From: Candidatus Cloacimonadales bacterium
GTDB lineage: Bacteria; Cloacimonadota; Cloacimonadia; Cloacimonadales; JAFGVF01
Assembly: GCA_963667035.1 (NCBI GenBank)
Contig: OY762964.1
Coordinates: forward strand, 1,024,001-1,088,000
Reading direction: 5' to 3'
DNA length: 64,000 nt
Shown here: positions 1-64,000 of the stretch, piece after piece
How the letters are laid out: the number at the start of each line of letters is the position of its first letter
How positions within the stretch are numbered: position 1 is the stretch's first letter
The notes under the pieces: model-generated
What the model was told of the DNA's origin: nothing
Database searches by the model: none
What the model saw: only the letters and a program-made list of their open reading frames with translations
Program-made: the position numbers and the translations under genes

Positions 1-55
1 TTCCCGGCGATATCAGATTCTAAATTATAATAAGATAAATTACGGGGGGCGAAGT

Positions 56-2638
56 ATGAATAAATTGCTATCTTTATTCGTAATTCTATTAAGTTTCTCA
101 TTATTGACTGCGTTAGAGTTTACAGTCGAAGATTTTGAATTAAATCCGTTAGATATGAAGGGTAATCTTGATAGTGTACAAGATGCTAATGGAGATGATT
201 GTGCTTTAATAAAAGTTGAGACTGATGCCGTATCAGAGATACATTTTGTTCAAGTCGAAGTAGCAAAAAAAGTTAATGAATCTCCGGGTGTTTACTACTT
301 CTACATTTCTTTCAGAGAAAGACAGGTTAAGATTACTGCTGAAAACTATATGCCAATGAATTTTAAGTTTCCGATAGGACTTGAAAGCAGAAAAGTCTAT
401 ACTTTAAAGCTTAAATCATCCGGTGAAGTTTTCAAAGAGGAAGATTTAGTAACTGTCGTTGTATCAGTAAAACCTTTGGATTGTAATATTGCAGTTGACG
501 GCGTTGAAATGAATACTAAGATATTTAAGCTCGTTAAAGGTATTCACAATATAAGTATCAGTAAGGAGGGATATATCTCAAGAACAGAAGATTATGACTT
601 CCAACTTGATGAACAGATTAACTTTGAACTGTTTCCGGGTAGGCATGAAATAGTGGTTGAGAAGATTAACTATAAAACTCAAATAAGAACAATTAATTTT
701 ACTGAGGATCAAACTCTATTCTTCGATCTGGTTAAGAATGTTGCAATTGCTAATATAAACATTCCTGAGTATTGCAAACTCTATATTGATGGAGTTGAAA
801 CGAAGAAGATGTATGGAATTGAGTTATCTCCCGGATCATATAATGTCAGGATAAGTAATCCTGTAGGTGAAGATGTAGCGGATGTTTTGATTGTTAATGA
901 TTTGGCTACTATTGATAGGACTTATGAACCAAAGGTCAAAACCGGAATCATCGATATTGAGGTATATCCTTATAAAAACACTACTGTAACTCTCACTGAT
1001 GCATTAGGTCAAAAGCATTCTAAAGTCGGTGGAGCATACTTCAATGATATCTGTATAGGAAACTACACTATTGAATGTACTAAAGAAGGTTTTGAGGAAT
1101 ATCGACATGCAGACTACCTTTACGAAGGGGAAGTTAAGAAACATCAATTCAATCTTAAGGAGCTAGAGGGAGAGGGAACACTTACCGTTAATGTGAGCCC
1201 GACTCATGCAAAAGTTAAAGTGGTTTCCGATAAGAATGGTAAGACATACTCTGCAAGTAACGGAAAGAGCTTGGAGAAGCTACCGGTTGGAAAATACAAA
1301 ATATATGCTACAGCTAAAGGTTATACAAAGAAGAATACTTCTGTAACGATAAAGAAGAATGAGTCACAAAATACCAGTATTTCGTTAAGAGAAAGAGGTT
1401 TTAGGGTAAGTCTTAATAATACCTTGCGGTCTAGATTTCTATATATCGGAGGTATTGAACACCACGGCAGAGATTTTGAAGATGAATTCTCCCCATCCGA
1501 TATCTTTGATACTGAGAATATAGAAGGTAATACTTTGCTTTTCTGCGATGATATATATGCTAATATGCGTCTAAAATACGGAGTTATAGGAGTAAAAGCA
1601 GATGCAAGTGTGAGTGCAAAGCTTTACAGAAAGGCAAAAACTCACTACCCGATAGAATCCGTTGAAACCTATGAAGATGCAATAATGTATGGTAATAAGT
1701 TTATGCGAGGAGAGCTGTTCTTTGATATGAAAGGATCTTACATAGCAGCTAAGTATGGAAGACTAGCAAGTATTAATCGCTACGCCCTTATTCATAGGTA
1801 CGGAGGTATTGGTTATCAACTTGAGATGAGAGCAAACCCTATCGAATTAAATTTAATGTATACTTCTCCCGCTAAGATTTATGGCTACTCGGATGACATT
1901 GAAGATATAACGGATTTTGAGACGGATGATGAATCATATTTGTCTATTACTTTTCTTAATAATTTCGACAAGAATAAAAGCATCTACTTTGGTGGAATAA
2001 CGGATGATAATAGCTCTCTATATTACTATAATTTTGAGTCAAAGTTAGGGGAGTTAAGAGGTAGATTCGGATACGGAAATGCTAAGAACACAGAGCAAAT
2101 TTATGTGGTAGATTTAGGTTTTCAATACGAAGATGAACACATGGTTGAATTAGGATTCTCCATGGCTAGCTGGGAAAAGGAGAATGAAACCGATCGTGAA
2201 TACAGTATTTTTGCTCAGAATGCTTTAAGAGCTTATTTCGACTGCTATTATTTCCTATCTTTAAAAACGAATCCACTTGAAGATAGCCTTGATAATGCTA
2301 ATGACAACACAGTGATAAGCATTCTGGAAGCGGAAGAGTACATCATAATGATGCCATACTTTAATCTGCACTTTAACTATTATGGTGAGTTTATGCCTTA
2401 TTGGACGTCAACTGCAATGTTCACTGATTCGGGAGTGATTCTTGAAATTGATGTTGGAGCAGAAATTGTTCTCGTTAAAGAGCGTTATAATCGCTTGGTT
2501 TTAGGAATCCAAACAGCATTTTTGCATCAGCATTTAACTGATGGTGATACATTTGAGAATGATGAAAGTGATTGGAGATACTTTACAGAGGAGAATCTGT
2601 TTGGGATAAAAACTGAGATAAGTTGGAGAATCTGGTAA
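56..2638 (+). CDS. Secreted PEGA/Ig-like repeat envelope protein with a possible C-terminal beta-barrel
   Basis: N-terminal signal peptide. Repeated PEGA-like motifs (VKPLDCNIAVDG...GIHNISISKEGY; GSYNVRIS; GKYKIYATAKGY). The C-terminal half has aromatic-rich alternating strands ending in TEISWRIW. Confidence 0.65.
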   Translation: MNKLLSLFVILLSFSLLTALEFTVEDFELNPLDMKGNLDSVQDANGDDCALIKVETDAVSEIHFVQVEVAKKVNESPGVYYFYISFRERQVKITAENYMPMNFKFPIGLESRKVYTLKLKSSGEVFKEEDLVTVVVSVKPLDCNIAVDGVEMNTKIFKLVKGIHNISISKEGYISRTEDYDFQLDEQINFELFPGRHEIVVEKINYKTQIRTINFTEDQTLFFDLVKNVAIANINIPEYCKLYIDGVETKKMYGIELSPGSYNVRISNPVGEDVADVLIVNDLATIDRTYEPKVKTGIIDIEVYPYKNTTVTLTDALGQKHSKVGGAYFNDICIGNYTIECTKEGFEEYRHADYLYEGEVKKHQFNLKELEGEGTLTVNVSPTHAKVKVVSDKNGKTYSASNGKSLEKLPVGKYKIYATAKGYTKKNTSVTIKKNESQNTSISLRERGFRVSLNNTLRSRFLYIGGIEHHGRDFEDEFSPSDIFDTENIEGNTLLFCDDIYANMRLKYGVIGVKADASVSAKLYRKAKTHYPIESVETYEDAIMYGNKFMRGELFFDMKGSYIAAKYGRLASINRYALIHRYGGIGYQLEMRANPIELNLMYTSPAKIYGYSDDIEDITDFETDDESYLSITFLNNFDKNKSIYFGGITDDNSSLYYYNFESKLGELRGRFGYGNAKNTEQIYVVDLGFQYEDEHMVELGFSMASWEKENETDREYSIFAQNALRAYFDCYYFLSLKTNPLEDSLDNANDNTVISILEAEEYIIMMPYFNLHFNYYGEFMPYWTSTAMFTDSGVILEIDVGAEIVLVKERYNRLVLGIQTAFLHQHLTDGDTFENDESDWRYFTEENLFGIKTEISWRIW

Positions 2639-2698
2639 TTAAGTAGTATTTATTTTGTAAAACTAAGTAATAAAATGTTACTAGCCATTAATCTTTTC

Positions 2699-2727
2699 TT
2701 GACTTAGAAAATGAATATATATAGAAT
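2699..2727 (+). promoter_or_regulatory. Putative sigma70-type promoter for the histidine kinase
   Basis: TTGACT-N17-TAGAAT about 30 nt upstream of the ATG at 2760. Confidence 0.45.
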
Positions 2728-2759
2728 TACGAAGAGGTTTGCAACTAAGGAAAAGAAAA

Positions 2760-5700
2760 ATGGAATTAAAACTTTCGATCCTATTAGCTAATGTAGCACT
2801 TTTACTTACTATTGGTTTACTTTACGATAACTTCTCAGGTATCAATAACTTTAATACCTTTAAAAAGAAAGTATTGATAGGTTTAATCATCGGTTTGATT
2901 GGAATATCTTTAATGACTCAACCCTGGACGTATTCGCAAGGAATAAGTGTAGATACAATATCAATACTATTAAGTATTTCAGGGCTATTCTTTGGACTAA
3001 TACCAACAGCTATAGTATCAGTTATCACCATTGCTTTCAGACTATATCTGGGTGGGGTTGGAGCAACTTACGGTAGTTTTCTAATCATTGCATCTGCAGG
3101 AATAGGTGTTCTTGCAAACCATTATTTTAGTCGGAACCAAAATAAAGAGTTTTCTTGGATTTATATTCTAATATTAAGCTATGTGACTCATATAGTAATG
3201 CTTTTTCTTATATTCACTTTACCCGGAACAATCAGAATTCAAGTTCTGGAAAGTGTTCTCTTTGTAACTTTAGTAATCTACCCTATAACAGAGTTTCTTT
3301 TAGGATTAGTTATTCTAAATAAGATGAAAAGAGACCTTAAAGATAGGTTGATAAACGAAAGAGAAAAGATATTTCGTTCTCTTTTTTGGCATGCCCCTAT
3401 TGCTTACCAATCCTTATCCAATGATTTTAAACTATTAACAGTAAATCAAACTTGGTTGGATACTCTTGGTTTTGATAAAGAAGATATAGTCGAAAAAAGC
3501 TTTTGGGATTATGTTCATCCGGATGATGTAAGCCTTGTTAAAAATACCTTTAATCAAATGATATTAAATGATAAACCATTAGAATATCAGTTGAGGTTAA
3601 TAAAAAAAAATGGGTCTTACTGTTTTTCAAATTTCTCCAGCAGGATTGTAAAAGGACTTAATAATGAGTTGGTAAGAACACATTGTACTTTTATTGATGT
3701 AACGAAGCAAGTGATAGCTGATAGAGAAAAATCTACTGCAGAGAATGCCTTTAAAAAGCTATTTGATGAAGCTCCAATTGGTATCTTTCAAACTACATCA
3801 AAAGGTCAAGTTATCTCGGTAAATCCTATGGTTGTAAAGATTCTAGATTGTGAAAATGAAGAAGAATTACTTAGACATTATGTATCCTTATATGAAGACC
3901 TCTATGTGAATTCTTCAGAAAGAGAACGTTTTATTGAGTTGCTGAAGAGAGACGGTAAAGTATATCAGTATGAGTATAGAGGGAAAACCGCTACAGGTAG
4001 AATTCTCTGGTTGGTTATGGATGCAAAAGTGAGTTTTTTAAAGGAAAACGGAGACTTTATTATTGAAGGTTTTGTATCTGACATTACAGCTCGCAAAGAA
4101 GCTGAAAGAGAACTCAAATCCATTGAATGGATGCTTACAGGTAATCCTGATACCATTAGTATGAACATTTTATACAGTGATTTGGTTAAGCTTAATCATG
4201 ATGGCTTGATTCTCAAATCGGTAGGGTATGATATGTTAACGGATATTGTTAGTGACTATCTTAATTTAATGAATACGTCGACTGCCGTTTATGAATTGGA
4301 CGGTTCGTATGCTTTGGGTTTGTTCACTTCGGATTGGTGTAATTTGTTGGGAGATGCTACTTATAAACTTGCGAAAAAGGATTCACTTTCTGAAGCAATC
4401 GATTCAGGTGATTGGCTTTGTCATGAATCATGTTGGACCAATGTCTCAAAGTCATGCATAGAAACAGGACAAGCCGTGGACAGAACATGTGCAGGAGGAC
4501 TCAGATTATATGGGGAACCTATTTATGCCGGAGATAAAATAGTCGGTTCATTAAACTTTGGTTATGGATCTCCTCCTAAAGACGAAAGAATTCTTAAAGA
4601 ACTTGCAGATAGTTACAACATTCCATATGAAGACATTTTGAAAGCTTCAGAGAACTACATGAGTCGACCGCCATTCATTGTGGAGCATGCTAAGAAACAG
4701 CTTCATTCTGCTGCTCGCATCATAGGTGAGATAGTCGAGAGAAGGATCGTGCAGGATGAACTATCGAGAAGTGAGGCGACTCTAAGAGGTCTGTTTGATA
4801 ACATGACTAGTGGAGTTGCAATATACAAAGTTAAGAATGAAGGAAAGAATGCTGAAGATTATTATGTAGAGTATTTCAATAAAAAGAGTCTTGAATTGGA
4901 AGGTAAATCATTACCTGATGTCGTGGGCAAGAATCTTAGGGAGCTTAGACCAAATATCGATGATTTCGGTATTATTCCGATTTTTCATAAAACTTTTGTA
5001 TCTGGTAAACCTATTTTCTATCCAGCGAAAGTCTATGTAGATGAAAATTTCAATAATTGGTATGAGAATAGGGTATTTAAGATTCCTACAGGTCAAATAG
5101 TGGCTATCTATGATGATGTTACAGATAAGACAAGAGCATTGATGGAGCTTAAACATAGCGAAGCATCTTTTAGAAGTATATTCTCGGCAGCCTTGGTTGG
5201 AATAGGTGTAATTGAAAAAAGGGTTTTTAAACAGGTGAATCCTGCTTTATGCAATTTGCTGGGATATACTGAAGATGAGTTGGTTGATAAGAGTACCAGA
5301 ATATTATATTTAAATGATGAAGATTATCATAAAACTGGTGAATATCTCTATAATTACAAGAATGGACAAGAGATTGTAAACTATGAAATGAGTCTAAAGA
5401 AGAGAGATGGTTACGGTATTGAAGTACTAATTAACCTTGCTCCCGTAGAGCCAACCGAACTTGACGGGGAGATTATTTTTACTGCTCTTGATATTACTGA
5501 ACGAAAAGAAGTAGAGAGGGAAATAACCTTACTTAATCAGGAACTTGAACAAAGAGTGAAATCCAGAACAAGAGAGTTATCTCAAGCCAATAAAGAGCTT
5601 GAAGCATTTGCCTATTCGGTTGCGCATGACCTTAGGACTCCTTTGAGAGCAATAAACGGATTTACTCAATTCTTAATTAATGATTACTCCCAGACTCTTG

Positions 5701-6266
5701 ACGATGAAGGTAACAGACTATTGGGTATTATTAAAAATAGCTCTCATCACATGGATTTACTAATCAAGGATTTGTTATCTTTAACCCAAATTGCACGGTT
5801 AGGTTTAAACTATAAGCTTGTAAATCATGTGAAAATCATAGAGACGTTAATGGTAAGTAACTATACGGGGAATGATATATCTAAATATGAGATTAAAATA
5901 GGTAAGCTACCTAAAGCCTATTGCGATGCAGGTTTGTTTAAGCATGTATGGAGTAATTTGTTATCAAATGCAATAAAGTACTCAGCTCCCAAGGAACATC
6001 CAATAATTGAGATAGGATGTACTGAGGAAAAGGATAGATTTGTTTTCCATGTTTCCGATAATGGAGTAGGCTTTGATATGAAGTATGTTGACAAACTGTT
6101 CGGAGTTTTTAAAAGATTACATAGAATAGAAGATTTTGAAGGTACGGGTGTAGGATTAGCCATTGTGAAGAACATTATTTCTAAGCATAATGGTGATGTA
6201 TGGGCTAAAGGAGAAGTAAACGTGGGTGCAACAATTTATTTCTCCATACCTAGAAAGGAGGCGTAA
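2760..6266 (+). CDS. Membrane sensor histidine kinase (5TM-5TMR_LYT input, multiple PAS, PocR-like domain, HisKA/HATPase)
   Basis: N-terminal TM helices; PAS motifs (VHPDD, DITERKE); Cys-rich PocR-like segment (CAGGLRLYGEPIYAGDKIVG); H-box FAYSVAHDLRTPL; N-box NLLSNAIKY; G boxes DNGVGF and GTGVGL. ATG at 2760 preferred over TTG at 2739. Confidence 0.92.
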   Translation: MELKLSILLANVALLLTIGLLYDNFSGINNFNTFKKKVLIGLIIGLIGISLMTQPWTYSQGISVDTISILLSISGLFFGLIPTAIVSVITIAFRLYLGGVGATYGSFLIIASAGIGVLANHYFSRNQNKEFSWIYILILSYVTHIVMLFLIFTLPGTIRIQVLESVLFVTLVIYPITEFLLGLVILNKMKRDLKDRLINEREKIFRSLFWHAPIAYQSLSNDFKLLTVNQTWLDTLGFDKEDIVEKSFWDYVHPDDVSLVKNTFNQMILNDKPLEYQLRLIKKNGSYCFSNFSSRIVKGLNNELVRTHCTFIDVTKQVIADREKSTAENAFKKLFDEAPIGIFQTTSKGQVISVNPMVVKILDCENEEELLRHYVSLYEDLYVNSSERERFIELLKRDGKVYQYEYRGKTATGRILWLVMDAKVSFLKENGDFIIEGFVSDITARKEAERELKSIEWMLTGNPDTISMNILYSDLVKLNHDGLILKSVGYDMLTDIVSDYLNLMNTSTAVYELDGSYALGLFTSDWCNLLGDATYKLAKKDSLSEAIDSGDWLCHESCWTNVSKSCIETGQAVDRTCAGGLRLYGEPIYAGDKIVGSLNFGYGSPPKDERILKELADSYNIPYEDILKASENYMSRPPFIVEHAKKQLHSAARIIGEIVERRIVQDELSRSEATLRGLFDNMTSGVAIYKVKNEGKNAEDYYVEYFNKKSLELEGKSLPDVVGKNLRELRPNIDDFGIIPIFHKTFVSGKPIFYPAKVYVDENFNNWYENRVFKIPTGQIVAIYDDVTDKTRALMELKHSEASFRSIFSAALVGIGVIEKRVFKQVNPALCNLLGYTEDELVDKSTRILYLNDEDYHKTGEYLYNYKNGQEIVNYEMSLKKRDGYGIEVLINLAPVEPTELDGEIIFTALDITERKEVEREITLLNQELEQRVKSRTRELSQANKELEAFAYSVAHDLRTPLRAINGFTQFLINDYSQTLDDEGNRLLGIIKNSSHHMDLLIKDLLSLTQIARLGLNYKLVNHVKIIETLMVSNYTGNDISKYEIKIGKLPKAYCDAGLFKHVWSNLLSNAIKYSAPKEHPIIEIGCTEEKDRFVFHVSDNGVGFDMKYVDKLFGVFKRLHRIEDFEGTGVGLAIVKNIISKHNGDVWAKGEVNVGATIYFSIPRKEA

Positions 6267-6697
6267 TGAAACATGCGATGATGGATATTCTCATTATTGA
6301 GGATAGTCTCTATGATGCTGAACTGATTATAAGAGCATTAAAGAAAGATAATCCGGACATAAATGTTGAGATTCTAACAGATGGGGAAGAGGCAATCGAG
6401 TTTATAGATAATAAAATTATCAAAGATAATTTCATACCAAGGATAATCATTTTGGATTTGAAGCTTCCAAAGCTGAATGGAATTGAGGTTCTTACTCATT
6501 TGAAGAGCAAGCAAGAGACAGAGAGTATTCCTGTCGTTGTTCTATCATCCTCATCTCAGAAATCGGATGTAAAAGCATGTTATGAACTGGGTGCTAACAG
6601 CTACGTCTTAAAACCTATTGATGTGGATGATTTCTTTGATAATCTCTCAACAATCAGTAGTTATTGGCTTCAATTGAATCTTACAATGATACGCTAG
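6266..6697 (+). CDS. Single-domain response regulator (CheY-like receiver)
   Basis: ILIIED, IIILDLKLPKLNG, GANSYVLKP motifs; start overlaps the kinase stop (TAATG). Confidence 0.93.
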   Translation: MKHAMMDILIIEDSLYDAELIIRALKKDNPDINVEILTDGEEAIEFIDNKIIKDNFIPRIIILDLKLPKLNGIEVLTHLKSKQETESIPVVVLSSSSQKSDVKACYELGANSYVLKPIDVDDFFDNLSTISSYWLQLNLTMIR

Positions 6698-6751
6698 TTA
6701 AGGTAGGGATATTCAATAGAAATTGATAATTATCTGTAGCTTTTCTCTAGC

Positions 6752-6820
6752 ATTTCCCTTGGGTTACCCTTGCCTCGCAAGGGAAACCCGAGGGTGAGGC
6801 AAGAGTAACCCAAGGGAAAT
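6752..6820. repeat. Long intergenic inverted repeat (25-bp arms, 1 mismatch) between convergent genes; possible bidirectional terminator
   Basis: ATTTCCCTTGGGTTACCCTTGCCTC ... GAGGCAAGAGTAACCCAAGGGAAAT. Confidence 0.8.
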
Positions 6821-6841
6821 TATTTGAAAATACTATGAAAT

Positions 6842-7483
6842 CTACCGGGCAGTTTTACCTTTCTTAGTAAAACTTATCTTACTCTCAGTACCTTTAACAA
6901 GCCTTTGAATATTTGCTTTATGCTTGTAGATTATGAATCCTACCATAATTCCAAGTAAAATTAAAGTCGGTAAATGATTGAACTCTCCTCTAATATTTCT
7001 GATTAGCTCCAATAGAATAGCAGTTAGAGCTGCAGATATAGAACCTAGAGACACATATCTTGTTAAAGCTACAACAACAATAAAAACTAACAAAGCTATT
7101 GCTATTGCTCCGGTAGTTAAACTTAAGAATACCCCGGCGGTCGTGGCAACACCTTTTCCTCCCTTGAACTTTAAAAAGACAGGAAGGATATGTCCTATGA
7201 TAGCCATTACACCACAACTTACAATCTGTAACTCATAGGTTAAATCAGAACATTCGGAGATAATGGTTTTAGCAATGAGTACTGCCGCAATTCCTTTTAA
7301 CATATCGAGAATCATGACAATTATACCGGGTGTTGTTCCAAGCACTCTCAGTGTATTGGTAGCACCGGCATTACCGCTTCCATGCTCTCTTATATCGATT
7401 CCTCTTAAGACTTTACCGGCAAGATAACTAAAGGGGATACTGCCAAGTATGTATGCAATACTAATACTCAGTAGAAAATTCAT
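6842..7483 (-). CDS. plsY: Glycerol-3-phosphate acyltransferase PlsY
   Basis: GSIPF, GSGNAGATN, FKGGKGVAT, YVSLGS and HKANIQRL motifs. Confidence 0.96.
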   Translation of the reverse strand: MNFLLSISIAYILGSIPFSYLAGKVLRGIDIREHGSGNAGATNTLRVLGTTPGIIVMILDMLKGIAAVLIAKTIISECSDLTYELQIVSCGVMAIIGHILPVFLKFKGGKGVATTAGVFLSLTTGAIAIALLVFIVVVALTRYVSLGSISAALTAILLELIRNIRGEFNHLPTLILLGIMVGFIIYKHKANIQRLVKGTESKISFTKKGKTAR

Positions 7484-8804
7484 CTTCTTTGCGTCCTTTA
7501 AATATCAGTTTTATAGTTGCTCCCGTGAAGCCGAACTCTTTACGTATCTGATTATGAAGGTATCTCTTGTATTCCTCTTTTATCAAAGTTGCATCGTTGC
7601 AGAAGAACACGAATGTCGGAGGGTGTACTCCGGCTTGAGTGATGTAAAAGAACTTGATTCTTTTACCTGTTTTATGAGATGGTTGATGCTTATACACAAC
7701 TCGTTCGAGGAAGTCATTAAGCATTGAGGTTGTCACCCTTTTGTTTGATTCTTCAGTAACGCTTACAACAGTCTCCATAATCTTATGTATTCTTTGGGTT
7801 GTTTTAGCTGATACAAACAATATCGGAGCATAGTCGATAAAAGAAAGCTCATCTCTTATCTTTTTTATGTACTGTCCGGTTGTTGCATTGTCTTTATCGG
7901 GTAAATCCCATTTATTCACCACAACTATCAAGTCCTTGAACTTTCTTCTCACATAGGATGAAATACGTTGTTCCTGATTAGAAATCTCTTCGTCTGCAGA
8001 AATTACAAGTATCACTACATCAGCTCTATCTATGGCATCGATTGTTCTCATTGAACTAAAATATTCAACACCGTATTTAACCTTTGATTTACGTCTTAAT
8101 CCCGCTGTATCTACAAGCACGTACTCTTCACCGTAATATTTGATTACAGAGTCAATTGAGTCACGAGTAGTTCCCGGAATATCGGAGACTATGAGTTGTT
8201 GCTCACCTAAAAGACAGTTTGTGATTGAGCTTTTACCTACATTAGGCTTGCCGACAATCGCAATATGAAGTCTGTCATCAGTTTCAACATAATCATCATC
8301 AATTGTCTCAGGCATTACAGCAAGAAGTTCGTCCAGGAAGTTACCCGTATTTCTGCCGGCATTTGCGGCTATAGGGAAAGCATCTCCGAAACCTAGTTGC
8401 ATGAACTCATATACTTCGAGTTCATCTTTCTCGTTATCAACTTTATTAACAACAAGCATGACCCTGTCTCTAAACGGCATTAACTTCTGAGCTAACATCA
8501 TATCAAGGTCAGTTACACCGGTCTTTGCTTCAACAACAAAGAGTATCCAGTCGGCTTCCTCTATTGCTAGATCCGCCTGATGCTGAATGTGTTTATCCAT
8601 TGGCTCATCTGAGTCGGCAACAATTCCACCCGTATCTATAATTGTGAACTTTTTACCGTTCCAAACGACATCCTCATACTTACGATCTCTTGTTATTCCC
8701 GGTTCAAAGTCAATAATCGCTTTGCGTTTCTTACATAATCTATTGAAAAGTGTCGATTTTCCTACATTGGGTCTACCAACTATTGCTACTATCTGTTTTC
8801 TCAT
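7461..8804 (-). CDS. der: Ribosome biogenesis GTPase Der (EngA)
   Basis: Two G domains (GRPNVGKS/DTGG/NKVD and GKPNVGKS/DTAG/NKWD) plus a KH-like C-terminus. Confidence 0.97.
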   Translation of the reverse strand: MRKQIVAIVGRPNVGKSTLFNRLCKKRKAIIDFEPGITRDRKYEDVVWNGKKFTIIDTGGIVADSDEPMDKHIQHQADLAIEEADWILFVVEAKTGVTDLDMMLAQKLMPFRDRVMLVVNKVDNEKDELEVYEFMQLGFGDAFPIAANAGRNTGNFLDELLAVMPETIDDDYVETDDRLHIAIVGKPNVGKSSITNCLLGEQQLIVSDIPGTTRDSIDSVIKYYGEEYVLVDTAGLRRKSKVKYGVEYFSSMRTIDAIDRADVVILVISADEEISNQEQRISSYVRRKFKDLIVVVNKWDLPDKDNATTGQYIKKIRDELSFIDYAPILFVSAKTTQRIHKIMETVVSVTEESNKRVTTSMLNDFLERVVYKHQPSHKTGKRIKFFYITQAGVHPPTFVFFCNDATLIKEEYKRYLHNQIRKEFGFTGATIKLIFKGRKEDEFSTEY

Positions 8805-8833
8805 TCTATTTTTTCCTATAACTTACTTTTTCT

Positions 8834-8862
8834 CAAAATTTTAGAGGGGTTTAATCTGTCAA
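8834..8862 (-). promoter_or_regulatory. Putative promoter TTGACA-N19-TTTG upstream of der
   Basis: Minus strand reads cTTGACAgattaaacccctctaaaatTTTG; the same layout recurs before several other genes. Confidence 0.5.
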
Positions 8863-9012
8863 GTAGTGCTTATTTCTCTGCATGTTTATCCTTCCGAATA
8901 TTTTCAGTCAAGATATTATGGAGAAAACTCTGTCCTACACAAAATCCATTAGATTCTGAGTTATATAAAGACAGCATTTGTATATGACACTAAGAGCCAT
9001 GCTCTCATTCTT

Positions 9013-9907
9013 AAATAATATTGACACCAAAACCTATAAGCCTTTAGTGTATTCACTTAGAATAGCTGACAGGCTTTCGTTACAGCTTGACACCAAAACC
9101 TATAAGCCTTTAGTCGCAGAATGAAGAAAGAAATAGATAAGATGAGTTACAGCTTGACACCAAAACCTATAAGCCTTTAGTTATGGTTGCTGAAGGAGCT
9201 ACTAATTTTGAGTTACAGCTTGACACCAAAACCTATAAGCCTTTAGTCACTCCGAGTGGCTTCCCTGCTATCAGTGTGTTACAGCTTGACACCAAAACCT
9301 ATAAGCCTTTAGTCCTACGTCCACACTAAAACTTGGGCTACTAGTTACAGCTTGACACCAAAACCTATAAGCCTTTAGTTTGGTAATTGTTCTTGTTTAT
9401 CTTGCTCCTGTTACAGCTTGACACCAAAACCTATAAGCCTTTAGTTCCCGGCTATTCATGGACAAGTGCCGATATGTTACAGCTTGACACCAAAACCTAT
9501 AAGCCTTTAGTCACTCCGAGTGGCTTCCCTGCTATCAGTGTGTTACAGCTTGACACCAAAACCTATAAGCCTTTAGTTGTGCTTTCTGTTTCGAGCAGGA
9601 ATAATTCGTTACAGCTTGACACCAAAACCTATAAGCCTTTAGTTATTGGGATAAAGTAGAAGAGCTTATATCAGTTACAGCTTGACACCAAAACCTATAA
9701 GCCTTTAGTTGATTTCAAAATCAAGATATCCGTATGCCAGTTACAGCTTGACACCAAAACCTATAAGCCTTTAGTCATTCAACAACATCATATCTTGTAC
9801 ATTCGGTTACAGCTTGACACCAAAACCTATAAGCCTTTAGTACCAACAGGGACTAATGATGCTAATTCTTCGTTACAGCTTGACACCAAAACCTATAAGC
9901 CTTTAGT
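9013..9907 (+). CRISPR. Type II-C CRISPR array: 14 repeats (first degenerate), 13 spacers of 30-31 nt
   Basis: The 36-nt repeat GTTACAGCTTGACACCAAAACCTATAAGCCTTTAGT starts at 9079, 9146, 9212, 9278, 9344, 9410, 9476, 9542, 9608, 9674, 9740, 9806 and 9872, with a partial copy at 9021-9048. Orientation is inferred from tracrRNA complementarity. Confidence 0.98.
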
Positions 9908-9914
9908 AGGCTTT

Positions 9915-9945
9915 GCGGAACCCACTGATTAGCAGTGAGTTCCGC
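9915..9945. terminator. Hairpin between the array and the cas2 3' end
   Basis: GCGGAAC-C-CACTG-attag-CAGTG-A-GTTCCGC followed by an AT-rich run. Confidence 0.6.
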
Positions 9946-9952
9946 TATTATT

Positions 9953-10291
9953 TTATAGATTTTCCCAGATGATTTCGAGTTGTTCAGGGGGTAATTTAGG
10001 TCCGATAACTTCAGTATTTCTGATATTTATAACGGAACCGAATTGCTTATCTGTGAAGAAAAGAATAGAAACTTTACCTTTTAACGGAGCTTCCTCATCA
10101 AGTTTTTTCACCATTGATTGCATTTTGTCTCTAGAACCGCAGAATCTAAGATATACAGAGAATTGAGACATCTCAAATCCATTATCAAGTAGGAATTTTC
10201 TGAATTTTGAAGCTTTCTTTCTTTCCTGAGCAGTAGTAACGGGTAAGTCAAACAGTACCATCATCCACATAAGTCTGTATCCGCTTAACAT
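9953..10291 (-). CDS. cas2: CRISPR-associated endonuclease Cas2
   Basis: YRLMWMMVLFDLPV, FRKFLLDNGFEMSQFSVY and TDKQF are typical of type II-C Cas2. Confidence 0.96.
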   Translation of the reverse strand: MLSGYRLMWMMVLFDLPVTTAQERKKASKFRKFLLDNGFEMSQFSVYLRFCGSRDKMQSMVKKLDEEAPLKGKVSILFFTDKQFGSVINIRNTEVIGPKLPPEQLEIIWENL

Positions 10292-11169
10292 TGTTCAAAA
10301 TCCGGAAAGAGAAGAAGGTTCTTCTTTTCTCGATAACTTTTTACAAGAGAATCTATAGAGTTTTGTATACAATTATATAAAACCCATCTCTTATTACTCA
10401 TTTCTCCTGTATACTCCATGAATCCTAATAGCTCTTTTTTTGATTGAGGAGTTAACTCGCAGGAGTCATCAATCTCCATCCGCTTAATCAGATAATCAAC
10501 ATAAGGGCGATACGGTTCCATCATATCGTCAGCAAGACACCACGGATCTAGCCTGTTACAATGATGTATTCCAAAGCTTTGATGTAGTCCTGAAGCGGCT
10601 ATAGCTCTTACAACCGTGCTCCTAAGAATAGCATACCCGAAATTCAGAAAAGAATTTATACCCGGTTTATCAAAGTCTCTTCTAAACTCTTTACCAAACA
10701 AATCTTTCCAATATCGTGAAGCCATTTGCCCTTCAACATTGCTTATATCACCCGACTGTACTGTTTTAATACTTTTTGAAAGTACTTTGTCCTCAATTTC
10801 GCAAGCCATTAGAGTAAGATATTGGTTTTTAATTTTCTTCCTTATAATCTCTTGCCACAATCTATCATTGAAAGCTTTACTCGTAGAAATCTGATCATTT
10901 AATCTACCTGAAAGGTCATAGTTTACTTCCGTTCCGGATAGAAAACCGCACGGCATGAAGTTAGAACCGCAAATAACCATTGGTATATTCCTATTACATA
11001 ATTCTACAATCAGGTTATGACTATATCTTATTCCAAATCCTGAGACTATCAGGCACTCAAATGTATCGAATGCCCTTTTAACAATGCATTCACCATCAGT
11101 CTTTCCTATCAAAAATCCTCGCTCTTTTGATATGGAAATATTGTTTCTTGATATTTCAAGATAATTCAT
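10285..11169 (-). CDS. cas1: CRISPR-associated endonuclease Cas1 (type II)
   Basis: NVEGQMASRYW..LFG..FRR, NSFLNFGYAILRS, GIHH, LADDMMEPYRPYVD; lies between cas9 and cas2. Confidence 0.96.
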   Translation of the reverse strand: MNYLEISRNNISISKERGFLIGKTDGECIVKRAFDTFECLIVSGFGIRYSHNLIVELCNRNIPMVICGSNFMPCGFLSGTEVNYDLSGRLNDQISTSKAFNDRLWQEIIRKKIKNQYLTLMACEIEDKVLSKSIKTVQSGDISNVEGQMASRYWKDLFGKEFRRDFDKPGINSFLNFGYAILRSTVVRAIAASGLHQSFGIHHCNRLDPWCLADDMMEPYRPYVDYLIKRMEIDDSCELTPQSKKELLGFMEYTGEMSNKRWVLYNCIQNSIDSLVKSYREKKNLLLFPDFEQC

Positions 11170-11193
11170 TTTCCCTCCATTTCCTACTTAGGT

Positions 11194-14100
11194 TTACTTG
11201 TTTACATATCTGTCCTTTACTCTTCCTGTGATAGTTACTGTTATCTTTCGTGCATTGCACTCTTGTAACTGTTTTGCACTATAACTCTTAAAATAGCACT
11301 TCGCTCCTGCAAATAAATGACTAATCAAGAATACTTGTTCTTTTGATACAAACTTTACTCTAAAGTATTTTATGCCCTCCTCAGTATCCAAAGCAATCAT
11401 ATCATTAATCTGCAACCTCATAATCCTTTTAGCCATAGGATATTTTTGTTTCCAATTTGGTACAAAACCATGCCGGTGAACTGCAAAGAGTGGGATAATT
11501 TCACATTCCCATTTTCCTGCTAATTCCCTTTTAAACTTCTCAGGGAAAGCGTAAATGTCAGCACAGTAGTTACTACCGCTAATGTAATATTTATATACTT
11601 TCCCTTCTTTATCCCTTACTCCGAAAAGTGTAGCTTTCTTTCTCTGCTCTAGAACAACTTTGACTCTCTTAACTCCCGTTTCTTCACTATACTTTAGTAA
11701 TGCATCTTTCATCTCTAAATCAAAATTAGAATTCAAAAACATGAGTATGTCTTCATAAAGGCGTCTGTCTTTTATCTTTTCCAAATCTGCTTTTTTCTTA
11801 AAATCAGTTAAAAGTTTTTTGACAGTAATCCACACCTGACCCTCTTTACTGCTTTTTTGATTCCAATCACCTTCAAATATTGAATATGCTGTTTCATCAT
11901 GTAATGCCCCAATTGCCTTACCTGTTCGAATAGCTCTTTCTGCATTCCCATGGTCAGGGCGATGAGAAACAATAATGTTATCAACAATGCTTTGAGTTCG
12001 CTCTACAAAGTTTTCAAAAGGTTGAGGCATCTTCTCCAAGAATCTGGAATCTCCCGTTCTCTTTATTGCCCTGTGATATTGTTGAATCATTGAACGAGAA
12101 GTTAGTGCAACTACGAGAGCATCAATAGAATGGTGTCTATGGTCTGTTCTTTCTTTTTTCCCTGAATCTGACAGTAGGCTGTTCAATCCCCAGTAATACC
12201 TAAACTTTGCAGTCATTTTACCTGGTATAACCCAAACATCATCGGGACCTGCAACAGAGGTCATATATTCTCTTGCTATTTTGGACATATAACGAGTATC
12301 ATTGAGCATTCTTGCTAAGATTGCACCCTCATCTTCAAATCTTTCCATAGCGTCTTTTGCAAAACGTTTACGTTTGCTATAGCTTTGAATCTCATTAGCT
12401 CTGGCAATTATCTTATCCCATTCATATCCCTTTGGACTACTTCCAAATGCTTCATAGGGGCTACGCTCTCCTTTAATCCTGTTTGCTCCTCTGAGTGAGA
12501 TGGTTTTATTCATGAAGCTATCATCATAAGTTCTTGATTTTGGTAATATATGCTCAATCTCAAAGCGATTTGAGAAAAGCTCATGCTGAGGGATTTGTAC
12601 TCCACTGTATGGACAACACCTTTTTAGAGGATCTTTATTTAAATCCTCCCACAACTTATATCGTAGTCTATTCGTATAATTGTTAGGTATTCCAAGCTTT
12701 TCTAATTCCAGAGCTATTGCTTCATTATGTTTTCTCTCACGAGTTTGTTTTTTGCTAACGTCGTCTTTCTGCTTCTTATTTAGTTTCAAGTCTCTAGCTA
12801 ACTCAAGAACTATCTGTGAAGGAGCTCCTATCTCTAAAGCAAGTTGATTAACAAGCTTACGCAATTGGTTTAAAGCAATATGCACGGTTGGATTAGATAT
12901 TCTACCATAAATCTCTTCATCCAATTGACCATTAGGGTCAGCAAACATTACTTTAGTAGGCATCAGTTTACCATAATAAGGTAAATCTCCATCAACAAAC
13001 ACTTCACCTGTTCCCGGTTTTGAGTGCTTGTATCCTGCTTCGTTGCAAGCATCGCTATATATAAGCCCTTCTCTTAGAGAAGGAAGAATCTTCTTTATAG
13101 CTTTTATAGAGAGATTCCCGGTACCTGCCGGTAGATGTAAATTGGTTACATACTCCGCTTGCTCTTTCGATAAGCTATAATCATTTTGCAACACATTAAC
13201 AAGATTCTTTTCTACTTCAAGGTCATTCTCATCATTAAGTATCAACATCACAATCTCATGTTGTTTCTCAATTGGCAAGCTAAACCATTTCTTACCGAAT
13301 GCCTTCTCATTGCTTAAATCAATAGTAGTGGCATTCCCATTCAGTTCTTTTCGCTTATCATCTTCTAGATTAAAGCTATACATATCATAAATAGCTTTTG
13401 GAAGTATCTTTTTCCTAATTGTCATAAACTTGGCAGTTTTCTGTTTCATTAGCATTTCAATGATAGTGCTTCTTTGCTCTGAAGTTAACAGGGTTTTATT
13501 AAACTCCATATCCACAAGTACAAGATTGTTTACTTCAGAGAGTATTCTAAACTCTTGGAAATATGGACTTGCTTTCATAGCTCTTTCTTCACCTTTTTTG
13601 TATTCGAAGATACAAAGACCTTTTGGTTGAGCTTTAAGCGGTCTCTGATAGAAAATAATGTCTTTTATTTTATCGTGTAATTCCTGAGTCATAGTCGTAT
13701 GGTATTCAGCTTGTTTTTCCCATATCTTATCGAACTCATCTTCAATTAATTCTCTATCGGGAAAAATATCTTTCTCAGTTTCACCCGCATGGAATCTGAG
13801 AGAGCACTTCTTAATGTGTTGGGATTTATTCAATCCGGCATTAAGACTATATAGATATTCGCCGATAGTATCTGCTCTGTAATCTTTAAGTTTATCTTTT
13901 AAATTACTGATAGCTGCCTTGGTAGGTCCTGTTTCTTTATCATTTCTATCAAGTTTGCGATTACTTTTAAACCCTCTTCTTTTACTTAGATGAAAGATAG
14001 CTCTACCTATTTCATGCAGAGTTAATTTATCATGTAAAGCCTTTGTTCTTAACTCATAGGGATCAAGTTTAATTAGTTCTTGTATTTCAGATTCATTATT

Positions 14101-14358
14101 AGACATCAACCCATTTTTCTTTAGAGTTTTAAGAAGCTCTTCTCTTCGCATAAGATATCTGTCATGATTTCTCCGCATAGAACGTTTCACTCGTCTTGTA
14201 ACAGCTAAAGGCTCTTTACTTTTATTATCTCTACCATCATCAAATATCCTCACACCCATCCTAAGAATATCTATTGGTTCCTTATCCTCATTAAGCTCTA
14301 AAGCACACCAGCCTAAAGAAGTAGACCCCATATCAATTCCAAGTCTATACTTTTTCAT
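11194..14358 (-). CDS. cas9: Type II-C Cas9 (about 1054 aa)
   Basis: RuvC-I LGIDMGSTSLGW, Arg-rich bridge helix, RuvC-II IVLELAR, HNH EIEHILPKS...N...N, RuvC-III RHHSIDA. ATG at 14358 is 8 nt from GGAGGT. No csn2 or cas4 in the locus. Confidence 0.97.
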   Translation of the reverse strand: MKKYRLGIDMGSTSLGWCALELNEDKEPIDILRMGVRIFDDGRDNKSKEPLAVTRRVKRSMRRNHDRYLMRREELLKTLKKNGLMSNNESEIQELIKLDPYELRTKALHDKLTLHEIGRAIFHLSKRRGFKSNRKLDRNDKETGPTKAAISNLKDKLKDYRADTIGEYLYSLNAGLNKSQHIKKCSLRFHAGETEKDIFPDRELIEDEFDKIWEKQAEYHTTMTQELHDKIKDIIFYQRPLKAQPKGLCIFEYKKGEERAMKASPYFQEFRILSEVNNLVLVDMEFNKTLLTSEQRSTIIEMLMKQKTAKFMTIRKKILPKAIYDMYSFNLEDDKRKELNGNATTIDLSNEKAFGKKWFSLPIEKQHEIVMLILNDENDLEVEKNLVNVLQNDYSLSKEQAEYVTNLHLPAGTGNLSIKAIKKILPSLREGLIYSDACNEAGYKHSKPGTGEVFVDGDLPYYGKLMPTKVMFADPNGQLDEEIYGRISNPTVHIALNQLRKLVNQLALEIGAPSQIVLELARDLKLNKKQKDDVSKKQTRERKHNEAIALELEKLGIPNNYTNRLRYKLWEDLNKDPLKRCCPYSGVQIPQHELFSNRFEIEHILPKSRTYDDSFMNKTISLRGANRIKGERSPYEAFGSSPKGYEWDKIIARANEIQSYSKRKRFAKDAMERFEDEGAILARMLNDTRYMSKIAREYMTSVAGPDDVWVIPGKMTAKFRYYWGLNSLLSDSGKKERTDHRHHSIDALVVALTSRSMIQQYHRAIKRTGDSRFLEKMPQPFENFVERTQSIVDNIIVSHRPDHGNAERAIRTGKAIGALHDETAYSIFEGDWNQKSSKEGQVWITVKKLLTDFKKKADLEKIKDRRLYEDILMFLNSNFDLEMKDALLKYSEETGVKRVKVVLEQRKKATLFGVRDKEGKVYKYYISGSNYCADIYAFPEKFKRELAGKWECEIIPLFAVHRHGFVPNWKQKYPMAKRIMRLQINDMIALDTEEGIKYFRVKFVSKEQVFLISHLFAGAKCYFKSYSAKQLQECNARKITVTITGRVKDRYVNK

Positions 14359-14466
14359 TGACACATACCTCCGGTCATTTATAAATTGTTATGTTTTATT
14401 TGATAATCTTTTCATACAATGTCAAGTGATATGATGAAAAGGTTTTGTGTATAAAATCTTATTTGT

Positions 14467-14557
14467 ACTAAACACTTATAGGTTTTGGTGTCAAGCTGTT
14501 AATAAGGTTTTTTAACCACAAGATTAGGACACAGACTACGGTCTGTGTCCCTTTTTT
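14467..14557 (+). ncRNA. tracrRNA
   Basis: ACTAAACACTTATAGGTTTTGGTGTCAAGCTGT matches the repeat reverse complement at 31/33. It is followed by TAATAAGG, a small nexus-like hairpin (GGTT-tttt-AACC), then GGACACAGAC-tacg-GTCTGTGTCC and a T run. The 5' end is approximate. Confidence 0.9.
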
Positions 14558-14584
14558 ATATTAGCTCTACTTTAATGTATAAAG

Positions 14585-14614
14585 AAAAAGCCCCGACTCT
14601 TATGTGTCGGGGCT
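14585..14614 (-). terminator. Rho-independent terminator of the ABC transporter operon
   Basis: AGCCCCGAC...GTCGGGGCT stem with an A run on the left (U run on the minus strand). Confidence 0.75.
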
Positions 14615-14632
14615 AAAGTAATATTCTGTATC

Positions 14633-16654
14633 TTATTCAATCACTTCTTGTTGATTTACAGTCGGGTTCATCTTAACAAATAGATAGATGACACCTGCAA
14701 CAATAGCAAAAGCAATAGGTATTAAGTAGTTATTGATTTCTCCATTCTCACCAACCAGAATCTGCAAAGCAGGGATTTGGTCTGCTCTTGTGAATAAAAC
14801 TGCGATACTATTATTCAAAGCATGAGCAAGTATGGGAATAAAAATACTCTTGGTTTTATAGAGTAGGAATCCCATATATATACCTAAAAGGAAAGTCGAC
14901 AGCAATCTGAACGGGTCAAGATGATAGATTGCGAACAATAGGGCGGATATAATAATAGGAATCCAGGTTTTACCGTTCTCAAAGAAGCGAGTAATGAATC
15001 CTCGGAACATTAACTCTTCACACACACCGGGTAATAATCCTATCACAACTATAGCGTGTAATAGTGATGTATCTTCCATTGAAATCAATCCGGCTAGTTT
15101 CTCCAGATACTCGGGAGGAATAGGGTAAATAAGATTAACCAGTGATGCTAATGAAGAAGCGGCAATAGCTAATGGTAATGCACCAAGTATAACAAGTCCG
15201 AAGTTAACCGGTTTCGTCATTTTTTGTCTGAATATTTCTTTCTTATCCAGCTTAAGTAGTCTTGTTATAACAAACGGTGGAAGCAAAATAATGAATATTT
15301 GAGTTCTCATTAATCCTGAAATTGCATCCTTTGATTGCCAGTAACTTCCAAGATAATAGAAAGCAAGCAGGGCAATCGTGAAATATACAATACCGAACAT
15401 TGGATTAAAGAAGTTCTTCTTATCCTTCTTCACGTTCTTAAGGTTTGTCTCTTCCTCTGTTCTAAAAAGGATTCCTTCAGAATTGAATAACTTCACTGTA
15501 ATGAATATGGCTATAACATCCAGAACTAATATCGAACCTACAGTAACAAGGAAATGAGAGATAATGAAATCACCCATTAGTATTTCCCTCATTAAAAGAG
15601 CAACATTAACAATAGGTATTAAAGCAATTCCTATATTAAGGTCGATACCGGGGAACATTGTTACCATACCTGCAAACATAGCCATCATCATCAAAGGCGA
15701 TTCATAGCTCTTTGCTTCCTTAATGTTTCTTGCAAATGTGGATATTGAAAGCAATAATGCCGAGAATAGCGTAATCAAAGGCAACAAAGCAATTAAGATA
15801 TAAACGAAATTTATAAGCGGCATGTTTATCGCACCGCTTTGCAGTCCTGAATTAGACAGTAAGTATTTCATGGAAATAGATAAACTGAATAAATTCACGA
15901 CCACATTTAATGCCGACATAGCCATAATAGTCAGATATTTAGCTAATACAATCTCATTACGCTTTGCTGCACTAATCAGAAGCGTTTCTAATGTCTTACG
16001 CTCCTTCTCTCCGGCTATCAAGTCAGTAGCAACAACAGCACCGCCACTAACAATGAACATCATGAGAATGTAAGGAAGAAAACTTCCTGCATATTTACCG
16101 TATACTCTGGTTGTACTTGCAGTTGATTTACTATTTGTGATGATAAGATTAAGATACTCGTCTCCAATGCCAATTTTTGCAAGTCTATCTGTTGTAATTT
16201 TCTTCTCGGCGACCTTCAAAGCATCACCTATCTTACCGAATCCCATTTCACTGCTGTCTTTAGTGTTGTCATATTTAATATCGGTAATAAAGACATAAGT
16301 ATTAGTAGCAGTCAAACTGTCTCTGATAGTAATTGTTGCATCCGGTTTAGCATCATCAGGGAACTCATAATCAGCACTCATTGTTGAAATGTTCAACGCT
16401 TCCTGCTTTTTCAGCTCCTCCAGGATTATGTCCAGGTCAGCTTGGTTCTCGGGGTTTATATCCCAAACAACATTAACATTAGCCCCTTTCTTTTCCAACT
16501 TACCGGCTTGCACCATCATAATAGAGCTGAAACCGATAAATATAATAGGGTAGAGAATCATTGGAAACAGAATAACAGTGAACATTGTTCTCTTATCACG
16601 AATCACTTCCAGAATCTCTTTTTTAAAGATTGCTCTAACTTTTTTAAAATTCAT
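14633..16654 (-). CDS. ABC-2 permease (NatB-like) fused to a CPBP/CAAX intramembrane metalloprotease
   Basis: IFKKEILEVIRDKRT and AGEKERKTLETLL (NatB-like); C-terminal EELMFRG, FAIYH and HALNN (CPBP). Confidence 0.9.
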   Translation of the reverse strand: MNFKKVRAIFKKEILEVIRDKRTMFTVILFPMILYPIIFIGFSSIMMVQAGKLEKKGANVNVVWDINPENQADLDIILEELKKQEALNISTMSADYEFPDDAKPDATITIRDSLTATNTYVFITDIKYDNTKDSSEMGFGKIGDALKVAEKKITTDRLAKIGIGDEYLNLIITNSKSTASTTRVYGKYAGSFLPYILMMFIVSGGAVVATDLIAGEKERKTLETLLISAAKRNEIVLAKYLTIMAMSALNVVVNLFSLSISMKYLLSNSGLQSGAINMPLINFVYILIALLPLITLFSALLLSISTFARNIKEAKSYESPLMMMAMFAGMVTMFPGIDLNIGIALIPIVNVALLMREILMGDFIISHFLVTVGSILVLDVIAIFITVKLFNSEGILFRTEEETNLKNVKKDKKNFFNPMFGIVYFTIALLAFYYLGSYWQSKDAISGLMRTQIFIILLPPFVITRLLKLDKKEIFRQKMTKPVNFGLVILGALPLAIAASSLASLVNLIYPIPPEYLEKLAGLISMEDTSLLHAIVVIGLLPGVCEELMFRGFITRFFENGKTWIPIIISALLFAIYHLDPFRLLSTFLLGIYMGFLLYKTKSIFIPILAHALNNSIAVLFTRADQIPALQILVGENGEINNYLIPIAFAIVAGVIYLFVKMNPTVNQQEVIE

Positions 16655-17408
16655 GTTGTTCTATTTCCTCTTCCTCGACTTGGTTAACAAAATGTACGAA
16701 TATATCATCAAGATATGTTTTAGAACTAACATCTTGTAACTCTTCGAGTGTACCTTCTGCCAGTTTCTTACCTTTATGAATCATTACTATTCTGTCGGCA
16801 AGTCTCTCTGCTTCTCTCATAATATGAGTTGAGAAAAGAACACACTTTCCTTGTTCTTGAGATCTTCTCATAAACGATACTATGTTTCTTGCCGTAAGAA
16901 TATCCAAACCGGAAGTCGGTTCATCAAAAATCATTACGGGAGGGTCGTGTATAATTGAACGAACAATAGAGACTTTTTGTTTCATACCGGTTGATAAGAA
17001 CTCTATCTTTTTATCGAGAAAAGATTCCATATCAAGCATTTTTGCCATCTCGTCAATTCGTCTGTTTGCGGTTTCGGTGGGTACATCATATAATGCAGCG
17101 AAATAATTCAAGAATTCTCTTACTCTCAATCTATTGTATAGCCCAGTGTCACCGGAAAGGAATCCCAGATTCTCACGAACATTCTGACCATTTGTTAAGA
17201 TGTCGTATCCTTGAATTTTTGCCGTTCCTGATGTTGGTTGCAAAACAGTGGATAATACTCTCATGGTAGTAGTCTTGCCGGCACCGTTTACCCCCAAAAG
17301 GCATACCGTCTCACCGTCTTTGGCATTAAAGCTCAAAGAATCTACTGCTTTTTGAATATCACCATTCTTTTGCTTAAACTCTTTTGTCAGATTAATAACT
17401 TCTATCAA
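16644..17408 (-). CDS. ABC transporter ATP-binding protein (NatA-like)
   Basis: GVNGAGKTT, LSTGMKQK, IFDEPTSGLD, STH; TTG start preceded by AGGAG. Confidence 0.93.
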   Translation of the reverse strand: MIEVINLTKEFKQKNGDIQKAVDSLSFNAKDGETVCLLGVNGAGKTTTMRVLSTVLQPTSGTAKIQGYDILTNGQNVRENLGFLSGDTGLYNRLRVREFLNYFAALYDVPTETANRRIDEMAKMLDMESFLDKKIEFLSTGMKQKVSIVRSIIHDPPVMIFDEPTSGLDILTARNIVSFMRRSQEQGKCVLFSTHIMREAERLADRIVMIHKGKKLAEGTLEELQDVSSKTYLDDIFVHFVNQVEEEEIEQHEF

Positions 17409-17420
17409 AGTAACGACTCC

Positions 17421-18482
17421 TTAGAATTTGAAAGGATAGAGGTCAAATTTCTCATCTATTCTTTTAATGAATTCAGCGGTCAATCTAGCAGTGTTCTCTA
17501 AGTCCTTAAGACTTACTACTTCATTTGGACTGTGCATGTAACGATTAGGTATACTTATCAGAGCTGACGGGACACCATTTTTGTTAGAGAAAATAGAATC
17601 GAGGTCAGTACCGGTTATCATTGTAGAAATTTCGTATTGAACAGGGATTTTGCATTCGTTAGCAGTTTCTTTTAATAATGCTAACGCTTTATCATTGATA
17701 TTTGCTCCTAAGCATAAAACCGGACCGTCACCTAAGGCTATGTCTCCATATACCTTTTTATCAACACCCGGATGGTCGGAAGTAAAAGTAACATCAAATA
17801 CGATTGCTAAATCAGGGTCTATTTTGTGTGAACTTGTCTTTGCACCAAATCCGCCAATCTCTTCTTTAACCGAAGCAACGCTATATACATCAGCATAAGT
17901 TTTATCTTCTGCTAGAAGTTCTTGAACCACACCGGCAACAAAAACACCTGCCTTATTATCCGTAGCCTTTGTTGCTACAAGGTCTCCGTGTAATACTTCA
18001 TAGTCGGCATTATATGTTACTATATCACCAATAGCCACTCTTTTTAAAGCATCTTTCTTATCTTTTGCACCAATATCGAACCAAATGTCATTGAGTTTGA
18101 TTTTGCCTTCATCACCTTGTATCATGTGGGCTGCTTTACGTCCTGCGATTGCTCTGACAATTTTACCTTCATGATGAATATTCATTCTCAATGCAGGAAG
18201 AATAGAGGCGTCTATACCACCGATTCGCTTGCAATAGATATAACCGTCTTCAGTTATATGACTAACCATTAATCCTATTTCATCTGCATGTCCTACAAGC
18301 ATAACCGAGAATTTGCCTTTACCTTTCTTGTGGGCAATAACGTTACCATTAACATCTACTTCTACATTGTCCGCAAACTGTTTTACGAAATCATAGTAAA
18401 CTTTCTGAGCCGGTTTCTCATAACCGGAAGGACTATATGATGTAACAAGATTCTTAAAGAATGTTTTGTGTTGTGTTTTCAT
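17421..18482 (-). CDS. M42 family aminopeptidase
   Basis: GHADEIG, DNKAG, KEEIG, DVT, GTD and RYMHSPNE motifs; ATG at 18482 follows GGAG. Confidence 0.9.
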   Translation of the reverse strand: MKTQHKTFFKNLVTSYSPSGYEKPAQKVYYDFVKQFADNVEVDVNGNVIAHKKGKGKFSVMLVGHADEIGLMVSHITEDGYIYCKRIGGIDASILPALRMNIHHEGKIVRAIAGRKAAHMIQGDEGKIKLNDIWFDIGAKDKKDALKRVAIGDIVTYNADYEVLHGDLVATKATDNKAGVFVAGVVQELLAEDKTYADVYSVASVKEEIGGFGAKTSSHKIDPDLAIVFDVTFTSDHPGVDKKVYGDIALGDGPVLCLGANINDKALALLKETANECKIPVQYEISTMITGTDLDSIFSNKNGVPSALISIPNRYMHSPNEVVSLKDLENTARLTAEFIKRIDEKFDLYPFKF

Positions 18483-18567
18483 TTTTATCTCCAAATTGTG
18501 TATTTAAATGCCTTTTTCAAACATTTTAAGAGTATTAATTATGCTCAAAACTTTTGAAACTAATGAA

Positions 18568-18599
18568 ATAGGGAGGTAACAGTAACGAAACCTCCCTAT
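18568..18599 (-). terminator. Hairpin downstream of the cupin gene
   Basis: ATAGGGAGGT...ACCTCCCTAT 10-bp stem. Confidence 0.55.
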
Positions 18600-18604
18600 A
18601 TTAT

Positions 18605-19006
18605 TTAACAGTTATTTGCAACTCCGGCTGCAAATGGGTTCTTAACTTTCTTCTTAGGTGCTTCCTGTTCAGGATGAGGAATTATGCAGAGGAAACGCAT
18701 CATGGAATCACCAACATTCTTAAACTGATGATTCATATTCGGGTCAACATATATGCAGTCCCATTGTCCGAATTTTTGGTTTCCACGGTCAGTTATGAAT
18801 TCACCTTCTCCTTCAAGCACAAAAACTTCATGCTCCCAAGCATGTTTATGGAATGGTGTATTCCCACCTGCTTCTATCTCAAACATTCTGAGAGCAAAGT
18901 TGGGAGCTCCGTCTTTTTGCCCTATCATCCAACGAATCTTTGCATTAACTGCACCTTCAACATTGACATCTTCAAGTTCTATGTCTTTATAATTAGCTAT
19001 TTTCAT
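18605..19006 (-). CDS. Cupin domain protein
   Basis: PFHKHAWEHEVFVLEG and HQFKN metal-binding cupin motifs; GGAGG RBS. Confidence 0.9.
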   Translation of the reverse strand: MKIANYKDIELEDVNVEGAVNAKIRWMIGQKDGAPNFALRMFEIEAGGNTPFHKHAWEHEVFVLEGEGEFITDRGNQKFGQWDCIYVDPNMNHQFKNVGDSMMRFLCIIPHPEQEAPKKKVKNPFAAGVANNC

Positions 19007-19164
19007 TGTTCCTCCGTTGAAATATTTTTATGTCATTTACGCTTTGAGATAGATTAAGTCAATTAAAATCATCAGCAAATCTTCTTTGCATTGCTTTGTT
19101 AAAGAATACTATTAATTTTTACAAATCAGTTTGCAACAATTCACACTTTTTTGAACTGTTATTC

Positions 19165-19207
19165 TGCCGACTTCGTCGTCACAGCAACTCAGGGGAGTTG
19201 CTGTACA
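19165..19207. repeat. Dispersed REP-like palindromic repeat, copy 1
   Basis: TGCCGACTTCGTCGTCACAGCAACTCAGGGGAGTTGCTGTACA; 42/43 identical to 49367-49409. Confidence 0.85.
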
Positions 19208-19350
19208 TATAGACGACATCGTCTTCGTCGATGTTGAACTAACGCAGTCAATTCACTGCTAAATCCTTTACTTATCATGACATGGGTTTTAACCCATGGT
19301 ACCGGGTACGCGAGCTTCCAGCTCGCATTAGGATATGCCTGCAGGATGCC

Positions 19351-20743
19351 GGTGGCGAGTGACCCTTAAAAGTATCCACCCTAGGGAGGTCAAAGTTTTA
19401 CCAAGAAAAATACTACGTAAACTACATGATATAATATCATCAATAGAGACCGGTGTCTTTATGGGTTATATACTTGATAAAAATGCAGTTAATCAGTTAA
19501 AGGAATATTTTAATGAATTGGATTATTTCTAGAGAAATGCAGAGTAAATGTTTCATCCACGCAATGAGCGTAGCGAATGGAGGGGATGAAACATTCGCCT
19601 TGAATACTTGGATTATATATATCCTACAAAAAAAGAGTGCCAGCAATCTAAGAATTAGATATACTGACACTTATGTCATACTTAGAGATGAGATTACTCA
19701 GTAAAGAATTTAAGTCAAGAACTCTTTTACGGTATCAGATGTATACTCTTTCAATGCAGCATGGCATATCTGAAACAGCTAGGATGTTAGGCACAACCAG
19801 AAAGACTGTTCGTCTCTGGAGAAATAGGTATCTTGAGCTTGGAGAGGCAGGTCTCGAGAATAAGTCCAGGGTTGGTCAGGAACATCCTCTGAAGATGCCA
19901 AAAGATATTGAAGATGCTATCATCAAAGAACGTAAAGATCGTGGCAATCCCGGAGCTCGCACTATAGTAAATAATCTGAAATTGCATTACTCAGCAAAGA
20001 CCGTTCATAAGGTATTAAAGAGACATAAGCTTGTTTTGAAAAGAAAAACAAGATACAAGAAAAAGAAAGATATGTCAGCTGTAAGAGCACACTATAAGCC
20101 TATGCAGAAACTTCAGCTTGATGTTAAATACCTAAATGATATTGCTAAACAGAGTAGAGCATATGAGTCCGGCGCAATACCTATGTTTCAGATTACTGCC
20201 AGAGATTACAAGACAGGAATGGTATTTCTAGGCTTTACAAACTATAAAGATGATCTCTCAACTGCCATTTTTGCTGATTACGTAATTGAATACCTAAAAG
20301 GGTTACATTGCTCTCCTAATGATATTACTTTCCAAACAGATAACGGTACTGAATTTATTGAACCTCTTCATAGTAGAGTCACAATCTTTGAAGAAATCTT
20401 AAACAAGCATGGAGTAACTCATGTTCGTATACCTCCAAAATCTCCAACATTCAACAGTGATGTAGAAAGCTTTCACAACACCATAGAACAAGAATTATAT
20501 GATTATGAAGAGTTTAGAGATATTATATCTTTCATTAGTAAAGTCTTCATATATCAGACTTACTACAACCATATTCGTAAAATCAGGACTAGAGGTAACA
20601 AGGCCCCCGTTGAGTTAGTCGCAGAATATGGACTTAAGGCTAAAACTGCTGATTTATGCTTTATCCCCATATTCTGCGACTCTTTTAGAAAGAATTTTCT
20701 TGCTAATTACAAAACTGGATACTTTAAAGGGTTACCTCCCACC
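19351..20743 (+). mobile_element. Insertion sequence (IS481-like DDE), 1393 bp, 28-bp imperfect terminal IRs, 11-bp target-site duplication
   Basis: Left IR GGTGGCGAGTGACCCTTAAAAGTATCCA (19351-19378) versus right IR reverse complement GGTGGGAGGTAACCCTTTAAAGTATCCA (20716-20743), 23/28 identical. TGCAGGATGCC lies directly outside both ends (19340-19350 and 20744-20754). Confidence 0.88.
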
Positions 20744-20770
20744 TGCAGGATGCCGGCGTACCAATCGTAG
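19673..20770 (+). CDS. Transposase (HTH plus rve integrase core, IS481-like)
   Basis: HTH ISETARMLGTTRKTVRLWRNRY; DDE triad LQLDVKY / QTDNGTEF / VESFHNT. Confidence 0.9.
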   Translation: MSYLEMRLLSKEFKSRTLLRYQMYTLSMQHGISETARMLGTTRKTVRLWRNRYLELGEAGLENKSRVGQEHPLKMPKDIEDAIIKERKDRGNPGARTIVNNLKLHYSAKTVHKVLKRHKLVLKRKTRYKKKKDMSAVRAHYKPMQKLQLDVKYLNDIAKQSRAYESGAIPMFQITARDYKTGMVFLGFTNYKDDLSTAIFADYVIEYLKGLHCSPNDITFQTDNGTEFIEPLHSRVTIFEEILNKHGVTHVRIPPKSPTFNSDVESFHNTIEQELYDYEEFRDIISFISKVFIYQTYYNHIRKIRTRGNKAPVELVAEYGLKAKTADLCFIPIFCDSFRKNFLANYKTGYFKGLPPTCRMPAYQS

Positions 20771-21135
20771 TGCATCTATACCTCTAAAATCTTGCTATTT
20801 TCCTATTATCACCCACTATTATCATCTTTCTACCATCCTTTAGGGCGACTTCTAAAGACATTGGAACCGGATTGGTCCCACCAAGGAGCCTCCTTGGACC
20901 CTCCTTGGCGAAGGCCAAAGTTGTCCACATCGTGTGGATAACTTTCACCATAGAGTTTCTTTGGTTTTTAATAGTATTGCAGAAGGGGTGTAACAGGTTC
21001 ATGACATGTTCATTAAATTGGTGAGTCATAACTATATTAAAAAATTTTATAATACCTAACTCTTCTCAGTATTAGTTAACATTGAGATTAATACTTGCTC
21101 GAGGCTATATAAAAGGTTAGCCTTTAGGTGGAGGA

Positions 21136-23265
21136 ATGATTATGAAATTAATATATATATTTGCTATAATACTTACACTGATGAGCAGTCTGTCGGCAGT
21201 TTGGGAGAAAACCAACGGTCCGACAGGAGGATATGTAAATAGAATTTATGAATGGAACGGAGATCTCTATGTGGCGACAGGGGGCTCTTTAGGCGAGAAC
21301 GGTAGTGTTTACAAATCGAGTGATAATGGAGACACTTGGAATCTTTGTAGCAGCAATTTCAATCTAAACTTTGGTGTATTCGATTTAGCCGGTAACAGCA
21401 CTTATCTTTTTGCTGGAACTAAGGGTTTAGGATTATATAGAACAGATAATCCGGACAATGGTTGGACTAATATAGATAGCATTGATGGGTTAGGGCAAAT
21501 CAATATTACTAGTCTTTTTGCTGAGGATAATATTTTAGTGATCGGAACATTATCTGACGGAGTCTTTGTTTCCTATGATGACGGAGAGAACTGGCAATCA
21601 CTAAATTATAATCTATCAGGAAACTCACAAAGGATAAATGATATAATAAGGGTTAATGATTATTTAGTAATCGGAACTCCCAGTGGGGCTTACAAACTCG
21701 ATGATGAGAACTGGAGTTTGCTTGATAATCAACTACAGAATTACGTATACGAAATGGATTATGACGGGGAATATGTGTTTGTTTCCGGTGTAAATGCTTC
21801 GTACAGATTCAATCCGGATACCTTGGAATTAGTAGCATTACCTTTTACTAACAGTAAGTGGTTCAAGCACTACGATAGCACAGTTTATACTTCGGAGAAT
21901 CAAACCATATATACTTCACAAGACTCAGGGGTAAACTGGAATTCGATAGAACTTGTAGATTTCAATACAAATCTTAGGATAAACGACTTTGTTATTAGTG
22001 ACGATGCATGGTTAATTGCCAATGAAGTTTTTTCAGTATTCAAATCAAATGATCAGGGACAGACATGGTCAAGAAGCTCTAAAGGTATATCTAACATTAC
22101 TGTTAACGATATGACCGAATATCAAGATAATCTTTATGCTACTTCCGAGTTTGCAGATTTCGGACTTGTTTACTCTACGGATAATCAGGGAGATGATTGG
22201 GATATTGTTGAAGGAGGTTTGGATATTTTCGGATATGATTTCATATTCAGTAATAATCAGATAATGCTAGTTTCTTCTTTCGGGTTCGGACTATACCGTT
22301 CTGAGGATGGTGTGAACTGGCAACATTTGAATCAAAATGATTATCCTCCTTCTTATTCAGGTCAGATAATTGAGCATGAAGGTTCAATTTATACAGGAGC
22401 AAAAGGATTCTTGATTGACGTATACAAAAGTACTGATTCGGGGAATTCATTTCAAGCTCTTTCAGTTCCGGGAGAGGGAGACATTATTGCACTCCTATCA
22501 ATGGGAGATATGATTGTTTACGGGAGAACCGATAATGTTTACTATTCGAATGATGAAGGTGAGAATTGGAATGTTTTGGGAAACGGATTTCAGAGTTTAC
22601 CTTTTATTACTCAGTTAGTTGATTATCTTGGAACAGTCTTTACAATAGCTAACAGACAAATCTATTACTTGGATAACAATAATGATTGGATTCATTTTGA
22701 GATGCCGGATAATGCTCAAGTCGCTTCTTTGAAAACAATTGATAATACTTTGTTAATCGGTACTTATAATAATGGATTGTACACTTATAATCAGCAAGAT
22801 AGCTTTAGTTTGATGAATGAGGGTCTTCCTGTAGGAGATAATGGTTTGTCTCCTAAGATAATGTGTATTAAAACTTATGATGATAATGTGTACTTAAGTG
22901 TAGAAATGTATGGAATTTATAAAGAACAACTTAGTGTAGTATCTTCAATAGATAAAACTATACCCTTAACTTCAAATAAGTTATCAGTATATCCTAATCC
23001 GATAACTGGTACTACAGAGAAGGTTAATCTCAGGATAGAAGATGAATCTCTTACTAAAAGTATTAACAAAACTGATGTATCTGTATACAATTTAAAGGGA
23101 CAAAGAATCAGAGTTTTACATAAAGGGTTTTCAAATGTTTCTGATAAGGATATCCAATGGGATGGAAAAGATGATAATTCAATGTCTGTTTCGTCCGGAG
23201 TCTATTTCTTCAAGGTAGAATCAGGAAATGAAACTAATACTGCTAAAGTTGTTATCATAAGGTAA
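21136..23265 (+). CDS. Secreted BNR/beta-propeller protein with a C-terminal T9SS-type/FlgD-Ig sorting domain
   Basis: Signal peptide; repeated SxDxGxxW Asp-box motifs; C-terminal VYPNP...VYNLKGQRIR...WDGKD...SSGVYF. Confidence 0.85.
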   Translation: MIMKLIYIFAIILTLMSSLSAVWEKTNGPTGGYVNRIYEWNGDLYVATGGSLGENGSVYKSSDNGDTWNLCSSNFNLNFGVFDLAGNSTYLFAGTKGLGLYRTDNPDNGWTNIDSIDGLGQINITSLFAEDNILVIGTLSDGVFVSYDDGENWQSLNYNLSGNSQRINDIIRVNDYLVIGTPSGAYKLDDENWSLLDNQLQNYVYEMDYDGEYVFVSGVNASYRFNPDTLELVALPFTNSKWFKHYDSTVYTSENQTIYTSQDSGVNWNSIELVDFNTNLRINDFVISDDAWLIANEVFSVFKSNDQGQTWSRSSKGISNITVNDMTEYQDNLYATSEFADFGLVYSTDNQGDDWDIVEGGLDIFGYDFIFSNNQIMLVSSFGFGLYRSEDGVNWQHLNQNDYPPSYSGQIIEHEGSIYTGAKGFLIDVYKSTDSGNSFQALSVPGEGDIIALLSMGDMIVYGRTDNVYYSNDEGENWNVLGNGFQSLPFITQLVDYLGTVFTIANRQIYYLDNNNDWIHFEMPDNAQVASLKTIDNTLLIGTYNNGLYTYNQQDSFSLMNEGLPVGDNGLSPKIMCIKTYDDNVYLSVEMYGIYKEQLSVVSSIDKTIPLTSNKLSVYPNPITGTTEKVNLRIEDESLTKSINKTDVSVYNLKGQRIRVLHKGFSNVSDKDIQWDGKDDNSMSVSSGVYFFKVESGNETNTAKVVIIR

Positions 23266-23479
23266 TTTTATCGAGATTATATGAGAAATACATATAAATA
23301 AGTATTACTATATATATGTGCTTTTCTGTGATTATGTCATTGAAATACACAAAGTTATTGCTTCAATTTCTAAAGATTCTAAACTTCTTGACACTGTGAA
23401 TACAGGGCAAACATTTGCGTCGAAATAATGTAAGATAGTAAATCTATTGATCGTGGAAACATGACCTAATTGGAGCAAT

Positions 23480-24922
23480 ATGAATCCGTTCCTGTTTTCA
23501 ATACCGGAAACAAGTGACAATCTGCAATCCGATATACAAACTTTTATGTTTAATGGCTATAGACCATTAGCATATTATATGGATGCAGATAAGAAAATTA
23601 CTTGTTTATTTGGGAATGATAATACTCATAAAGTTGAACTTTTAAGGTTCAATCTTCTCGAAGGTAATAGATACCCGTGTTTAACCAATAGCTTTAAGCA
23701 ATTTCACATGTTTGAAAGAGAACTATGGGAAGAAACAGGTATTCTGCCGGAATCTCATCCCTGGTTAAAGCCTCTTCGCTATCCCAATGAAATATCAAGA
23801 CATAGTATAAAAGATCATCCCTTCTTAAAAGCTACTTCCGAATCTATGCATGAAGTAGCGGTAGGACCGGTTCATGCAGGAGTTATAGAACCTGGACATT
23901 TCCGTTTCCTATGCGAAGGAGAAGATGTTCATCATCTTGAGATTCAACTAGGCTATCAACATAGAGGAATCAGGGCATTACTGGAAAAAGGCGATGTCAG
24001 AAATAAGATTCATCTGGCGGAAGCAATTGCCGGAGATACAGCTATAGGACATGGTCTTGCTTATTGTAGAGCAATAGAAAAATTATGCGAAGTAAATGTA
24101 CCTGATAATGTTCAAACGGTCAGAGCTATTGCCCTTGAAATGGAACGTACCGCAATGCATTTAGCCGACCTTTCTGCTTTAGCAGGAGATATTGGTTATT
24201 TAATAGGACTTAACTATTTTGCCGCTGTAAGAACAAAAGTAATAAATCTATCTCTTCATATTTGTGGTAGTAGATTTGGAAAGCGTTGGTTATGCCCCGG
24301 TGGAATCAATTACGGTATTAGTCATGAGCAAAACGAATACATGATGAAGCTTTTGACAACTATAAGAGAAGATATAAGGGTTATGGGAACCGCAATGTTC
24401 AACGATGCTAGCGTACTTTCTCGTTTTGACGGAACAGGTCATGTTGATGCAAAATCAATTGAAGATTTAAATTTCAGTGGTATGGTAGCAAGAAGTGGGG
24501 GAGTGTTACGCGATTCCAGAAGGACTTATCCGTTTTTTCCTTATGCCCAATTTGAAGAATCGATAATATTACCTCAGGGAGATGTTTTTGCTAGAGCATT
24601 TCTGAGATACAAAGAGAGCATACAATCAATAGACTTTTGTCTTAAATTGCTCTCAAATTTACCTGAGACTCCGTCTTATCAAGCTCCTTTATCAAGACCA
24701 AAAGCTAATGTGATTGTTGCTTCTATCGTGGAAGGTTGGAGAGGTGAAATAATCCATATTATCAGAACCGATGAAGATAGTAATACTATGTCATATAGAA
24801 TTTATGATCCATCATTTCATAATTGGATGGCTTTGGCACTGGCTGTGCGAGATAACGGTATCTCTGATTTCCCTGTATGCAATAAGAGCTTTAATCTTTC
24901 TTATTGTGGTAATGACTTATGA
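23480..24922 (+). CDS. Ehr/hydrogenase-4-like large subunit (HycE/HyfG-like, NiFe motifs absent)
   Basis: FERELWE, VGPVHAGVIEPGHFRF, LGYQHRG, VEGWRGE, DPSFHNW, DFPVCNKSFNLSYCGNDL; no RxCGxC or DPCxxC. Confidence 0.9.
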   Translation: MNPFLFSIPETSDNLQSDIQTFMFNGYRPLAYYMDADKKITCLFGNDNTHKVELLRFNLLEGNRYPCLTNSFKQFHMFERELWEETGILPESHPWLKPLRYPNEISRHSIKDHPFLKATSESMHEVAVGPVHAGVIEPGHFRFLCEGEDVHHLEIQLGYQHRGIRALLEKGDVRNKIHLAEAIAGDTAIGHGLAYCRAIEKLCEVNVPDNVQTVRAIALEMERTAMHLADLSALAGDIGYLIGLNYFAAVRTKVINLSLHICGSRFGKRWLCPGGINYGISHEQNEYMMKLLTTIREDIRVMGTAMFNDASVLSRFDGTGHVDAKSIEDLNFSGMVARSGGVLRDSRRTYPFFPYAQFEESIILPQGDVFARAFLRYKESIQSIDFCLKLLSNLPETPSYQAPLSRPKANVIVASIVEGWRGEIIHIIRTDEDSNTMSYRIYDPSFHNWMALALAVRDNGISDFPVCNKSFNLSYCGNDL

Positions 24923-24938
24923 TAAGGGAGAGGTAATA

Positions 24939-25721
24939 ATGAAACTAAGACCTGTAACCGGTTTGTCCTTGATTGATTTGTTAAAAGCTAGATTACGTCA
25001 TGGTGACCAGGCTATTCCGGATCCACGAAAAGCAGTAACCGATAAAGCTTTTCCGGGTTTTCCTACATTTGATAAATCAGATAAGGATATTTGGAACAAT
25101 GCAATAGAAAACTGTCCTACCGGAGCAATTGGAGAGGATGGTCTTGATCTTGGACGTTGCGTATTCTGTGGAGAGTGTCAAAGAAAGTTTCCGGATACAT
25201 TTGTATTCACAAATTCGGTGAAGATGGGAGCTTCCGATAGAAAAACTCTCGTGTTAACAGGTAGTCAATCTCCTGAAGAATATGCAGAGAAGTCAATTGC
25301 TTCTTCTACTGATATTAGAAAGTTGTATGGTAGGTCATTCAAATTACGCTCTGTTTCTGCCGGTGGCTGTGGAGCTTGTGAACTTGAACTTAATGCCTCT
25401 ACAAATGTAAACTTTGATATTAACAGATACGGAATAGATATAGTGGCATCTCCAAGACATGCAGATGCTTTAGTGATTACCGGACCTATAACTAAGAACA
25501 TGGCTCATGCTTTAGAAGAAACGTGGAATGCAATCCCTGCTCCTAAAATCCTTATCCTGGCAGGAGCATGTGCTATTAGTGGTGGTTTGTTCTCTGATTC
25601 AAACACTTTAAATCGCTCTTTCTTAGACAAATTTGAATCTATATTATATCTTCCCGGATGTCCCGTTCATCCTTTAACAATTGTACATGGAATAACTTCA
25701 TTACTGGGGAGGAATAAATGA
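24939..25721 (+). CDS. Ehr small subunit: ferredoxin-like domain fused to a NuoB/HyfI-like domain
   Basis: CPTGAI...CVFCGEC; GGCGACE, SPRHAD, GACAISGG, PGCP. ATG at 24939 follows GGAGAGG. Confidence 0.88.
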   Translation: MKLRPVTGLSLIDLLKARLRHGDQAIPDPRKAVTDKAFPGFPTFDKSDKDIWNNAIENCPTGAIGEDGLDLGRCVFCGECQRKFPDTFVFTNSVKMGASDRKTLVLTGSQSPEEYAEKSIASSTDIRKLYGRSFKLRSVSAGGCGACELELNASTNVNFDINRYGIDIVASPRHADALVITGPITKNMAHALEETWNAIPAPKILILAGACAISGGLFSDSNTLNRSFLDKFESILYLPGCPVHPLTIVHGITSLLGRNK

Positions 25722-27652
25722 CTCCACAAATTTTGTTTGCAATAGCTATGTCACTAATGGTTGCTTCCCTACCTGCATCAATGCTTGGTTGGCGTAAACT
25801 ATTTACTGCTTTATCAGTAATTGGAGTGGGAATTATTGGGGCAATAGCTTTCATTTGGCATCCCATAGATATGGACGTTATATCCTTAGCATCATTTAAT
25901 CTTGGTACATTCCATGTGGAACTTGGACTTACTTGGCTTTCATCACTTTTTGCAATTATTTTATCGATAGGCTGTTTGTTGGGATTAGTGCATGGATATT
26001 TTTACTTAGATAATAGTACCAAAGGTATACGTTCTCATGGCTTCTTTTTGGCTTTGTTAGTAATAAGCTTGCAGCTTACGGTTCTTGCTAGAGATGCTTT
26101 GATGCTATTCTTTGCTTGGGAGTTAATGGGATTCTCATCTTTCTTTTCGATACTGGTAGAGCGTGATAAAGCAACATGGAAAGCTGCTAAATACTATCTT
26201 ATATTCATGCAAACGGGAGCTGCAGTATTGCTTACCGGAATTGCAATGGCTTTTCATCATACAGGAAGTCTCAGTTTTGATAAATGGATTAATCTACCTA
26301 CTTTGAATGCCATAATTCTTATAGTAGGATTTGCTTTTAAAGCCGGATTCTTTCCATTCCATCCATGGCTTCCCGTTGCACATCCAATGGCTCCGGGTCA
26401 CGTTTCTGGAATGATGTCAGGGTTACTAACAAAGACAGGAATCTATGGAATACTATTGATATTGATGTCCTTTACTCCTTCTCTTTTGACACTTTACATT
26501 TTTGGAGCGGTTGCTCTTATTACAGCTCTTACAGGAGTTTTTCACGCTTTAGCAGAAACAGATATAAAGCGGATACTTGCTTGGTCCAGTATTGAAAATA
26601 TTGGCATAATAGGACTAGGAATTGTATTTGCTTGGTTCGGAAGAATACTAAACATTCCTTCTATTGCTTTACTCGGTATATTGGGAGCTCTATTGCATTG
26701 TGTTAATCATTCACTCTTTAAACCTATGCTATTCTACTTATCCGGCAATATTCAGCATCAAGTTCATGATAGGGAAATTAATCATTTGGGTGGTTTGCAG
26801 AAATTGATGCCTGTTACCGGAGTTCTCTTCTTTGTAGGATCAATTGCAATTGCAGGACTACCTTTAATGAATGGATTCATCTCTGAGTTTCTTGTTTTTC
26901 TGAGTATTCTCAAAGGATTTAGAGTTCACGATATAGGTTTCAACATTGCTGCTATAATTGGTTTGTCAGGACTTGCTTATGTCGCATCAATAGCTTTGTT
27001 TGCTTTTGCCAGAATGTATGGCTTGACCTTTCTGGGTGTTCCTAGGTCTCAAAAGGCTACAAATGCGAAGGAAACTAAGTACGAACTATGGATTGTTCCG
27101 ATAGTTCTATCGACTCTTTGTTTATTCGGTGGCTTGGCAGGAGATTTAATGCTTTCATGGATTTATGGATTCCTTCCAAAATCATTGCAAACATCTAATG
27201 GGGATTTTGTTGCCATAATAGAAAGATTTCAGTCATTCAGAATAGTTATTGTTATCGCTGTTGTTCTATTCATTGCTCTATATGCTTGGAGACGCTTGAA
27301 AGTGAAAGCAATAAAAGCCGATACTTGGGGGTGTGGATATGAGAAGCCATCTTCAAGAATGCAATATACTGCCACATCTTTTGTTCAACCTGTAGAGCCG
27401 ATACTGAATGTGTTCACCGGAAAAAAGAGGGATTTAGAATTTGATAATGAGCATTTCCCCACCAAGTTGTCATTAACTAGAGAAGTTAGTGATAGAGTTC
27501 AAAATACTCTTATAAAACCTCTAGTTCGGATTATAAATCGTTTCCTTGATCTCTTTGCCGGAGTTCAAAGTGGTAAAACACAAGTCTATATAACTTATGG
27601 CTTGGTCTTTTTATTAGTTGTACTAATTTGGGTAATTGTAGGTGAATCATGA
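25718..27652 (+). CDS. HyfB-like proton-translocating antiporter-type membrane subunit
   Basis: FAWELMG, KAGFFPFHPWLPVAHP, KRILAWSSIEN, NHSLFK, TWGCGY...RMQYT. Confidence 0.9.
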   Translation: MTPQILFAIAMSLMVASLPASMLGWRKLFTALSVIGVGIIGAIAFIWHPIDMDVISLASFNLGTFHVELGLTWLSSLFAIILSIGCLLGLVHGYFYLDNSTKGIRSHGFFLALLVISLQLTVLARDALMLFFAWELMGFSSFFSILVERDKATWKAAKYYLIFMQTGAAVLLTGIAMAFHHTGSLSFDKWINLPTLNAIILIVGFAFKAGFFPFHPWLPVAHPMAPGHVSGMMSGLLTKTGIYGILLILMSFTPSLLTLYIFGAVALITALTGVFHALAETDIKRILAWSSIENIGIIGLGIVFAWFGRILNIPSIALLGILGALLHCVNHSLFKPMLFYLSGNIQHQVHDREINHLGGLQKLMPVTGVLFFVGSIAIAGLPLMNGFISEFLVFLSILKGFRVHDIGFNIAAIIGLSGLAYVASIALFAFARMYGLTFLGVPRSQKATNAKETKYELWIVPIVLSTLCLFGGLAGDLMLSWIYGFLPKSLQTSNGDFVAIIERFQSFRIVIVIAVVLFIALYAWRRLKVKAIKADTWGCGYEKPSSRMQYTATSFVQPVEPILNVFTGKKRDLEFDNEHFPTKLSLTREVSDRVQNTLIKPLVRIINRFLDLFAGVQSGKTQVYITYGLVFLLVVLIWVIVGES

Positions 27653-28566
27653 TAATAAACATACTTTTTATTGTTTTCATACCATTCCTTTTTGTGGGAA
27701 TTGTTAACAAAACCAAAGCTTTTTGGGCCGGACGACGTGGTGCTCCCGTGTGGCAACCTTATGTTGATTTCATTCGTCTTATTAAAAAAAATGAAGTTAT
27801 AAGTCATACATCCGGATTTATATTCAATATATCAGGAGCCATCTCTTGTTCAACTGTCTTCACTGCCGCTTTGTTAATACCTTTCGGACAATATCATGCT
27901 GTGATAAGCTTTGAAGGTGATTTCGTTCTCTTTCTTTATTTAATGGGATTTGCAAAATTCATATCGGTGTTAGCAGCATTAGATACAGGTTCTGCTTTTG
28001 AAGGTATGGGAGCAAGTCGTGAGATGTCCTTTACTACTTTCCTTGAGCCTGCATTTTTCCTTATAGTCGCTTCCCTGATTTATGTTTCTGGTGCCGGAAC
28101 TCTAAGTGACTTGATATCTATGCATACGCTGAAACTCTCCAGTCAATGGTCATTGATGATAACAGCTTTGACAATACTAGCTTTGTTCATAATGATGTTA
28201 GTTGAAGGATCTCGTATTCCTTTTGACGACCCAACTACTCATTTAGAGTTAACTATGGTTCATGAAGTGATGGTTTTAGACCATTCAGGTCCAAATTTCG
28301 GTTTCATACAATATGCTGCGGCATTGAAAATGACAATTTTCGCTTCTCTTATCTCCTATTTCATTATACCTTGGGGATTGAACACTATAACTGTTACCGT
28401 TAGCTATCTAGGGTTTATGATTGCTCAAGCTCTTCTTCTTGGTAGTGTTGAATCTTTCATACCACGAGTGCGTATGACTCGTAATCCGGAACTGGTATTT
28501 GTACCACTAGCTTTAGCATTGTTAGCTCTTACTGCTCTTATAGTACTGGGTCATGGAGGTTTATAA
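27649..28566 (+). CDS. HyfC/NuoH-like membrane subunit
   Basis: GRRGAPVWQPY, ALDTGSAFEGMGASRE, RIPFDDPTTHLELTMVHEVM. Confidence 0.9.
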   Translation: MIINILFIVFIPFLFVGIVNKTKAFWAGRRGAPVWQPYVDFIRLIKKNEVISHTSGFIFNISGAISCSTVFTAALLIPFGQYHAVISFEGDFVLFLYLMGFAKFISVLAALDTGSAFEGMGASREMSFTTFLEPAFFLIVASLIYVSGAGTLSDLISMHTLKLSSQWSLMITALTILALFIMMLVEGSRIPFDDPTTHLELTMVHEVMVLDHSGPNFGFIQYAAALKMTIFASLISYFIIPWGLNTITVTVSYLGFMIAQALLLGSVESFIPRVRMTRNPELVFVPLALALLALTALIVLGHGGL

Positions 28567-29201
28567 TGACTGATATATTGGCAATACTATTCGGAGTGAG
28601 TCTTTTGATCGCTTCCACGACTAATATGCTTGGGAAAATGATTCGAATATTAGCTGTGCAGGGTGTTATACTTTTTTTGATCACAATTACCAATATAACA
28701 GAGTTTAACTGGGTACAACTGGTTTTTGTCGCTCTTGAAACATTGGTTTTTAAGGCAATCATAATACCTTATCTCCTCGCTGACATGATAAAAAGAAACA
28801 ATATTGTTCGTGAAGTTGAACCTAAAGTTTCAAACTTCTTCTCGCTTTTTACTATGACGGTTATCTTTGCATTCGGTTTTCTTATGGGACATTGGGCAGG
28901 CAAGAATTCACCTAATGTGCACCCTCTTATCTTTGGGATTGCTTTTTCAGCAATTTTAAAAGGTCTCTTCATTATAATTACGAACAAGAAGTTGATTACT
29001 CATTTAATGGGCTATCTTGTGTTAGAGAACGGAATCTTTTTATTGTCTCTTGCAGCTTCTAGAGAAATGCCTTACATAGTAAGCTTAGGAGTTTCATTGG
29101 ATATTCTGCTATCAATTCTGGTTGCAGGCTTGTTTATTAACAAAATCAAATCAACATTTAATGAAGAAGATATCGACACTCTGTCGGATCTAAAGGACTA
29201 A
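28566..29201 (+). CDS. HyfE-like membrane subunit
   Basis: Hydrophobic; FKAIIIP, GYLVLENGIF, LGVSLD; C-terminal LSDLKD; position in the operon. Confidence 0.85.
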   Translation: MTDILAILFGVSLLIASTTNMLGKMIRILAVQGVILFLITITNITEFNWVQLVFVALETLVFKAIIIPYLLADMIKRNNIVREVEPKVSNFFSLFTMTVIFAFGFLMGHWAGKNSPNVHPLIFGIAFSAILKGLFIIITNKKLITHLMGYLVLENGIFLLSLAASREMPYIVSLGVSLDILLSILVAGLFINKIKSTFNEEDIDTLSDLKD

Positions 29202-29203
29202 CA

Positions 29204-30607
29204 ATGTCTATCATTCTTATAATACCTGTAATATTCGTTATTTTGGCCTGGTGGAAACGTAATCCGATTTTGAACAATGCTTTAATGATATTGCATGCAA
29301 TCATACATATTGTTATGGTTCCTGTTTTGTACTTTATTCAGGATTCTCCTTTTAATGTTCCCTATTTTACGGTTGATTCTCTTGGAATCTTCTTCTATTT
29401 GATTTTAGCCGTATTATATCTTATTACTACTCTATATGGGGTAGGATTCATGAAGCACCCGGGAAGAACTCATAGTACTCTTACTGCAACAAGTATAATG
29501 ATGTTCATCTTTTCGATGGATGGAGCTCTTTTTGCTGATAACTTAGGCTTGTTATGGGTGTTTATTGAAGCAACCACATTAGCCTCGGCACTACTAATTA
29601 ACTATGATCAAAATCGTCATTCTCTAGAAGCTTCTTGGAAATATATCTTCATTTGTTCTATCGGTATAGCATTGGCATTCGTTGGAATATTACTCCTTTT
29701 TGTGGCAATGCCATCGGATTCTTCTCTTACATTCTCATGGATGATTGCACATGCAAATGAGTTATCTCCATTCTGGTTGAAGATTTCTTTTGTGTTTCTA
29801 CTTATTGGATTTGGTACCAAGTTAGGTCTTGCTCCAGTTCATGCTTGGTTACCGGATGCTCACTCTGAAGCTCCGGCTCCGGTATCAGCATTATTATCGG
29901 GTGCGTTATTAAATACTGCATTGGTGCCTATTCTCAGAATGATGCCGATAATGCAAATCGCACAGATTATGCCTATGGTAAGAACACTTCTTTTATTAAT
30001 GGGATTTTTATCCGTATTTATTGCTGCTGTTTTTATTGTACGCATACATAACTATAAACGTTTACTAGCATATTCTTCAATTGAAAACATGGGTATAGTA
30101 GCTATTGCTCTAGGTACCGGTGGCATAGCTCTGAATGCTATGTTTATGCATTTGCTGGGTCACTCACTGATTAAAGGAGCGTTCTTTTTGATCACAGGAA
30201 ATGTTTTAGCACTATACGGTACAAAGGATTCTGGAGAAGTAAAAGGTCTTCTTGAGAGAAACAGTAAAACAGGCTGGTTGTGGCTAACAGCTTTTTTGAT
30301 GCTATCGGCATTACCTCCTTCACCTTTATTCTTTAGCGAGTTTAAGTTAGCTCTTGGAATGATTGGCTCCGGACATGGTTGGTTACTCGCTTTGCTATTA
30401 CTTCTGCTTACATTTGTAGTTTATGGAATGGCAAAAGTAAGCTTAAGTATTACTATGGGTAAAGATGAATCAGATAAAAAGGTAATACTACCTGCTTATC
30501 AATGGATTTTACCAACAATACTACTTATCTTGGGAGTTACCGTTCTTATGATTCCTGGATTTATTCAGAATTTGATTGAGGAATCAATTAAGATTGTTAA
30601 CGGATAA
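29204..30607 (+). CDS. HyfF-like antiporter-type membrane subunit
   Basis: WVFIEATTLAS, LEASWKY, GTKLGLAPVHAWLPDAHSEAP, KRLLAYSSIENMG. Confidence 0.9.
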   Translation: MSIILIIPVIFVILAWWKRNPILNNALMILHAIIHIVMVPVLYFIQDSPFNVPYFTVDSLGIFFYLILAVLYLITTLYGVGFMKHPGRTHSTLTATSIMMFIFSMDGALFADNLGLLWVFIEATTLASALLINYDQNRHSLEASWKYIFICSIGIALAFVGILLLFVAMPSDSSLTFSWMIAHANELSPFWLKISFVFLLIGFGTKLGLAPVHAWLPDAHSEAPAPVSALLSGALLNTALVPILRMMPIMQIAQIMPMVRTLLLLMGFLSVFIAAVFIVRIHNYKRLLAYSSIENMGIVAIALGTGGIALNAMFMHLLGHSLIKGAFFLITGNVLALYGTKDSGEVKGLLERNSKTGWLWLTAFLMLSALPPSPLFFSEFKLALGMIGSGHGWLLALLLLLLTFVVYGMAKVSLSITMGKDESDKKVILPAYQWILPTILLILGVTVLMIPGFIQNLIEESIKIVNG

Positions 30608-30834
30608 ATACTGATTTGCTTGATAATTGTAAGTTGACACCCTTCTTTCGATTTGCAAAAACGCCGCCTGAGAAACCGAAGTGAAAAAACGTAAAAACGC
30701 TACCTACTTCGCATAGTTGAAAACACGAAACTGCATCGTCATCTCGCCGATGATCTGGAAACGGCATAGCCGAAATCCTCGACTCCGGACAGTTCGGAGT
30801 CGCCAACGGTATTAGTCGTGCACCAGGTTACACA

Positions 30835-31810
30835 TCAGTCCAAAGATTCTTCAAATTCAACCACAATCGTATTGAGGTAAGCCCTCAGATCGGACATCCA
30901 CTTCGGCTCGCTTTCATATGATTCCGATGTAGACCAAAGACAACGAGTGTAACGAATCAAGTTCCCATAACGATGAAAAAGCGATCCTTCGGCAAGCAAG
31001 TCTTCCTTCAGGCTACTCACTTGCAGGTATCCCTTCAGAAAGCTCTCACGGGCAATTTGTTTATATTGATCGGGTAACTCGTCTACCATGTTGTTAATGG
31101 TAACGATTACATCCATTACATACCAGTGATAGACCGTATCGTCGAAATCAATTACCGAAAACTCACCTTGCTCTTCGGAATAGAAAACATTGTCCAGTTC
31201 ATAGTCATAGTGGATCAAACCATACGTCTCAGGTGTATCCGATAACCGATTGAGACCCGCGCGAAGTTGAACAAGCTCATCGAATACCTTGTCAGGAGCA
31301 TGGCATTCTCGCAAAACCGATTCAACCTTGGATAACTGCTTTTTCCAGCTCGGACGTAAAGGTTCTGACGGATGATAAGCTCGACTGAGATTATGCAATT
31401 TGCCCAGAGTCTGTCCGTATCCCGTGAACAGACTATCGGAATATTCAAGGCTCTCCATTTTTTTTCCCGGCAATACGCTTGAATACAACCGCAATAAATC
31501 GCCCCCAATCTGTATTAATAACCAGCAATTCCGAACCATTTTTCGTTGGAACTATTTCTGGTACCGAAAAACAACGTTCGCGGAGGTAAGCGAGGAAATT
31601 CAATTCGGCTTGAACGGATTCTACCTCCTTTTCTTCCACTGGTGCAAAACGCAAGAAACAGATTTCCCCAAATCGATAAAACGGGTACACTGCATTGGCC
31701 GATATACGGAACTGGTCAAGAATGGAAATAGCATCTTCATCATATTGCCAGTGTGAAAGTAAACTCAATACCAAGGGCCTGTTGTCCACAAGATTTTTCA
31801 ATTTCATCAT
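30835..31810 (-). pseudogene. APH/homoserine-kinase-type phosphotransferase split by a frameshift in an A8 run
   Basis: The N-half (RISANAVY...FLRFAP...AELNFLAYL...PEIVPT) starts at ATG 31810 after GGAG. The C-half (LGKLH, YGLIHYDYELDNV, VIDFDD) is in another frame. The junction reads GGG AAAAAAAA TGG at 31458-31465, and A7 would restore the frame. Confidence 0.82.
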
Positions 31811-32067
31811 AAGCAACTCCATTTCAATATTATTATTTGTAGCACTGTAATATAAGTCCATCCTGTCAAGTGCAAACAGCGAATTGCATCTATTACATCC
31901 CCCCACTTGGCAGAAGTTTACAGACGCTCGGTTTTCCACCCAAGCATCTACTGTCACTTCAAGAACTGGAATTAGGGAGAACATGCTATCACAAAATGGG
32001 AAATGAAGGTGTCACTTTACAATAATCAAAAAAACATACAGAACTTACCATATTTCAGATAAAAGAA

Positions 32068-32144
32068 TGGTCGGGATGACTGGATTTGAACCAGCGGCCT
32101 CTCGGTCCCGAACCGAACGCGCTACCAAACTGCGCTACATCCCG
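32068..32144 (-). tRNA. tRNA-Pro (anticodon CGG)
   Basis: CGGGATGTAGCGCAGTTTGGTAGCGCGTTCGGTTCGGGACCGAGAGGCCGCTGGTTCAAATCCAGTCATCCCGACCA; cloverleaf with encoded CCA. Confidence 0.96.
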
Positions 32145-32390
32145 ACTTAGGAATAGAAAGTTTTGCTTCGGTTAAGATGTCAAGCAAAATTGAAGACTAT
32201 AAATTCATTGATACAATAACAACAATTTGTAATGATAGGATATCAATAATCAATACCAAATTAAGAGATAACTCAAGAGTCTCTCTAAGGTTTATTGTTA
32301 TCAATGTTTCCCGGAAATGAGTTCATATTCACTTGACATGATGAGTTTAACCCAAAATTTGGTTAAAAACAAACATATTCTGGAGGATGA

Positions 32391-33308
32391 ATGGCTTTCA
32401 CTAAATTATCTCAGACATTCGACTTTTTAAAAGACAAACCCAAAAAGAAACTAGTTGCTGTCTATGCTAATGACTCTCATACAATTTGTGCAGTTAACAT
32501 GGCTGTTGATAAAGGAATTATTGACGGTATACTCTTAGGTAACAAAGAAACTATTGAGAAAGTGTGTAAAGAAGAAGGAGTAGATAGTAATAAATTTCAG
32601 ATTATTCATGAACCGAATCCAATCGAATGTGCTTTGAAAGCATGTGATATGATTAATGCAGGCGAAGGAGATTTGATAATGAAAGGTCTTCTTAGTACTG
32701 ATCAATATATGAGAGCTATTTTGAATAAAGAGCGTGGTTTAATGGAGAAGAAAGCAGTTCTTAGTCATGTAACGGTTTTTGAGATACCTAGTTATCATAA
32801 ATTACTTATTGCCGGTGATGTTGCTATTATTCCGGCACCGGACTTGAATCAAAAAATAGCTATTACTAATTACCTTATTAAAACTGCTCATGCACTTGGA
32901 ATTGAAAAACCAAAGGTAGGACTTCTTGCTGCTTCAGAGCAAACTCTTCCTAAAATGCAAGCTTGTGCCGATGCTGCAATAATTTCTAAAATGGCGGAAA
33001 GAGGACAGGTAAAAGGGGCTTACGTAGACGGTCCATTGGCATTTGATTTGATGGTCGATCCTGAATCTGTAAAAATTAAGAAGCTTGTAAGTCCTGTTGC
33101 CGGAGATGTTGATTGTGTTATGTTCCCAAATATTGAAAGTGGAAACGTATTCTATAAATCCGTAACAAGATTTGGCGGAGCATCGCTCGGTGCTCTTGTG
33201 GTTGGAGCTAAAGTTCCTGCTGTTTTATCTTCTCGTGGAGATACAACAGAAACAAAGATGTACTCTATTGCTTTAGGAGCAACTCTTGCTTTCTTAAACA
33301 ATAAGTAA
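32391..33308 (+). CDS. ptb: Phosphate butyryltransferase / phosphate acyltransferase (PTA_PTB family)
   Basis: LIMKGLLST, LSHV, VDGPLAFD, PVAGDVD, PNIESGNVFYK, VVGAKVPAVLSSRGD. Confidence 0.85.
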   Translation: MAFTKLSQTFDFLKDKPKKKLVAVYANDSHTICAVNMAVDKGIIDGILLGNKETIEKVCKEEGVDSNKFQIIHEPNPIECALKACDMINAGEGDLIMKGLLSTDQYMRAILNKERGLMEKKAVLSHVTVFEIPSYHKLLIAGDVAIIPAPDLNQKIAITNYLIKTAHALGIEKPKVGLLAASEQTLPKMQACADAAIISKMAERGQVKGAYVDGPLAFDLMVDPESVKIKKLVSPVAGDVDCVMFPNIESGNVFYKSVTRFGGASLGALVVGAKVPAVLSSRGDTTETKMYSIALGATLAFLNNK

Positions 33309-33360
33309 TAATACATATCCTAAATTGAGTTTAAGGCTACTGATAAATGTCAACAGTCTG

Positions 33361-33384
33361 AAGCCCCACAATTGTGGGGCTTTT
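33361..33384. terminator. Terminator between ptb and a convergent small ORF
   Basis: AAGCCCCACAATTGTGGGGCTTTT palindrome plus T run. Confidence 0.75.
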
Positions 33385-33403
33385 CTAATATAGTTTAAGA
33401 ATG

Positions 33404-33601
33404 TTATGGTATTTGCAAAAATATCCTTCGTCCCCATTTCCCAGTTTCAAGACCTGCTTTAAATACAAGCCCACCACCTAATGGAGTATGAGAGGCACTT
33501 TTTACAAACCAACCCAGCTTATCAGCAAAGGGTATGACACCAACTGCAACACCTGCGACATAAATGCCAGCAGCACAAAGTAATTTTTCCTTATTATTCA
33601 T
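33404..33601 (-). CDS. Small hypothetical Gly-rich hydrophobic protein (65 aa)
   Basis: Strong RBS AAAGGAGG before ATG at 33601; the ORF ends near the terminator. Confidence 0.5.
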   Translation of the reverse strand: MNNKEKLLCAAGIYVAGVAVGVIPFADKLGWFVKSASHTPLGGGLVFKAGLETGKWGRRIFLQIP

Positions 33602-33763
33602 AAAACCTCCTTTGTGAATTAAACAAATACACATTTAGATTAATTAATGATAAAGGCAATAAAAAAGTTATAAAATAGTTGGACAGATGCAGACAAGTCG
33701 GTTTGACGTATAGGGTAGTAAGAGGGAAAATACCTCCAGAATAGAAACATTCGGAGGTATAGA

Positions 33764-34069
33764 ATGGCTGAAGTTATTCCATTAACAGCTGAACGGATAG
33801 TCAACCTTACAGGTTTGAACGGTTCGTTGAAGAGTAATCCGTTATGGGTACCACACCACACTGCTGCAATTGCTGAGTTGGAGAGGTATCTCTATCCTGA
33901 ATATTACGATTATTTGGAGTCGGTAATAGCGAAACATACGAGGCTTACGAAGCTACTCTCGGTGAAATGGCAGCCGCTAAATGTTTTCAATTTTGCAAGA
34001 GAACTGGGATTTAGTTTTTCATTTTGTATTTCTAAGCTGATTTCATTGAAAATATTAAGAGAAAGTTAA
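33764..34069 (+). CDS. Hypothetical protein (possibly a truncated remnant)
   Basis: GGAGGT RBS before ATG; 101 aa; no motif recognised. Confidence 0.4.
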   Translation: MAEVIPLTAERIVNLTGLNGSLKSNPLWVPHHTAAIAELERYLYPEYYDYLESVIAKHTRLTKLLSVKWQPLNVFNFARELGFSFSFCISKLISLKILRES

Positions 34070-34288
34070 GATGAACTCAAAATAAAACACTACATAGCAA
34101 ATAAACATAACCATCATAAAACATGTCAATTAAGCATAAACAGCAGTAATGAGTAATGCACCATAATTCCGTTTTCGAAAAAAGATAGTCAAATTCCCGA
34201 TTTATTCTTGACAGTGTAGGTAATAAAAGGCAAGTTTGAAACAGATTTAGGCAATAAATTTCAAAAAAAGGCAAAAAGTGAGGAAGAA

Positions 34289-34732
34289 TTGAATTATACG
34301 AGCTTCTACGGTCACTCGAAAAACAGTCTGAATAATAACAGAGTTGTTATACCCAAGGATTTCAAAAGTGCTCTTAGTGTTGCAGCTAAGCAGACATTTT
34401 TCATACTTCCGGGACAGGACAACCGTTGTTTGATGGTCTTTCCTGCTGATGTCTGGGAAGAGATAATCTCTGGTATGGCAGAGAGCGATGACAAAGATTC
34501 GAAGCGTAGAATGAAGCACATGTTAATGATGGCCTCTAAAGAGAAACTGGAAGGGAATGCCGGTAGAGTAAGATTACCCGAGACTCTGATGGATAAGGTT
34601 GGAATAACAGGAAGTAAGGTTCATTTCTTTGGTGAAGGTAGATACTTCACAATTTATGGGGAAGAGGAAGGAGATAAGAAGTTCCTCGAGGTCTTTAACA
34701 GTATTAGCGAAATAGATTTTGATGAGTTTTAA
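34289..34732 (+). CDS. mraZ: Transcriptional regulator MraZ
   Basis: NRVVIPKDFK and GRVRLPETL duplicated AbrB-like folds; first gene of the dcw cluster; TTG start. Confidence 0.85.
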   Translation: MNYTSFYGHSKNSLNNNRVVIPKDFKSALSVAAKQTFFILPGQDNRCLMVFPADVWEEIISGMAESDDKDSKRRMKHMLMMASKEKLEGNAGRVRLPETLMDKVGITGSKVHFFGEGRYFTIYGEEEGDKKFLEVFNSISEIDFDEF

Positions 34733-34734
34733 TT

Positions 34735-35682
34735 ATGTATCATACTAGCGTACTCTTAGATGAATCTGTGCAATCTCTTCAAATAAAGCCAAAAGGTATC
34801 TATGTTGATGGGACTCTCGGATCAGGCGGACACGCAAAGGCTATCCTGGAATCTGAGCCTACAATCAAGTTATTCGGATTTGACCAGGATCAAGAAGCTA
34901 TAGATTATGCTACTAATAGACTCAGTGCTTATGCTGACAGAATAACAATCATAAAAGATAATTTTGCAAACATACGAACTCAGCTTGCGTGGCATAAAGT
35001 GAGTTCTATTGACGGTATACTGTTGGATTTAGGTGTATCATCCAGACAATTTGATTCAGGAGAGCGAGGATTCAGTTTTCAAGAGAATTATCCACTTGAT
35101 ATGAGAATGGATAGGCAAACGGATTATACTGCAAAAGAAGCATTAAATGAACTATCTCTTGAAGAACTAACAACCATCATCCGAGAATATGGAGAAGAAA
35201 AACAAGCATATAAGATAGCTAAGGCAATAATCGAAAGACGGTTGGACAAGCCATTTGAGACGACAAGAGAGTTATCGGATATCATAGAAAAAGTGGTTAA
35301 AGGTAATCCAAAGTTTATTATAAAAAGCAAAGCCAGAGTTTTTCAAGCTATTAGAATCCATGTAAATAACGAACTTGGAGTATTAACTAAGGTTATGGAG
35401 GATGCCTTAAACATCCTTAACCCGGGTGGGGTTATGTCAATAATCACATTCCACAGCTTAGAAGACAGATTGGTAAAGGATTTCTTTAAGTTACAGGAAA
35501 AGGACTGTATTTGTCCTCCTAACTTTCCTAAATGTGTATGTGATAAATATTCCCGGCTGAAGATTCTTGGTAAGAAGCCTATAGTTGCATGTGAACAGGA
35601 GATTCGTGAAAACAGTCGCTCCAGATCTGCTAAACTTAGAGTAGCAGTTAAGACAAGATGGGGGAATGGTGAACAGAATTAG
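34735..35682 (+). CDS. rsmH: 16S rRNA m4C1402 methyltransferase RsmH
   Basis: YVDGTLGSGGH, DLGVSS, PLDMRMD, FHSLEDR, RSRSAKLR. Confidence 0.97.
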   Translation: MYHTSVLLDESVQSLQIKPKGIYVDGTLGSGGHAKAILESEPTIKLFGFDQDQEAIDYATNRLSAYADRITIIKDNFANIRTQLAWHKVSSIDGILLDLGVSSRQFDSGERGFSFQENYPLDMRMDRQTDYTAKEALNELSLEELTTIIREYGEEKQAYKIAKAIIERRLDKPFETTRELSDIIEKVVKGNPKFIIKSKARVFQAIRIHVNNELGVLTKVMEDALNILNPGGVMSIITFHSLEDRLVKDFFKLQEKDCICPPNFPKCVCDKYSRLKILGKKPIVACEQEIRENSRSRSAKLRVAVKTRWGNGEQN

Positions 35683-36007
35683 TATAATCTTTTTAATCCT
35701 TTTCCTTGCCTTTGTTGTACACTTTGTATTTGTTTCAATAGTGACTAGAAGTGGAAGAATGAATACCAAACTTAGTAATGAGCTTGTAGCCGCAAAAAGT
35801 CTTAATGAAACTTTGAAGAAAGAGTATAATAGTCTAACTTCCAGAGAAAGAGTAGAAACAATTGCAGAAAACAAGCTAGGAATGATTAAAAGTGAGTTTT
35901 TAAAAGATAATCTTGATTTCGTATTATGGGAGGAAACCAGAAAGGGATGGACTGTTGAGTTTCTAGGCACTATCACAAACAATGTTTTAGCTGCAGATAG
36001 GCAATGA
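35666..36007 (+). CDS. ftsL: Cell division protein FtsL-like
   Basis: Single TM plus coiled coil with ERVETIAENKLGM; lies between rsmH and the PBP gene. Confidence 0.75.
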   Translation: MVNRISIIFLILFLAFVVHFVFVSIVTRSGRMNTKLSNELVAAKSLNETLKKEYNSLTSRERVETIAENKLGMIKSEFLKDNLDFVLWEETRKGWTVEFLGTITNNVLAADRQ

Positions 36008-38238
36008 ATAATACTCGGATAAAATCACTTCTGGTTGTAACAACAGGAATAGGAATCTTTTGGATTATAAGTCTATTCCTTATTCAAGTACTTGATGTAA
36101 ACAATTTTAAAGATAAAGCTTCCAGACAATATGTTCCGGGTAGAGAAGTTATACTTCCTCAACGTGGAGCAATTTATGACAGAAATGGGGAGTTATTAGT
36201 CAGCACTCAAAAGAACTATTCAATGGAAATTGATTTGGTAGCTATTAAAGAGTATGCAAAATACTATTCCACAGAAACAGATAAAATTGACGTAAATGAT
36301 ATTAAAAAGAATATTGCTAAGATTATATCTTCATATATAGATTTGAACTATAATGAGGTTATTCATAAACTTAATCCCAGTACCAATAGAAGATGTGTTC
36401 CAATCAGTGACAAGATATCAGAGCTTGCTATCAAGCAAATCAAAGAGGATTTTAGAAAAGAGAAGTATAGGTTTCACATTATTAACTTCAATTCTTTTAA
36501 AAGAGTATATCAAAAGGGAGCTTTGGCAGCTAGACTTTTAGGAGCAGTCACAAGTGACATTGATGAAGACTTGAGAATTAGAAATCCTGAAAAAACACTT
36601 TATGAACTTAAGGGAATATGCGGTATTGAAAAGAGCTTTAACGATGTCTTAAGTGGTGTACATGGTTGGCAGGATGCAATATATGAAGCTAACACTAGAA
36701 TTCCTATAGCTTATGAAGGATTAAAATCTAAACCTGCTGTAGATGGTAAAGATATTTATCTTACTATTGATTCCGATATTCAGGAGATAGTCAGTAATGT
36801 CCTTGAATCAGGTTTAAAGAAAACCAATGCCAAGAATGCAGTTGGAATTGTGATGAGTGCGGAAACAGGAGAAATATATGCTATGAGTAGCATAAACAGC
36901 GAAGATAAAGTCAGGGATATTAATAAACTGAGAACTTTACCTAATCTCTGCGTCAGCTTCCTCTATGAACCCGGTTCTACAATGAAACCTGTTACTGCGG
37001 CAGCAGCTTTACAATATAACACAATCTCTATAGACGATACAGTTAACTGTCGCTCAAGAACAGAGTATTTTGGCAAAGGAAGAAACAAGAAAAAGAGAAT
37101 AATTGATGATGATGATCATGATTTTCATGATTTGTCTCTTAGAGATATTATTGCTAAGTCATCCAATCCGGGAATATCTCGAGTATCGGATAGGATTGAT
37201 GATATTAAATTATATAATATGTTTAGAGACTTTGGCTTTGGTCGAAAAACAGGAACAGATTTTAATGAAGAAGCAAAAGGTCTTATTCGACCCATTGATA
37301 AATGGACTAGTTACTCCAAACACTCTCTTTCATTCGGTCATGAAATAAGTGTAACTCCGTTGCAAGTGGCAACTGCATATGTTACTATCGCTAACGATGG
37401 GAAACCTTTAAAACCTTATATTCTAAGAGGTTTGAAAGAGGATAATGGTAGCATTGAATTCTCTAAATCAAGAGAAGGAGAGAGAATATTAAAGAAAAAT
37501 GTTGTCAAAGATGTACAATCAGCATTAGAAGCAGTTGTTGAGTACGGAACAGGTTCAAAGTTGAACTTGGACTATCTTAATCTAGCAGGAAAGACAGGTA
37601 CTGCAGAAAAGCTAGATCCGTTAACAAAAAGATATACAAACAAATATTTTGCTTCTTTCAGTGGCTATTTCCCAACTGATAACCCCAAATTTGTAGTATT
37701 CGTTATGTTTGATGAAGCATCATATTACTATAGAACAGGTTCATTATCTGCAGGAGTATCTGTTAATAAAATATCAAGAGGAATCCTTTCCTTACCAAGA
37801 TATCGTATAGCTGAAAAAGAAGTGATAAATGATATTGTGTTACGAAAAGTTCCGGATGTTAAAGGACTTAATGTTGAGCAAGCAAAAACAATCCTTACTC
37901 AGAACAAGATACTCTGTGAAATCAAAGAATTGAATAGAGAAGGAATAGTTACCGAACAGATACCTGAAGCCGGAGCAGAAGTAGGTCCGGGACAAAAAGT
38001 GATACTCGTTATAGATAATGTTGAAGTGAATAATGCAAATAATGAAAGTGGAAGTGAGAGTGATGAGATGATAAAAATGCCTGACCTGACGGGATTGACA
38101 TTGAGGAAAGCAATTCAAATCGCTCAAAATCATAATATAGGATTAGAAATAAGTGGAAAAGGTTTAGTGATAACCCAATCCATTGAATATGGAAAAGAGT
38201 TAAAAGCAGGCACTGTATGCAAAGTAAAATTACGGTAA
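36004..38238 (+). CDS. ftsI: Class B penicillin-binding protein FtsI with two PASTA domains
   Basis: RGAIYDRNG, EPGSTMK (SxxK), SSN (SxN), KTGT; C-terminal VPDVKG and MPDLTG PASTA repeats. Confidence 0.92.
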   Translation: MNNTRIKSLLVVTTGIGIFWIISLFLIQVLDVNNFKDKASRQYVPGREVILPQRGAIYDRNGELLVSTQKNYSMEIDLVAIKEYAKYYSTETDKIDVNDIKKNIAKIISSYIDLNYNEVIHKLNPSTNRRCVPISDKISELAIKQIKEDFRKEKYRFHIINFNSFKRVYQKGALAARLLGAVTSDIDEDLRIRNPEKTLYELKGICGIEKSFNDVLSGVHGWQDAIYEANTRIPIAYEGLKSKPAVDGKDIYLTIDSDIQEIVSNVLESGLKKTNAKNAVGIVMSAETGEIYAMSSINSEDKVRDINKLRTLPNLCVSFLYEPGSTMKPVTAAAALQYNTISIDDTVNCRSRTEYFGKGRNKKKRIIDDDDHDFHDLSLRDIIAKSSNPGISRVSDRIDDIKLYNMFRDFGFGRKTGTDFNEEAKGLIRPIDKWTSYSKHSLSFGHEISVTPLQVATAYVTIANDGKPLKPYILRGLKEDNGSIEFSKSREGERILKKNVVKDVQSALEAVVEYGTGSKLNLDYLNLAGKTGTAEKLDPLTKRYTNKYFASFSGYFPTDNPKFVVFVMFDEASYYYRTGSLSAGVSVNKISRGILSLPRYRIAEKEVINDIVLRKVPDVKGLNVEQAKTILTQNKILCEIKELNREGIVTEQIPEAGAEVGPGQKVILVIDNVEVNNANNESGSESDEMIKMPDLTGLTLRKAIQIAQNHNIGLEISGKGLVITQSIEYGKELKAGTVCKVKLR

Positions 38239-40988
38239 AAAGAATAATCAAGTTACTAAAAGAAAATGGTCTTTTTCAATCTAAGAGTAATTTGACCGGA
38301 GATGAGATAATTACTGGGACAGTACATACTGATTCCAGGAAGGTTTGTCCGGGTGATATTTTTGTAGCAATAAAAGGTTTTGTAACTGACGGTCATTATT
38401 ATATAAAGAATGCTAAAGAAGCAGGTGCTTCACTTGTTATTACCGAAGCGATGGTAACAACTAATTTGTCACAAATTAAAGTATTGGATAGCAGAAAGGC
38501 TACTGCTTTGATTATAAATGAACTCACAGGTAATCCTACATCAAAACTTAAACTAATTGGTATCACGGGGACTAACGGTAAGACAACTACGTCATTTATT
38601 ATTAGTAACATACTGAAGCAAATTGGATTAAAGTACGGAGTTATAGGAACACTTGGTTACTATATTGATGATGAATTTTTCCCAACAAAATTGACTACAC
38701 CCGATATTCTTGATTTGAATAAGATATTTGTTAAGATGTTGGAAGAAGGTGTTGAAGTTGTTGTGATGGAAGTTTCTGCTCATGCGATATCGCTTAGAAG
38801 AATCAACGGTTTGAAATTTGATTTAGCTTGTTTTACAAATCTATCAAGGGACCATTTGGACTTTTATGATAATATGGATGAGTATTTTAAGACCAAGAGA
38901 GGTTTTGTAAAAAATGTAGCAAAATATGGAAAAGCATTGATTAATAATGAAGATATGTGGGGTAACAAGCTAGCCGATGATATATCTAAAAATAAGTATA
39001 CAATTGGTACAGAAAATTGTGATTATAAGATAGAAAATATAAAAATAACAATGAACGGAAGTGAATTCACTTGTTCTTTAGGTAAGGAAAGATGTGTTTT
39101 AAAGACAAATCTCACCGGTAAATACAACATCAGAAATTGTGCGATGGGTATTATTGCTGTGTATTTATTATATCCTGAAGTTAGATGCTCTGATATCAAT
39201 CTAGCGGAAATGGATTTTGTTCCAGGACGTTTGGAACGTATAGTTAACAATAGTGGAGTAACAGTTTACAATGACTATGCTCATACTCCCGATGCAATTG
39301 AAAAAGTGCTTGATAGCATAAAAGAATTTACTTCCGGAAGAATTATTACAATCTGCGGTGCCGGAGGAGATAGAGATAAAGGTAAAAGACCCGAAATGTT
39401 TAGGAAGGCATTAAATGGTTCTGACTTGGTTATTATTACTAACGATAACCCAAGATTTGAAAACCCTAATGATATTATTAATGACATTGTAGTAGATGCA
39501 GGAACAAACGATAATTATTTGATTATAAGAGATAGGAAAATAGCCATAGAAACAGCTATAAAACTAGCTCATAGTAATGACATTGTTTTAATAGCGGGAA
39601 AGGGGCATGAAGAATATCAAGAGATTGAGGGAGTTCGTCACTCATTTAGCGATAAGGAAGTCGCTTTAAATTATCGAGAAAGACCTTCAACAACAGGAAA
39701 ATTAAGTGTATATCTTGACCTTGTATGGATAAAGAAGATACTTGGAAAGAAATTCACGGATGATAAAGAGTATCTATTCAAATACATATCGACCGATTCA
39801 AGAACTGTTAAGCCGTATTCACTATTCATAGCTCTTAAGGGGGAAAGATTTGACGGACATACTTATCTTGAAGAGGTATTAGCAGAGCCAACCAACTGGG
39901 CGATAGTCTCGAGACGCATTAATCACCCAAGATGTATCTGTGTTGAAGATACCTTGTATGCCTATGGGGAGCTTGCGAAGCATTACTTAAGACTCTTTAA
40001 CCTAAAGACAATAGGTATAACCGGTAGTGCTGGAAAAACTACGACTAAAGAGTATATATATAGTATTTTTAATCAGAGATTTAAAACGCATAAAACTCAT
40101 TCAAATGAGAACAATCTGGTAGGTTTGCCTAAAACTATCTTTAATTTGAGTAACAAGGATGAGTTTGCAATTTTTGAATTAGGAAGTAATCATCCCGGAG
40201 AAATCGAAAGATTAGCAGAGATATGTAATCCTGAAGTTGGTATTATAACATATATAGGTCCATCTCATCTTGAATTCTTCAAAGACATAAACGGGGTATT
40301 TAAGGAAAAATCGTCTTTGTTTAAGCATACTCATGGTTATAAGCTGTTTAACAACGACCTGCAGCTTTTCTCATCAACTGATTATGGAAAATCTATTGGG
40401 TTTAACAGAGCGAATGATTTAGTTATCACATTTATCGAAAGTAATGATGATACAATTACATTTAAACTAAATGATAGTGAATACAGACTGAACACACCCG
40501 TACCTTATCTTTCTCTAAATGCAGCATTTGCTATTGAAACGGCATCATACTTCGGATTGGATAGTGTAACTATTCAAAAGGGGTTAAATGCTACTGCTAT
40601 AATTAAAAATCGAATGGAGATAATAGCACGAGAAGATAGGATAATCATAAGTGATTGTTATAATGCAAATCCTATTTCGATGAATGCGGCAATAGAATTC
40701 TGGCAGAACTTAAAACCTGATTTTAATCACATAGCTTTCATTGGTGACATGCTTGAATTAGGAGAGAATGCTGATAAGTATCATAAGGATTTAGCTAAAG
40801 TTTTAAAAGGTAATGCAAACATTGTAACAGTAGGATTTTATACGAGACTGCTTAATAGCATTTCTCACTATGATAGTATTGAGAAAATGCTTAAAGAATA
40901 TGATTTCTCTTCAATCCCTGAAAGAAGTGTGATACTTCTAAAAGCATCTAACAGTATTAAGCTAAACAAATTACTGGAGTACTTATAA
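38217..40988 (+). CDS. murE-murF: Bifunctional MurE-MurF ligase fusion
   Basis: MurE half: GITGTNGKTT, MEVSAH, DYAHTPDA, DNPR (DAP-type), AGKGHE. MurF half: TDSR, GITGSAGKTTTK, DCYNANP, GDMLELG, LLKAS. Both are in one ORF. Confidence 0.92.
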   Translation: MQSKITVKRIIKLLKENGLFQSKSNLTGDEIITGTVHTDSRKVCPGDIFVAIKGFVTDGHYYIKNAKEAGASLVITEAMVTTNLSQIKVLDSRKATALIINELTGNPTSKLKLIGITGTNGKTTTSFIISNILKQIGLKYGVIGTLGYYIDDEFFPTKLTTPDILDLNKIFVKMLEEGVEVVVMEVSAHAISLRRINGLKFDLACFTNLSRDHLDFYDNMDEYFKTKRGFVKNVAKYGKALINNEDMWGNKLADDISKNKYTIGTENCDYKIENIKITMNGSEFTCSLGKERCVLKTNLTGKYNIRNCAMGIIAVYLLYPEVRCSDINLAEMDFVPGRLERIVNNSGVTVYNDYAHTPDAIEKVLDSIKEFTSGRIITICGAGGDRDKGKRPEMFRKALNGSDLVIITNDNPRFENPNDIINDIVVDAGTNDNYLIIRDRKIAIETAIKLAHSNDIVLIAGKGHEEYQEIEGVRHSFSDKEVALNYRERPSTTGKLSVYLDLVWIKKILGKKFTDDKEYLFKYISTDSRTVKPYSLFIALKGERFDGHTYLEEVLAEPTNWAIVSRRINHPRCICVEDTLYAYGELAKHYLRLFNLKTIGITGSAGKTTTKEYIYSIFNQRFKTHKTHSNENNLVGLPKTIFNLSNKDEFAIFELGSNHPGEIERLAEICNPEVGIITYIGPSHLEFFKDINGVFKEKSSLFKHTHGYKLFNNDLQLFSSTDYGKSIGFNRANDLVITFIESNDDTITFKLNDSEYRLNTPVPYLSLNAAFAIETASYFGLDSVTIQKGLNATAIIKNRMEIIAREDRIIISDCYNANPISMNAAIEFWQNLKPDFNHIAFIGDMLELGENADKYHKDLAKVLKGNANIVTVGFYTRLLNSISHYDSIEKMLKEYDFSSIPERSVILLKASNSIKLNKLLEYL

Positions 40989-42091
40989 TGTTTTATTTAT
41001 TATTTTCACCTCTCCAGAACTACCATATCTTCTTTAATGTATTCAGATATGTGACATTCCGTTCAATTATGGCTTTTATTACAGCTATAATATTCTCTTT
41101 GTTTATTGGGAAAAGGCTAATTAATCTCCTCCAAAGAAAAAGGGCGATTGAAGAGATTGACGAAGATATGCCAGATACTCATAAATCAAAAAAGGGTACT
41201 CCAACTATGGGCGGAATAATCATCTTGGTAGGATTATTGATATCATCTGTTCTATGGAATGATATTAGTAATACATTTATACTTTTGATGTATTTAACAA
41301 CTATCTGGTTGGGTTTATTTGGTTTTCTCGATGATTACTTAAAGAATTTTGTTAAGGCCAAGAAAGGCTTGATACCTAAGTATAAGCTTTTAGGACAGGT
41401 ATCTATTGCTCTTCTCATATCAATAGCTATATTTGTTTTATATAAAAATGATCCTAATGTAACGATGATACAAATTCCGTTCTTGAAGAATACTTCTATT
41501 AGATTAGGATTACTGTTTATTCCTTTTGTTGTTTTCATGATTACAGGAACATCTAATGCCGTAAATCTAACAGATGGTTTAGATGGATTAGCAGCAGGAG
41601 TTATCTCCTTCTCTGTTATTGGACTTGGAATAATGGCTTATATCAAAGGTAACTTTGTGCTTTCAGGATATTTGAATATGGAGTTCATTGCCGAGGCTGG
41701 CGAGTTAACCGTTTTTACATCAGCGTTACTAGGAACACTGATTGGTTTCTTATGGTATAATACTAATCCCGCTGAGATCTTTATGGGAGATACGGGATCC
41801 TTAGCTTTGGGTGGAATGTTAGCACAAATGTCAATATTACTTAGGGAGCAGATATTTTTTGCTATTATTGGTATGATATTTATAGCTGAGACATTGTCAG
41901 TTATTATGCAAAGACACTATTTTAGATATACAAAGAAAAAATTTGGGGAAGGAAAGAGGATTTTCTTATGTGCTCCAATACATCATCACTTTGAAAAGAA
42001 GGGTATAAAAGAGACAAAGATAGTTGTAAGATTTTGGATTATCTCGGTGCTGCTTCTTGCATTAGGTTTAGCAACAATTAAGCTTCGATAG
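40988..42091 (+). CDS. mraY: Phospho-N-acetylmuramoyl-pentapeptide transferase
   Basis: KKGTPTMGG, DDYLK, NAVNLTDGLDGL, FMGDTGSL, APIHHHFE. Confidence 0.97.
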   Translation: MFYLLFSPLQNYHIFFNVFRYVTFRSIMAFITAIIFSLFIGKRLINLLQRKRAIEEIDEDMPDTHKSKKGTPTMGGIIILVGLLISSVLWNDISNTFILLMYLTTIWLGLFGFLDDYLKNFVKAKKGLIPKYKLLGQVSIALLISIAIFVLYKNDPNVTMIQIPFLKNTSIRLGLLFIPFVVFMITGTSNAVNLTDGLDGLAAGVISFSVIGLGIMAYIKGNFVLSGYLNMEFIAEAGELTVFTSALLGTLIGFLWYNTNPAEIFMGDTGSLALGGMLAQMSILLREQIFFAIIGMIFIAETLSVIMQRHYFRYTKKKFGEGKRIFLCAPIHHHFEKKGIKETKIVVRFWIISVLLLALGLATIKLR

Positions 42092-42103
42092 GAGTTATAA
42101 AGA

Positions 42104-43417
42104 ATGTTAGATACAAGTTTGAAATATGGGGTCTTAGGATTTGCAAGAAGCGGTCTAGCTGTAGCCGATAAGCTCAAATCCAAGGGTATTGACTATATTA
42201 TTTCTGAAAGTAAATCCAGTGATAAGTTTGATTCCGAGTTAATCGGAAACTATCATTGTGAATTCGGTGGTCACAGCGAAAGATTGCTTAATAGTGACAT
42301 CATTATTGTTAGTCCCGGTGTACCTTATAGAGCTCCTATTATTAAAAAAGCCATGGAAAAAGGGATTGAAGTTATTTCCGAGATTGAGTTTGCATACAGA
42401 ATTAAGCATCCGAATTCAAAAATCATTGCAATAACCGGTTCTAATGGTAAAAGTACTACAGTAAGTCTTATTCATCATATTCTTAAAGAAGCAGGATATA
42501 ATTCTATTCTAGCAGGTAACATTGGAACAGCTTTTTCCGGATGTGACATTGAAAATCCAAATGTAGATTTCATAGTTCTTGAAGTCAGTAGTTTTCAACT
42601 TGAACTTATCAAAGATTTTAGACCTGATGTAGCTGCTGTACTTAATGTTACTCCTGACCATTTGAATCGCTATGATGATTTTGAACACTATGGATTAACA
42701 AAGTTAAAGATTTTCGATAATATGAATAATAATGTGATTGCAGTAGTTAACTCAGACGATGAGTTTCTAAACAGTAAGAATGAATTTATAAATGGTAATA
42801 TTCTTAAGTTCTCACTCAAAAAGGCAACTGATTGCTATTTAGATGAAAATAGCATTAAAACGTCCAATCACTCGTATAGTATAGATACACTTCCCATATA
42901 CGGACCACACAATATTGCAAACATGATGGCAGCTATATTATGCTTAAGTCCTTACATGGGCTCAGATAAGGTTATTGAATATTCAAAGGGATTTAAAGCT
43001 TTAAATCATAGACTTGAGCCTGTCAGAGAAATCGGAGGTGTCAAATTCTTCAACGATTCAAAGGCAACAAATACAGATTCTGTTAAATATGCTCTACAGT
43101 CCTTTAAGAATCCTGTCAGGATTATTCTCGGCGGATCAGATAAAGGTGAAGATTTTTCTGTTCTGATACCCTATTTAACTGAACATGCGGTTCAAGTCAT
43201 TCTTATAGGTGAAACAACGAAAAAGATGACTTCTGCATTTAAGGATTTGTCTTTTATAGAAAGAGCAGATACGCTTGAAGATGCTGTTACTTTAGCTTAC
43301 AGCAATGCTAAAAAAGACGATATTATTCTTCTTTCGCCAGCTTGTGCCAGCTATGATATGTTTAACAACTTTGAGCATAGAGGTGAAGTGTTTAAACAGA
43401 TTGTCAGAGGTTTATAA
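42104..43417 (+). CDS. murD: UDP-N-acetylmuramoylalanine--D-glutamate ligase
   Basis: SPGV, ITGSNGKST, LEVSSFQL, NDSKATN, LSPACASYDMF. Confidence 0.96.
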   Translation: MLDTSLKYGVLGFARSGLAVADKLKSKGIDYIISESKSSDKFDSELIGNYHCEFGGHSERLLNSDIIIVSPGVPYRAPIIKKAMEKGIEVISEIEFAYRIKHPNSKIIAITGSNGKSTTVSLIHHILKEAGYNSILAGNIGTAFSGCDIENPNVDFIVLEVSSFQLELIKDFRPDVAAVLNVTPDHLNRYDDFEHYGLTKLKIFDNMNNNVIAVVNSDDEFLNSKNEFINGNILKFSLKKATDCYLDENSIKTSNHSYSIDTLPIYGPHNIANMMAAILCLSPYMGSDKVIEYSKGFKALNHRLEPVREIGGVKFFNDSKATNTDSVKYALQSFKNPVRIILGGSDKGEDFSVLIPYLTEHAVQVILIGETTKKMTSAFKDLSFIERADTLEDAVTLAYSNAKKDDIILLSPACASYDMFNNFEHRGEVFKQIVRGL

Positions 43418-44589
43418 TGAAAACAGTATCACTGCACTATTTCAATAATCAAAAAATATTCTTAATCTGTATTGCTATCTTGGTATTATTCGGTTTTTGG
43501 ATTCAGATTGATTATTACTCCACAAAAGATACCTTTGTTAATTTCTTTATGAAGTATTTCATTTTTTGGGGTGTTGGTCTGTCAGTGATTTTGGTTGTTA
43601 TTAGTAAGATAAACTTGCTCAAGAATATCAGGAATAGTGTGATAGTTTTCAATGCGATAACTATTTCATTGCTTGTTCTGGTCTTATTTTTCGGTATCGA
43701 AGCACATGGAGCAAAAAGATTTTTAAGTATTGGACGATTTACCTTTCAACCAAGTACATTAGCCCGAATGGCAATAATATTCTGTTTTGCTTATGCTCTT
43801 TCAAGGATTAAAGAGAATATTCGCGAGAAGAATCTCTTGCAATTCATCATTCTACTTTTTCCTGCATTATTAATCCTGATTCCTGAATATGGTTTAATTG
43901 CTGTAGGAAAGCACATGAGTACTTTGGTTATAAGTATGACTACACTTGTTGCAATGCTTTGGATTAGTGGTGTTAGGAAGAGGTTCATTGGTGGGATTCT
44001 AGGAATTGGTTTTCTAGCATTTATACTAATGATTGCTTTTGGCAATAAATTCGGAAGTGAATTCAGAATGACCCGTGTAAACATTTTTAGGAAATACTCA
44101 TGGTTCATGCCGGGAGGAAAAGATATTGTTATACCTGGTGGGAGAGATCATCAAGCGAAAGAAAGTTTAATTGCATTAACAGCAGGTGGACTGATTGGGG
44201 TTGGTTCAAACAAAGGATTAGCTAAACATAATTATATTTCAGATGTTAATACTGATTATGCTTTTACTATGATTGCTGAACAGGGAGGCTTCTTAGCAGG
44301 ATTTGTTGTAATAGGAATATATGTAGTATTTCTACTGGTAGTAGCTAGAGAAATGATGAAGGTTAAAAGCACTTACTTAAAACTACTAGGAATGGGACTA
44401 GCTTTTAACATTTTTATGAATGCTATTATACATACAGGTGTTATACAGTCAATTGTAATACCTACAGGACAGACCTTACCTTTTGTTAGTTGGGGAGGTA
44501 CATCCTTTGTTGTTGATTTGGCTTCTGCAGCATTAATATATAATATAATGATACATAAAGGGAAGCTTTATGAAAAAAGCAGTGATTAG
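43417..44589 (+). CDS. ftsW: SEDS peptidoglycan polymerase FtsW (divergent)
   Basis: Multi-TM; GAKRFL, FQPS, GGLIGVG, TDYAF...EQGG, PTGQTLPFVSWGGTS. Confidence 0.88.
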   Translation: MKTVSLHYFNNQKIFLICIAILVLFGFWIQIDYYSTKDTFVNFFMKYFIFWGVGLSVILVVISKINLLKNIRNSVIVFNAITISLLVLVLFFGIEAHGAKRFLSIGRFTFQPSTLARMAIIFCFAYALSRIKENIREKNLLQFIILLFPALLILIPEYGLIAVGKHMSTLVISMTTLVAMLWISGVRKRFIGGILGIGFLAFILMIAFGNKFGSEFRMTRVNIFRKYSWFMPGGKDIVIPGGRDHQAKESLIALTAGGLIGVGSNKGLAKHNYISDVNTDYAFTMIAEQGGFLAGFVVIGIYVVFLLVVAREMMKVKSTYLKLLGMGLAFNIFMNAIIHTGVIQSIVIPTGQTLPFVSWGGTSFVVDLASAALIYNIMIHKGKLYEKSSD

Positions 44590-45637
44590 TGCAGGGGGAA
44601 CAGGTGGGCATATTCTACCAGCAATCTCAATCGCAAAAGAGTTGATTGAGAATGGGTGGGAAGTGCATTACATCGGAAACAACGATAGTATGGAAGAGAG
44701 ACTAGTAAATCAAGTTGGCATTCCTTTCTTATCTATTAATGTACAAAAGCTTTACAGACGTATTACCATTAAGCATCTTAAGTTTCCTTTTCTTCTTTTC
44801 AACAGCTACGTAAAATGTGTTAAATATTTTAAATCAATAAAACCCGATATTTATATCGGTTGTGGTGGTTTTGTTAGCGGTCCTGCAGGATTAGCTGCAG
44901 TTAGGCTAAAAGTTCCTGTATACTTACAAGAACAGAATAGTTATCCCGGTATTACTACAAGATACTTATCAAAGCATGCTATTAAAATCTTTACAGCCTA
45001 TGATGCTGCTAAAGCATATTTGAAAACAGATTCAGTACTGAATATCGGTAATCCTACGGGAGTGGACATAAAGAACACCGAATTACTAAATTTTGAAGAA
45101 AACAATCTTAGTAGAGATAGTATCAAACTATTGGTTCTAGGAGGAAGTCAAGGTTCGGTTGTGATTAATAATCTCATCGAGAGTTGTATAGATGAGTTAT
45201 TAAACAGAGGTATAGAAATTATTTGGCAGACCGGTAAAAACAACTTTGCCACCTTAGACAAGAAGTATAAAGGCAGAAGAGGTCTATTATTGTTTGATTT
45301 CACTGATAAGATGAACGAGATGTATAATAGCTCGGATATCATTGTTGCCAGAGCGGGAGCCTTAACCCTCAGTGAAATTCAGATTAAGAAGATTCCCTCA
45401 ATTTTAATTCCTCTACCTACTGCCGCAGAGAATCATCAGTACTTTAATGCAAAAGAACTTGCAGATAAAGGAATGGTTAGAATGATTGAACAGAAGGATT
45501 TAGCAAAAGATGCTTTTCTTAACCTAGTTGATGAAATTTTAATGAATAAAGAAAGCTTTATCAGTTCTTTTCCTGATTTCAAAGTATCAGTACAAAAGCA
45601 AATTGTTAATCAAATAATATCAGATATGGAGTTATAA
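44570..45637 (+). CDS. murG: MurG glycosyltransferase
   Basis: GGTGGHI, EQNSYPG, GGSQGS, RAGALT, HQYFNA. Confidence 0.96.
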   Translation: MKKAVISAGGTGGHILPAISIAKELIENGWEVHYIGNNDSMEERLVNQVGIPFLSINVQKLYRRITIKHLKFPFLLFNSYVKCVKYFKSIKPDIYIGCGGFVSGPAGLAAVRLKVPVYLQEQNSYPGITTRYLSKHAIKIFTAYDAAKAYLKTDSVLNIGNPTGVDIKNTELLNFEENNLSRDSIKLLVLGGSQGSVVINNLIESCIDELLNRGIEIIWQTGKNNFATLDKKYKGRRGLLLFDFTDKMNEMYNSSDIIVARAGALTLSEIQIKKIPSILIPLPTAAENHQYFNAKELADKGMVRMIEQKDLAKDAFLNLVDEILMNKESFISSFPDFKVSVQKQIVNQIISDMEL

Positions 45638-47008
45638 ATGTTAGGTCGCACAAAACGTATTCATTTTGTAGGTATTGGTGGTATAGGTATGAGTGGGATA
45701 GCCGAATTCCTTTTTAATCAAGGACTGGAGATTACAGGATCGGATATGAAGAAGAGTGAATTGACCGAACATTTAGAGTTTATAGGTATCAAGGTTGCCG
45801 AAGGGCATGATTCCGATTTACTTTTTGATGCGGATGTCGTTGTTAAATCTTCAGCGGTGACAGACGATAACCCTGAAATCCAGAAGGCCATTCAATCACA
45901 TATACCTGTAATAAGAAGAGCAGAAATGCTTGCCGAGATTACCAGAATGAGTATTGGTATAGGCTTGGCCGGAACACACGGGAAGACTTCAACAACTTCA
46001 ATGGTAGGAATGATTTTGAATGAAGCAAAGCTTGACCCTACTATCATTGTGGGCGGAAGAGTTAAAAACTTTGGCTCTAATAATATTATTGGTACAGGTA
46101 AGTACATAGTCGTTGAAGCTGATGAGTATGACCATTCTTTCTTAACCCTTTCACCAATTTTTGCAGGAATTACAAATATTGATGCTGACCACTTGGATTG
46201 TTATAGAAATCTTGATGATATAAAGAATGCATTTGTTGAGTATGCAAACAAAGTACCTTTCTTTGGATGTGTAGTTGCTTGTCTTGACGATAAGGGAGTA
46301 CAATCAATTATACCTAGAATTAATAAAAGAGTTCTTACTTACGGTTTTTCCAGACAGGCAGATTTACAAGCCGTAAATGCTGAGTTTAAAGATTTCAAAG
46401 CTTCTTTTGATGTTGTTTTCAAGGGGTATAAGCTTGGTAAAATAGTAATGCAAGTAACAGGTAAACATAATGTCCTTAATGCTCTTAATGCAATAGGGAT
46501 AGCGTTAGAACTTGATGTGCCGTTTGAGGATATACAGAGTGGACTGAGCAATTATAAGGGAGTATTCAGAAGATTCGAATATAAAGGAACGGGAAAAGAT
46601 GTCATAGTTTATGATGATTATGCTCATCATCCAACCGAGATTATTGCAACATTAGAGGCTTTTAGAGAAAGTACGGATAAGAGAATTATTTTGCTTTTTC
46701 AACCTCATCTTTTTTCTCGAACCAGAGACTTCCATGAGGAATTCGGTCGCTCTTTCTTTTCATGTGATATACTCTTTATTGCTCCAATCTATCCGGCAAG
46801 AGAGAAACCGATTTCAGAAATAAGCGGCAAGCTTATCGCTGATTCTGCTATAAAATCGGGTCACCAACATGTCCACTACATAGATGACAGTTCTGTTATA
46901 GAAGAAACTGTTATGAAACATCTAGAGCCAGGAGACATCTTGCTAACTATGGGAGCAGGACCGATATGGAAGATAGGAGAAAAAATCTTAGGAGAACTCA
47001 CTAAGTGA
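45638..47008 (+). CDS. murC: UDP-N-acetylmuramate--L-alanine ligase
   Basis: HFVGIGGIGMSG, AGTHGKTSTT, EADEYD, DDYAHHPTE, FQPHLFSRT. Confidence 0.97.
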   Translation: MLGRTKRIHFVGIGGIGMSGIAEFLFNQGLEITGSDMKKSELTEHLEFIGIKVAEGHDSDLLFDADVVVKSSAVTDDNPEIQKAIQSHIPVIRRAEMLAEITRMSIGIGLAGTHGKTSTTSMVGMILNEAKLDPTIIVGGRVKNFGSNNIIGTGKYIVVEADEYDHSFLTLSPIFAGITNIDADHLDCYRNLDDIKNAFVEYANKVPFFGCVVACLDDKGVQSIIPRINKRVLTYGFSRQADLQAVNAEFKDFKASFDVVFKGYKLGKIVMQVTGKHNVLNALNAIGIALELDVPFEDIQSGLSNYKGVFRRFEYKGTGKDVIVYDDYAHHPTEIIATLEAFRESTDKRIILLFQPHLFSRTRDFHEEFGRSFFSCDILFIAPIYPAREKPISEISGKLIADSAIKSGHQHVHYIDDSSVIEETVMKHLEPGDILLTMGAGPIWKIGEKILGELTK

Positions 47009-47748
47009 TTGAAAAAAAGATTAGAGGGAATAGCCGATATGTAACCTACATGGTTACAGGTTTAATTCTTCTCATGATAATCTTTTTTGTGGGACGTTCA
47101 TATCTTAGAAACTGGAATAAGTGTGAACTTAAAGCAGTAATCATTGAAAATAATGATGTTATTCCGGAGGATAAGATTCAGAGTCTTGTGAGTCCATATC
47201 TGGGGCAGAACATATTTATGATTGACTTAAATGAGATAAAAACGAGTATTCTGGAAGTATATAGAATAGAAGATGTTTCTATAAGAAGAAGACTCTTTGA
47301 TAAGCTTGTTGTGAAAGTTTTCGAAAGACAAGGCTTCATAAATGTCATTACAAGAGACAAAAAAATCTTTACACTGGATAAAGACGCTGTTGTATTGAAC
47401 GAATTTAATTATAACAAAACTGATGATTTCCCAATAATTGATTCGGGACTTTATTCTAGAGATTTCAATGCGGGGGCATCAGTGCAAGATGAATCCGTTT
47501 TAAAAATACTTAATTACCATAAAAAAATACTTGAAGCCAAACCCGAAATTAAAAACTATATCTCTGAGTATTTCCTGGAAGACAATGATATATGTTTTCG
47601 TGAAATAAAGTCGGGAAAGAAAGTGATTATAGATTTGAGGTATCTTGATGATAATATTTCAATGTTTTTTTCAATGCTTGAGAGTTTACGTTACGATGAA
47701 TACGGAACATATATCTTCAAATACAAAGATAAAACCATTAGGAAGTAA
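47005..47748 (+). CDS. ftsQ: Cell division protein FtsQ/DivIB-like
   Basis: TM plus POTRA-like segment (GQNIFMIDL...IEDVSIRRRLFDKLVVKVFER); dcw position. Confidence 0.8.
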   Translation: MIEKKIRGNSRYVTYMVTGLILLMIIFFVGRSYLRNWNKCELKAVIIENNDVIPEDKIQSLVSPYLGQNIFMIDLNEIKTSILEVYRIEDVSIRRRLFDKLVVKVFERQGFINVITRDKKIFTLDKDAVVLNEFNYNKTDDFPIIDSGLYSRDFNAGASVQDESVLKILNYHKKILEAKPEIKNYISEYFLEDNDICFREIKSGKKVIIDLRYLDDNISMFFSMLESLRYDEYGTYIFKYKDKTIRK

Positions 47749-47774
47749 TTACTGCGTTTGCAGAGGAGTTAGAT

Positions 47775-49022
47775 ATGCTAGAATTTGACCAGAAACCTGT
47801 TTTGAAACATGCTAAACTAGTGATATTCGGAGTCGGTGGTGCCGGCTGTAATGCGATAAATAATATGATTGATTATGGTCTCGAAGATGTTGAGTATATT
47901 GCGACAAATACTGACATTGCACATCTAAATATTTCGAAGGCAAAGATTAGAATTCAACTTGGAAAGAAGCTTACTCAGGGAAGAGGTGCAGGTTCTGATC
48001 CTCAAAGAGGTAAGGAAGCTGCAGAAGAAAACTATGAAGATATAAAACACTTAATGGAAGGTGCCGACTTGGTTCTTATCGCTGCAGGAATGGGTGGGGG
48101 AACAGGTACAGGTGCTGCACCTATTATTGCTAAAATAGCTAAAGAGAAAGATATTATCTCCATAGCCGTAGTAACAACGCCTTTTGATGATGAAGGTAAG
48201 ATAAGAAGAGAAAATGCTAAGAATGGTCTTTTGGAACTTAGAAGGTATGTCGACTCATATTTAATAGTTCCCAATCAAAAGATATATGAAGCATATCCTG
48301 ATGTCCCTGCCTTTGACGCTTATAAAGAAGCGGATTTAGTTCTTTTTAATTCTGCTAAAGCTATTGCAGATGTTATTAACAAATCCTATGTAATGAATGC
48401 AGAGCTTTCTGATTTAATAACTATTCTCAAAGAGAATGGTAGAGCTCTGATAGGAATTGGAACTGGAGAGGGTGAGAATAGAGCTGCAGATGCTCTTAGA
48501 AACGCTATCGAAAATCCATTGCTAAACGATGTTACTTTAGAAGATTGTGCTGGCGTTGTTTACCAAATTCTTGCCGGTCAGGATATCCCTACCAGCGACC
48601 TGAGATACATCTCTGAAGAGATTCACAAGTTGGCAGGGGATGATGCACATATCATTCGTGGTGCTCACTTCGATGAAGCAAGTAACGGAAAAATATCACT
48701 TACTGTCATAGCTTCAGGATTAATAGATCCGGACGAATTCTTAAGAGAAAGTGATAAACAGCAAGCAGCTCAAAATGCATTTAGCAACCAAGAATATAAT
48801 CCTAATCAAGGACTTAACCAGAACCTGAATCCTGATTTTATTAACAACCAAGCAAATATGGATTCATATAATACGGGTACTGAACTTGATACAGATGCAC
48901 AAGCAAGGATTGATCAGTTTATGAAAGGAATTAGTTTGTCGGACGAAGACCAAGAAGATGATAACAAGAAAGATTCTCCTCTTAAATCGGAACCGGTTGA
49001 CTTTTCCAGAAGATATCGTTAA
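47775..49022 (+). CDS. ftsZ: Cell division GTPase FtsZ (divergent)
   Basis: GVGGAGCNA, NTD, GRGAG, AGMGGGTGTGAAP, PF.DEG..R. Confidence 0.95.
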   Translation: MLEFDQKPVLKHAKLVIFGVGGAGCNAINNMIDYGLEDVEYIATNTDIAHLNISKAKIRIQLGKKLTQGRGAGSDPQRGKEAAEENYEDIKHLMEGADLVLIAAGMGGGTGTGAAPIIAKIAKEKDIISIAVVTTPFDDEGKIRRENAKNGLLELRRYVDSYLIVPNQKIYEAYPDVPAFDAYKEADLVLFNSAKAIADVINKSYVMNAELSDLITILKENGRALIGIGTGEGENRAADALRNAIENPLLNDVTLEDCAGVVYQILAGQDIPTSDLRYISEEIHKLAGDDAHIIRGAHFDEASNGKISLTVIASGLIDPDEFLRESDKQQAAQNAFSNQEYNPNQGLNQNLNPDFINNQANMDSYNTGTELDTDAQARIDQFMKGISLSDEDQEDDNKKDSPLKSEPVDFSRRYR

Positions 49023-49050
49023 TCAAAGTAATAATAACACATAAATAGGA

Positions 49051-49074
49051 AAGCCTGTCAGAAATGACAGGCTT
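49051..49074. terminator. Terminator hairpin between ftsZ and the convergent tRNA-Leu
   Basis: AAGCCTGTCA-gaaa-TGACAGGCTT. Confidence 0.8.
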
Positions 49075-49080
49075 AAATTT

Positions 49081-49169
49081 TGGTGCTGAAGAAGGGACTT
49101 GAACCCCCACGTCCTATTCCGGACACTAGAACCTGAATCTAGCGTGTCTACCAATTCCACCACTCCAGC
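49081..49169 (-). tRNA. tRNA-Leu (anticodon CAG)
   Basis: GCTGGAGTGGTGGAATTGGTAGACACGCTAGATTCAGGTTCTAGTGTCCGGAATAGGACGTGGGGGTTCAAGTCCCTTCTTCAGCACCA; long variable arm, encoded CCA. Confidence 0.96.
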
Positions 49170-49366
49170 AATATTGAATTACAGATATTTTGCCTCACTT
49201 CCGATGTCAATATAATTCTTTAGTCCTTTTAGGCGTTCGTTTCAATTTCTCAGTATAGTCAGAAAAGATTTCTACTACCATCTCCCAGCAAATCAGTTCG
49301 ACGATTCTATAGAATAATCAGTAGTCCTAGACTAAATTCTATCCTTTTGTATTCGTTAATGGAAGT

Positions 49367-49436
49367 TGCCGACTTCGTCGTCACAGCAACTCAGAGGAGT
49401 TGCTGTACAATCGTAGTGCAAGTGCCTCACTTGTAC
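49367..49436. repeat. REP-like cluster: copy 2 of the 43-bp repeat plus a GTAG-footed palindrome
   Basis: 49367-49409 matches 19165-19207; GTAG-TGCAAGTG-cct-CACTTGTA starts at 49413. Confidence 0.75.
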
Positions 49437-49787
49437 ATAGCTCAAAGAGCTATATTACTGCGTATCATCTTCTGTCTAGCTATCTTAAATGTAACAAACT
49501 ATCAATCGACTTCGTTTTGACCCGCTATTTTCAACTTTCTATGCCCATTCTGCAATACTGTTAAAAACATAAGAATTACTATGGCATAAGGTGTCTATAC
49601 AGTGAGTATAATGTGTTGAATGCCGATAAATAGGGAGAGGAGAGTTAAGAATATCATTCATAGTAACTCTTCGGTTTTTTCACAGGTCACTAAAGTAAAT
49701 AATATGTTGAACTGAAATAGATTAATTCTTGACTTATAAAATCTTTTCATTCTTTTCGAATACAATTATGCAGTAAAAGGGAGTCAG

Positions 49788-51125
49788 ATGTTAATCACAC
49801 ATACAAAAACACAGCTTCTTGCAGATTTCTCATTTCTCCTCCAAACAATGGAAGAGGTACATCCTGATCTCTATTCAGATGTAGATAAATCTCAATGGGA
49901 CAATGAAGTTGAAAGAATCAAAGCAGAGTTAGAAGACGGAATGACATCTCTTGATTTTATCAAAGTTGTAGGCAAATTGGTTGCTTCGATTGGAGATGGG
50001 CATACCTATATCCTGCCATGGATAGATGAGATCACAAAGAATGAGGAGTTTAAGTACTTTCCCTTATCGATGAATTTTGCTAAAGAGAGAACTCTTAATA
50101 ACTACGATATGGGAATAATTAGAGCCGGAGATGAGATTCTGGAAGTAAATGAAATCCCTATGACTCAACTGGTGCAGGAGATGGTGCAATATATCTCAGC
50201 AGAGACTGCCGATTTTAAATACGCAATGTTAGCCCGTCGTTTTACAATCTTACTTACTGCTCTCTATGGAATTGAAGATGTGTATACCCTTAAAGTACGA
50301 AGAAAGAAGGAGATTATTGAGACATCTGTTACCGGGATGACAGGGGCAGAACTTAATGAGTGGGCAAAAACATTACCACAAAAGAAAAATGATGGTAATA
50401 ACTTCAAAATTGAAGATGATATTGGCATTCTAACAATTCCATCGTTTGGAATGTATAAAGAGGACGCTGATACATATAGAGAGTTCATTGATGATGTTTT
50501 CCTACAACTAAAGGACCAAAAGTCTAAACGACTTATCATCGATGTTCGTAATAATGGTGGGGGAGATTCACGGTTGGCAAAATATATTACCAATTATCTG
50601 ACAGAAGAACCTACATATAACTTCGATAGACTCATTTGGAAGAGTAGTAAGCAGATACGAGAATTTGTGCGTGATGATGTTGAGAATGGTACCCATGGTT
50701 ACTATTCACAGTCGGGATTAGATAAATTATTGAGCGTTAATGAGGGAGAGTGTATTGAACAAGATTGTAAATCTTCAGTGAACCCAAATGAACATAAAGA
50801 GAATACATTCCAAGGCGATGTAATTGCTCTTTCTAATCCGCTATGTTTCTCAACCACAACAGACCTTCTAGCCATGATTAGGGATTTTAAGCTAGGTAGG
50901 ATCGTTGGTACGTGTTCCGGTGGGCTTCCTAACAGCTTTGGAGATTGTTATTATTTCAATCTACCAAACACTAATATCTTCTGCTCAGTATCTCATAAAT
51001 TCTTTGTTCGACCCTCAGGTAACGAAAAAGATAATGACTTAACACCTGACTATATTATTGAGCAGTCAGCTGAGGACAAACAAAAGAATTTTGATACAGT
51101 TTTGGAATTTGCCAAGTTATGCTAA
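49788..51125 (+). CDS. S41 family peptidase
   Basis: HPDLY, GDGHT, PDZ-like GDEILEVN, LIIDVRNNGGG, CFST, IVGTCSGG, TPDY. Confidence 0.88.
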   Translation: MLITHTKTQLLADFSFLLQTMEEVHPDLYSDVDKSQWDNEVERIKAELEDGMTSLDFIKVVGKLVASIGDGHTYILPWIDEITKNEEFKYFPLSMNFAKERTLNNYDMGIIRAGDEILEVNEIPMTQLVQEMVQYISAETADFKYAMLARRFTILLTALYGIEDVYTLKVRRKKEIIETSVTGMTGAELNEWAKTLPQKKNDGNNFKIEDDIGILTIPSFGMYKEDADTYREFIDDVFLQLKDQKSKRLIIDVRNNGGGDSRLAKYITNYLTEEPTYNFDRLIWKSSKQIREFVRDDVENGTHGYYSQSGLDKLLSVNEGECIEQDCKSSVNPNEHKENTFQGDVIALSNPLCFSTTTDLLAMIRDFKLGRIVGTCSGGLPNSFGDCYYFNLPNTNIFCSVSHKFFVRPSGNEKDNDLTPDYIIEQSAEDKQKNFDTVLEFAKLC

Positions 51126-51141
51126 TGATTCGGAGGGTAAT

Positions 51142-51301
51142 ATGAAAAGATGTGAATGGTGTGAGGAAAATCGTTGTACATAGACTACCACGATAAAGAG
51201 TGGGGAAACCTCTCCACAATGATAGACTACTCTTTGAATTTTTGATTCTTGAGGGAGCACAGGCAGGATTAAGTTGGTTTACTATTTTGAAGAAGCGGGA
51301 G
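51142..51301 (+). pseudogene. tag: DNA-3-methyladenine glycosylase I (tag) remnant, frameshifted and 3'-truncated
   Basis: GGAGG-ATG MKRCEWC, then in shifted frames YHDKEWG and HNDRLLFEFLILEGAQAGLSWFTILKKRE, after which similarity stops. Confidence 0.85.
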
Positions 51302-51790
51302 TTCATAGCGAAACAGGGACTTCCGTATAAGGCTCAATTGCTCGGGTTAACGATTTGAAAGGTCTCTTAGGGTGAATTGCTTTAGCTCGAAATGTAGTTC
51401 GATCGTCCCCGGTCGAATTTGCATTGTAACGTAATTGTCCTCAATTGCGATTCTCTAAATTGTTATTTTTTTGAAATTAGTTACAATTCTCAATTTCTAT
51501 CCGCTATCATTGCTCTATCACAATAACAATACAAAGTACTTCAAACGGTTGTCTGAAACAAGTCCGAAACTTGGGACCCAAAACAAGAATTGCACAGGGT
51601 TTGCTCAAGAGACTCACCAGTTTTTAGCTCGAATTGTGATAGTACAATGATAGAACATTGAAATCGGAATGATAATTTTTATTGTTATGAAATTAACCTA
51701 TTAGGTTTCAAAAAATCGCAACGATTAGCTATACTGGTTTCGAATCGGAGCTAAGATTAAACTACTTAATCAAAAAGAGTTTATTTGATC

Positions 51791-51829
51791 CAAACAGCAG
51801 GCACATAGAAGCTATGTGCCTTGAGTTTG
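51791..51829 (-). terminator. Hairpin downstream of the ATPase-Sel1 gene
   Basis: CAAAC..AGGCACATAG-aag-CTATGTGCCT..GTTTG. Confidence 0.6.
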
Positions 51830-51870
51830 AACCAATAGTGTCTGTAACAAATTTATAGATGGGTAAAGAC

Positions 51871-54684
51871 TTACTTATAATCTTCTGCTAATTGTTGTAT
51901 TGCTACAATAATCTCTTCCACTGTCTGTTTAAGTTCACTGCCCATCTTGATATACTCATTGGGATACTCATCCTGCATAAAATACATCAGAGCATAATAT
52001 AAAGGTTTAAACCTGTCTTTAAGATGAAACGGATTCTCATTGAAGAGTTTCAGGGCTGAGTGATACTGCTTTTTAGCAATAAGCAACATGATAAACTGTC
52101 TGATATCTTCAGGAAATTCTTTATAAGTTTCTTCATTATTCAGGAATTCCTTTGATACATCAAGGGCTCTCTTTATCTCATTATTCCATAGTAGAACCAT
52201 TGAATATGTATGAGAAATGAAGATGTTTTTATTTTCATTGAATTGTTTCACTGCATATTGAAGTGCCTTAACTTTATCGAGTTTTTCTGTGAAATACATC
52301 CAGGATAAATTGTTCATTGCATCAGTGTCACCTTTCTCACTAGCCATAAGATAGTACTTTTCGGCATTTTCGAAGTCTTTGTATTCATTGTGATAGATAA
52401 GAGCTAAAATGTTCATTGCGTCAGTGTCACCTTTCTCAATCGCCATAAGATAGTACTTTTCCGCCTTTTCGAAGTCTTTGTATTCATTGTGATAGAAAAG
52501 AGCTAAATTGAACATTGCATCAGTGTCACCTTTCTCACTAGCCATAAGATAGTACTTTTCGGCCTTTTCGAAGTCCTTGTATTCTTTGTGATAGATAAGA
52601 GCTAAATTGAACATTGCACTAGGATGGTCTTTCTCAATCGCCATAAGATAGTACTTTTTCGCTTTTTCGAAGTCTTTGTATTCATTATGATAGAGAAAAG
52701 CTAAATTGTACATTGCACCAGCATGGTCTTTCTCAATTGCCATAAGGTAGTACTTTTCCGCCTTTTCGAAGTCTTTGTATTCATTATGATAGAGAAAAGC
52801 TAAATTGTACATTGCACCAGTATGGTCTTTCTCAATTGCCATAAGGTAGTACTTTTCCGCTTTCGCGAAATCTTTGTATTCATTTTGATAGAGAAGAGCT
52901 AAATTGTACATTGCATCAGTGTCACCTTTCTCACTAGCCATAAGATAGTACTTTTCCGCTTTCGCGAAATCTTTGTATTCAGTAAGATAGAGCGAAGCTA
53001 AATTGTACATTGCGTCAATGTTACCCTTCTCAATCGCCATAAGGTAGTACTTTTCCGCCTCTTCGAAGTCTTTGTATTCATTTTCATATAAATATGCTAA
53101 CAAAAACTTTGCAGTAGGATTATCTTTCAGGTGGTTATTTGAGAGATAATCTATAGCTTTCTCAGGATTATGTTTATGAGAACCATACAAATATCCTAAC
53201 TGTAAGAATACAATGCTGTCTTTAACTCTGAGCATTTCGAGTTGATGGATAGCTGAATCAATATCTTTATTGTCATTAATGCTTTGATCAACTAAGCTCA
53301 TTAACTCGTTATCCGATGGTTGCATTACTTTTGCATATTCAGAACCACAAATATCCAGATAGATTTTGGTCTCTTTACACAATTCATCCTGAAGTTGTCT
53401 GTTGATTGAAGTACGAGCTAATGCTTCGGTCATAAAATAGGCATGTTTGTCATGGACTATTCCTTTTCTTACAGCTTCAATATGTTTTTTTGCTCTGTTC
53501 TCAAGCTCATTACTGTCGCACCATCCAATCAGAAATTCCACTAGGAATCTGACTTTGTTTTCTTCTGTTTTGCCTCCGTGCCTCATGAGATACCAGATAT
53601 TGAAGAAACGTTCCGATAACCTGTAAAGGTAGTTTTTTGTATTGGTTTTTTGCTTTTCGATAAGATGATCTCTTTCAAGAAGTTTCAGTTGAGATGAGAT
53701 TGCCTTACTTTGTTCTTTAATTTTAACCGAAATCTCTTTTGCACTGATAGCATCCCAGTTTAGAGCGATTATTTCAACAATCTCCTGTTGCTGGGGAGAA
53801 AGGCTGTCCATCCTGTGTTTATAAAGAGGAGTCACTTCATCAAGAATTCTTTCTAAATCAAGAAAAGCCTTTCCGTTTTCATCATCAATGAAGATTTGAA
53901 AAAGGATAACAATGGTCCTGATTACTCCGCCCGTCATTCTTCTGAGGGCTTCCAGCCTTCCCGGTTGTTCCTCAACAATCTTTCTGACTCGTTCCCGATT
54001 ATATCGATCACCAAGATTAAGCATCAAAGTCTTGGTCTCTTCTTGAGAAAGCCCTTTTAAAACAGGCATTTTGAAGAATTCATAAAAAGGACTTTTATAG
54101 CCGAAATCACTTTCAAGGCTCACGGATGAGGCTCCAATAATTCTGATTTCCGCACATTGAATCAGGACTTCCCGAAGTCTTTGCTTTTCTTTATTATTCA
54201 GTTTGTTTAGAATATCACCAATGTTATCAATAAACACAATGATTTTATTCCTATTTTCTGCCAGTTTCAACTCAAGCAGATTAAAACATCTTTCTTCATA
54301 GTCATCGTCATACTCGAATGACTCCATCTCTTTTCTCAGGTTTTCAAATCCTTGCTTTTCTTGTAAATATTCAGCTATCCTTTCCCAGAGTTTAAACAGT
54401 TTCCGTATCTGATACTCTTCCTCACGGAAGACAATGGGAATAAGCCATGTGTTAAGATCAATGTCTGCTTCGACTTCATAGGCCAGTCGGAGCAGCAAAG
54501 TCGTTTTACCCTGCCCCCGGATTCCCTGAATTATATAGGGCTGTGCCGGATTCCTCATGTCAGAACTCTTTATATCCCTGAATATATCTTCGAAGATTTG
54601 TGTTCTGACGACGAAATTAACAATTAAATCCTTTCTGCTTTGATTAGCCGGGTTATATATTTTGGGATGATTAGTTTGCAACAT
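51871..54684 (-). CDS. STAND-like P-loop NTPase with winged helix and Sel1/TPR-like repeat array (about 937 aa)
   Basis: Walker A GIRGQGKTT, Walker B IIVFIDNI, TGGVIR, wHTH-like LSPQQQEI...ISSQLKLL, eight 33-aa repeats. Likely start MLQTNHPKIYNP at 54684, overlapping the upstream gene's stop. Confidence 0.85.
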   Translation of the reverse strand: MLQTNHPKIYNPANQSRKDLIVNFVVRTQIFEDIFRDIKSSDMRNPAQPYIIQGIRGQGKTTLLLRLAYEVEADIDLNTWLIPIVFREEEYQIRKLFKLWERIAEYLQEKQGFENLRKEMESFEYDDDYEERCFNLLELKLAENRNKIIVFIDNIGDILNKLNNKEKQRLREVLIQCAEIRIIGASSVSLESDFGYKSPFYEFFKMPVLKGLSQEETKTLMLNLGDRYNRERVRKIVEEQPGRLEALRRMTGGVIRTIVILFQIFIDDENGKAFLDLERILDEVTPLYKHRMDSLSPQQQEIVEIIALNWDAISAKEISVKIKEQSKAISSQLKLLERDHLIEKQKTNTKNYLYRLSERFFNIWYLMRHGGKTEENKVRFLVEFLIGWCDSNELENRAKKHIEAVRKGIVHDKHAYFMTEALARTSINRQLQDELCKETKIYLDICGSEYAKVMQPSDNELMSLVDQSINDNKDIDSAIHQLEMLRVKDSIVFLQLGYLYGSHKHNPEKAIDYLSNNHLKDNPTAKFLLAYLYENEYKDFEEAEKYYLMAIEKGNIDAMYNLASLYLTEYKDFAKAEKYYLMASEKGDTDAMYNLALLYQNEYKDFAKAEKYYLMAIEKDHTGAMYNLAFLYHNEYKDFEKAEKYYLMAIEKDHAGAMYNLAFLYHNEYKDFEKAKKYYLMAIEKDHPSAMFNLALIYHKEYKDFEKAEKYYLMASEKGDTDAMFNLALFYHNEYKDFEKAEKYYLMAIEKGDTDAMNILALIYHNEYKDFENAEKYYLMASEKGDTDAMNNLSWMYFTEKLDKVKALQYAVKQFNENKNIFISHTYSMVLLWNNEIKRALDVSKEFLNNEETYKEFPEDIRQFIMLLIAKKQYHSALKLFNENPFHLKDRFKPLYYALMYFMQDEYPNEYIKMGSELKQTVEEIIVAIQQLAEDYK
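52321..53112 (-). repeat. Tandem array of eight 99-bp near-identical coding repeats (Sel1/TPR-like)
   Basis: Unit consensus AMxNLAxxYxNEYKDFEKAEKYYLMAxEKxxxx; DNA such as tagtacttt and tttcgaagtctttgtattca recurs every 99 bp. Confidence 0.93.
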
Positions 54685-55825
54685 ACTTAAACCACCACAT
54701 TTGTAGAATAGGGGAGTTAAAATGGTATTGGTCGGGACTTTCATTGTTATTGATATACCCATCGTAGATAAGTACTCTGACAATATCTTTATAAGTCTGT
54801 TCCATGTTAAGCTTGACAGAGAGGTTATACATCTCGTTCTTATCAATAACATCATTTTCAGAAATGAAATTCAACAGCTCTTTAGATAGTATATATTCAT
54901 CTGATTTGAACATTGTCCTCAACCTGCTTTCCCAGTGAGCAAAGTAATGCTTTTGCTCAATCATCTCTTCGAAAGCTTGTTCAATAACATCCTCAGTGAC
55001 TGTCTCAATCTCGTTATCTTTTGTGTAATACTCAATAGATTGAATAATCATCTGAATATAGAAGGGTATCAGCCATTTTGTTTTCTCTAGAATATAATCA
55101 ATCATCTCTTCCGATAAATTATAACGAACATCATTTAAAAGAGCAAAAACGAGTTCTTTTGCCTGTTTCCGGGTTAAAGGTTTTACACTTATAGAAGTAA
55201 GATCATTTATTGTACCGAAAGCGTTTAGCCCATCAACGATGTTCTCCAGACCGATAGATCCTGAGTATATGAATTGGATTTTCTCATATAAGGTATGCCT
55301 CAACACTCTGTTTGTCTGCAGGAAATGAATCGCAGCCTGATTACCCTGAGCACTTTTTATATTCTCGACAGTCTGCGAAAACTCGTCTAAAAGAAATACC
55401 AGTTTCTCTCCCTCAAGTTCAATCTTTTCAATAATTCTGATGAATTCTGCATAATAATCTATGTTTTGCTTTGAGTCAAATTCTACTCCGTTTTTTGATA
55501 TTGCTTTTATAGCAGGAAAAACCTCTTTGATCCGTGAGAGTATTTTATCTCTGTTTGTTACAAATTCCGATGTGATAAGCTTTGTCAGAAGTTTTCGATA
55601 AAATTCCTGCTCAGAACTCACCGACTCTGTCATGTGGAATATAAAGTTGTATCCTTCAAGCGGATTGTCCTTCAAATAGAACATTAATGATGTTTTCCCT
55701 ACTCTGCGGGGAGCGACAAGGAGTATATTGCTTCCTCTATCGATACTCCGTTCAATCCTTGCAATGAGATCTTTGCGTGGGAAGAAATCATCACCATGGA
55801 CTGCATTTCCGATTTGTATTTTCAT
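54671..55825 (-). CDS. P-loop ATPase (STAND/AAA-like, about 384 aa)
   Basis: GNAVHGDDFFPR, Walker A APRRVGKTS, Walker B LVFLLDEF, SGSIGL, IPFYIQ, FNSPILQMWW; ATG at 55825 follows AGGAGG. Confidence 0.88.
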   Translation of the reverse strand: MKIQIGNAVHGDDFFPRKDLIARIERSIDRGSNILLVAPRRVGKTSLMFYLKDNPLEGYNFIFHMTESVSSEQEFYRKLLTKLITSEFVTNRDKILSRIKEVFPAIKAISKNGVEFDSKQNIDYYAEFIRIIEKIELEGEKLVFLLDEFSQTVENIKSAQGNQAAIHFLQTNRVLRHTLYEKIQFIYSGSIGLENIVDGLNAFGTINDLTSISVKPLTRKQAKELVFALLNDVRYNLSEEMIDYILEKTKWLIPFYIQMIIQSIEYYTKDNEIETVTEDVIEQAFEEMIEQKHYFAHWESRLRTMFKSDEYILSKELLNFISENDVIDKNEMYNLSVKLNMEQTYKDIVRVLIYDGYINNNESPDQYHFNSPILQMWWFKYVAN

Positions 55826-56220
55826 CTCTGCCTCCTTTGACAAAAAATCTATAGTCAAAAGAGATGGCAATAAAAGTTTTGTCAAGTTGTTTGACAAAAT
55901 ATATTTTGTTATCTATGGGATGACTAATTCTTTACATGAACAATTATGGCTGAGAATAGGGGGAGAGGGTAACTTAATGATGACGATTAAATATAAATTA
56001 TCTCATTAGCAATATGCTCTCTTACAAGTTCACGGAGATTTTGAGATAAGCCAAGATCAATGTCACTATCATTATCTCTTCAAGATTTCTTATTTAACTT
56101 AATTTAAGTTAGGTGTAAATGTATGACATTAGAAATCTTGCTTAAATGGAGTAATCACGCTTAAGCAAAATAGTAAGTTTCCTAATCATTAGTACAACTG
56201 ATTGTTCCAGAAGTTTGGGT

Positions 56221-57471
56221 CTATAACTTTCTAAAATCAGTCCCGGTTGGGTTTTGAAATACTTCTAAGTCAAATTCAGGGACAGCAGCTAATAAATGAT
56301 CAAACATATCTGACATAATGCTTTCGTATACTGCCCATTCCTTGCGACTGCTGAATGTATATATTTCAATAGGCAATCCGGTTTCGGATGGGGGCAGTTG
56401 CCTAACCATGCAGGTCATGTGGAGATTAATATTAGGATTACTTTTTACATAAGCTTCTGCGTACACTCTGAAGATACCAATATTGGTTAGATGTCTTCCA
56501 TTAATAAGAAGGGATTTATCAATCTCATTATCCTTATTATATTTCTCAATCTCCTGACTTCTCTCATTGATATAATTACTAATAATCTGAACTTTCTTGA
56601 GTCTCTCAAGCATATCTTCTGAACAGAATTTGATACTGCTAATCTTTATATTTAGTGACCGTTTAATTCTTCTTCCACCGGATTCAGACATTCCACGCCA
56701 GTTTTTGAAAGATTCAGAGATAAAGGCATAGGTAGGGATAGTAGTAATAGTTTTATCCCAATTCTGGATTTTAATTGTCGTAAGGTTCATCTCTATGACA
56801 TCTCCATCAGCTCCATAGTTTGACATTGAGACCCAATCTCCAATTCTCACCATATCATTCGCAGAAAGTTGGATGCTTGCAACAAAGCCAAGTATTGTAT
56901 CTTTGAAGACTAATAGTAAAACGACAGTCATTGCTCCTAGGGCACTTAGGAAATAAATTGGTGTTTTGTTCATTAGGAAGGATAATATCAGAATTCCACC
57001 AAACAAATAAGTTACTAACTTGGCTAGCTGGAAGTAGCTGTCTAAAGGATTGTTTTCTAATATTTTAACACTCTTTGTATAGAGCTTTAGCGTGTTTAAC
57101 AATCTGATAAGCACAATCATCGTGATAATACTAATATAGGCATTTACAAAACGATAAAGATACGGGATAATTCCTGTAAAGTCCATAAAAATATAAGGGA
57201 TAGTAAAATAAATCACAACAGCCGGAGCCAATTGGGAGAGAGGACTAAATACACTATGCTCAACCAAGGTATTGTCCCATTGGGTTTTAGTTTTCTTTAC
57301 AAGGGTATTTATAGATTTAAGTAGGATATTCTTAACAATCAGATTTATAATTAACCCTATTATAAACAGTAGGATTAGCAGTATTCCAAGTCTAAGATAC
57401 ATAGTCATCGTTTTTTCAATTCCAAGCCCGGTTAGCAAATTAGTAACCCAATCTATAGATTCATTGTTCAT
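56221..57471 (-). CDS. MscS-family mechanosensitive channel (YbdG-like)
   Basis: LVFKDTILGFVASIQL, IGDWV, VIEMNLTTIKIQNWDKTITTIP, FKNWRGMSESGGRRIKRS. Confidence 0.93.
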   Translation of the reverse strand: MNNESIDWVTNLLTGLGIEKTMTMYLRLGILLILLFIIGLIINLIVKNILLKSINTLVKKTKTQWDNTLVEHSVFSPLSQLAPAVVIYFTIPYIFMDFTGIIPYLYRFVNAYISIITMIVLIRLLNTLKLYTKSVKILENNPLDSYFQLAKLVTYLFGGILILSFLMNKTPIYFLSALGAMTVVLLLVFKDTILGFVASIQLSANDMVRIGDWVSMSNYGADGDVIEMNLTTIKIQNWDKTITTIPTYAFISESFKNWRGMSESGGRRIKRSLNIKISSIKFCSEDMLERLKKVQIISNYINERSQEIEKYNKDNEIDKSLLINGRHLTNIGIFRVYAEAYVKSNPNINLHMTCMVRQLPPSETGLPIEIYTFSSRKEWAVYESIMSDMFDHLLAAVPEFDLEVFQNPTGTDFRKL

Positions 57472-57491
57472 ATGTTATCCCCTTTAAATGA

Positions 57492-60400
57492 TTATTTCTG
57501 AAATTTCCAAATCAAGTCAACTCCAGTAGCTTTGTCTCCACCTTGAGTGGCCTGGAGATAAAGTCGACGTCTGAGCTCATATTCAAGAGTTACTCTTTCC
57601 GGAACAACCTCGTTACCACTACCGAAAGAAAGTTCTCGTTCATAGCTGAGAAAGAGGTTGTTAGTAATATATTTACCGACAACAACTTGAGCCTGTCGCC
57701 AATTGGTGTCGCCTTTAAACTCTACTACATCAAGATTTAATTGCTTTTGGATCTGGCTAGTAATTTTTGATGTTATCTGTCCAACAACAATCTTTGTCGC
57801 CAAATTATCTTGTCCGGAGCCATTTACCTGATCTCTTTCTCCGGAAGATAATTCTGCTGTACTCTTTCCAAAGATAATGTAAGAGATTCCGTCACCTTCT
57901 GAGATTGGCTCATCATCCAAATAAAATTGGATTACTGGTTGCTTTAAACTTCCTGTTACCTGAATGGAGAGAGTAAGCTTCTCTTGCGAAGAACTGCGAA
58001 GAATGTAGTTGGCAACTATTGATATTGCGGGGTCAATATCCCTTTCTCCACGGAAATAGACATTACCACTGACAATGTTAAATCTGCGACCATAAGCAGT
58101 ATAGTTTCCACGTACTACCATCACTTTTCCTGATAAAACAAAATCAGGACTACTCTTAATAATTACCAGTTCACCACCCAACTCCATATTCATCTCTTCA
58201 GATTTCAGCCAGATATTGCGTGGGAAAGAGAGTTTCAAGTTTCCTCTCATGTTCTTTACCATTTGAGAGGGTTCTTCATCAGTTTTAGATTCAACTGGCT
58301 TGGATAGACTGTCAGCAGAAACTCCGACTAAAAGCAAGGGAGTGGTTAACGGCTCTCTTTTTCTTTCCATACCCATCAAGGTTGGCAGATATAATTGAGC
58401 TCTCAGAATTTTAAGATAACCTGAGAAGGTTGGTTCGTTACTATTACCGGCAATTGTGATGTTTGACTCAAACTTTAAATCCATATCTCTGTTTTTCAGA
58501 GCCTGAAAATCATTAGCTTGTATGGAGAATTGTAATGAGTCTAATTGCCCACTCTTTAAATCTAGAACTGTAGAGCCAGTCGCTTTGAGAAATCCTTTTT
58601 TACCTGAAGGTAGGGATAGATTTTTCAATTCGATCATGTTATTTTGAGCTTTAAAATCTAGATTTAAATCCCTGTAATCAATACCAAAAGTTGGTTGTTT
58701 AAAGGCTGCATTTTCAATTGAGAGTGTGGAATTAAGAAGAGGATGGTTCAGAGTATTCTCAACTTTTGCCCATAGATTCAATTCACCCTTAATCTCCTTA
58801 ACTGAATCAGTATAGTCATTCAGATTGCTTAAATCAAGGGGAGTCATCTTCAACTCAAGATTCAAGGGTTCATCTTTTAGTAGATTAAACTTTTTATTGG
58901 TGAGATCAGCCACGAAAGGAAGATAACCATTTAGTGAAATAGACTCTTGCTCGGTTCTGTTAATTTCCACACCTAAATGTGCAAGACTCGATTGATAATC
59001 AATGCTCCCGGCAATTTTGTGGAGACTCACCCCTCTCAAAGAGAGACTGTCCAAATTCCAGGTAGCAGACAGTTGTGGATTTTCCAACTCCCCATTGCCA
59101 GCAATATTCAGACTTAGCTTCCCTTGAATAGTCTCAAGAGCAGGATTTAAGAAACGCAAAGGCGATAGTGACAGTGAGTCGCACTTGATCCTGAGATTAT
59201 AATTAACTTGTGAGTCTAAAGTAAAATCAGCAATAATAGTTTGAGTCTCAGAGTTCAACTCTAAATTGCGTAAAGAGAGCTTCTTTGGATCGAAACTTAA
59301 TTTAAGCGTGTCAGGTTTGTTTTGCCAATTCTTTCCAAATGCATTAAGCTCAAGTTTTGAGAAGTTCGCTTGCTTCAAGGTCGGAAAGATGTCTCCGGTT
59401 AACTGTAGATCCAAAGTATCAGACTGAGTCAGCATAATATCCAGAAAGACCTTCTCCGGTGTATAATGAGTATTAATCCGAAGTGAATCTATCGGTAAGG
59501 TTGGCAGTGAAATATTGGTGAGAGACCCGGTAAACTCAGCTTCTGGCTTTTTATCAAGAAGTCTAATTTCCGATTCGCCAGTGAAAGAAGCTAGTTCATA
59601 TGTCTGGAATTTAATGTCATGTAAATCTATACTGGTATCTGCTTTTAAATCATCTGCTATACCACTGGCTGTACCTGACACATTCCCTTTCAGATCTAAG
59701 TCCGGTATAAACTTTTGAACAATCTGAGGTAATGCATCTAACTGAAGATTATAAGTAAGCTCGTTATTCTCATAAATATCTCCATGTCCATTAGCTGATA
59801 CATTAATTCCATCATAGCTTAGTTCCATCTCACTTAAACTATAGTTACCTTGCTGATATTCTCCTATAACTCTAAGCTTTTCAATCGGTATATTATCTAA
59901 AGAGGACTCTGATAAGTTAATATTGAAAGCTACATCTAAATCTTTAGGGTCAGTTCCTTTACCATTAATGTTAAACTGTGAATTAATGTCAGCTTGATAG
60001 GGGAGAGTAGGTAGTATTTTCATAAGCTCTAGATCGGTAAGAGAACCGGATACTGCATAACCTATATCAGTGAGAAGATTTCTTAAATCAGCCTTAACGT
60101 TTATCTTTCCAAATTCACTATCCAAAAGAAGAGTGTTACTTAACTGGGAGGGTGAACCGTTGCTCTTTAACATTAATGACTCAATTTTATAGGTATTGTA
60201 ATCTGAGTCTTTCAGGTTTAGTGTTAACTCTGTTTCAACATTTGGCCATGACTCACCATGAATAGATGCTACAAGAGAACCGTTGAGATTGGATTGAGGA
60301 AGATTGCTTTTCCAGTTATTACTGTTTAATTTTTCCCAAACCAAATCAAGCTGAGAGGTAAGGGGCTTTTGCAGGTTAGGTAATTGTGCTTCTAACCTAA

Positions 60401-61301
60401 TTACCTGTTCATCGGAATTCATGACTATCTCTGTCGATAGTGAATCTCCTCTAATAACAGCACTACCTGATAAATTATGATTCCCTTGAATAGGAAATGA
60501 AGGTATCCAAGTCTGTAGTTCCTCAAAATCCAGTGGGTTGACTTCAAAATTGACTTTAGCATTGCGGATAGGCTCATTAATTAGATTGCCTGACAGCAGA
60601 ATCTGTGACTTGGGAGATGAAATCTTGAGTTGTTCTAAACTGATGTCAGGTTTTCCATTTCCCTTTAAATCTCTAAGAGAAAGGCTAATCTCCTGCGGTT
60701 GAATAGATACATCAGCTTTGCTCAGTTCCCATGCTATTTCTTCTCCTAAACTTGCATGGAAAATCAGTTGAGAAATGGTAATTGCTTTTGGATACAACTC
60801 AGGAAGGTTCGAACCTGAGATTTTCACAATCGAGTTGGAAAGAATAAAACTCTCCAAATCAATCTGCCAGGAACTTGGTGTCTTCTCAGTTGTAGTTGTA
60901 TCTTCTTCAGCAGTATATATTTTAGTTAGATTCCAAACTCCTTCAGCATCTTGATGAAGGTTAACCGTTAAATCTGAGACAAAAATCGATTTTACAATGA
61001 CCTTCTTATGAATAAGATGTCCCAAATCATAGTTTAGATCAAGTTGCTTCAGATTCACTAATTCAGCTCTTTCATCAGATAGAACAAAGTCTTTTATAGT
61101 AAGCCTTTTAAAGATGTTTCCTTCTATTCCGGCAATCTCTACACTTCCATTTATCTGCTTGTTAACTTGAGAAATCACGGTTTTACGTACAAGATTAAGG
61201 AACATGGAGGATTGAGTGAAGAAATAGCCCAGAATTATGATAATCAGAATGATTCCTATAACACGAGAGGAGAGAATGAGTTTCTGTTTTCTATTTCTCA
61301 T
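57492..61301 (-). CDS. tamB: Translocation and assembly module TamB
   Basis: N-terminal TM, long beta-rich body, C-terminal DUF490-like segment (GNYTAYGRRFNI..G, VVGKYITNNLFLSY); directly downstream of an Omp85 gene. Confidence 0.85.
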   Translation of the reverse strand: MRNRKQKLILSSRVIGIILIIIILGYFFTQSSMFLNLVRKTVISQVNKQINGSVEIAGIEGNIFKRLTIKDFVLSDERAELVNLKQLDLNYDLGHLIHKKVIVKSIFVSDLTVNLHQDAEGVWNLTKIYTAEEDTTTTEKTPSSWQIDLESFILSNSIVKISGSNLPELYPKAITISQLIFHASLGEEIAWELSKADVSIQPQEISLSLRDLKGNGKPDISLEQLKISSPKSQILLSGNLINEPIRNAKVNFEVNPLDFEELQTWIPSFPIQGNHNLSGSAVIRGDSLSTEIVMNSDEQVIRLEAQLPNLQKPLTSQLDLVWEKLNSNNWKSNLPQSNLNGSLVASIHGESWPNVETELTLNLKDSDYNTYKIESLMLKSNGSPSQLSNTLLLDSEFGKINVKADLRNLLTDIGYAVSGSLTDLELMKILPTLPYQADINSQFNINGKGTDPKDLDVAFNINLSESSLDNIPIEKLRVIGEYQQGNYSLSEMELSYDGINVSANGHGDIYENNELTYNLQLDALPQIVQKFIPDLDLKGNVSGTASGIADDLKADTSIDLHDIKFQTYELASFTGESEIRLLDKKPEAEFTGSLTNISLPTLPIDSLRINTHYTPEKVFLDIMLTQSDTLDLQLTGDIFPTLKQANFSKLELNAFGKNWQNKPDTLKLSFDPKKLSLRNLELNSETQTIIADFTLDSQVNYNLRIKCDSLSLSPLRFLNPALETIQGKLSLNIAGNGELENPQLSATWNLDSLSLRGVSLHKIAGSIDYQSSLAHLGVEINRTEQESISLNGYLPFVADLTNKKFNLLKDEPLNLELKMTPLDLSNLNDYTDSVKEIKGELNLWAKVENTLNHPLLNSTLSIENAAFKQPTFGIDYRDLNLDFKAQNNMIELKNLSLPSGKKGFLKATGSTVLDLKSGQLDSLQFSIQANDFQALKNRDMDLKFESNITIAGNSNEPTFSGYLKILRAQLYLPTLMGMERKREPLTTPLLLVGVSADSLSKPVESKTDEEPSQMVKNMRGNLKLSFPRNIWLKSEEMNMELGGELVIIKSSPDFVLSGKVMVVRGNYTAYGRRFNIVSGNVYFRGERDIDPAISIVANYILRSSSQEKLTLSIQVTGSLKQPVIQFYLDDEPISEGDGISYIIFGKSTAELSSGERDQVNGSGQDNLATKIVVGQITSKITSQIQKQLNLDVVEFKGDTNWRQAQVVVGKYITNNLFLSYERELSFGSGNEVVPERVTLEYELRRRLYLQATQGGDKATGVDLIWKFQK

Positions 61302-63148
61302 TAGAAGGCCTCACCGATATTCAAGTAAAATTGAATATTATCTATTGGCTGCGAAACTGGAACGGCGACATCAACCCGAATTGGTCCCAATAGTGTCTTG
61401 AATCTTAAACCTGTACCAATGGCATATTCTAAATCATTCAGGTTATGGTCATAGGTTCCTTCCCAGACATTACCGGCATCACAAAATACAACCCCCGATA
61501 GTTTCTTCCAGATAGGATAACGAAGCTCAAGACTTGCTTCCAGCAAACTATTACCACCGAGTGGAAGGTCATCACTGCTTTTGGGTCCTAAATCATAGCG
61601 ATCCCAACCACGCACAGATTTGTTTCCACCACCATAAAAGCGATCAGCTATAGGTGTTACTTCAGAGGATTTAATCGATTTCATGAATCCTCCTTGAACG
61701 CGTGAGGCTAAAACAAACTTCTTATAGATAGTTGTGTATTTTCTTACTTCTGCGGATGTCATTGTATAGTGATAATCACTATTGAAGCCAATTCCCGCCC
61801 ATGTGAAAGAAGGATTGATATACCAGCCCTTGGTAGGTGAAAACATTGGTGCGGAATTATCAAAAACCATACCAATAGTTGCTGATGATTGCTTGTAATC
61901 TCCATCACCTTCTGCAATAAGGTCATCTTCCAAGGAAGGGGAGGAGGTCTCCAGATTATTCCACTCAATCCCATATTTCGAGTAAGAACTCAGATAGTTG
62001 CTTAAACTGATTTGATAGATGAGGAAAGAACCGATTCTGGAGATGGTATAATTTGATTCATCTTCCATCTTAGCAAACGGGTTCAGTGTGAGAGATCCAT
62101 CAGGATGGAAGATAGCAGGTTGAGTAAGTTTCAGGGAGAGGTTATAAGGCTCTAGAGATGAGTATTTAGCAAAGAATACTGCCTTTCGAATTCCTCCCAA
62201 GAATCCTAACTTTGTGACAGTTAAGGATGTTCTGAATTTATCTTCCTGACCATAACCAACAGCTAATTTTGAGCTGAACCGAGCTGCTTCTTTTAGCTCT
62301 ATAAGAATCGGAATTGTTTTGTTCTTTGGGTCATCTAAAACGCTACGCACCGTAACATACTGAAACATACCTAAGCGTTGTAATTTCTGTTGTATTTTTT
62401 TTAGATAGGTCTGACTGTATATGTTACCGGGTGGAGCTAACTGTTTCTTTAAAATAGAATACGGTACCTTTTCAACACCTTTAAAAGTGGTTTCACCGAA
62501 ATAGCAGATTGTTCCGGTATTTAGTGTTAAATCCACTATTACTCGGTTTATATCTTTCTTTAGTTCTAAGTTGTAGTTAACTTCTTGGTAGGCATATCCC
62601 TGTTTATCTAACCAATTTCCTAACTCTTGTTTAGTCAGAAGCAAATCTTCATCTCTGAATCTAGAACCTTCCTTTAATGGTAAATCTACGATGAATTGAT
62701 TTAACCGATGTTGAAGTTTGGACTTGTCTGATGATTCTGCAACTTGAAGGTTATAGTTAATCTTCTCAATCAGAACAGGGTCATTCTCATCAATAACGAA
62801 TTTAATCTCAACTGATTCTGTATCGGATTGTTCCTTTAAAATGTGTTCAATCTGAACATCTATGAAGCCCTCTTTCTGATAGATATTTTGAATCAACTCC
62901 AGATCAGCAGTCAGATCTGCTTCATGATATTGATATGCTTTCTTCCAGAAGAGTAGTTTTTGCCAATTAGACCTATCTTTAAGTATAAGCTTCTTTTTAA
63001 GTGTACTTTCGGAAATACTCTTAACTCCATTAATCTCCAACTCTTTAATCTTAAAGTTCTCTTGAGCTAAAAGTGAAGAAAAAAGACAATAAACAAGTAT
63101 CCCCGTTAGGACATATTTTTTATATAAAGTCATTTTATTACTTTTCAT
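61301..63148 (-). CDS. tamA: Omp85-family outer membrane protein TamA/BamA-like
   Basis: Signal peptide, three POTRA-like repeats, RFYGGGNKSVRGW, DAGNVW, GPIRVD, C-terminal NIGEAF; the start may instead be 63133. Confidence 0.85.
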   Translation of the reverse strand: MKSNKMTLYKKYVLTGILVYCLFSSLLAQENFKIKELEINGVKSISESTLKKKLILKDRSNWQKLLFWKKAYQYHEADLTADLELIQNIYQKEGFIDVQIEHILKEQSDTESVEIKFVIDENDPVLIEKINYNLQVAESSDKSKLQHRLNQFIVDLPLKEGSRFRDEDLLLTKQELGNWLDKQGYAYQEVNYNLELKKDINRVIVDLTLNTGTICYFGETTFKGVEKVPYSILKKQLAPPGNIYSQTYLKKIQQKLQRLGMFQYVTVRSVLDDPKNKTIPILIELKEAARFSSKLAVGYGQEDKFRTSLTVTKLGFLGGIRKAVFFAKYSSLEPYNLSLKLTQPAIFHPDGSLTLNPFAKMEDESNYTISRIGSFLIYQISLSNYLSSYSKYGIEWNNLETSSPSLEDDLIAEGDGDYKQSSATIGMVFDNSAPMFSPTKGWYINPSFTWAGIGFNSDYHYTMTSAEVRKYTTIYKKFVLASRVQGGFMKSIKSSEVTPIADRFYGGGNKSVRGWDRYDLGPKSSDDLPLGGNSLLEASLELRYPIWKKLSGVVFCDAGNVWEGTYDHNLNDLEYAIGTGLRFKTLLGPIRVDVAVPVSQPIDNIQFYLNIGEAF

Positions 63149-63169
63149 TATACCATAGGATATAAAATT

Positions 63170-64000
63170 CTACCTGATTCCTAGCGTCGGCACATATCGC
63201 ATAATACTCATCATTCTTCATTATAACCTGCATACGGCATTCGGTATTGACTCCTTTGATTGCAGTCTGAATACCTTTAACTTTATGCTCTTCACGCTTT
63301 TCCTCCAATCCGGAACCGCCATAACCTCCGTCAAAGTGAATCTCTTCGAGGTCGGGAAGTTGCTCTTGTTTGATTTTGTCAAAATTATCAGCCAACATGT
63401 TTTCCTCACAAGTATTGTTTGGACATACCGTTACATTTACTATCAGATTCAAATCATTGTCAAGGTCTGCCGTCTCAACAACATTACCGATAAAGCCTAT
63501 GTGCCTATCGCCAAACATCTTTATCAGAGTATAATGGCAGAGACCTATCTTTTGAAGCTCTTCGCTTATCTTGCCACTTTTTAGTTGATAAACATAATTA
63601 TCGGCATCATATTTAATGTAATCAGGATACATAGAAAGTACTTTCTGCTAATCTGCTTCAATTTGAAGCTGAAGTCGATTGTAATCGCAAATATTAGTGT
63701 CTAAAAATGTCGAATCTGTACTGGCTATCTTACCTATTACACAGAAGGAATCCAATTGGCCTCTTGTTAGCCGTTCAAACTCAATATCAAAGAGATTTAT
63801 TCCTGTTTCATCTTCGTATTCTCGCAAACTCCGAATAAAATTGCAGATAGTCTTTGTCGTCACTGAAGGCTCGCCAATGCTATATCCACAAGAATATTGA
63901 ACTCCGATGTGCCAGTCAAGTTCATTATCAAGCTCTCGAAATGTCAAATCATGTATCTCTTTGATTGTTATGGCTGTTACAATTTCATTTATCGGAGCAT
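63170..64000 (-). pseudogene. Degenerate transposase (IS5/IS1182-like DDE) running off the window edge
   Basis: TICNFIRSL, STDSTFLDTNI and HFDGGYG motifs. An in-frame TAG at 63648-63650 separates two same-frame ORFs, and the C-terminus appears truncated. Confidence 0.7.

Follow-up and report, generated by a model that had tools for sequence, protein, structure and literature searches.

A co-conserved pair of NTPase genes in a Candidatus Cloacimonadales genome: a probable, as yet uncharacterised system for sensing or defence

Introduction

Plants have paired sensor/helper NLRs. Outside plants, four publications describe comparable designs, each drawn on here for the part that concerns this locus. 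Kaur et al. (2021; PMC8195603) predicted a two-gene counter-invader system with an nSTAND2 NTPase in each gene. HINPO, a predicted immune system, is presented as having ParA-ORC/Cdc6 fusions and an ORC-CDC6/STAND-clade component proposed to sense selfish-element DNA (bioRxiv 10.64898/2026.10.19.760177). Among the Avs (AVAST) proteins, Avs5 is laid out as SIR2, nSTAND3 and TPR/Sel1 repeats (PMC12931631). Finally, the WD, ANK and TPR repeats of fungal NLRs are described as about 85% alike internally and hypervariable at a few positions of the unit (Dyrka et al. 2014; PMC4986451).

We report here on a pair of NTPase genes in a window of 64 kb (the whole stretch of contig OY762964.1 that was analysed). 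An earlier note, made from the sequence alone, had taken the pair for a candidate sensing or defence system, and each of its statements about the sequence itself, whether on motifs, repeats, overlap or flanks, was borne out. We regard the pair as a probable device for sensing or defence, of a kind not characterised before.

Results

Layout of the locus

The region 51871..55825 of the window consists of two minus-strand ORFs. Gene A (54671..55825, 384 aa) runs from an ATG at 55825 to a stop at 54671; the start codon has a ribosome-binding site, AAGGAGG (55831..55837, minus strand), 5 nt in front of it. Gene B (51871..54684, 937 aa) stops at 51871, and its open frame is extensible upstream to 54855. 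We placed its start at the ATG at 54684 and not at 54855 because residue 1 is a methionine in 30/30 aligned homologues. The last 14 nt of A are thus also the first 14 nt of B (54671..54684), as noticed from the outset. Searches gave A 1067 relatives (E<=0.001; 4191 scored candidates) and B 1543 (E<=0.001; 8000 candidates), so that these are real genes and not chance ORFs. A strong hairpin lies on the same strand 36-86 nt past the stop of B (51785..51835). The fold of 51770-51875 reaches -29.7 kcal/mol (z = -4.4; 0/200 shuffles equal), and the hairpin is probably the operon terminator; it was not reported by a simple scan for terminators.

On the left, the plus strand carries a fragment of a second tag gene (3-methyladenine DNA glycosylase I) at 51203..51307, which matches PF03352 with 42 bits over positions 17-51 of 177. 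An intact tag copy lies elsewhere in the same genome (G000:C1:995905-996432), and the fragment, which is flank only, marks the rearranged left border of the locus. On the right lies mscS (56221-57471), so that the pair does sit between a broken tag gene and mscS. Base composition offers no contrast (GC 0.34-0.38 in the pair, 0.33-0.39 around it), and neither defence nor mobile-element genes adjoin the pair in the 64-kb window. Gene A was found in 0/3 genomes of the same genus and 0/11 of the same family, with one orthologue-level match among the 40 relatives examined. The pair is therefore accessory in this lineage, which agrees with its earlier description as accessory DNA.

A two-gene cassette

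Species-representative genomes have at least 555 related loci. We worked with the best 80 of these, which span about 11 phylum-level groups by the labels of the sequence records; 4 of the 80 are cut by a contig end, leaving 76 with room for B. In all 76, B directly follows A. The junction is a 14-nt overlap in 65 loci, an 11-nt overlap in 7, overlaps of 8 and 10 nt in one each and a short gap in 2. The coupling that had been suggested from one locus holds across the set, in which the two genes are strictly co-conserved, and the 14-nt overlap implies translational coupling as a prediction from sequence. Identity to the window's proteins ranges over 35-59% for A and 41-63% for the N-module of B, and the two identities rise together (r = 0.86 over 76 non-independent loci). 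A third gene conserved with the pair was not found, the largest other cluster being common to 11/80 loci. A and B form a real self-contained cassette, which occurs at unrelated chromosomal sites and has spread patchily and horizontally.

Such a cassette might serve a selfish or mobile element, as an addiction module or for target selection in the manner of transposon AAA+ regulators, and the window would keep a remnant of it. Self-containment, the unrelated chromosomal sites, the adjoining broken tag fragment and the presence of TnsC chains (9g0f_A, 8fcu_Q) among the structural matches of A all fit this idea, and a few plasmid copies exist. We nevertheless consider it very improbable: across the 80 loci the pair has no conserved transposase, integrase or inverted-repeat boundary, mobile-element genes are absent beside it in the window, and both genes are intact and strongly conserved in 76 loci. 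Moreover, relatives of A occur on only 8 of 72,556 plasmids, and none was found in phage collections (50,697 phage records and a scan of IMG/VR).

Gene A, an ORC/Cdc6-like ATPase

Gene A reaches no family cutoff in Pfam. Its structure model (mean pLDDT 90.2) shows an AAA+ ATPase of the ORC/Cdc6-like, Arch_ATPase type that ends in a winged helix. In Foldseek, 2fna_A (E 7.4e-12) and 2qen (E 1.1e-11) rank first, ahead of chains of Orc1/Cdc6, CED-4 and plant NLRs; MalT (8bob_C) and the two TnsC chains also appear. Both motifs read earlier in A are present. In the Walker A motif APRRVGKTS (residues 38-46; 55688..55714, minus strand), A38 to K44 and S46 are invariant in 24/24 aligned sequences and T45 is nearly so (>=90%), and the acidic pair D147-E148 of the Walker B motif LLDEF (residues 145-149; 55379..55393, minus strand) is found in all 24. 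In 4 clusters, longer relatives of A (31-34% identity) are fused to AAA_15/AAA_21 ATPases, and one of these clusters additionally has the conflict adaptor EAD8. In one further cluster (34% identity), a ParA-like domain is fused. A and B are remotely related to each other in their P-loop domains (hhalign probability 81%, E 1.2e-5, 156 columns).

Gene B, a STAND NTPase with a repeat array

Gene B is a STAND NTPase (nSTAND5/NACHT-like) followed by a helical domain, a winged helix, a helical linker, a repeat array and a helical cap. The NLR-like architecture already proposed for it, a STAND NTPase plus a repeat array, is supported alike by Pfam, the structure model and Foldseek. All 30 homologues examined match Pfam nSTAND_NTPase5 (E<=0.001) and 24/30 match NACHT. 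The AlphaFold model (mean pLDDT 87.2) shows a helical repeat solenoid from about residue 490. Foldseek retrieved Sel1-repeat proteins, the STAND-TPR protein 6mfv_A (E 7.2e-10), Avs3 (8dgc_A, E 2e-7) and SAMD9, with SEL1L-HRD1 and LbcA-type adaptor proteins as further matches.

In the Walker A motif GIRGQGKTT (residues 54-62; 54499..54525, minus strand), which is present as first read, G54, R56, G57, G59, K60 and T61 are invariant in the alignment of 30 sequences. The extended Walker B motif (residues 148-157; 54214..54243, minus strand) ends in D153-N154-I-G-D157. It does read DN and not DE, and the D153-N154 pair is invariant (30/30 in one alignment, 25/25 in another), so that DN is a trait of the whole family. 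An acidic residue lies 3 or 4 positions past DN in 29/30 homologues, and DN is therefore no mark of an inactive site.

The winged helix (residues ~297-368; 53581..53796, minus strand) is seen in the secondary structure of the model and has weak HTH matches. It comprises three helices then two strands, and residues 358-368 form an invariant aromatic-rich motif that closes it. A winged helix is the usual third sub-domain of any STAND module. Its presence is therefore no evidence for the DNA-binding output that had been suggested as a possibility. The earlier note saw no nuclease, TIR or SIR2 effector in either protein, and this stands: Pfam, PADLOC, NCBIfam and structure searches revealed no recognisable enzymatic effector in A or B. 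The same is true of the 120 B homologues listed, bar one in which a glycosyltransferase replaces the array.

TPR/Sel1 arrays are frequent client-binding adaptors, and A and B might accordingly be a protein-handling machine, in which the AAA+ protein A and the adaptor-like B assemble, disassemble or quality-control a client complex. The matches of B to SEL1L-HRD1 and LbcA-type adaptors, the cytoplasmic look of both ATPases, their lack of enzymatic domains and an often housekeeping neighbourhood would suit this role. We hold it to be improbable, as A falls by its Orc1/Cdc6, CED-4 and NLR matches in the initiator/STAND branch, whose members are switches and not unfoldases, as no classical AAA family of the pore-loop type exceeds its Pfam cutoff, and as no client gene is co-conserved with the pair in 80 loci; a patchy, horizontal distribution is also ill-suited to core proteostasis.

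The array and the cap

The Sel1/TPR-like array of about ten 33-residue units spans residues 491-820 (52225..53214, minus strand). Pfam Sel1 matches it over 7 stretches (E 4.9e-28; score 97 bits, cutoff 30.7), and Tandem Repeats Finder reports a 99-bp unit in 7.8 copies with 88% matches at 52306-53082. Pairwise identity among the seven core units is about 78%. The array is the fastest-changing part of B and varies by whole 33-residue units: the lengths of B homologues rise in 33-aa steps (672, 705, 738, 771, 804 ... 1035), and a close relative of B differs by two whole-unit indels in the array, where identity is 75%, as against 98% in the winged-helix region and 90-91% in the NTPase domain and cap. 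The unit positions changed relative to this relative are those that vary within gene B itself (1, 4, 8, 11, 18, 19, 32 and 33). The pN/pS among the gene's own units is 0.28, and amino-acid change is therefore not in overall excess. Clostridium forms of B (~520-535 aa) are without the array, which is therefore not indispensable. The all-helical cap (residues 821-937; 51874..52224, minus strand), delimited by conservation and by the model, follows the N-module of B on the 3' side in 66/76 B-carrying loci at 32-65% identity. It has invariant columns among aligned homologues, and searches gave it no family or fold beyond TPR-like.

Genomic context

PADLOC-DB v2 has no system model that matches A or B, bar weak winged-helix matches, and the pair is indeed absent from the systems modelled there. 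Association with defence islands is weak: a credible defence or toxin-antitoxin gene lies within 3 genes in only 6/51 sampled loci, a raw count with no matched control. The neighbours concerned are a retron I-B (L042), Dsr2 (L061), a DpdE/ZorD-like helicase (L038), a type I restriction subunit (L021), PDC-S01 (L034) and the toxins PemK and HigB (L025). On a Moraxella osloensis plasmid, a distant pair is flanked by a Qat system and an N6-methylase cluster. Most neighbours of the sampled loci are metabolic, transport, regulatory or housekeeping genes. The defence reading is only partly supported. The architecture, the coupling, the accessory and horizontal distribution, the fast-changing array, the defence neighbours at some loci and the fusions seen in relatives of A speak for it. 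Against it stand the small share of sampled loci with such neighbours, the absence of PADLOC system matches, of relatives in the phage collections and of effector domains, the high conservation across phyla, the array-less Clostridium forms, the pN/pS and the lack of defence or mobile-element genes beside the pair in the window.

STAND regulators of the MalT, AfsR and GutR type provide models for a non-immune signal-transduction switch, in which the array of B would sense a protein or metabolite of cellular or environmental origin and A and B would regulate unlinked genes or a cellular process, their winged helices perhaps contacting DNA. This explanation is less likely than a conflict sensor but competes strongly with it. 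A good deal fits it: ordinary neighbours (45/51 sampled loci without a credible defence gene within 3 genes), the absence of an effector domain from both proteins, MalT (8bob_C) among the matches of A and the high conservation of A and B across phyla, which also fits a conserved cellular partner. In the part of their study concerned (section 4), Lee et al. place 198/589 STAND clades as defence-associated and interspersed with non-defence clades (10.64898/2026.01.04.697583). However, Pfam detects no dedicated DNA-binding output domain (LuxR, OmpR or similar) in A or B, and no linked target gene is conserved in 80 loci. A spread over about 11 phylum-level groups with 0/11 occurrence in the family is odd for a regulator without linked targets, and rapid change of array copy number and residues between near-identical relatives is unexpected for a fixed cellular ligand.

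Discussion

We tentatively favour an NLR-like conflict sensor whose output comes from the partner ATPase. A and B would be made from a single translationally coupled transcript as an obligate two-NTPase module of the STAND and ORC/Cdc6 branch of AAA+. B would be the sensor-switch, its array taking a protein ligand on the variable face of the helices, and the bound ligand would free the NTPase-winged-helix module for nucleotide binding and oligomerisation, as in NLRs and bacterial Avs. A, which has a winged helix of its own and a D-E Walker B of the hydrolysis type, would then be recruited or activated by B and deliver the output, most likely by assembling in an ATP-dependent way on nucleic acid or a host factor and not by an enzymatic attack. 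The likeliest role would be the sensing of invading genetic elements. Mutual binding of A and B, the ligand, the output and the role in defence are what we infer, not what we observed.

How does this pair compare with described proteins? A shares the P-loop domain, helical lid and winged helix layout of the archaeal AAA+ ATPases SSO1545 (2fna) and PABY2304 (2qen), with query-normalised TM-scores of 0.60 and 0.66 (E ~1e-11), at a sequence identity of only 16-18%. We take both to be of the Pfam ATPase_2/Arch_ATPase type, and to our knowledge neither has a known function or a STAND-repeat partner. B has the order of MalT and of the Pyrococcus STAND-TPR protein (6mfv), namely NTPase, winged helix and helical repeat sensor. 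It differs from both by its partner ATPase and its copy-number-variable array, and from MalT by having neither a LuxR-type DNA-binding output domain nor linked target genes. As in the fungal NLRs, in the part of that work considered (PMC4986451), the units are highly similar (~78% here, ~85% there), are gained or lost whole and vary at few positions; however, the present pair is bacterial, belongs to another NTPase clade, has no death or effector domain and shows a pN/pS of 0.28 among the window's units.

With Avs proteins, and especially Avs5 as partly described in PMC12931631, B shares a STAND NTPase, a winged helix and then a TPR/Sel1-like sensor. Where Avs proteins have a SIR2, nuclease or protease domain, B has no N-terminal effector. 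Its NTPase is nearest to nSTAND5/NACHT models and not to Avs models, with no Avs match in PADLOC, and it has an obligate second ATPase gene and no clear defence-island habit. Like HINPO, as far as the consulted part of that preprint describes it, the locus pairs an ORC/Cdc6-like AAA+ protein with another NTPase, and the relative of A fused to a ParA-like domain (34% identity) recalls the ParA-ORC/Cdc6 fusions; the window pair itself is without HEPN, inactive nucleotidyltransferase and ParA components (bioRxiv 10.64898/2026.10.19.760177). The nSTAND2 pair resembles it as an operon of two STAND-type NTPases predicted to act as a joint regulated switch. It differs, in a comparison drawn from a figure legend, in that the present pair combines an nSTAND5-like with an Arch_ATPase/ORC-like protein, and the same source links nSTAND2 systems to a glycosyltransferase and other effectors, none of which is conserved with the window pair (PMC8195603). 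The earlier note had contrasted the pair with the single-gene Avs design; since two-NTPase designs are already predicted in that source, the two-ATPase design is unusual, not unprecedented. The division of labour predicted here between two NTPases would, by analogy, resemble that of the plant sensor/helper NLRs.

Results

Open reading frames and translations confirmed the two overlapping genes that the earlier note had read from the sequence, both on the minus strand and sharing 14 nt. Gene A, which encodes an ORC/Cdc6-like AAA+ ATPase of 384 aa, runs from its ATG at 55825 to its stop at 54671, with a ribosome-binding site (AAGGAGG) 5 nt upstream of the ATG on the same strand. Gene B, which encodes a STAND NTPase of 937 aa, begins with the ATG at 54684 and ends with its stop at 51871. 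The B frame stays open upstream to 54855; in 30/30 homologues, the invariant first residue falls on the methionine at 54684 in the alignment. A hairpin 3' of the B stop (~51785-51835, minus strand; folding energy -29.7 kcal/mol, z = -4.4) probably marks the end of the transcript of the pair. A promoter and terminator scan returned 20 elements, against 17.4 expected from shuffled sequences, and no usable promoter; Rfam models run over 49000-56400 found a tRNA alone.

To the left of B lie about 560 bp without an ORF (51308-51870, 563 bp), followed by a fragment of tag, the 3-methyladenine DNA glycosylase I gene, at 51203-51307. We take this fragment for a decayed second copy, because it spans only positions 17-51 of the 177 in PF03352 and because an intact tag gene is present elsewhere on the contig (G000:C1:995905-996432, ~28 kb ahead of the window start). 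The ORF-free stretch has four short look-alikes elsewhere in the genome (27-64 bp, 72-96% identity), which may represent a small dispersed repeat. Beyond the tag fragment come an S41 peptidase gene, a tRNA-Leu and the dcw cell-division cluster, in which ftsZ (47775-49022) comes immediately after ftsQ (47005-47748) and ftsA is missing between them; the sole FtsA-domain matches in the genome are distant (G000:C1:2623133-2623603 and 1330835-1331299). On the right, the pair is followed by mscS, tamB and an Omp85 gene. The GC content of the pair is not distinct from that of its surroundings. We considered a tRNA-linked island and rejected it, the tRNA-Leu (49081-49169) being directed away from the pair and an integrase being absent. 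How far the accessory segment extends could not be established from synteny, since the relatives have diverged too much: queries with the S41 peptidase and TamB had no match in three relatives, and the mscS query matched in two of four, at 42% identity only.

In the AlphaFold model of A (pLDDT 90.2, pTM 0.86), the P-loop domain is followed by a helical lid and then by a winged helix. The archaeal AAA+ proteins 2fna and 2qen, both of unknown function, match this structure best, ahead of Orc1/Cdc6 initiators (chains 2qby_A, 1fnn_A, 1w5s_B and 2v1u_A, E 1e-6 to 7e-9), CED-4, plant NLR nucleotide-binding domains, MalT and TnsC. In the family alignment, whose mean column identity is 62%, the Walker A motif APRRVGKTS is invariant except at T45, which is nearly so, and the D-E pair of Walker B and the extreme C-terminus are invariant. 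A therefore displays the AAA+ base, lid, C-terminal winged helix and D-E Walker B of the ORC/Cdc6-type initiator clade, an assignment made from the order of elements in the model, the Foldseek matches and the Walker motifs. Judged by these structural matches, A is predicted to be an ORC/Cdc6-like switch ATPase and not an unfoldase. That the pair is a protein-handling machine is one of the less likely readings, and we consider it improbable. Profile searches place A less precisely. Against Pfam it matches only AAA_16, AAA_22 and AAA_14, all under their own cutoffs (E<=0.1), and it has no match at E<=0.1 to PF01637 (ATPase_2/Arch_ATPase, cutoff 33.2 bits), for which a precomputed match exists in 19 of the 120 A homologues listed; from its model, A would work like the Arch_ATPase type while not being a member by score. 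Neither PADLOC nor a PDB sequence search gave a match for A, an NCBIfam search of the pair yielded sub-threshold matches only, and the relatives of A in the ESM Atlas bear generic names only, such as 'Archaeal ATPase / AAA-like'. In the whole library, 1896 clusters (50% identity) match A at E<=0.001, 990 at E<=1e-10 and 191 at E<=1e-30. A and B are themselves remotely related through their P-loop domains (hhalign probability 81%).

The model of B (pLDDT 87.2) follows the canonical STAND order, with an NTPase domain (residues 1-210, the NTPase starting at about residue 23), a helical domain (residues 214-294), a winged helix (residues 297-368) and a helical linker leading into a continuous solenoid of helical hairpins from about residue 490 to the C-terminus. 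Foldseek with the whole architecture retrieved the STAND-TPR protein 6mfv_A, Avs3 and SAMD9, and the model together with these matches places B in the STAND NTPase superfamily. The profile PF25199 (nSTAND_NTPase5, gathering cutoff 34 bits) matches the window protein at 25.6 bits (E 1.2e-5), over profile positions 17-66 of 145 only; it matches 30/30 B homologues at E<=0.001 (best E 5.4e-9), with bit scores of 27.9-31.8, under the cutoff, for five of them. The NACHT profile PF05729 gives 16 bits for the window protein (E 0.011), below its cutoff of 26.7 bits, and matches 24 of 30 homologues at E<=0.001, so that B is NACHT-like and not a member by score. Pfam also returned weak matches to winged-helix profiles for B. 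The Walker B motif of B had been noticed to read DN, and the Asp-Asn is indeed invariant; it is followed by a hydrophobic residue and, in 29/30 homologues, by an acidic one at +3 or +4. In NACHT proteins, the extended Walker B carries acidic residues a few positions after the Asp. Because the motif of B resembles this one, 'DN' is not the sign of a dead site, and in view of the acidic residue at +3/+4 we rejected the idea of a dead NTPase.

As the earlier note had stated for nuclease, TIR and SIR2 domains, no effector of these kinds, nor a protease or other, was found by family or fold in A or B. The PADLOC matches of B are limited to its winged helix and include no Avs model at E<=0.1, and a PDB sequence search with its N-terminal half returned one chance-level match. 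We also discarded the idea of a hidden enzyme in the C-terminal cap, for which no family, motif or fold spoke; in the ESM Atlas the cap gave weak TPR-like leads only, below 0.9. One metagenomic relative, P0131 (729 aa), keeps the N-module of B and has a group-1 glycosyltransferase (residues 542-700) in place of the repeat array; this may reflect either a true exchange of domains or a fusion introduced by gene calling.

The repeat array of B belongs to the Sel1 family (PF08238, 97 bits, E 4.9e-28, seven stretches; cutoff 30.7 bits), and the top Foldseek matches of B are the Sel1-repeat proteins 6ok3, 4bwr, 8sxq and 6deh. It consists of about ten units of 33 residues, compared with 36 in the Pfam model. 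Seven core units share a mean protein identity of 78%, and the 99-bp DNA units 88% matches. Among 120 homologues, retrieved by a search covering lengths of 515-1640 aa, B lengths step by 33 (672, 705, 738, 771, 804, 869, 903, 934-937, 969, 1001 and 1035 aa). In B proteins of ~520-535 aa from Clostridium the array is absent, and the N-module and C-terminal cap are kept. These array-less forms occur in cold-adapted Clostridium (loci L047, L048, L050, L053, L057, L058, L062 and L063), most of whose loci share a common neighbourhood near a methionine gamma-lyase gene and lexA.

The array also changes rapidly. Between B and its close relative P0122, identity is 91% in the NTPase domain, 98% in the helical and winged-helix part, 92% in the linker and 90% in the C-terminal cap, and it falls to 75% in the repeat array, where two whole-unit indels are present as well. 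The unit positions that differ most between the two proteins (1, 4, 8, 11, 18, 19, 32 and 33) are largely those that vary among the units of the window protein (1, 4, 5, 8, 9, 11, 12, 18, 19, 21, 28 and 31-33). In the model, positions 1-12 fall in the first helix of each hairpin, spaced so that several share a helix face. The corresponding face of TPR proteins usually lines the ligand groove. The pN/pS ratio among the seven core units of the window protein is 0.28, and the pattern is no proof of positive selection. In its high internal identity, whole-unit gain and loss and focused variation, the array is like the repeats of fungal NLRs, which combine high internal identity, gain and loss of whole units and variation at few positions (PMC4986451).

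A and B behave as one unit. At least 555 loci with an A relative are present in the species-representative genomes scanned, and in 76 of the best 80, which were kept, a relative of the B N-module starts right at the end of A; at the other four, the contig stops at or inside A. The overlap at these 76 loci is 14 nt in 65, 11 nt in seven and 8 or 10 nt in two, with a short gap in the last two. Moreover, the identities of A and of the B N-module to the window proteins co-vary (r = 0.86 over 76 loci, the points not being independent). Clustering of 1068 ORFs of at least 70 aa revealed no third conserved gene in more than 11 of the 80 loci, and the next-largest clusters reflect synteny among closely related Clostridium genomes. 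We found no A-B fusion among the two longer forms of A or among five more from the whole-library search. A complex prediction for the short pair of L050, a Clostridium locus (391 + 534 aa), made no call (score 0.08, mark 0.32). RefSeq names the two genes 'ATP-binding protein' and 'hypothetical protein'.

The pair is accessory in its own lineage, as its placement in the window had led the earlier note to suspect: A was found in 0/3 genomes of the same genus (two of them only 72-83% complete) and 0/11 of the same family, and an orthologue-level match occurs in one of 40 relatives, at 52% identity. One metagenome protein reaches 93% identity. Going by the titles of their records, the 80 loci belong to Cloacimonadota, Marinimicrobia, KSB1, Desulfobacterota, Calditrichota, Actinomycetota, Bacteroidota, Melioribacteraceae, Campylobacterota, Clostridium, Alpha- and Gammaproteobacteria and Sericytochromatia. 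Across these groups, identity amounts to 35-59% for A and 41-63% for the B N-module, and such high values point to horizontal spread. The pair is rare on plasmids, being carried by 8 of 72,556, and no copy was found in 50,697 phage records or in a scan of IMG/VR. A role in the maintenance of mobile elements is likewise among the less likely readings, and we regard it as very improbable.

To survey the neighbourhoods, we annotated ORFs of 100 aa or more, at most three per side, at 51 of the 76 loci; loci whose flanks were short, and those nearly duplicating another locus of the same lineage, were excluded. Credible defence or toxin-antitoxin genes lie within three genes of the pair at 6/51 loci, a raw count and not a measure of enrichment over background. 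Four of them come from a first sample (27 loci, 132 proteins; Pfam, and PADLOC at E<=1e-10). In Sulfurimonas (L042), a complete-looking retron I-B, with reverse transcriptase and ATPase-Toprim genes (6501-8860), lies two genes upstream of the pair, with one further ORF between. At the gammaproteobacterial locus L061 (14518-18171), a Dsr2-like SIR2 protein is encoded directly downstream, and a HicB antitoxin is also in the neighbourhood. L038 has a DpdE/ZorD-like SNF2 helicase, and L025 has PemK and HigB toxins. In the second sample (24 loci, 107 proteins; PADLOC only, E<=1e-15), two loci qualify: L021, through a type I restriction subunit, and L034, through the candidate PDC-S01. PADLOC matches to chromosomal SMC, ABC transporters, a DEAD-box helicase, a small methyltransferase, an ankyrin-BlaR1 protein and a cysteine desulfurase adjoining NifU were discounted as generic. 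The other neighbours are transporters, metabolic enzymes, peptidases, regulators and similar genes. In Calditrichaceae (L029), the pair is preceded, at a distance of two to three genes, by two tail-tube genes of the T4 gp19 type (6906-8151), which derive from a contractile injection system or a prophage remnant.

These ordinary neighbourhoods, together with the strong conservation of the pair, fit the main rival of our leading reading, a STAND switch with a regulatory, non-immune role. The patchy spread, the missing linked targets and the diversifying array fit it poorly, and we hold this explanation to be possible, on balance rather unlikely.

Distant relatives provide further leads. A pair on the Moraxella osloensis plasmid pNP7-2 (L089, 8992-12274), with an A ~30% identical, a B of 699 aa and an 11-nt overlap, is embedded in an island that also encodes a Qat system, a protein kinase and a dUTPase and that carries IS elements and an N6 DNA methylase cluster. 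Four clusters of A relatives (31-34% identity) are fused to ABC-type ATPases of the AAA_15/AAA_21 type (P0241, P0321, P0363 and P0368), and in P0368 the conflict adaptor EAD8 is inserted. This ATPase type is found in several known defence systems. Another fused A relative in this identity range, P0292, has an N-terminal ParA/CbiA-like domain. It is reminiscent of the fusions between ParA and ORC/Cdc6 in HINPO, a predicted immune system whose ORC/Cdc6-like part is proposed to sense foreign DNA (bioRxiv 10.64898/2026.10.19.760177). The fused proteins are paralogues of A, and therefore they are leads and not tests. Altogether, the evidence for defence is mixed.

Discussion

The pair is a genuine, widespread and uncharacterised two-NTPase cassette of the STAND/NLR-like kind, spread over hundreds of species in about 11 phylum-level groups. 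The earlier note had proposed an NLR-like two-ATPase module for sensing or defence; the NLR-like architecture and the coupling of the two genes are confirmed, and the interpretation as a sensing or defence system is supported in part. Our leading reading, in which our confidence is a little under even, is that the pair acts as an NLR-like two-component sensor. The array of B would bind a ligand, and the STAND module would then switch and oligomerise. A, presumably produced in fixed proportion with B through the overlapping start, would be engaged by contact with B as output or helper.

A bolder proposal, which we think unlikely, is that the pair is an immune or surveillance device without an effector, whose output is the ORC/Cdc6-like partner itself. 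Ligand capture by the diversifying array would license B and A to co-assemble in an ATP-dependent manner, either on DNA or on some host factor, and this assembly would stall replication or transcription of the invader or of the host. Such a device would have been missed by guilt-by-association screens because the cassette would lie outside classical defence islands.

If the pair serves defence, it would represent a new route from NLR-type sensing to output, and a class of immune genes would escape neighbourhood-based screens. If it does not, it would be a widespread and horizontally moving regulatory switch. In either case the family is large, and it is directly testable because it has cultured carriers, namely Pseudoalteromonas, Catenovulum and cold-adapted Clostridium.

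Bacterial STAND/NLR-like proteins recognise many phage proteins. To our knowledge, a killing domain is built into each of those characterised, and most were discovered by their association with defence islands. The pair differs from them in three respects: it has no effector domain, it includes an obligate second ATPase of the replication-initiator type, and its usual site is among ordinary genes. In agreement with the proposal that the system is uncharacterised, PADLOC recognises nothing in A and the winged helix alone in B, and narrow literature searches found no description of the pair. An earlier publication predicts a system of two genes, each for an nSTAND2 NTPase (PMC8195603). Lee et al. 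count 198 of 589 prokaryotic STAND clades as defence-associated and 391 others (10.64898/2026.01.04.697583), and the part of their supplementary data that we searched (Nature 2026) contains no occurrence of the clade-related terms and accessions. Among characterised systems, the Avs proteins come nearest to the pair, and in particular Avs5, which joins a SIR2 domain to an nSTAND3 NTPase and TPR/Sel1 repeats (PMC12931631). The Avs/AVAST class is recognised by an Avs model match and a fused N-terminal effector, and B has neither. The pair thus resembles Avs in its NTPase-plus-repeat logic and, as had been anticipated, departs from the single-gene Avs design, since it lacks both the fused effector and the Avs model match and includes a second, obligate ATPase.
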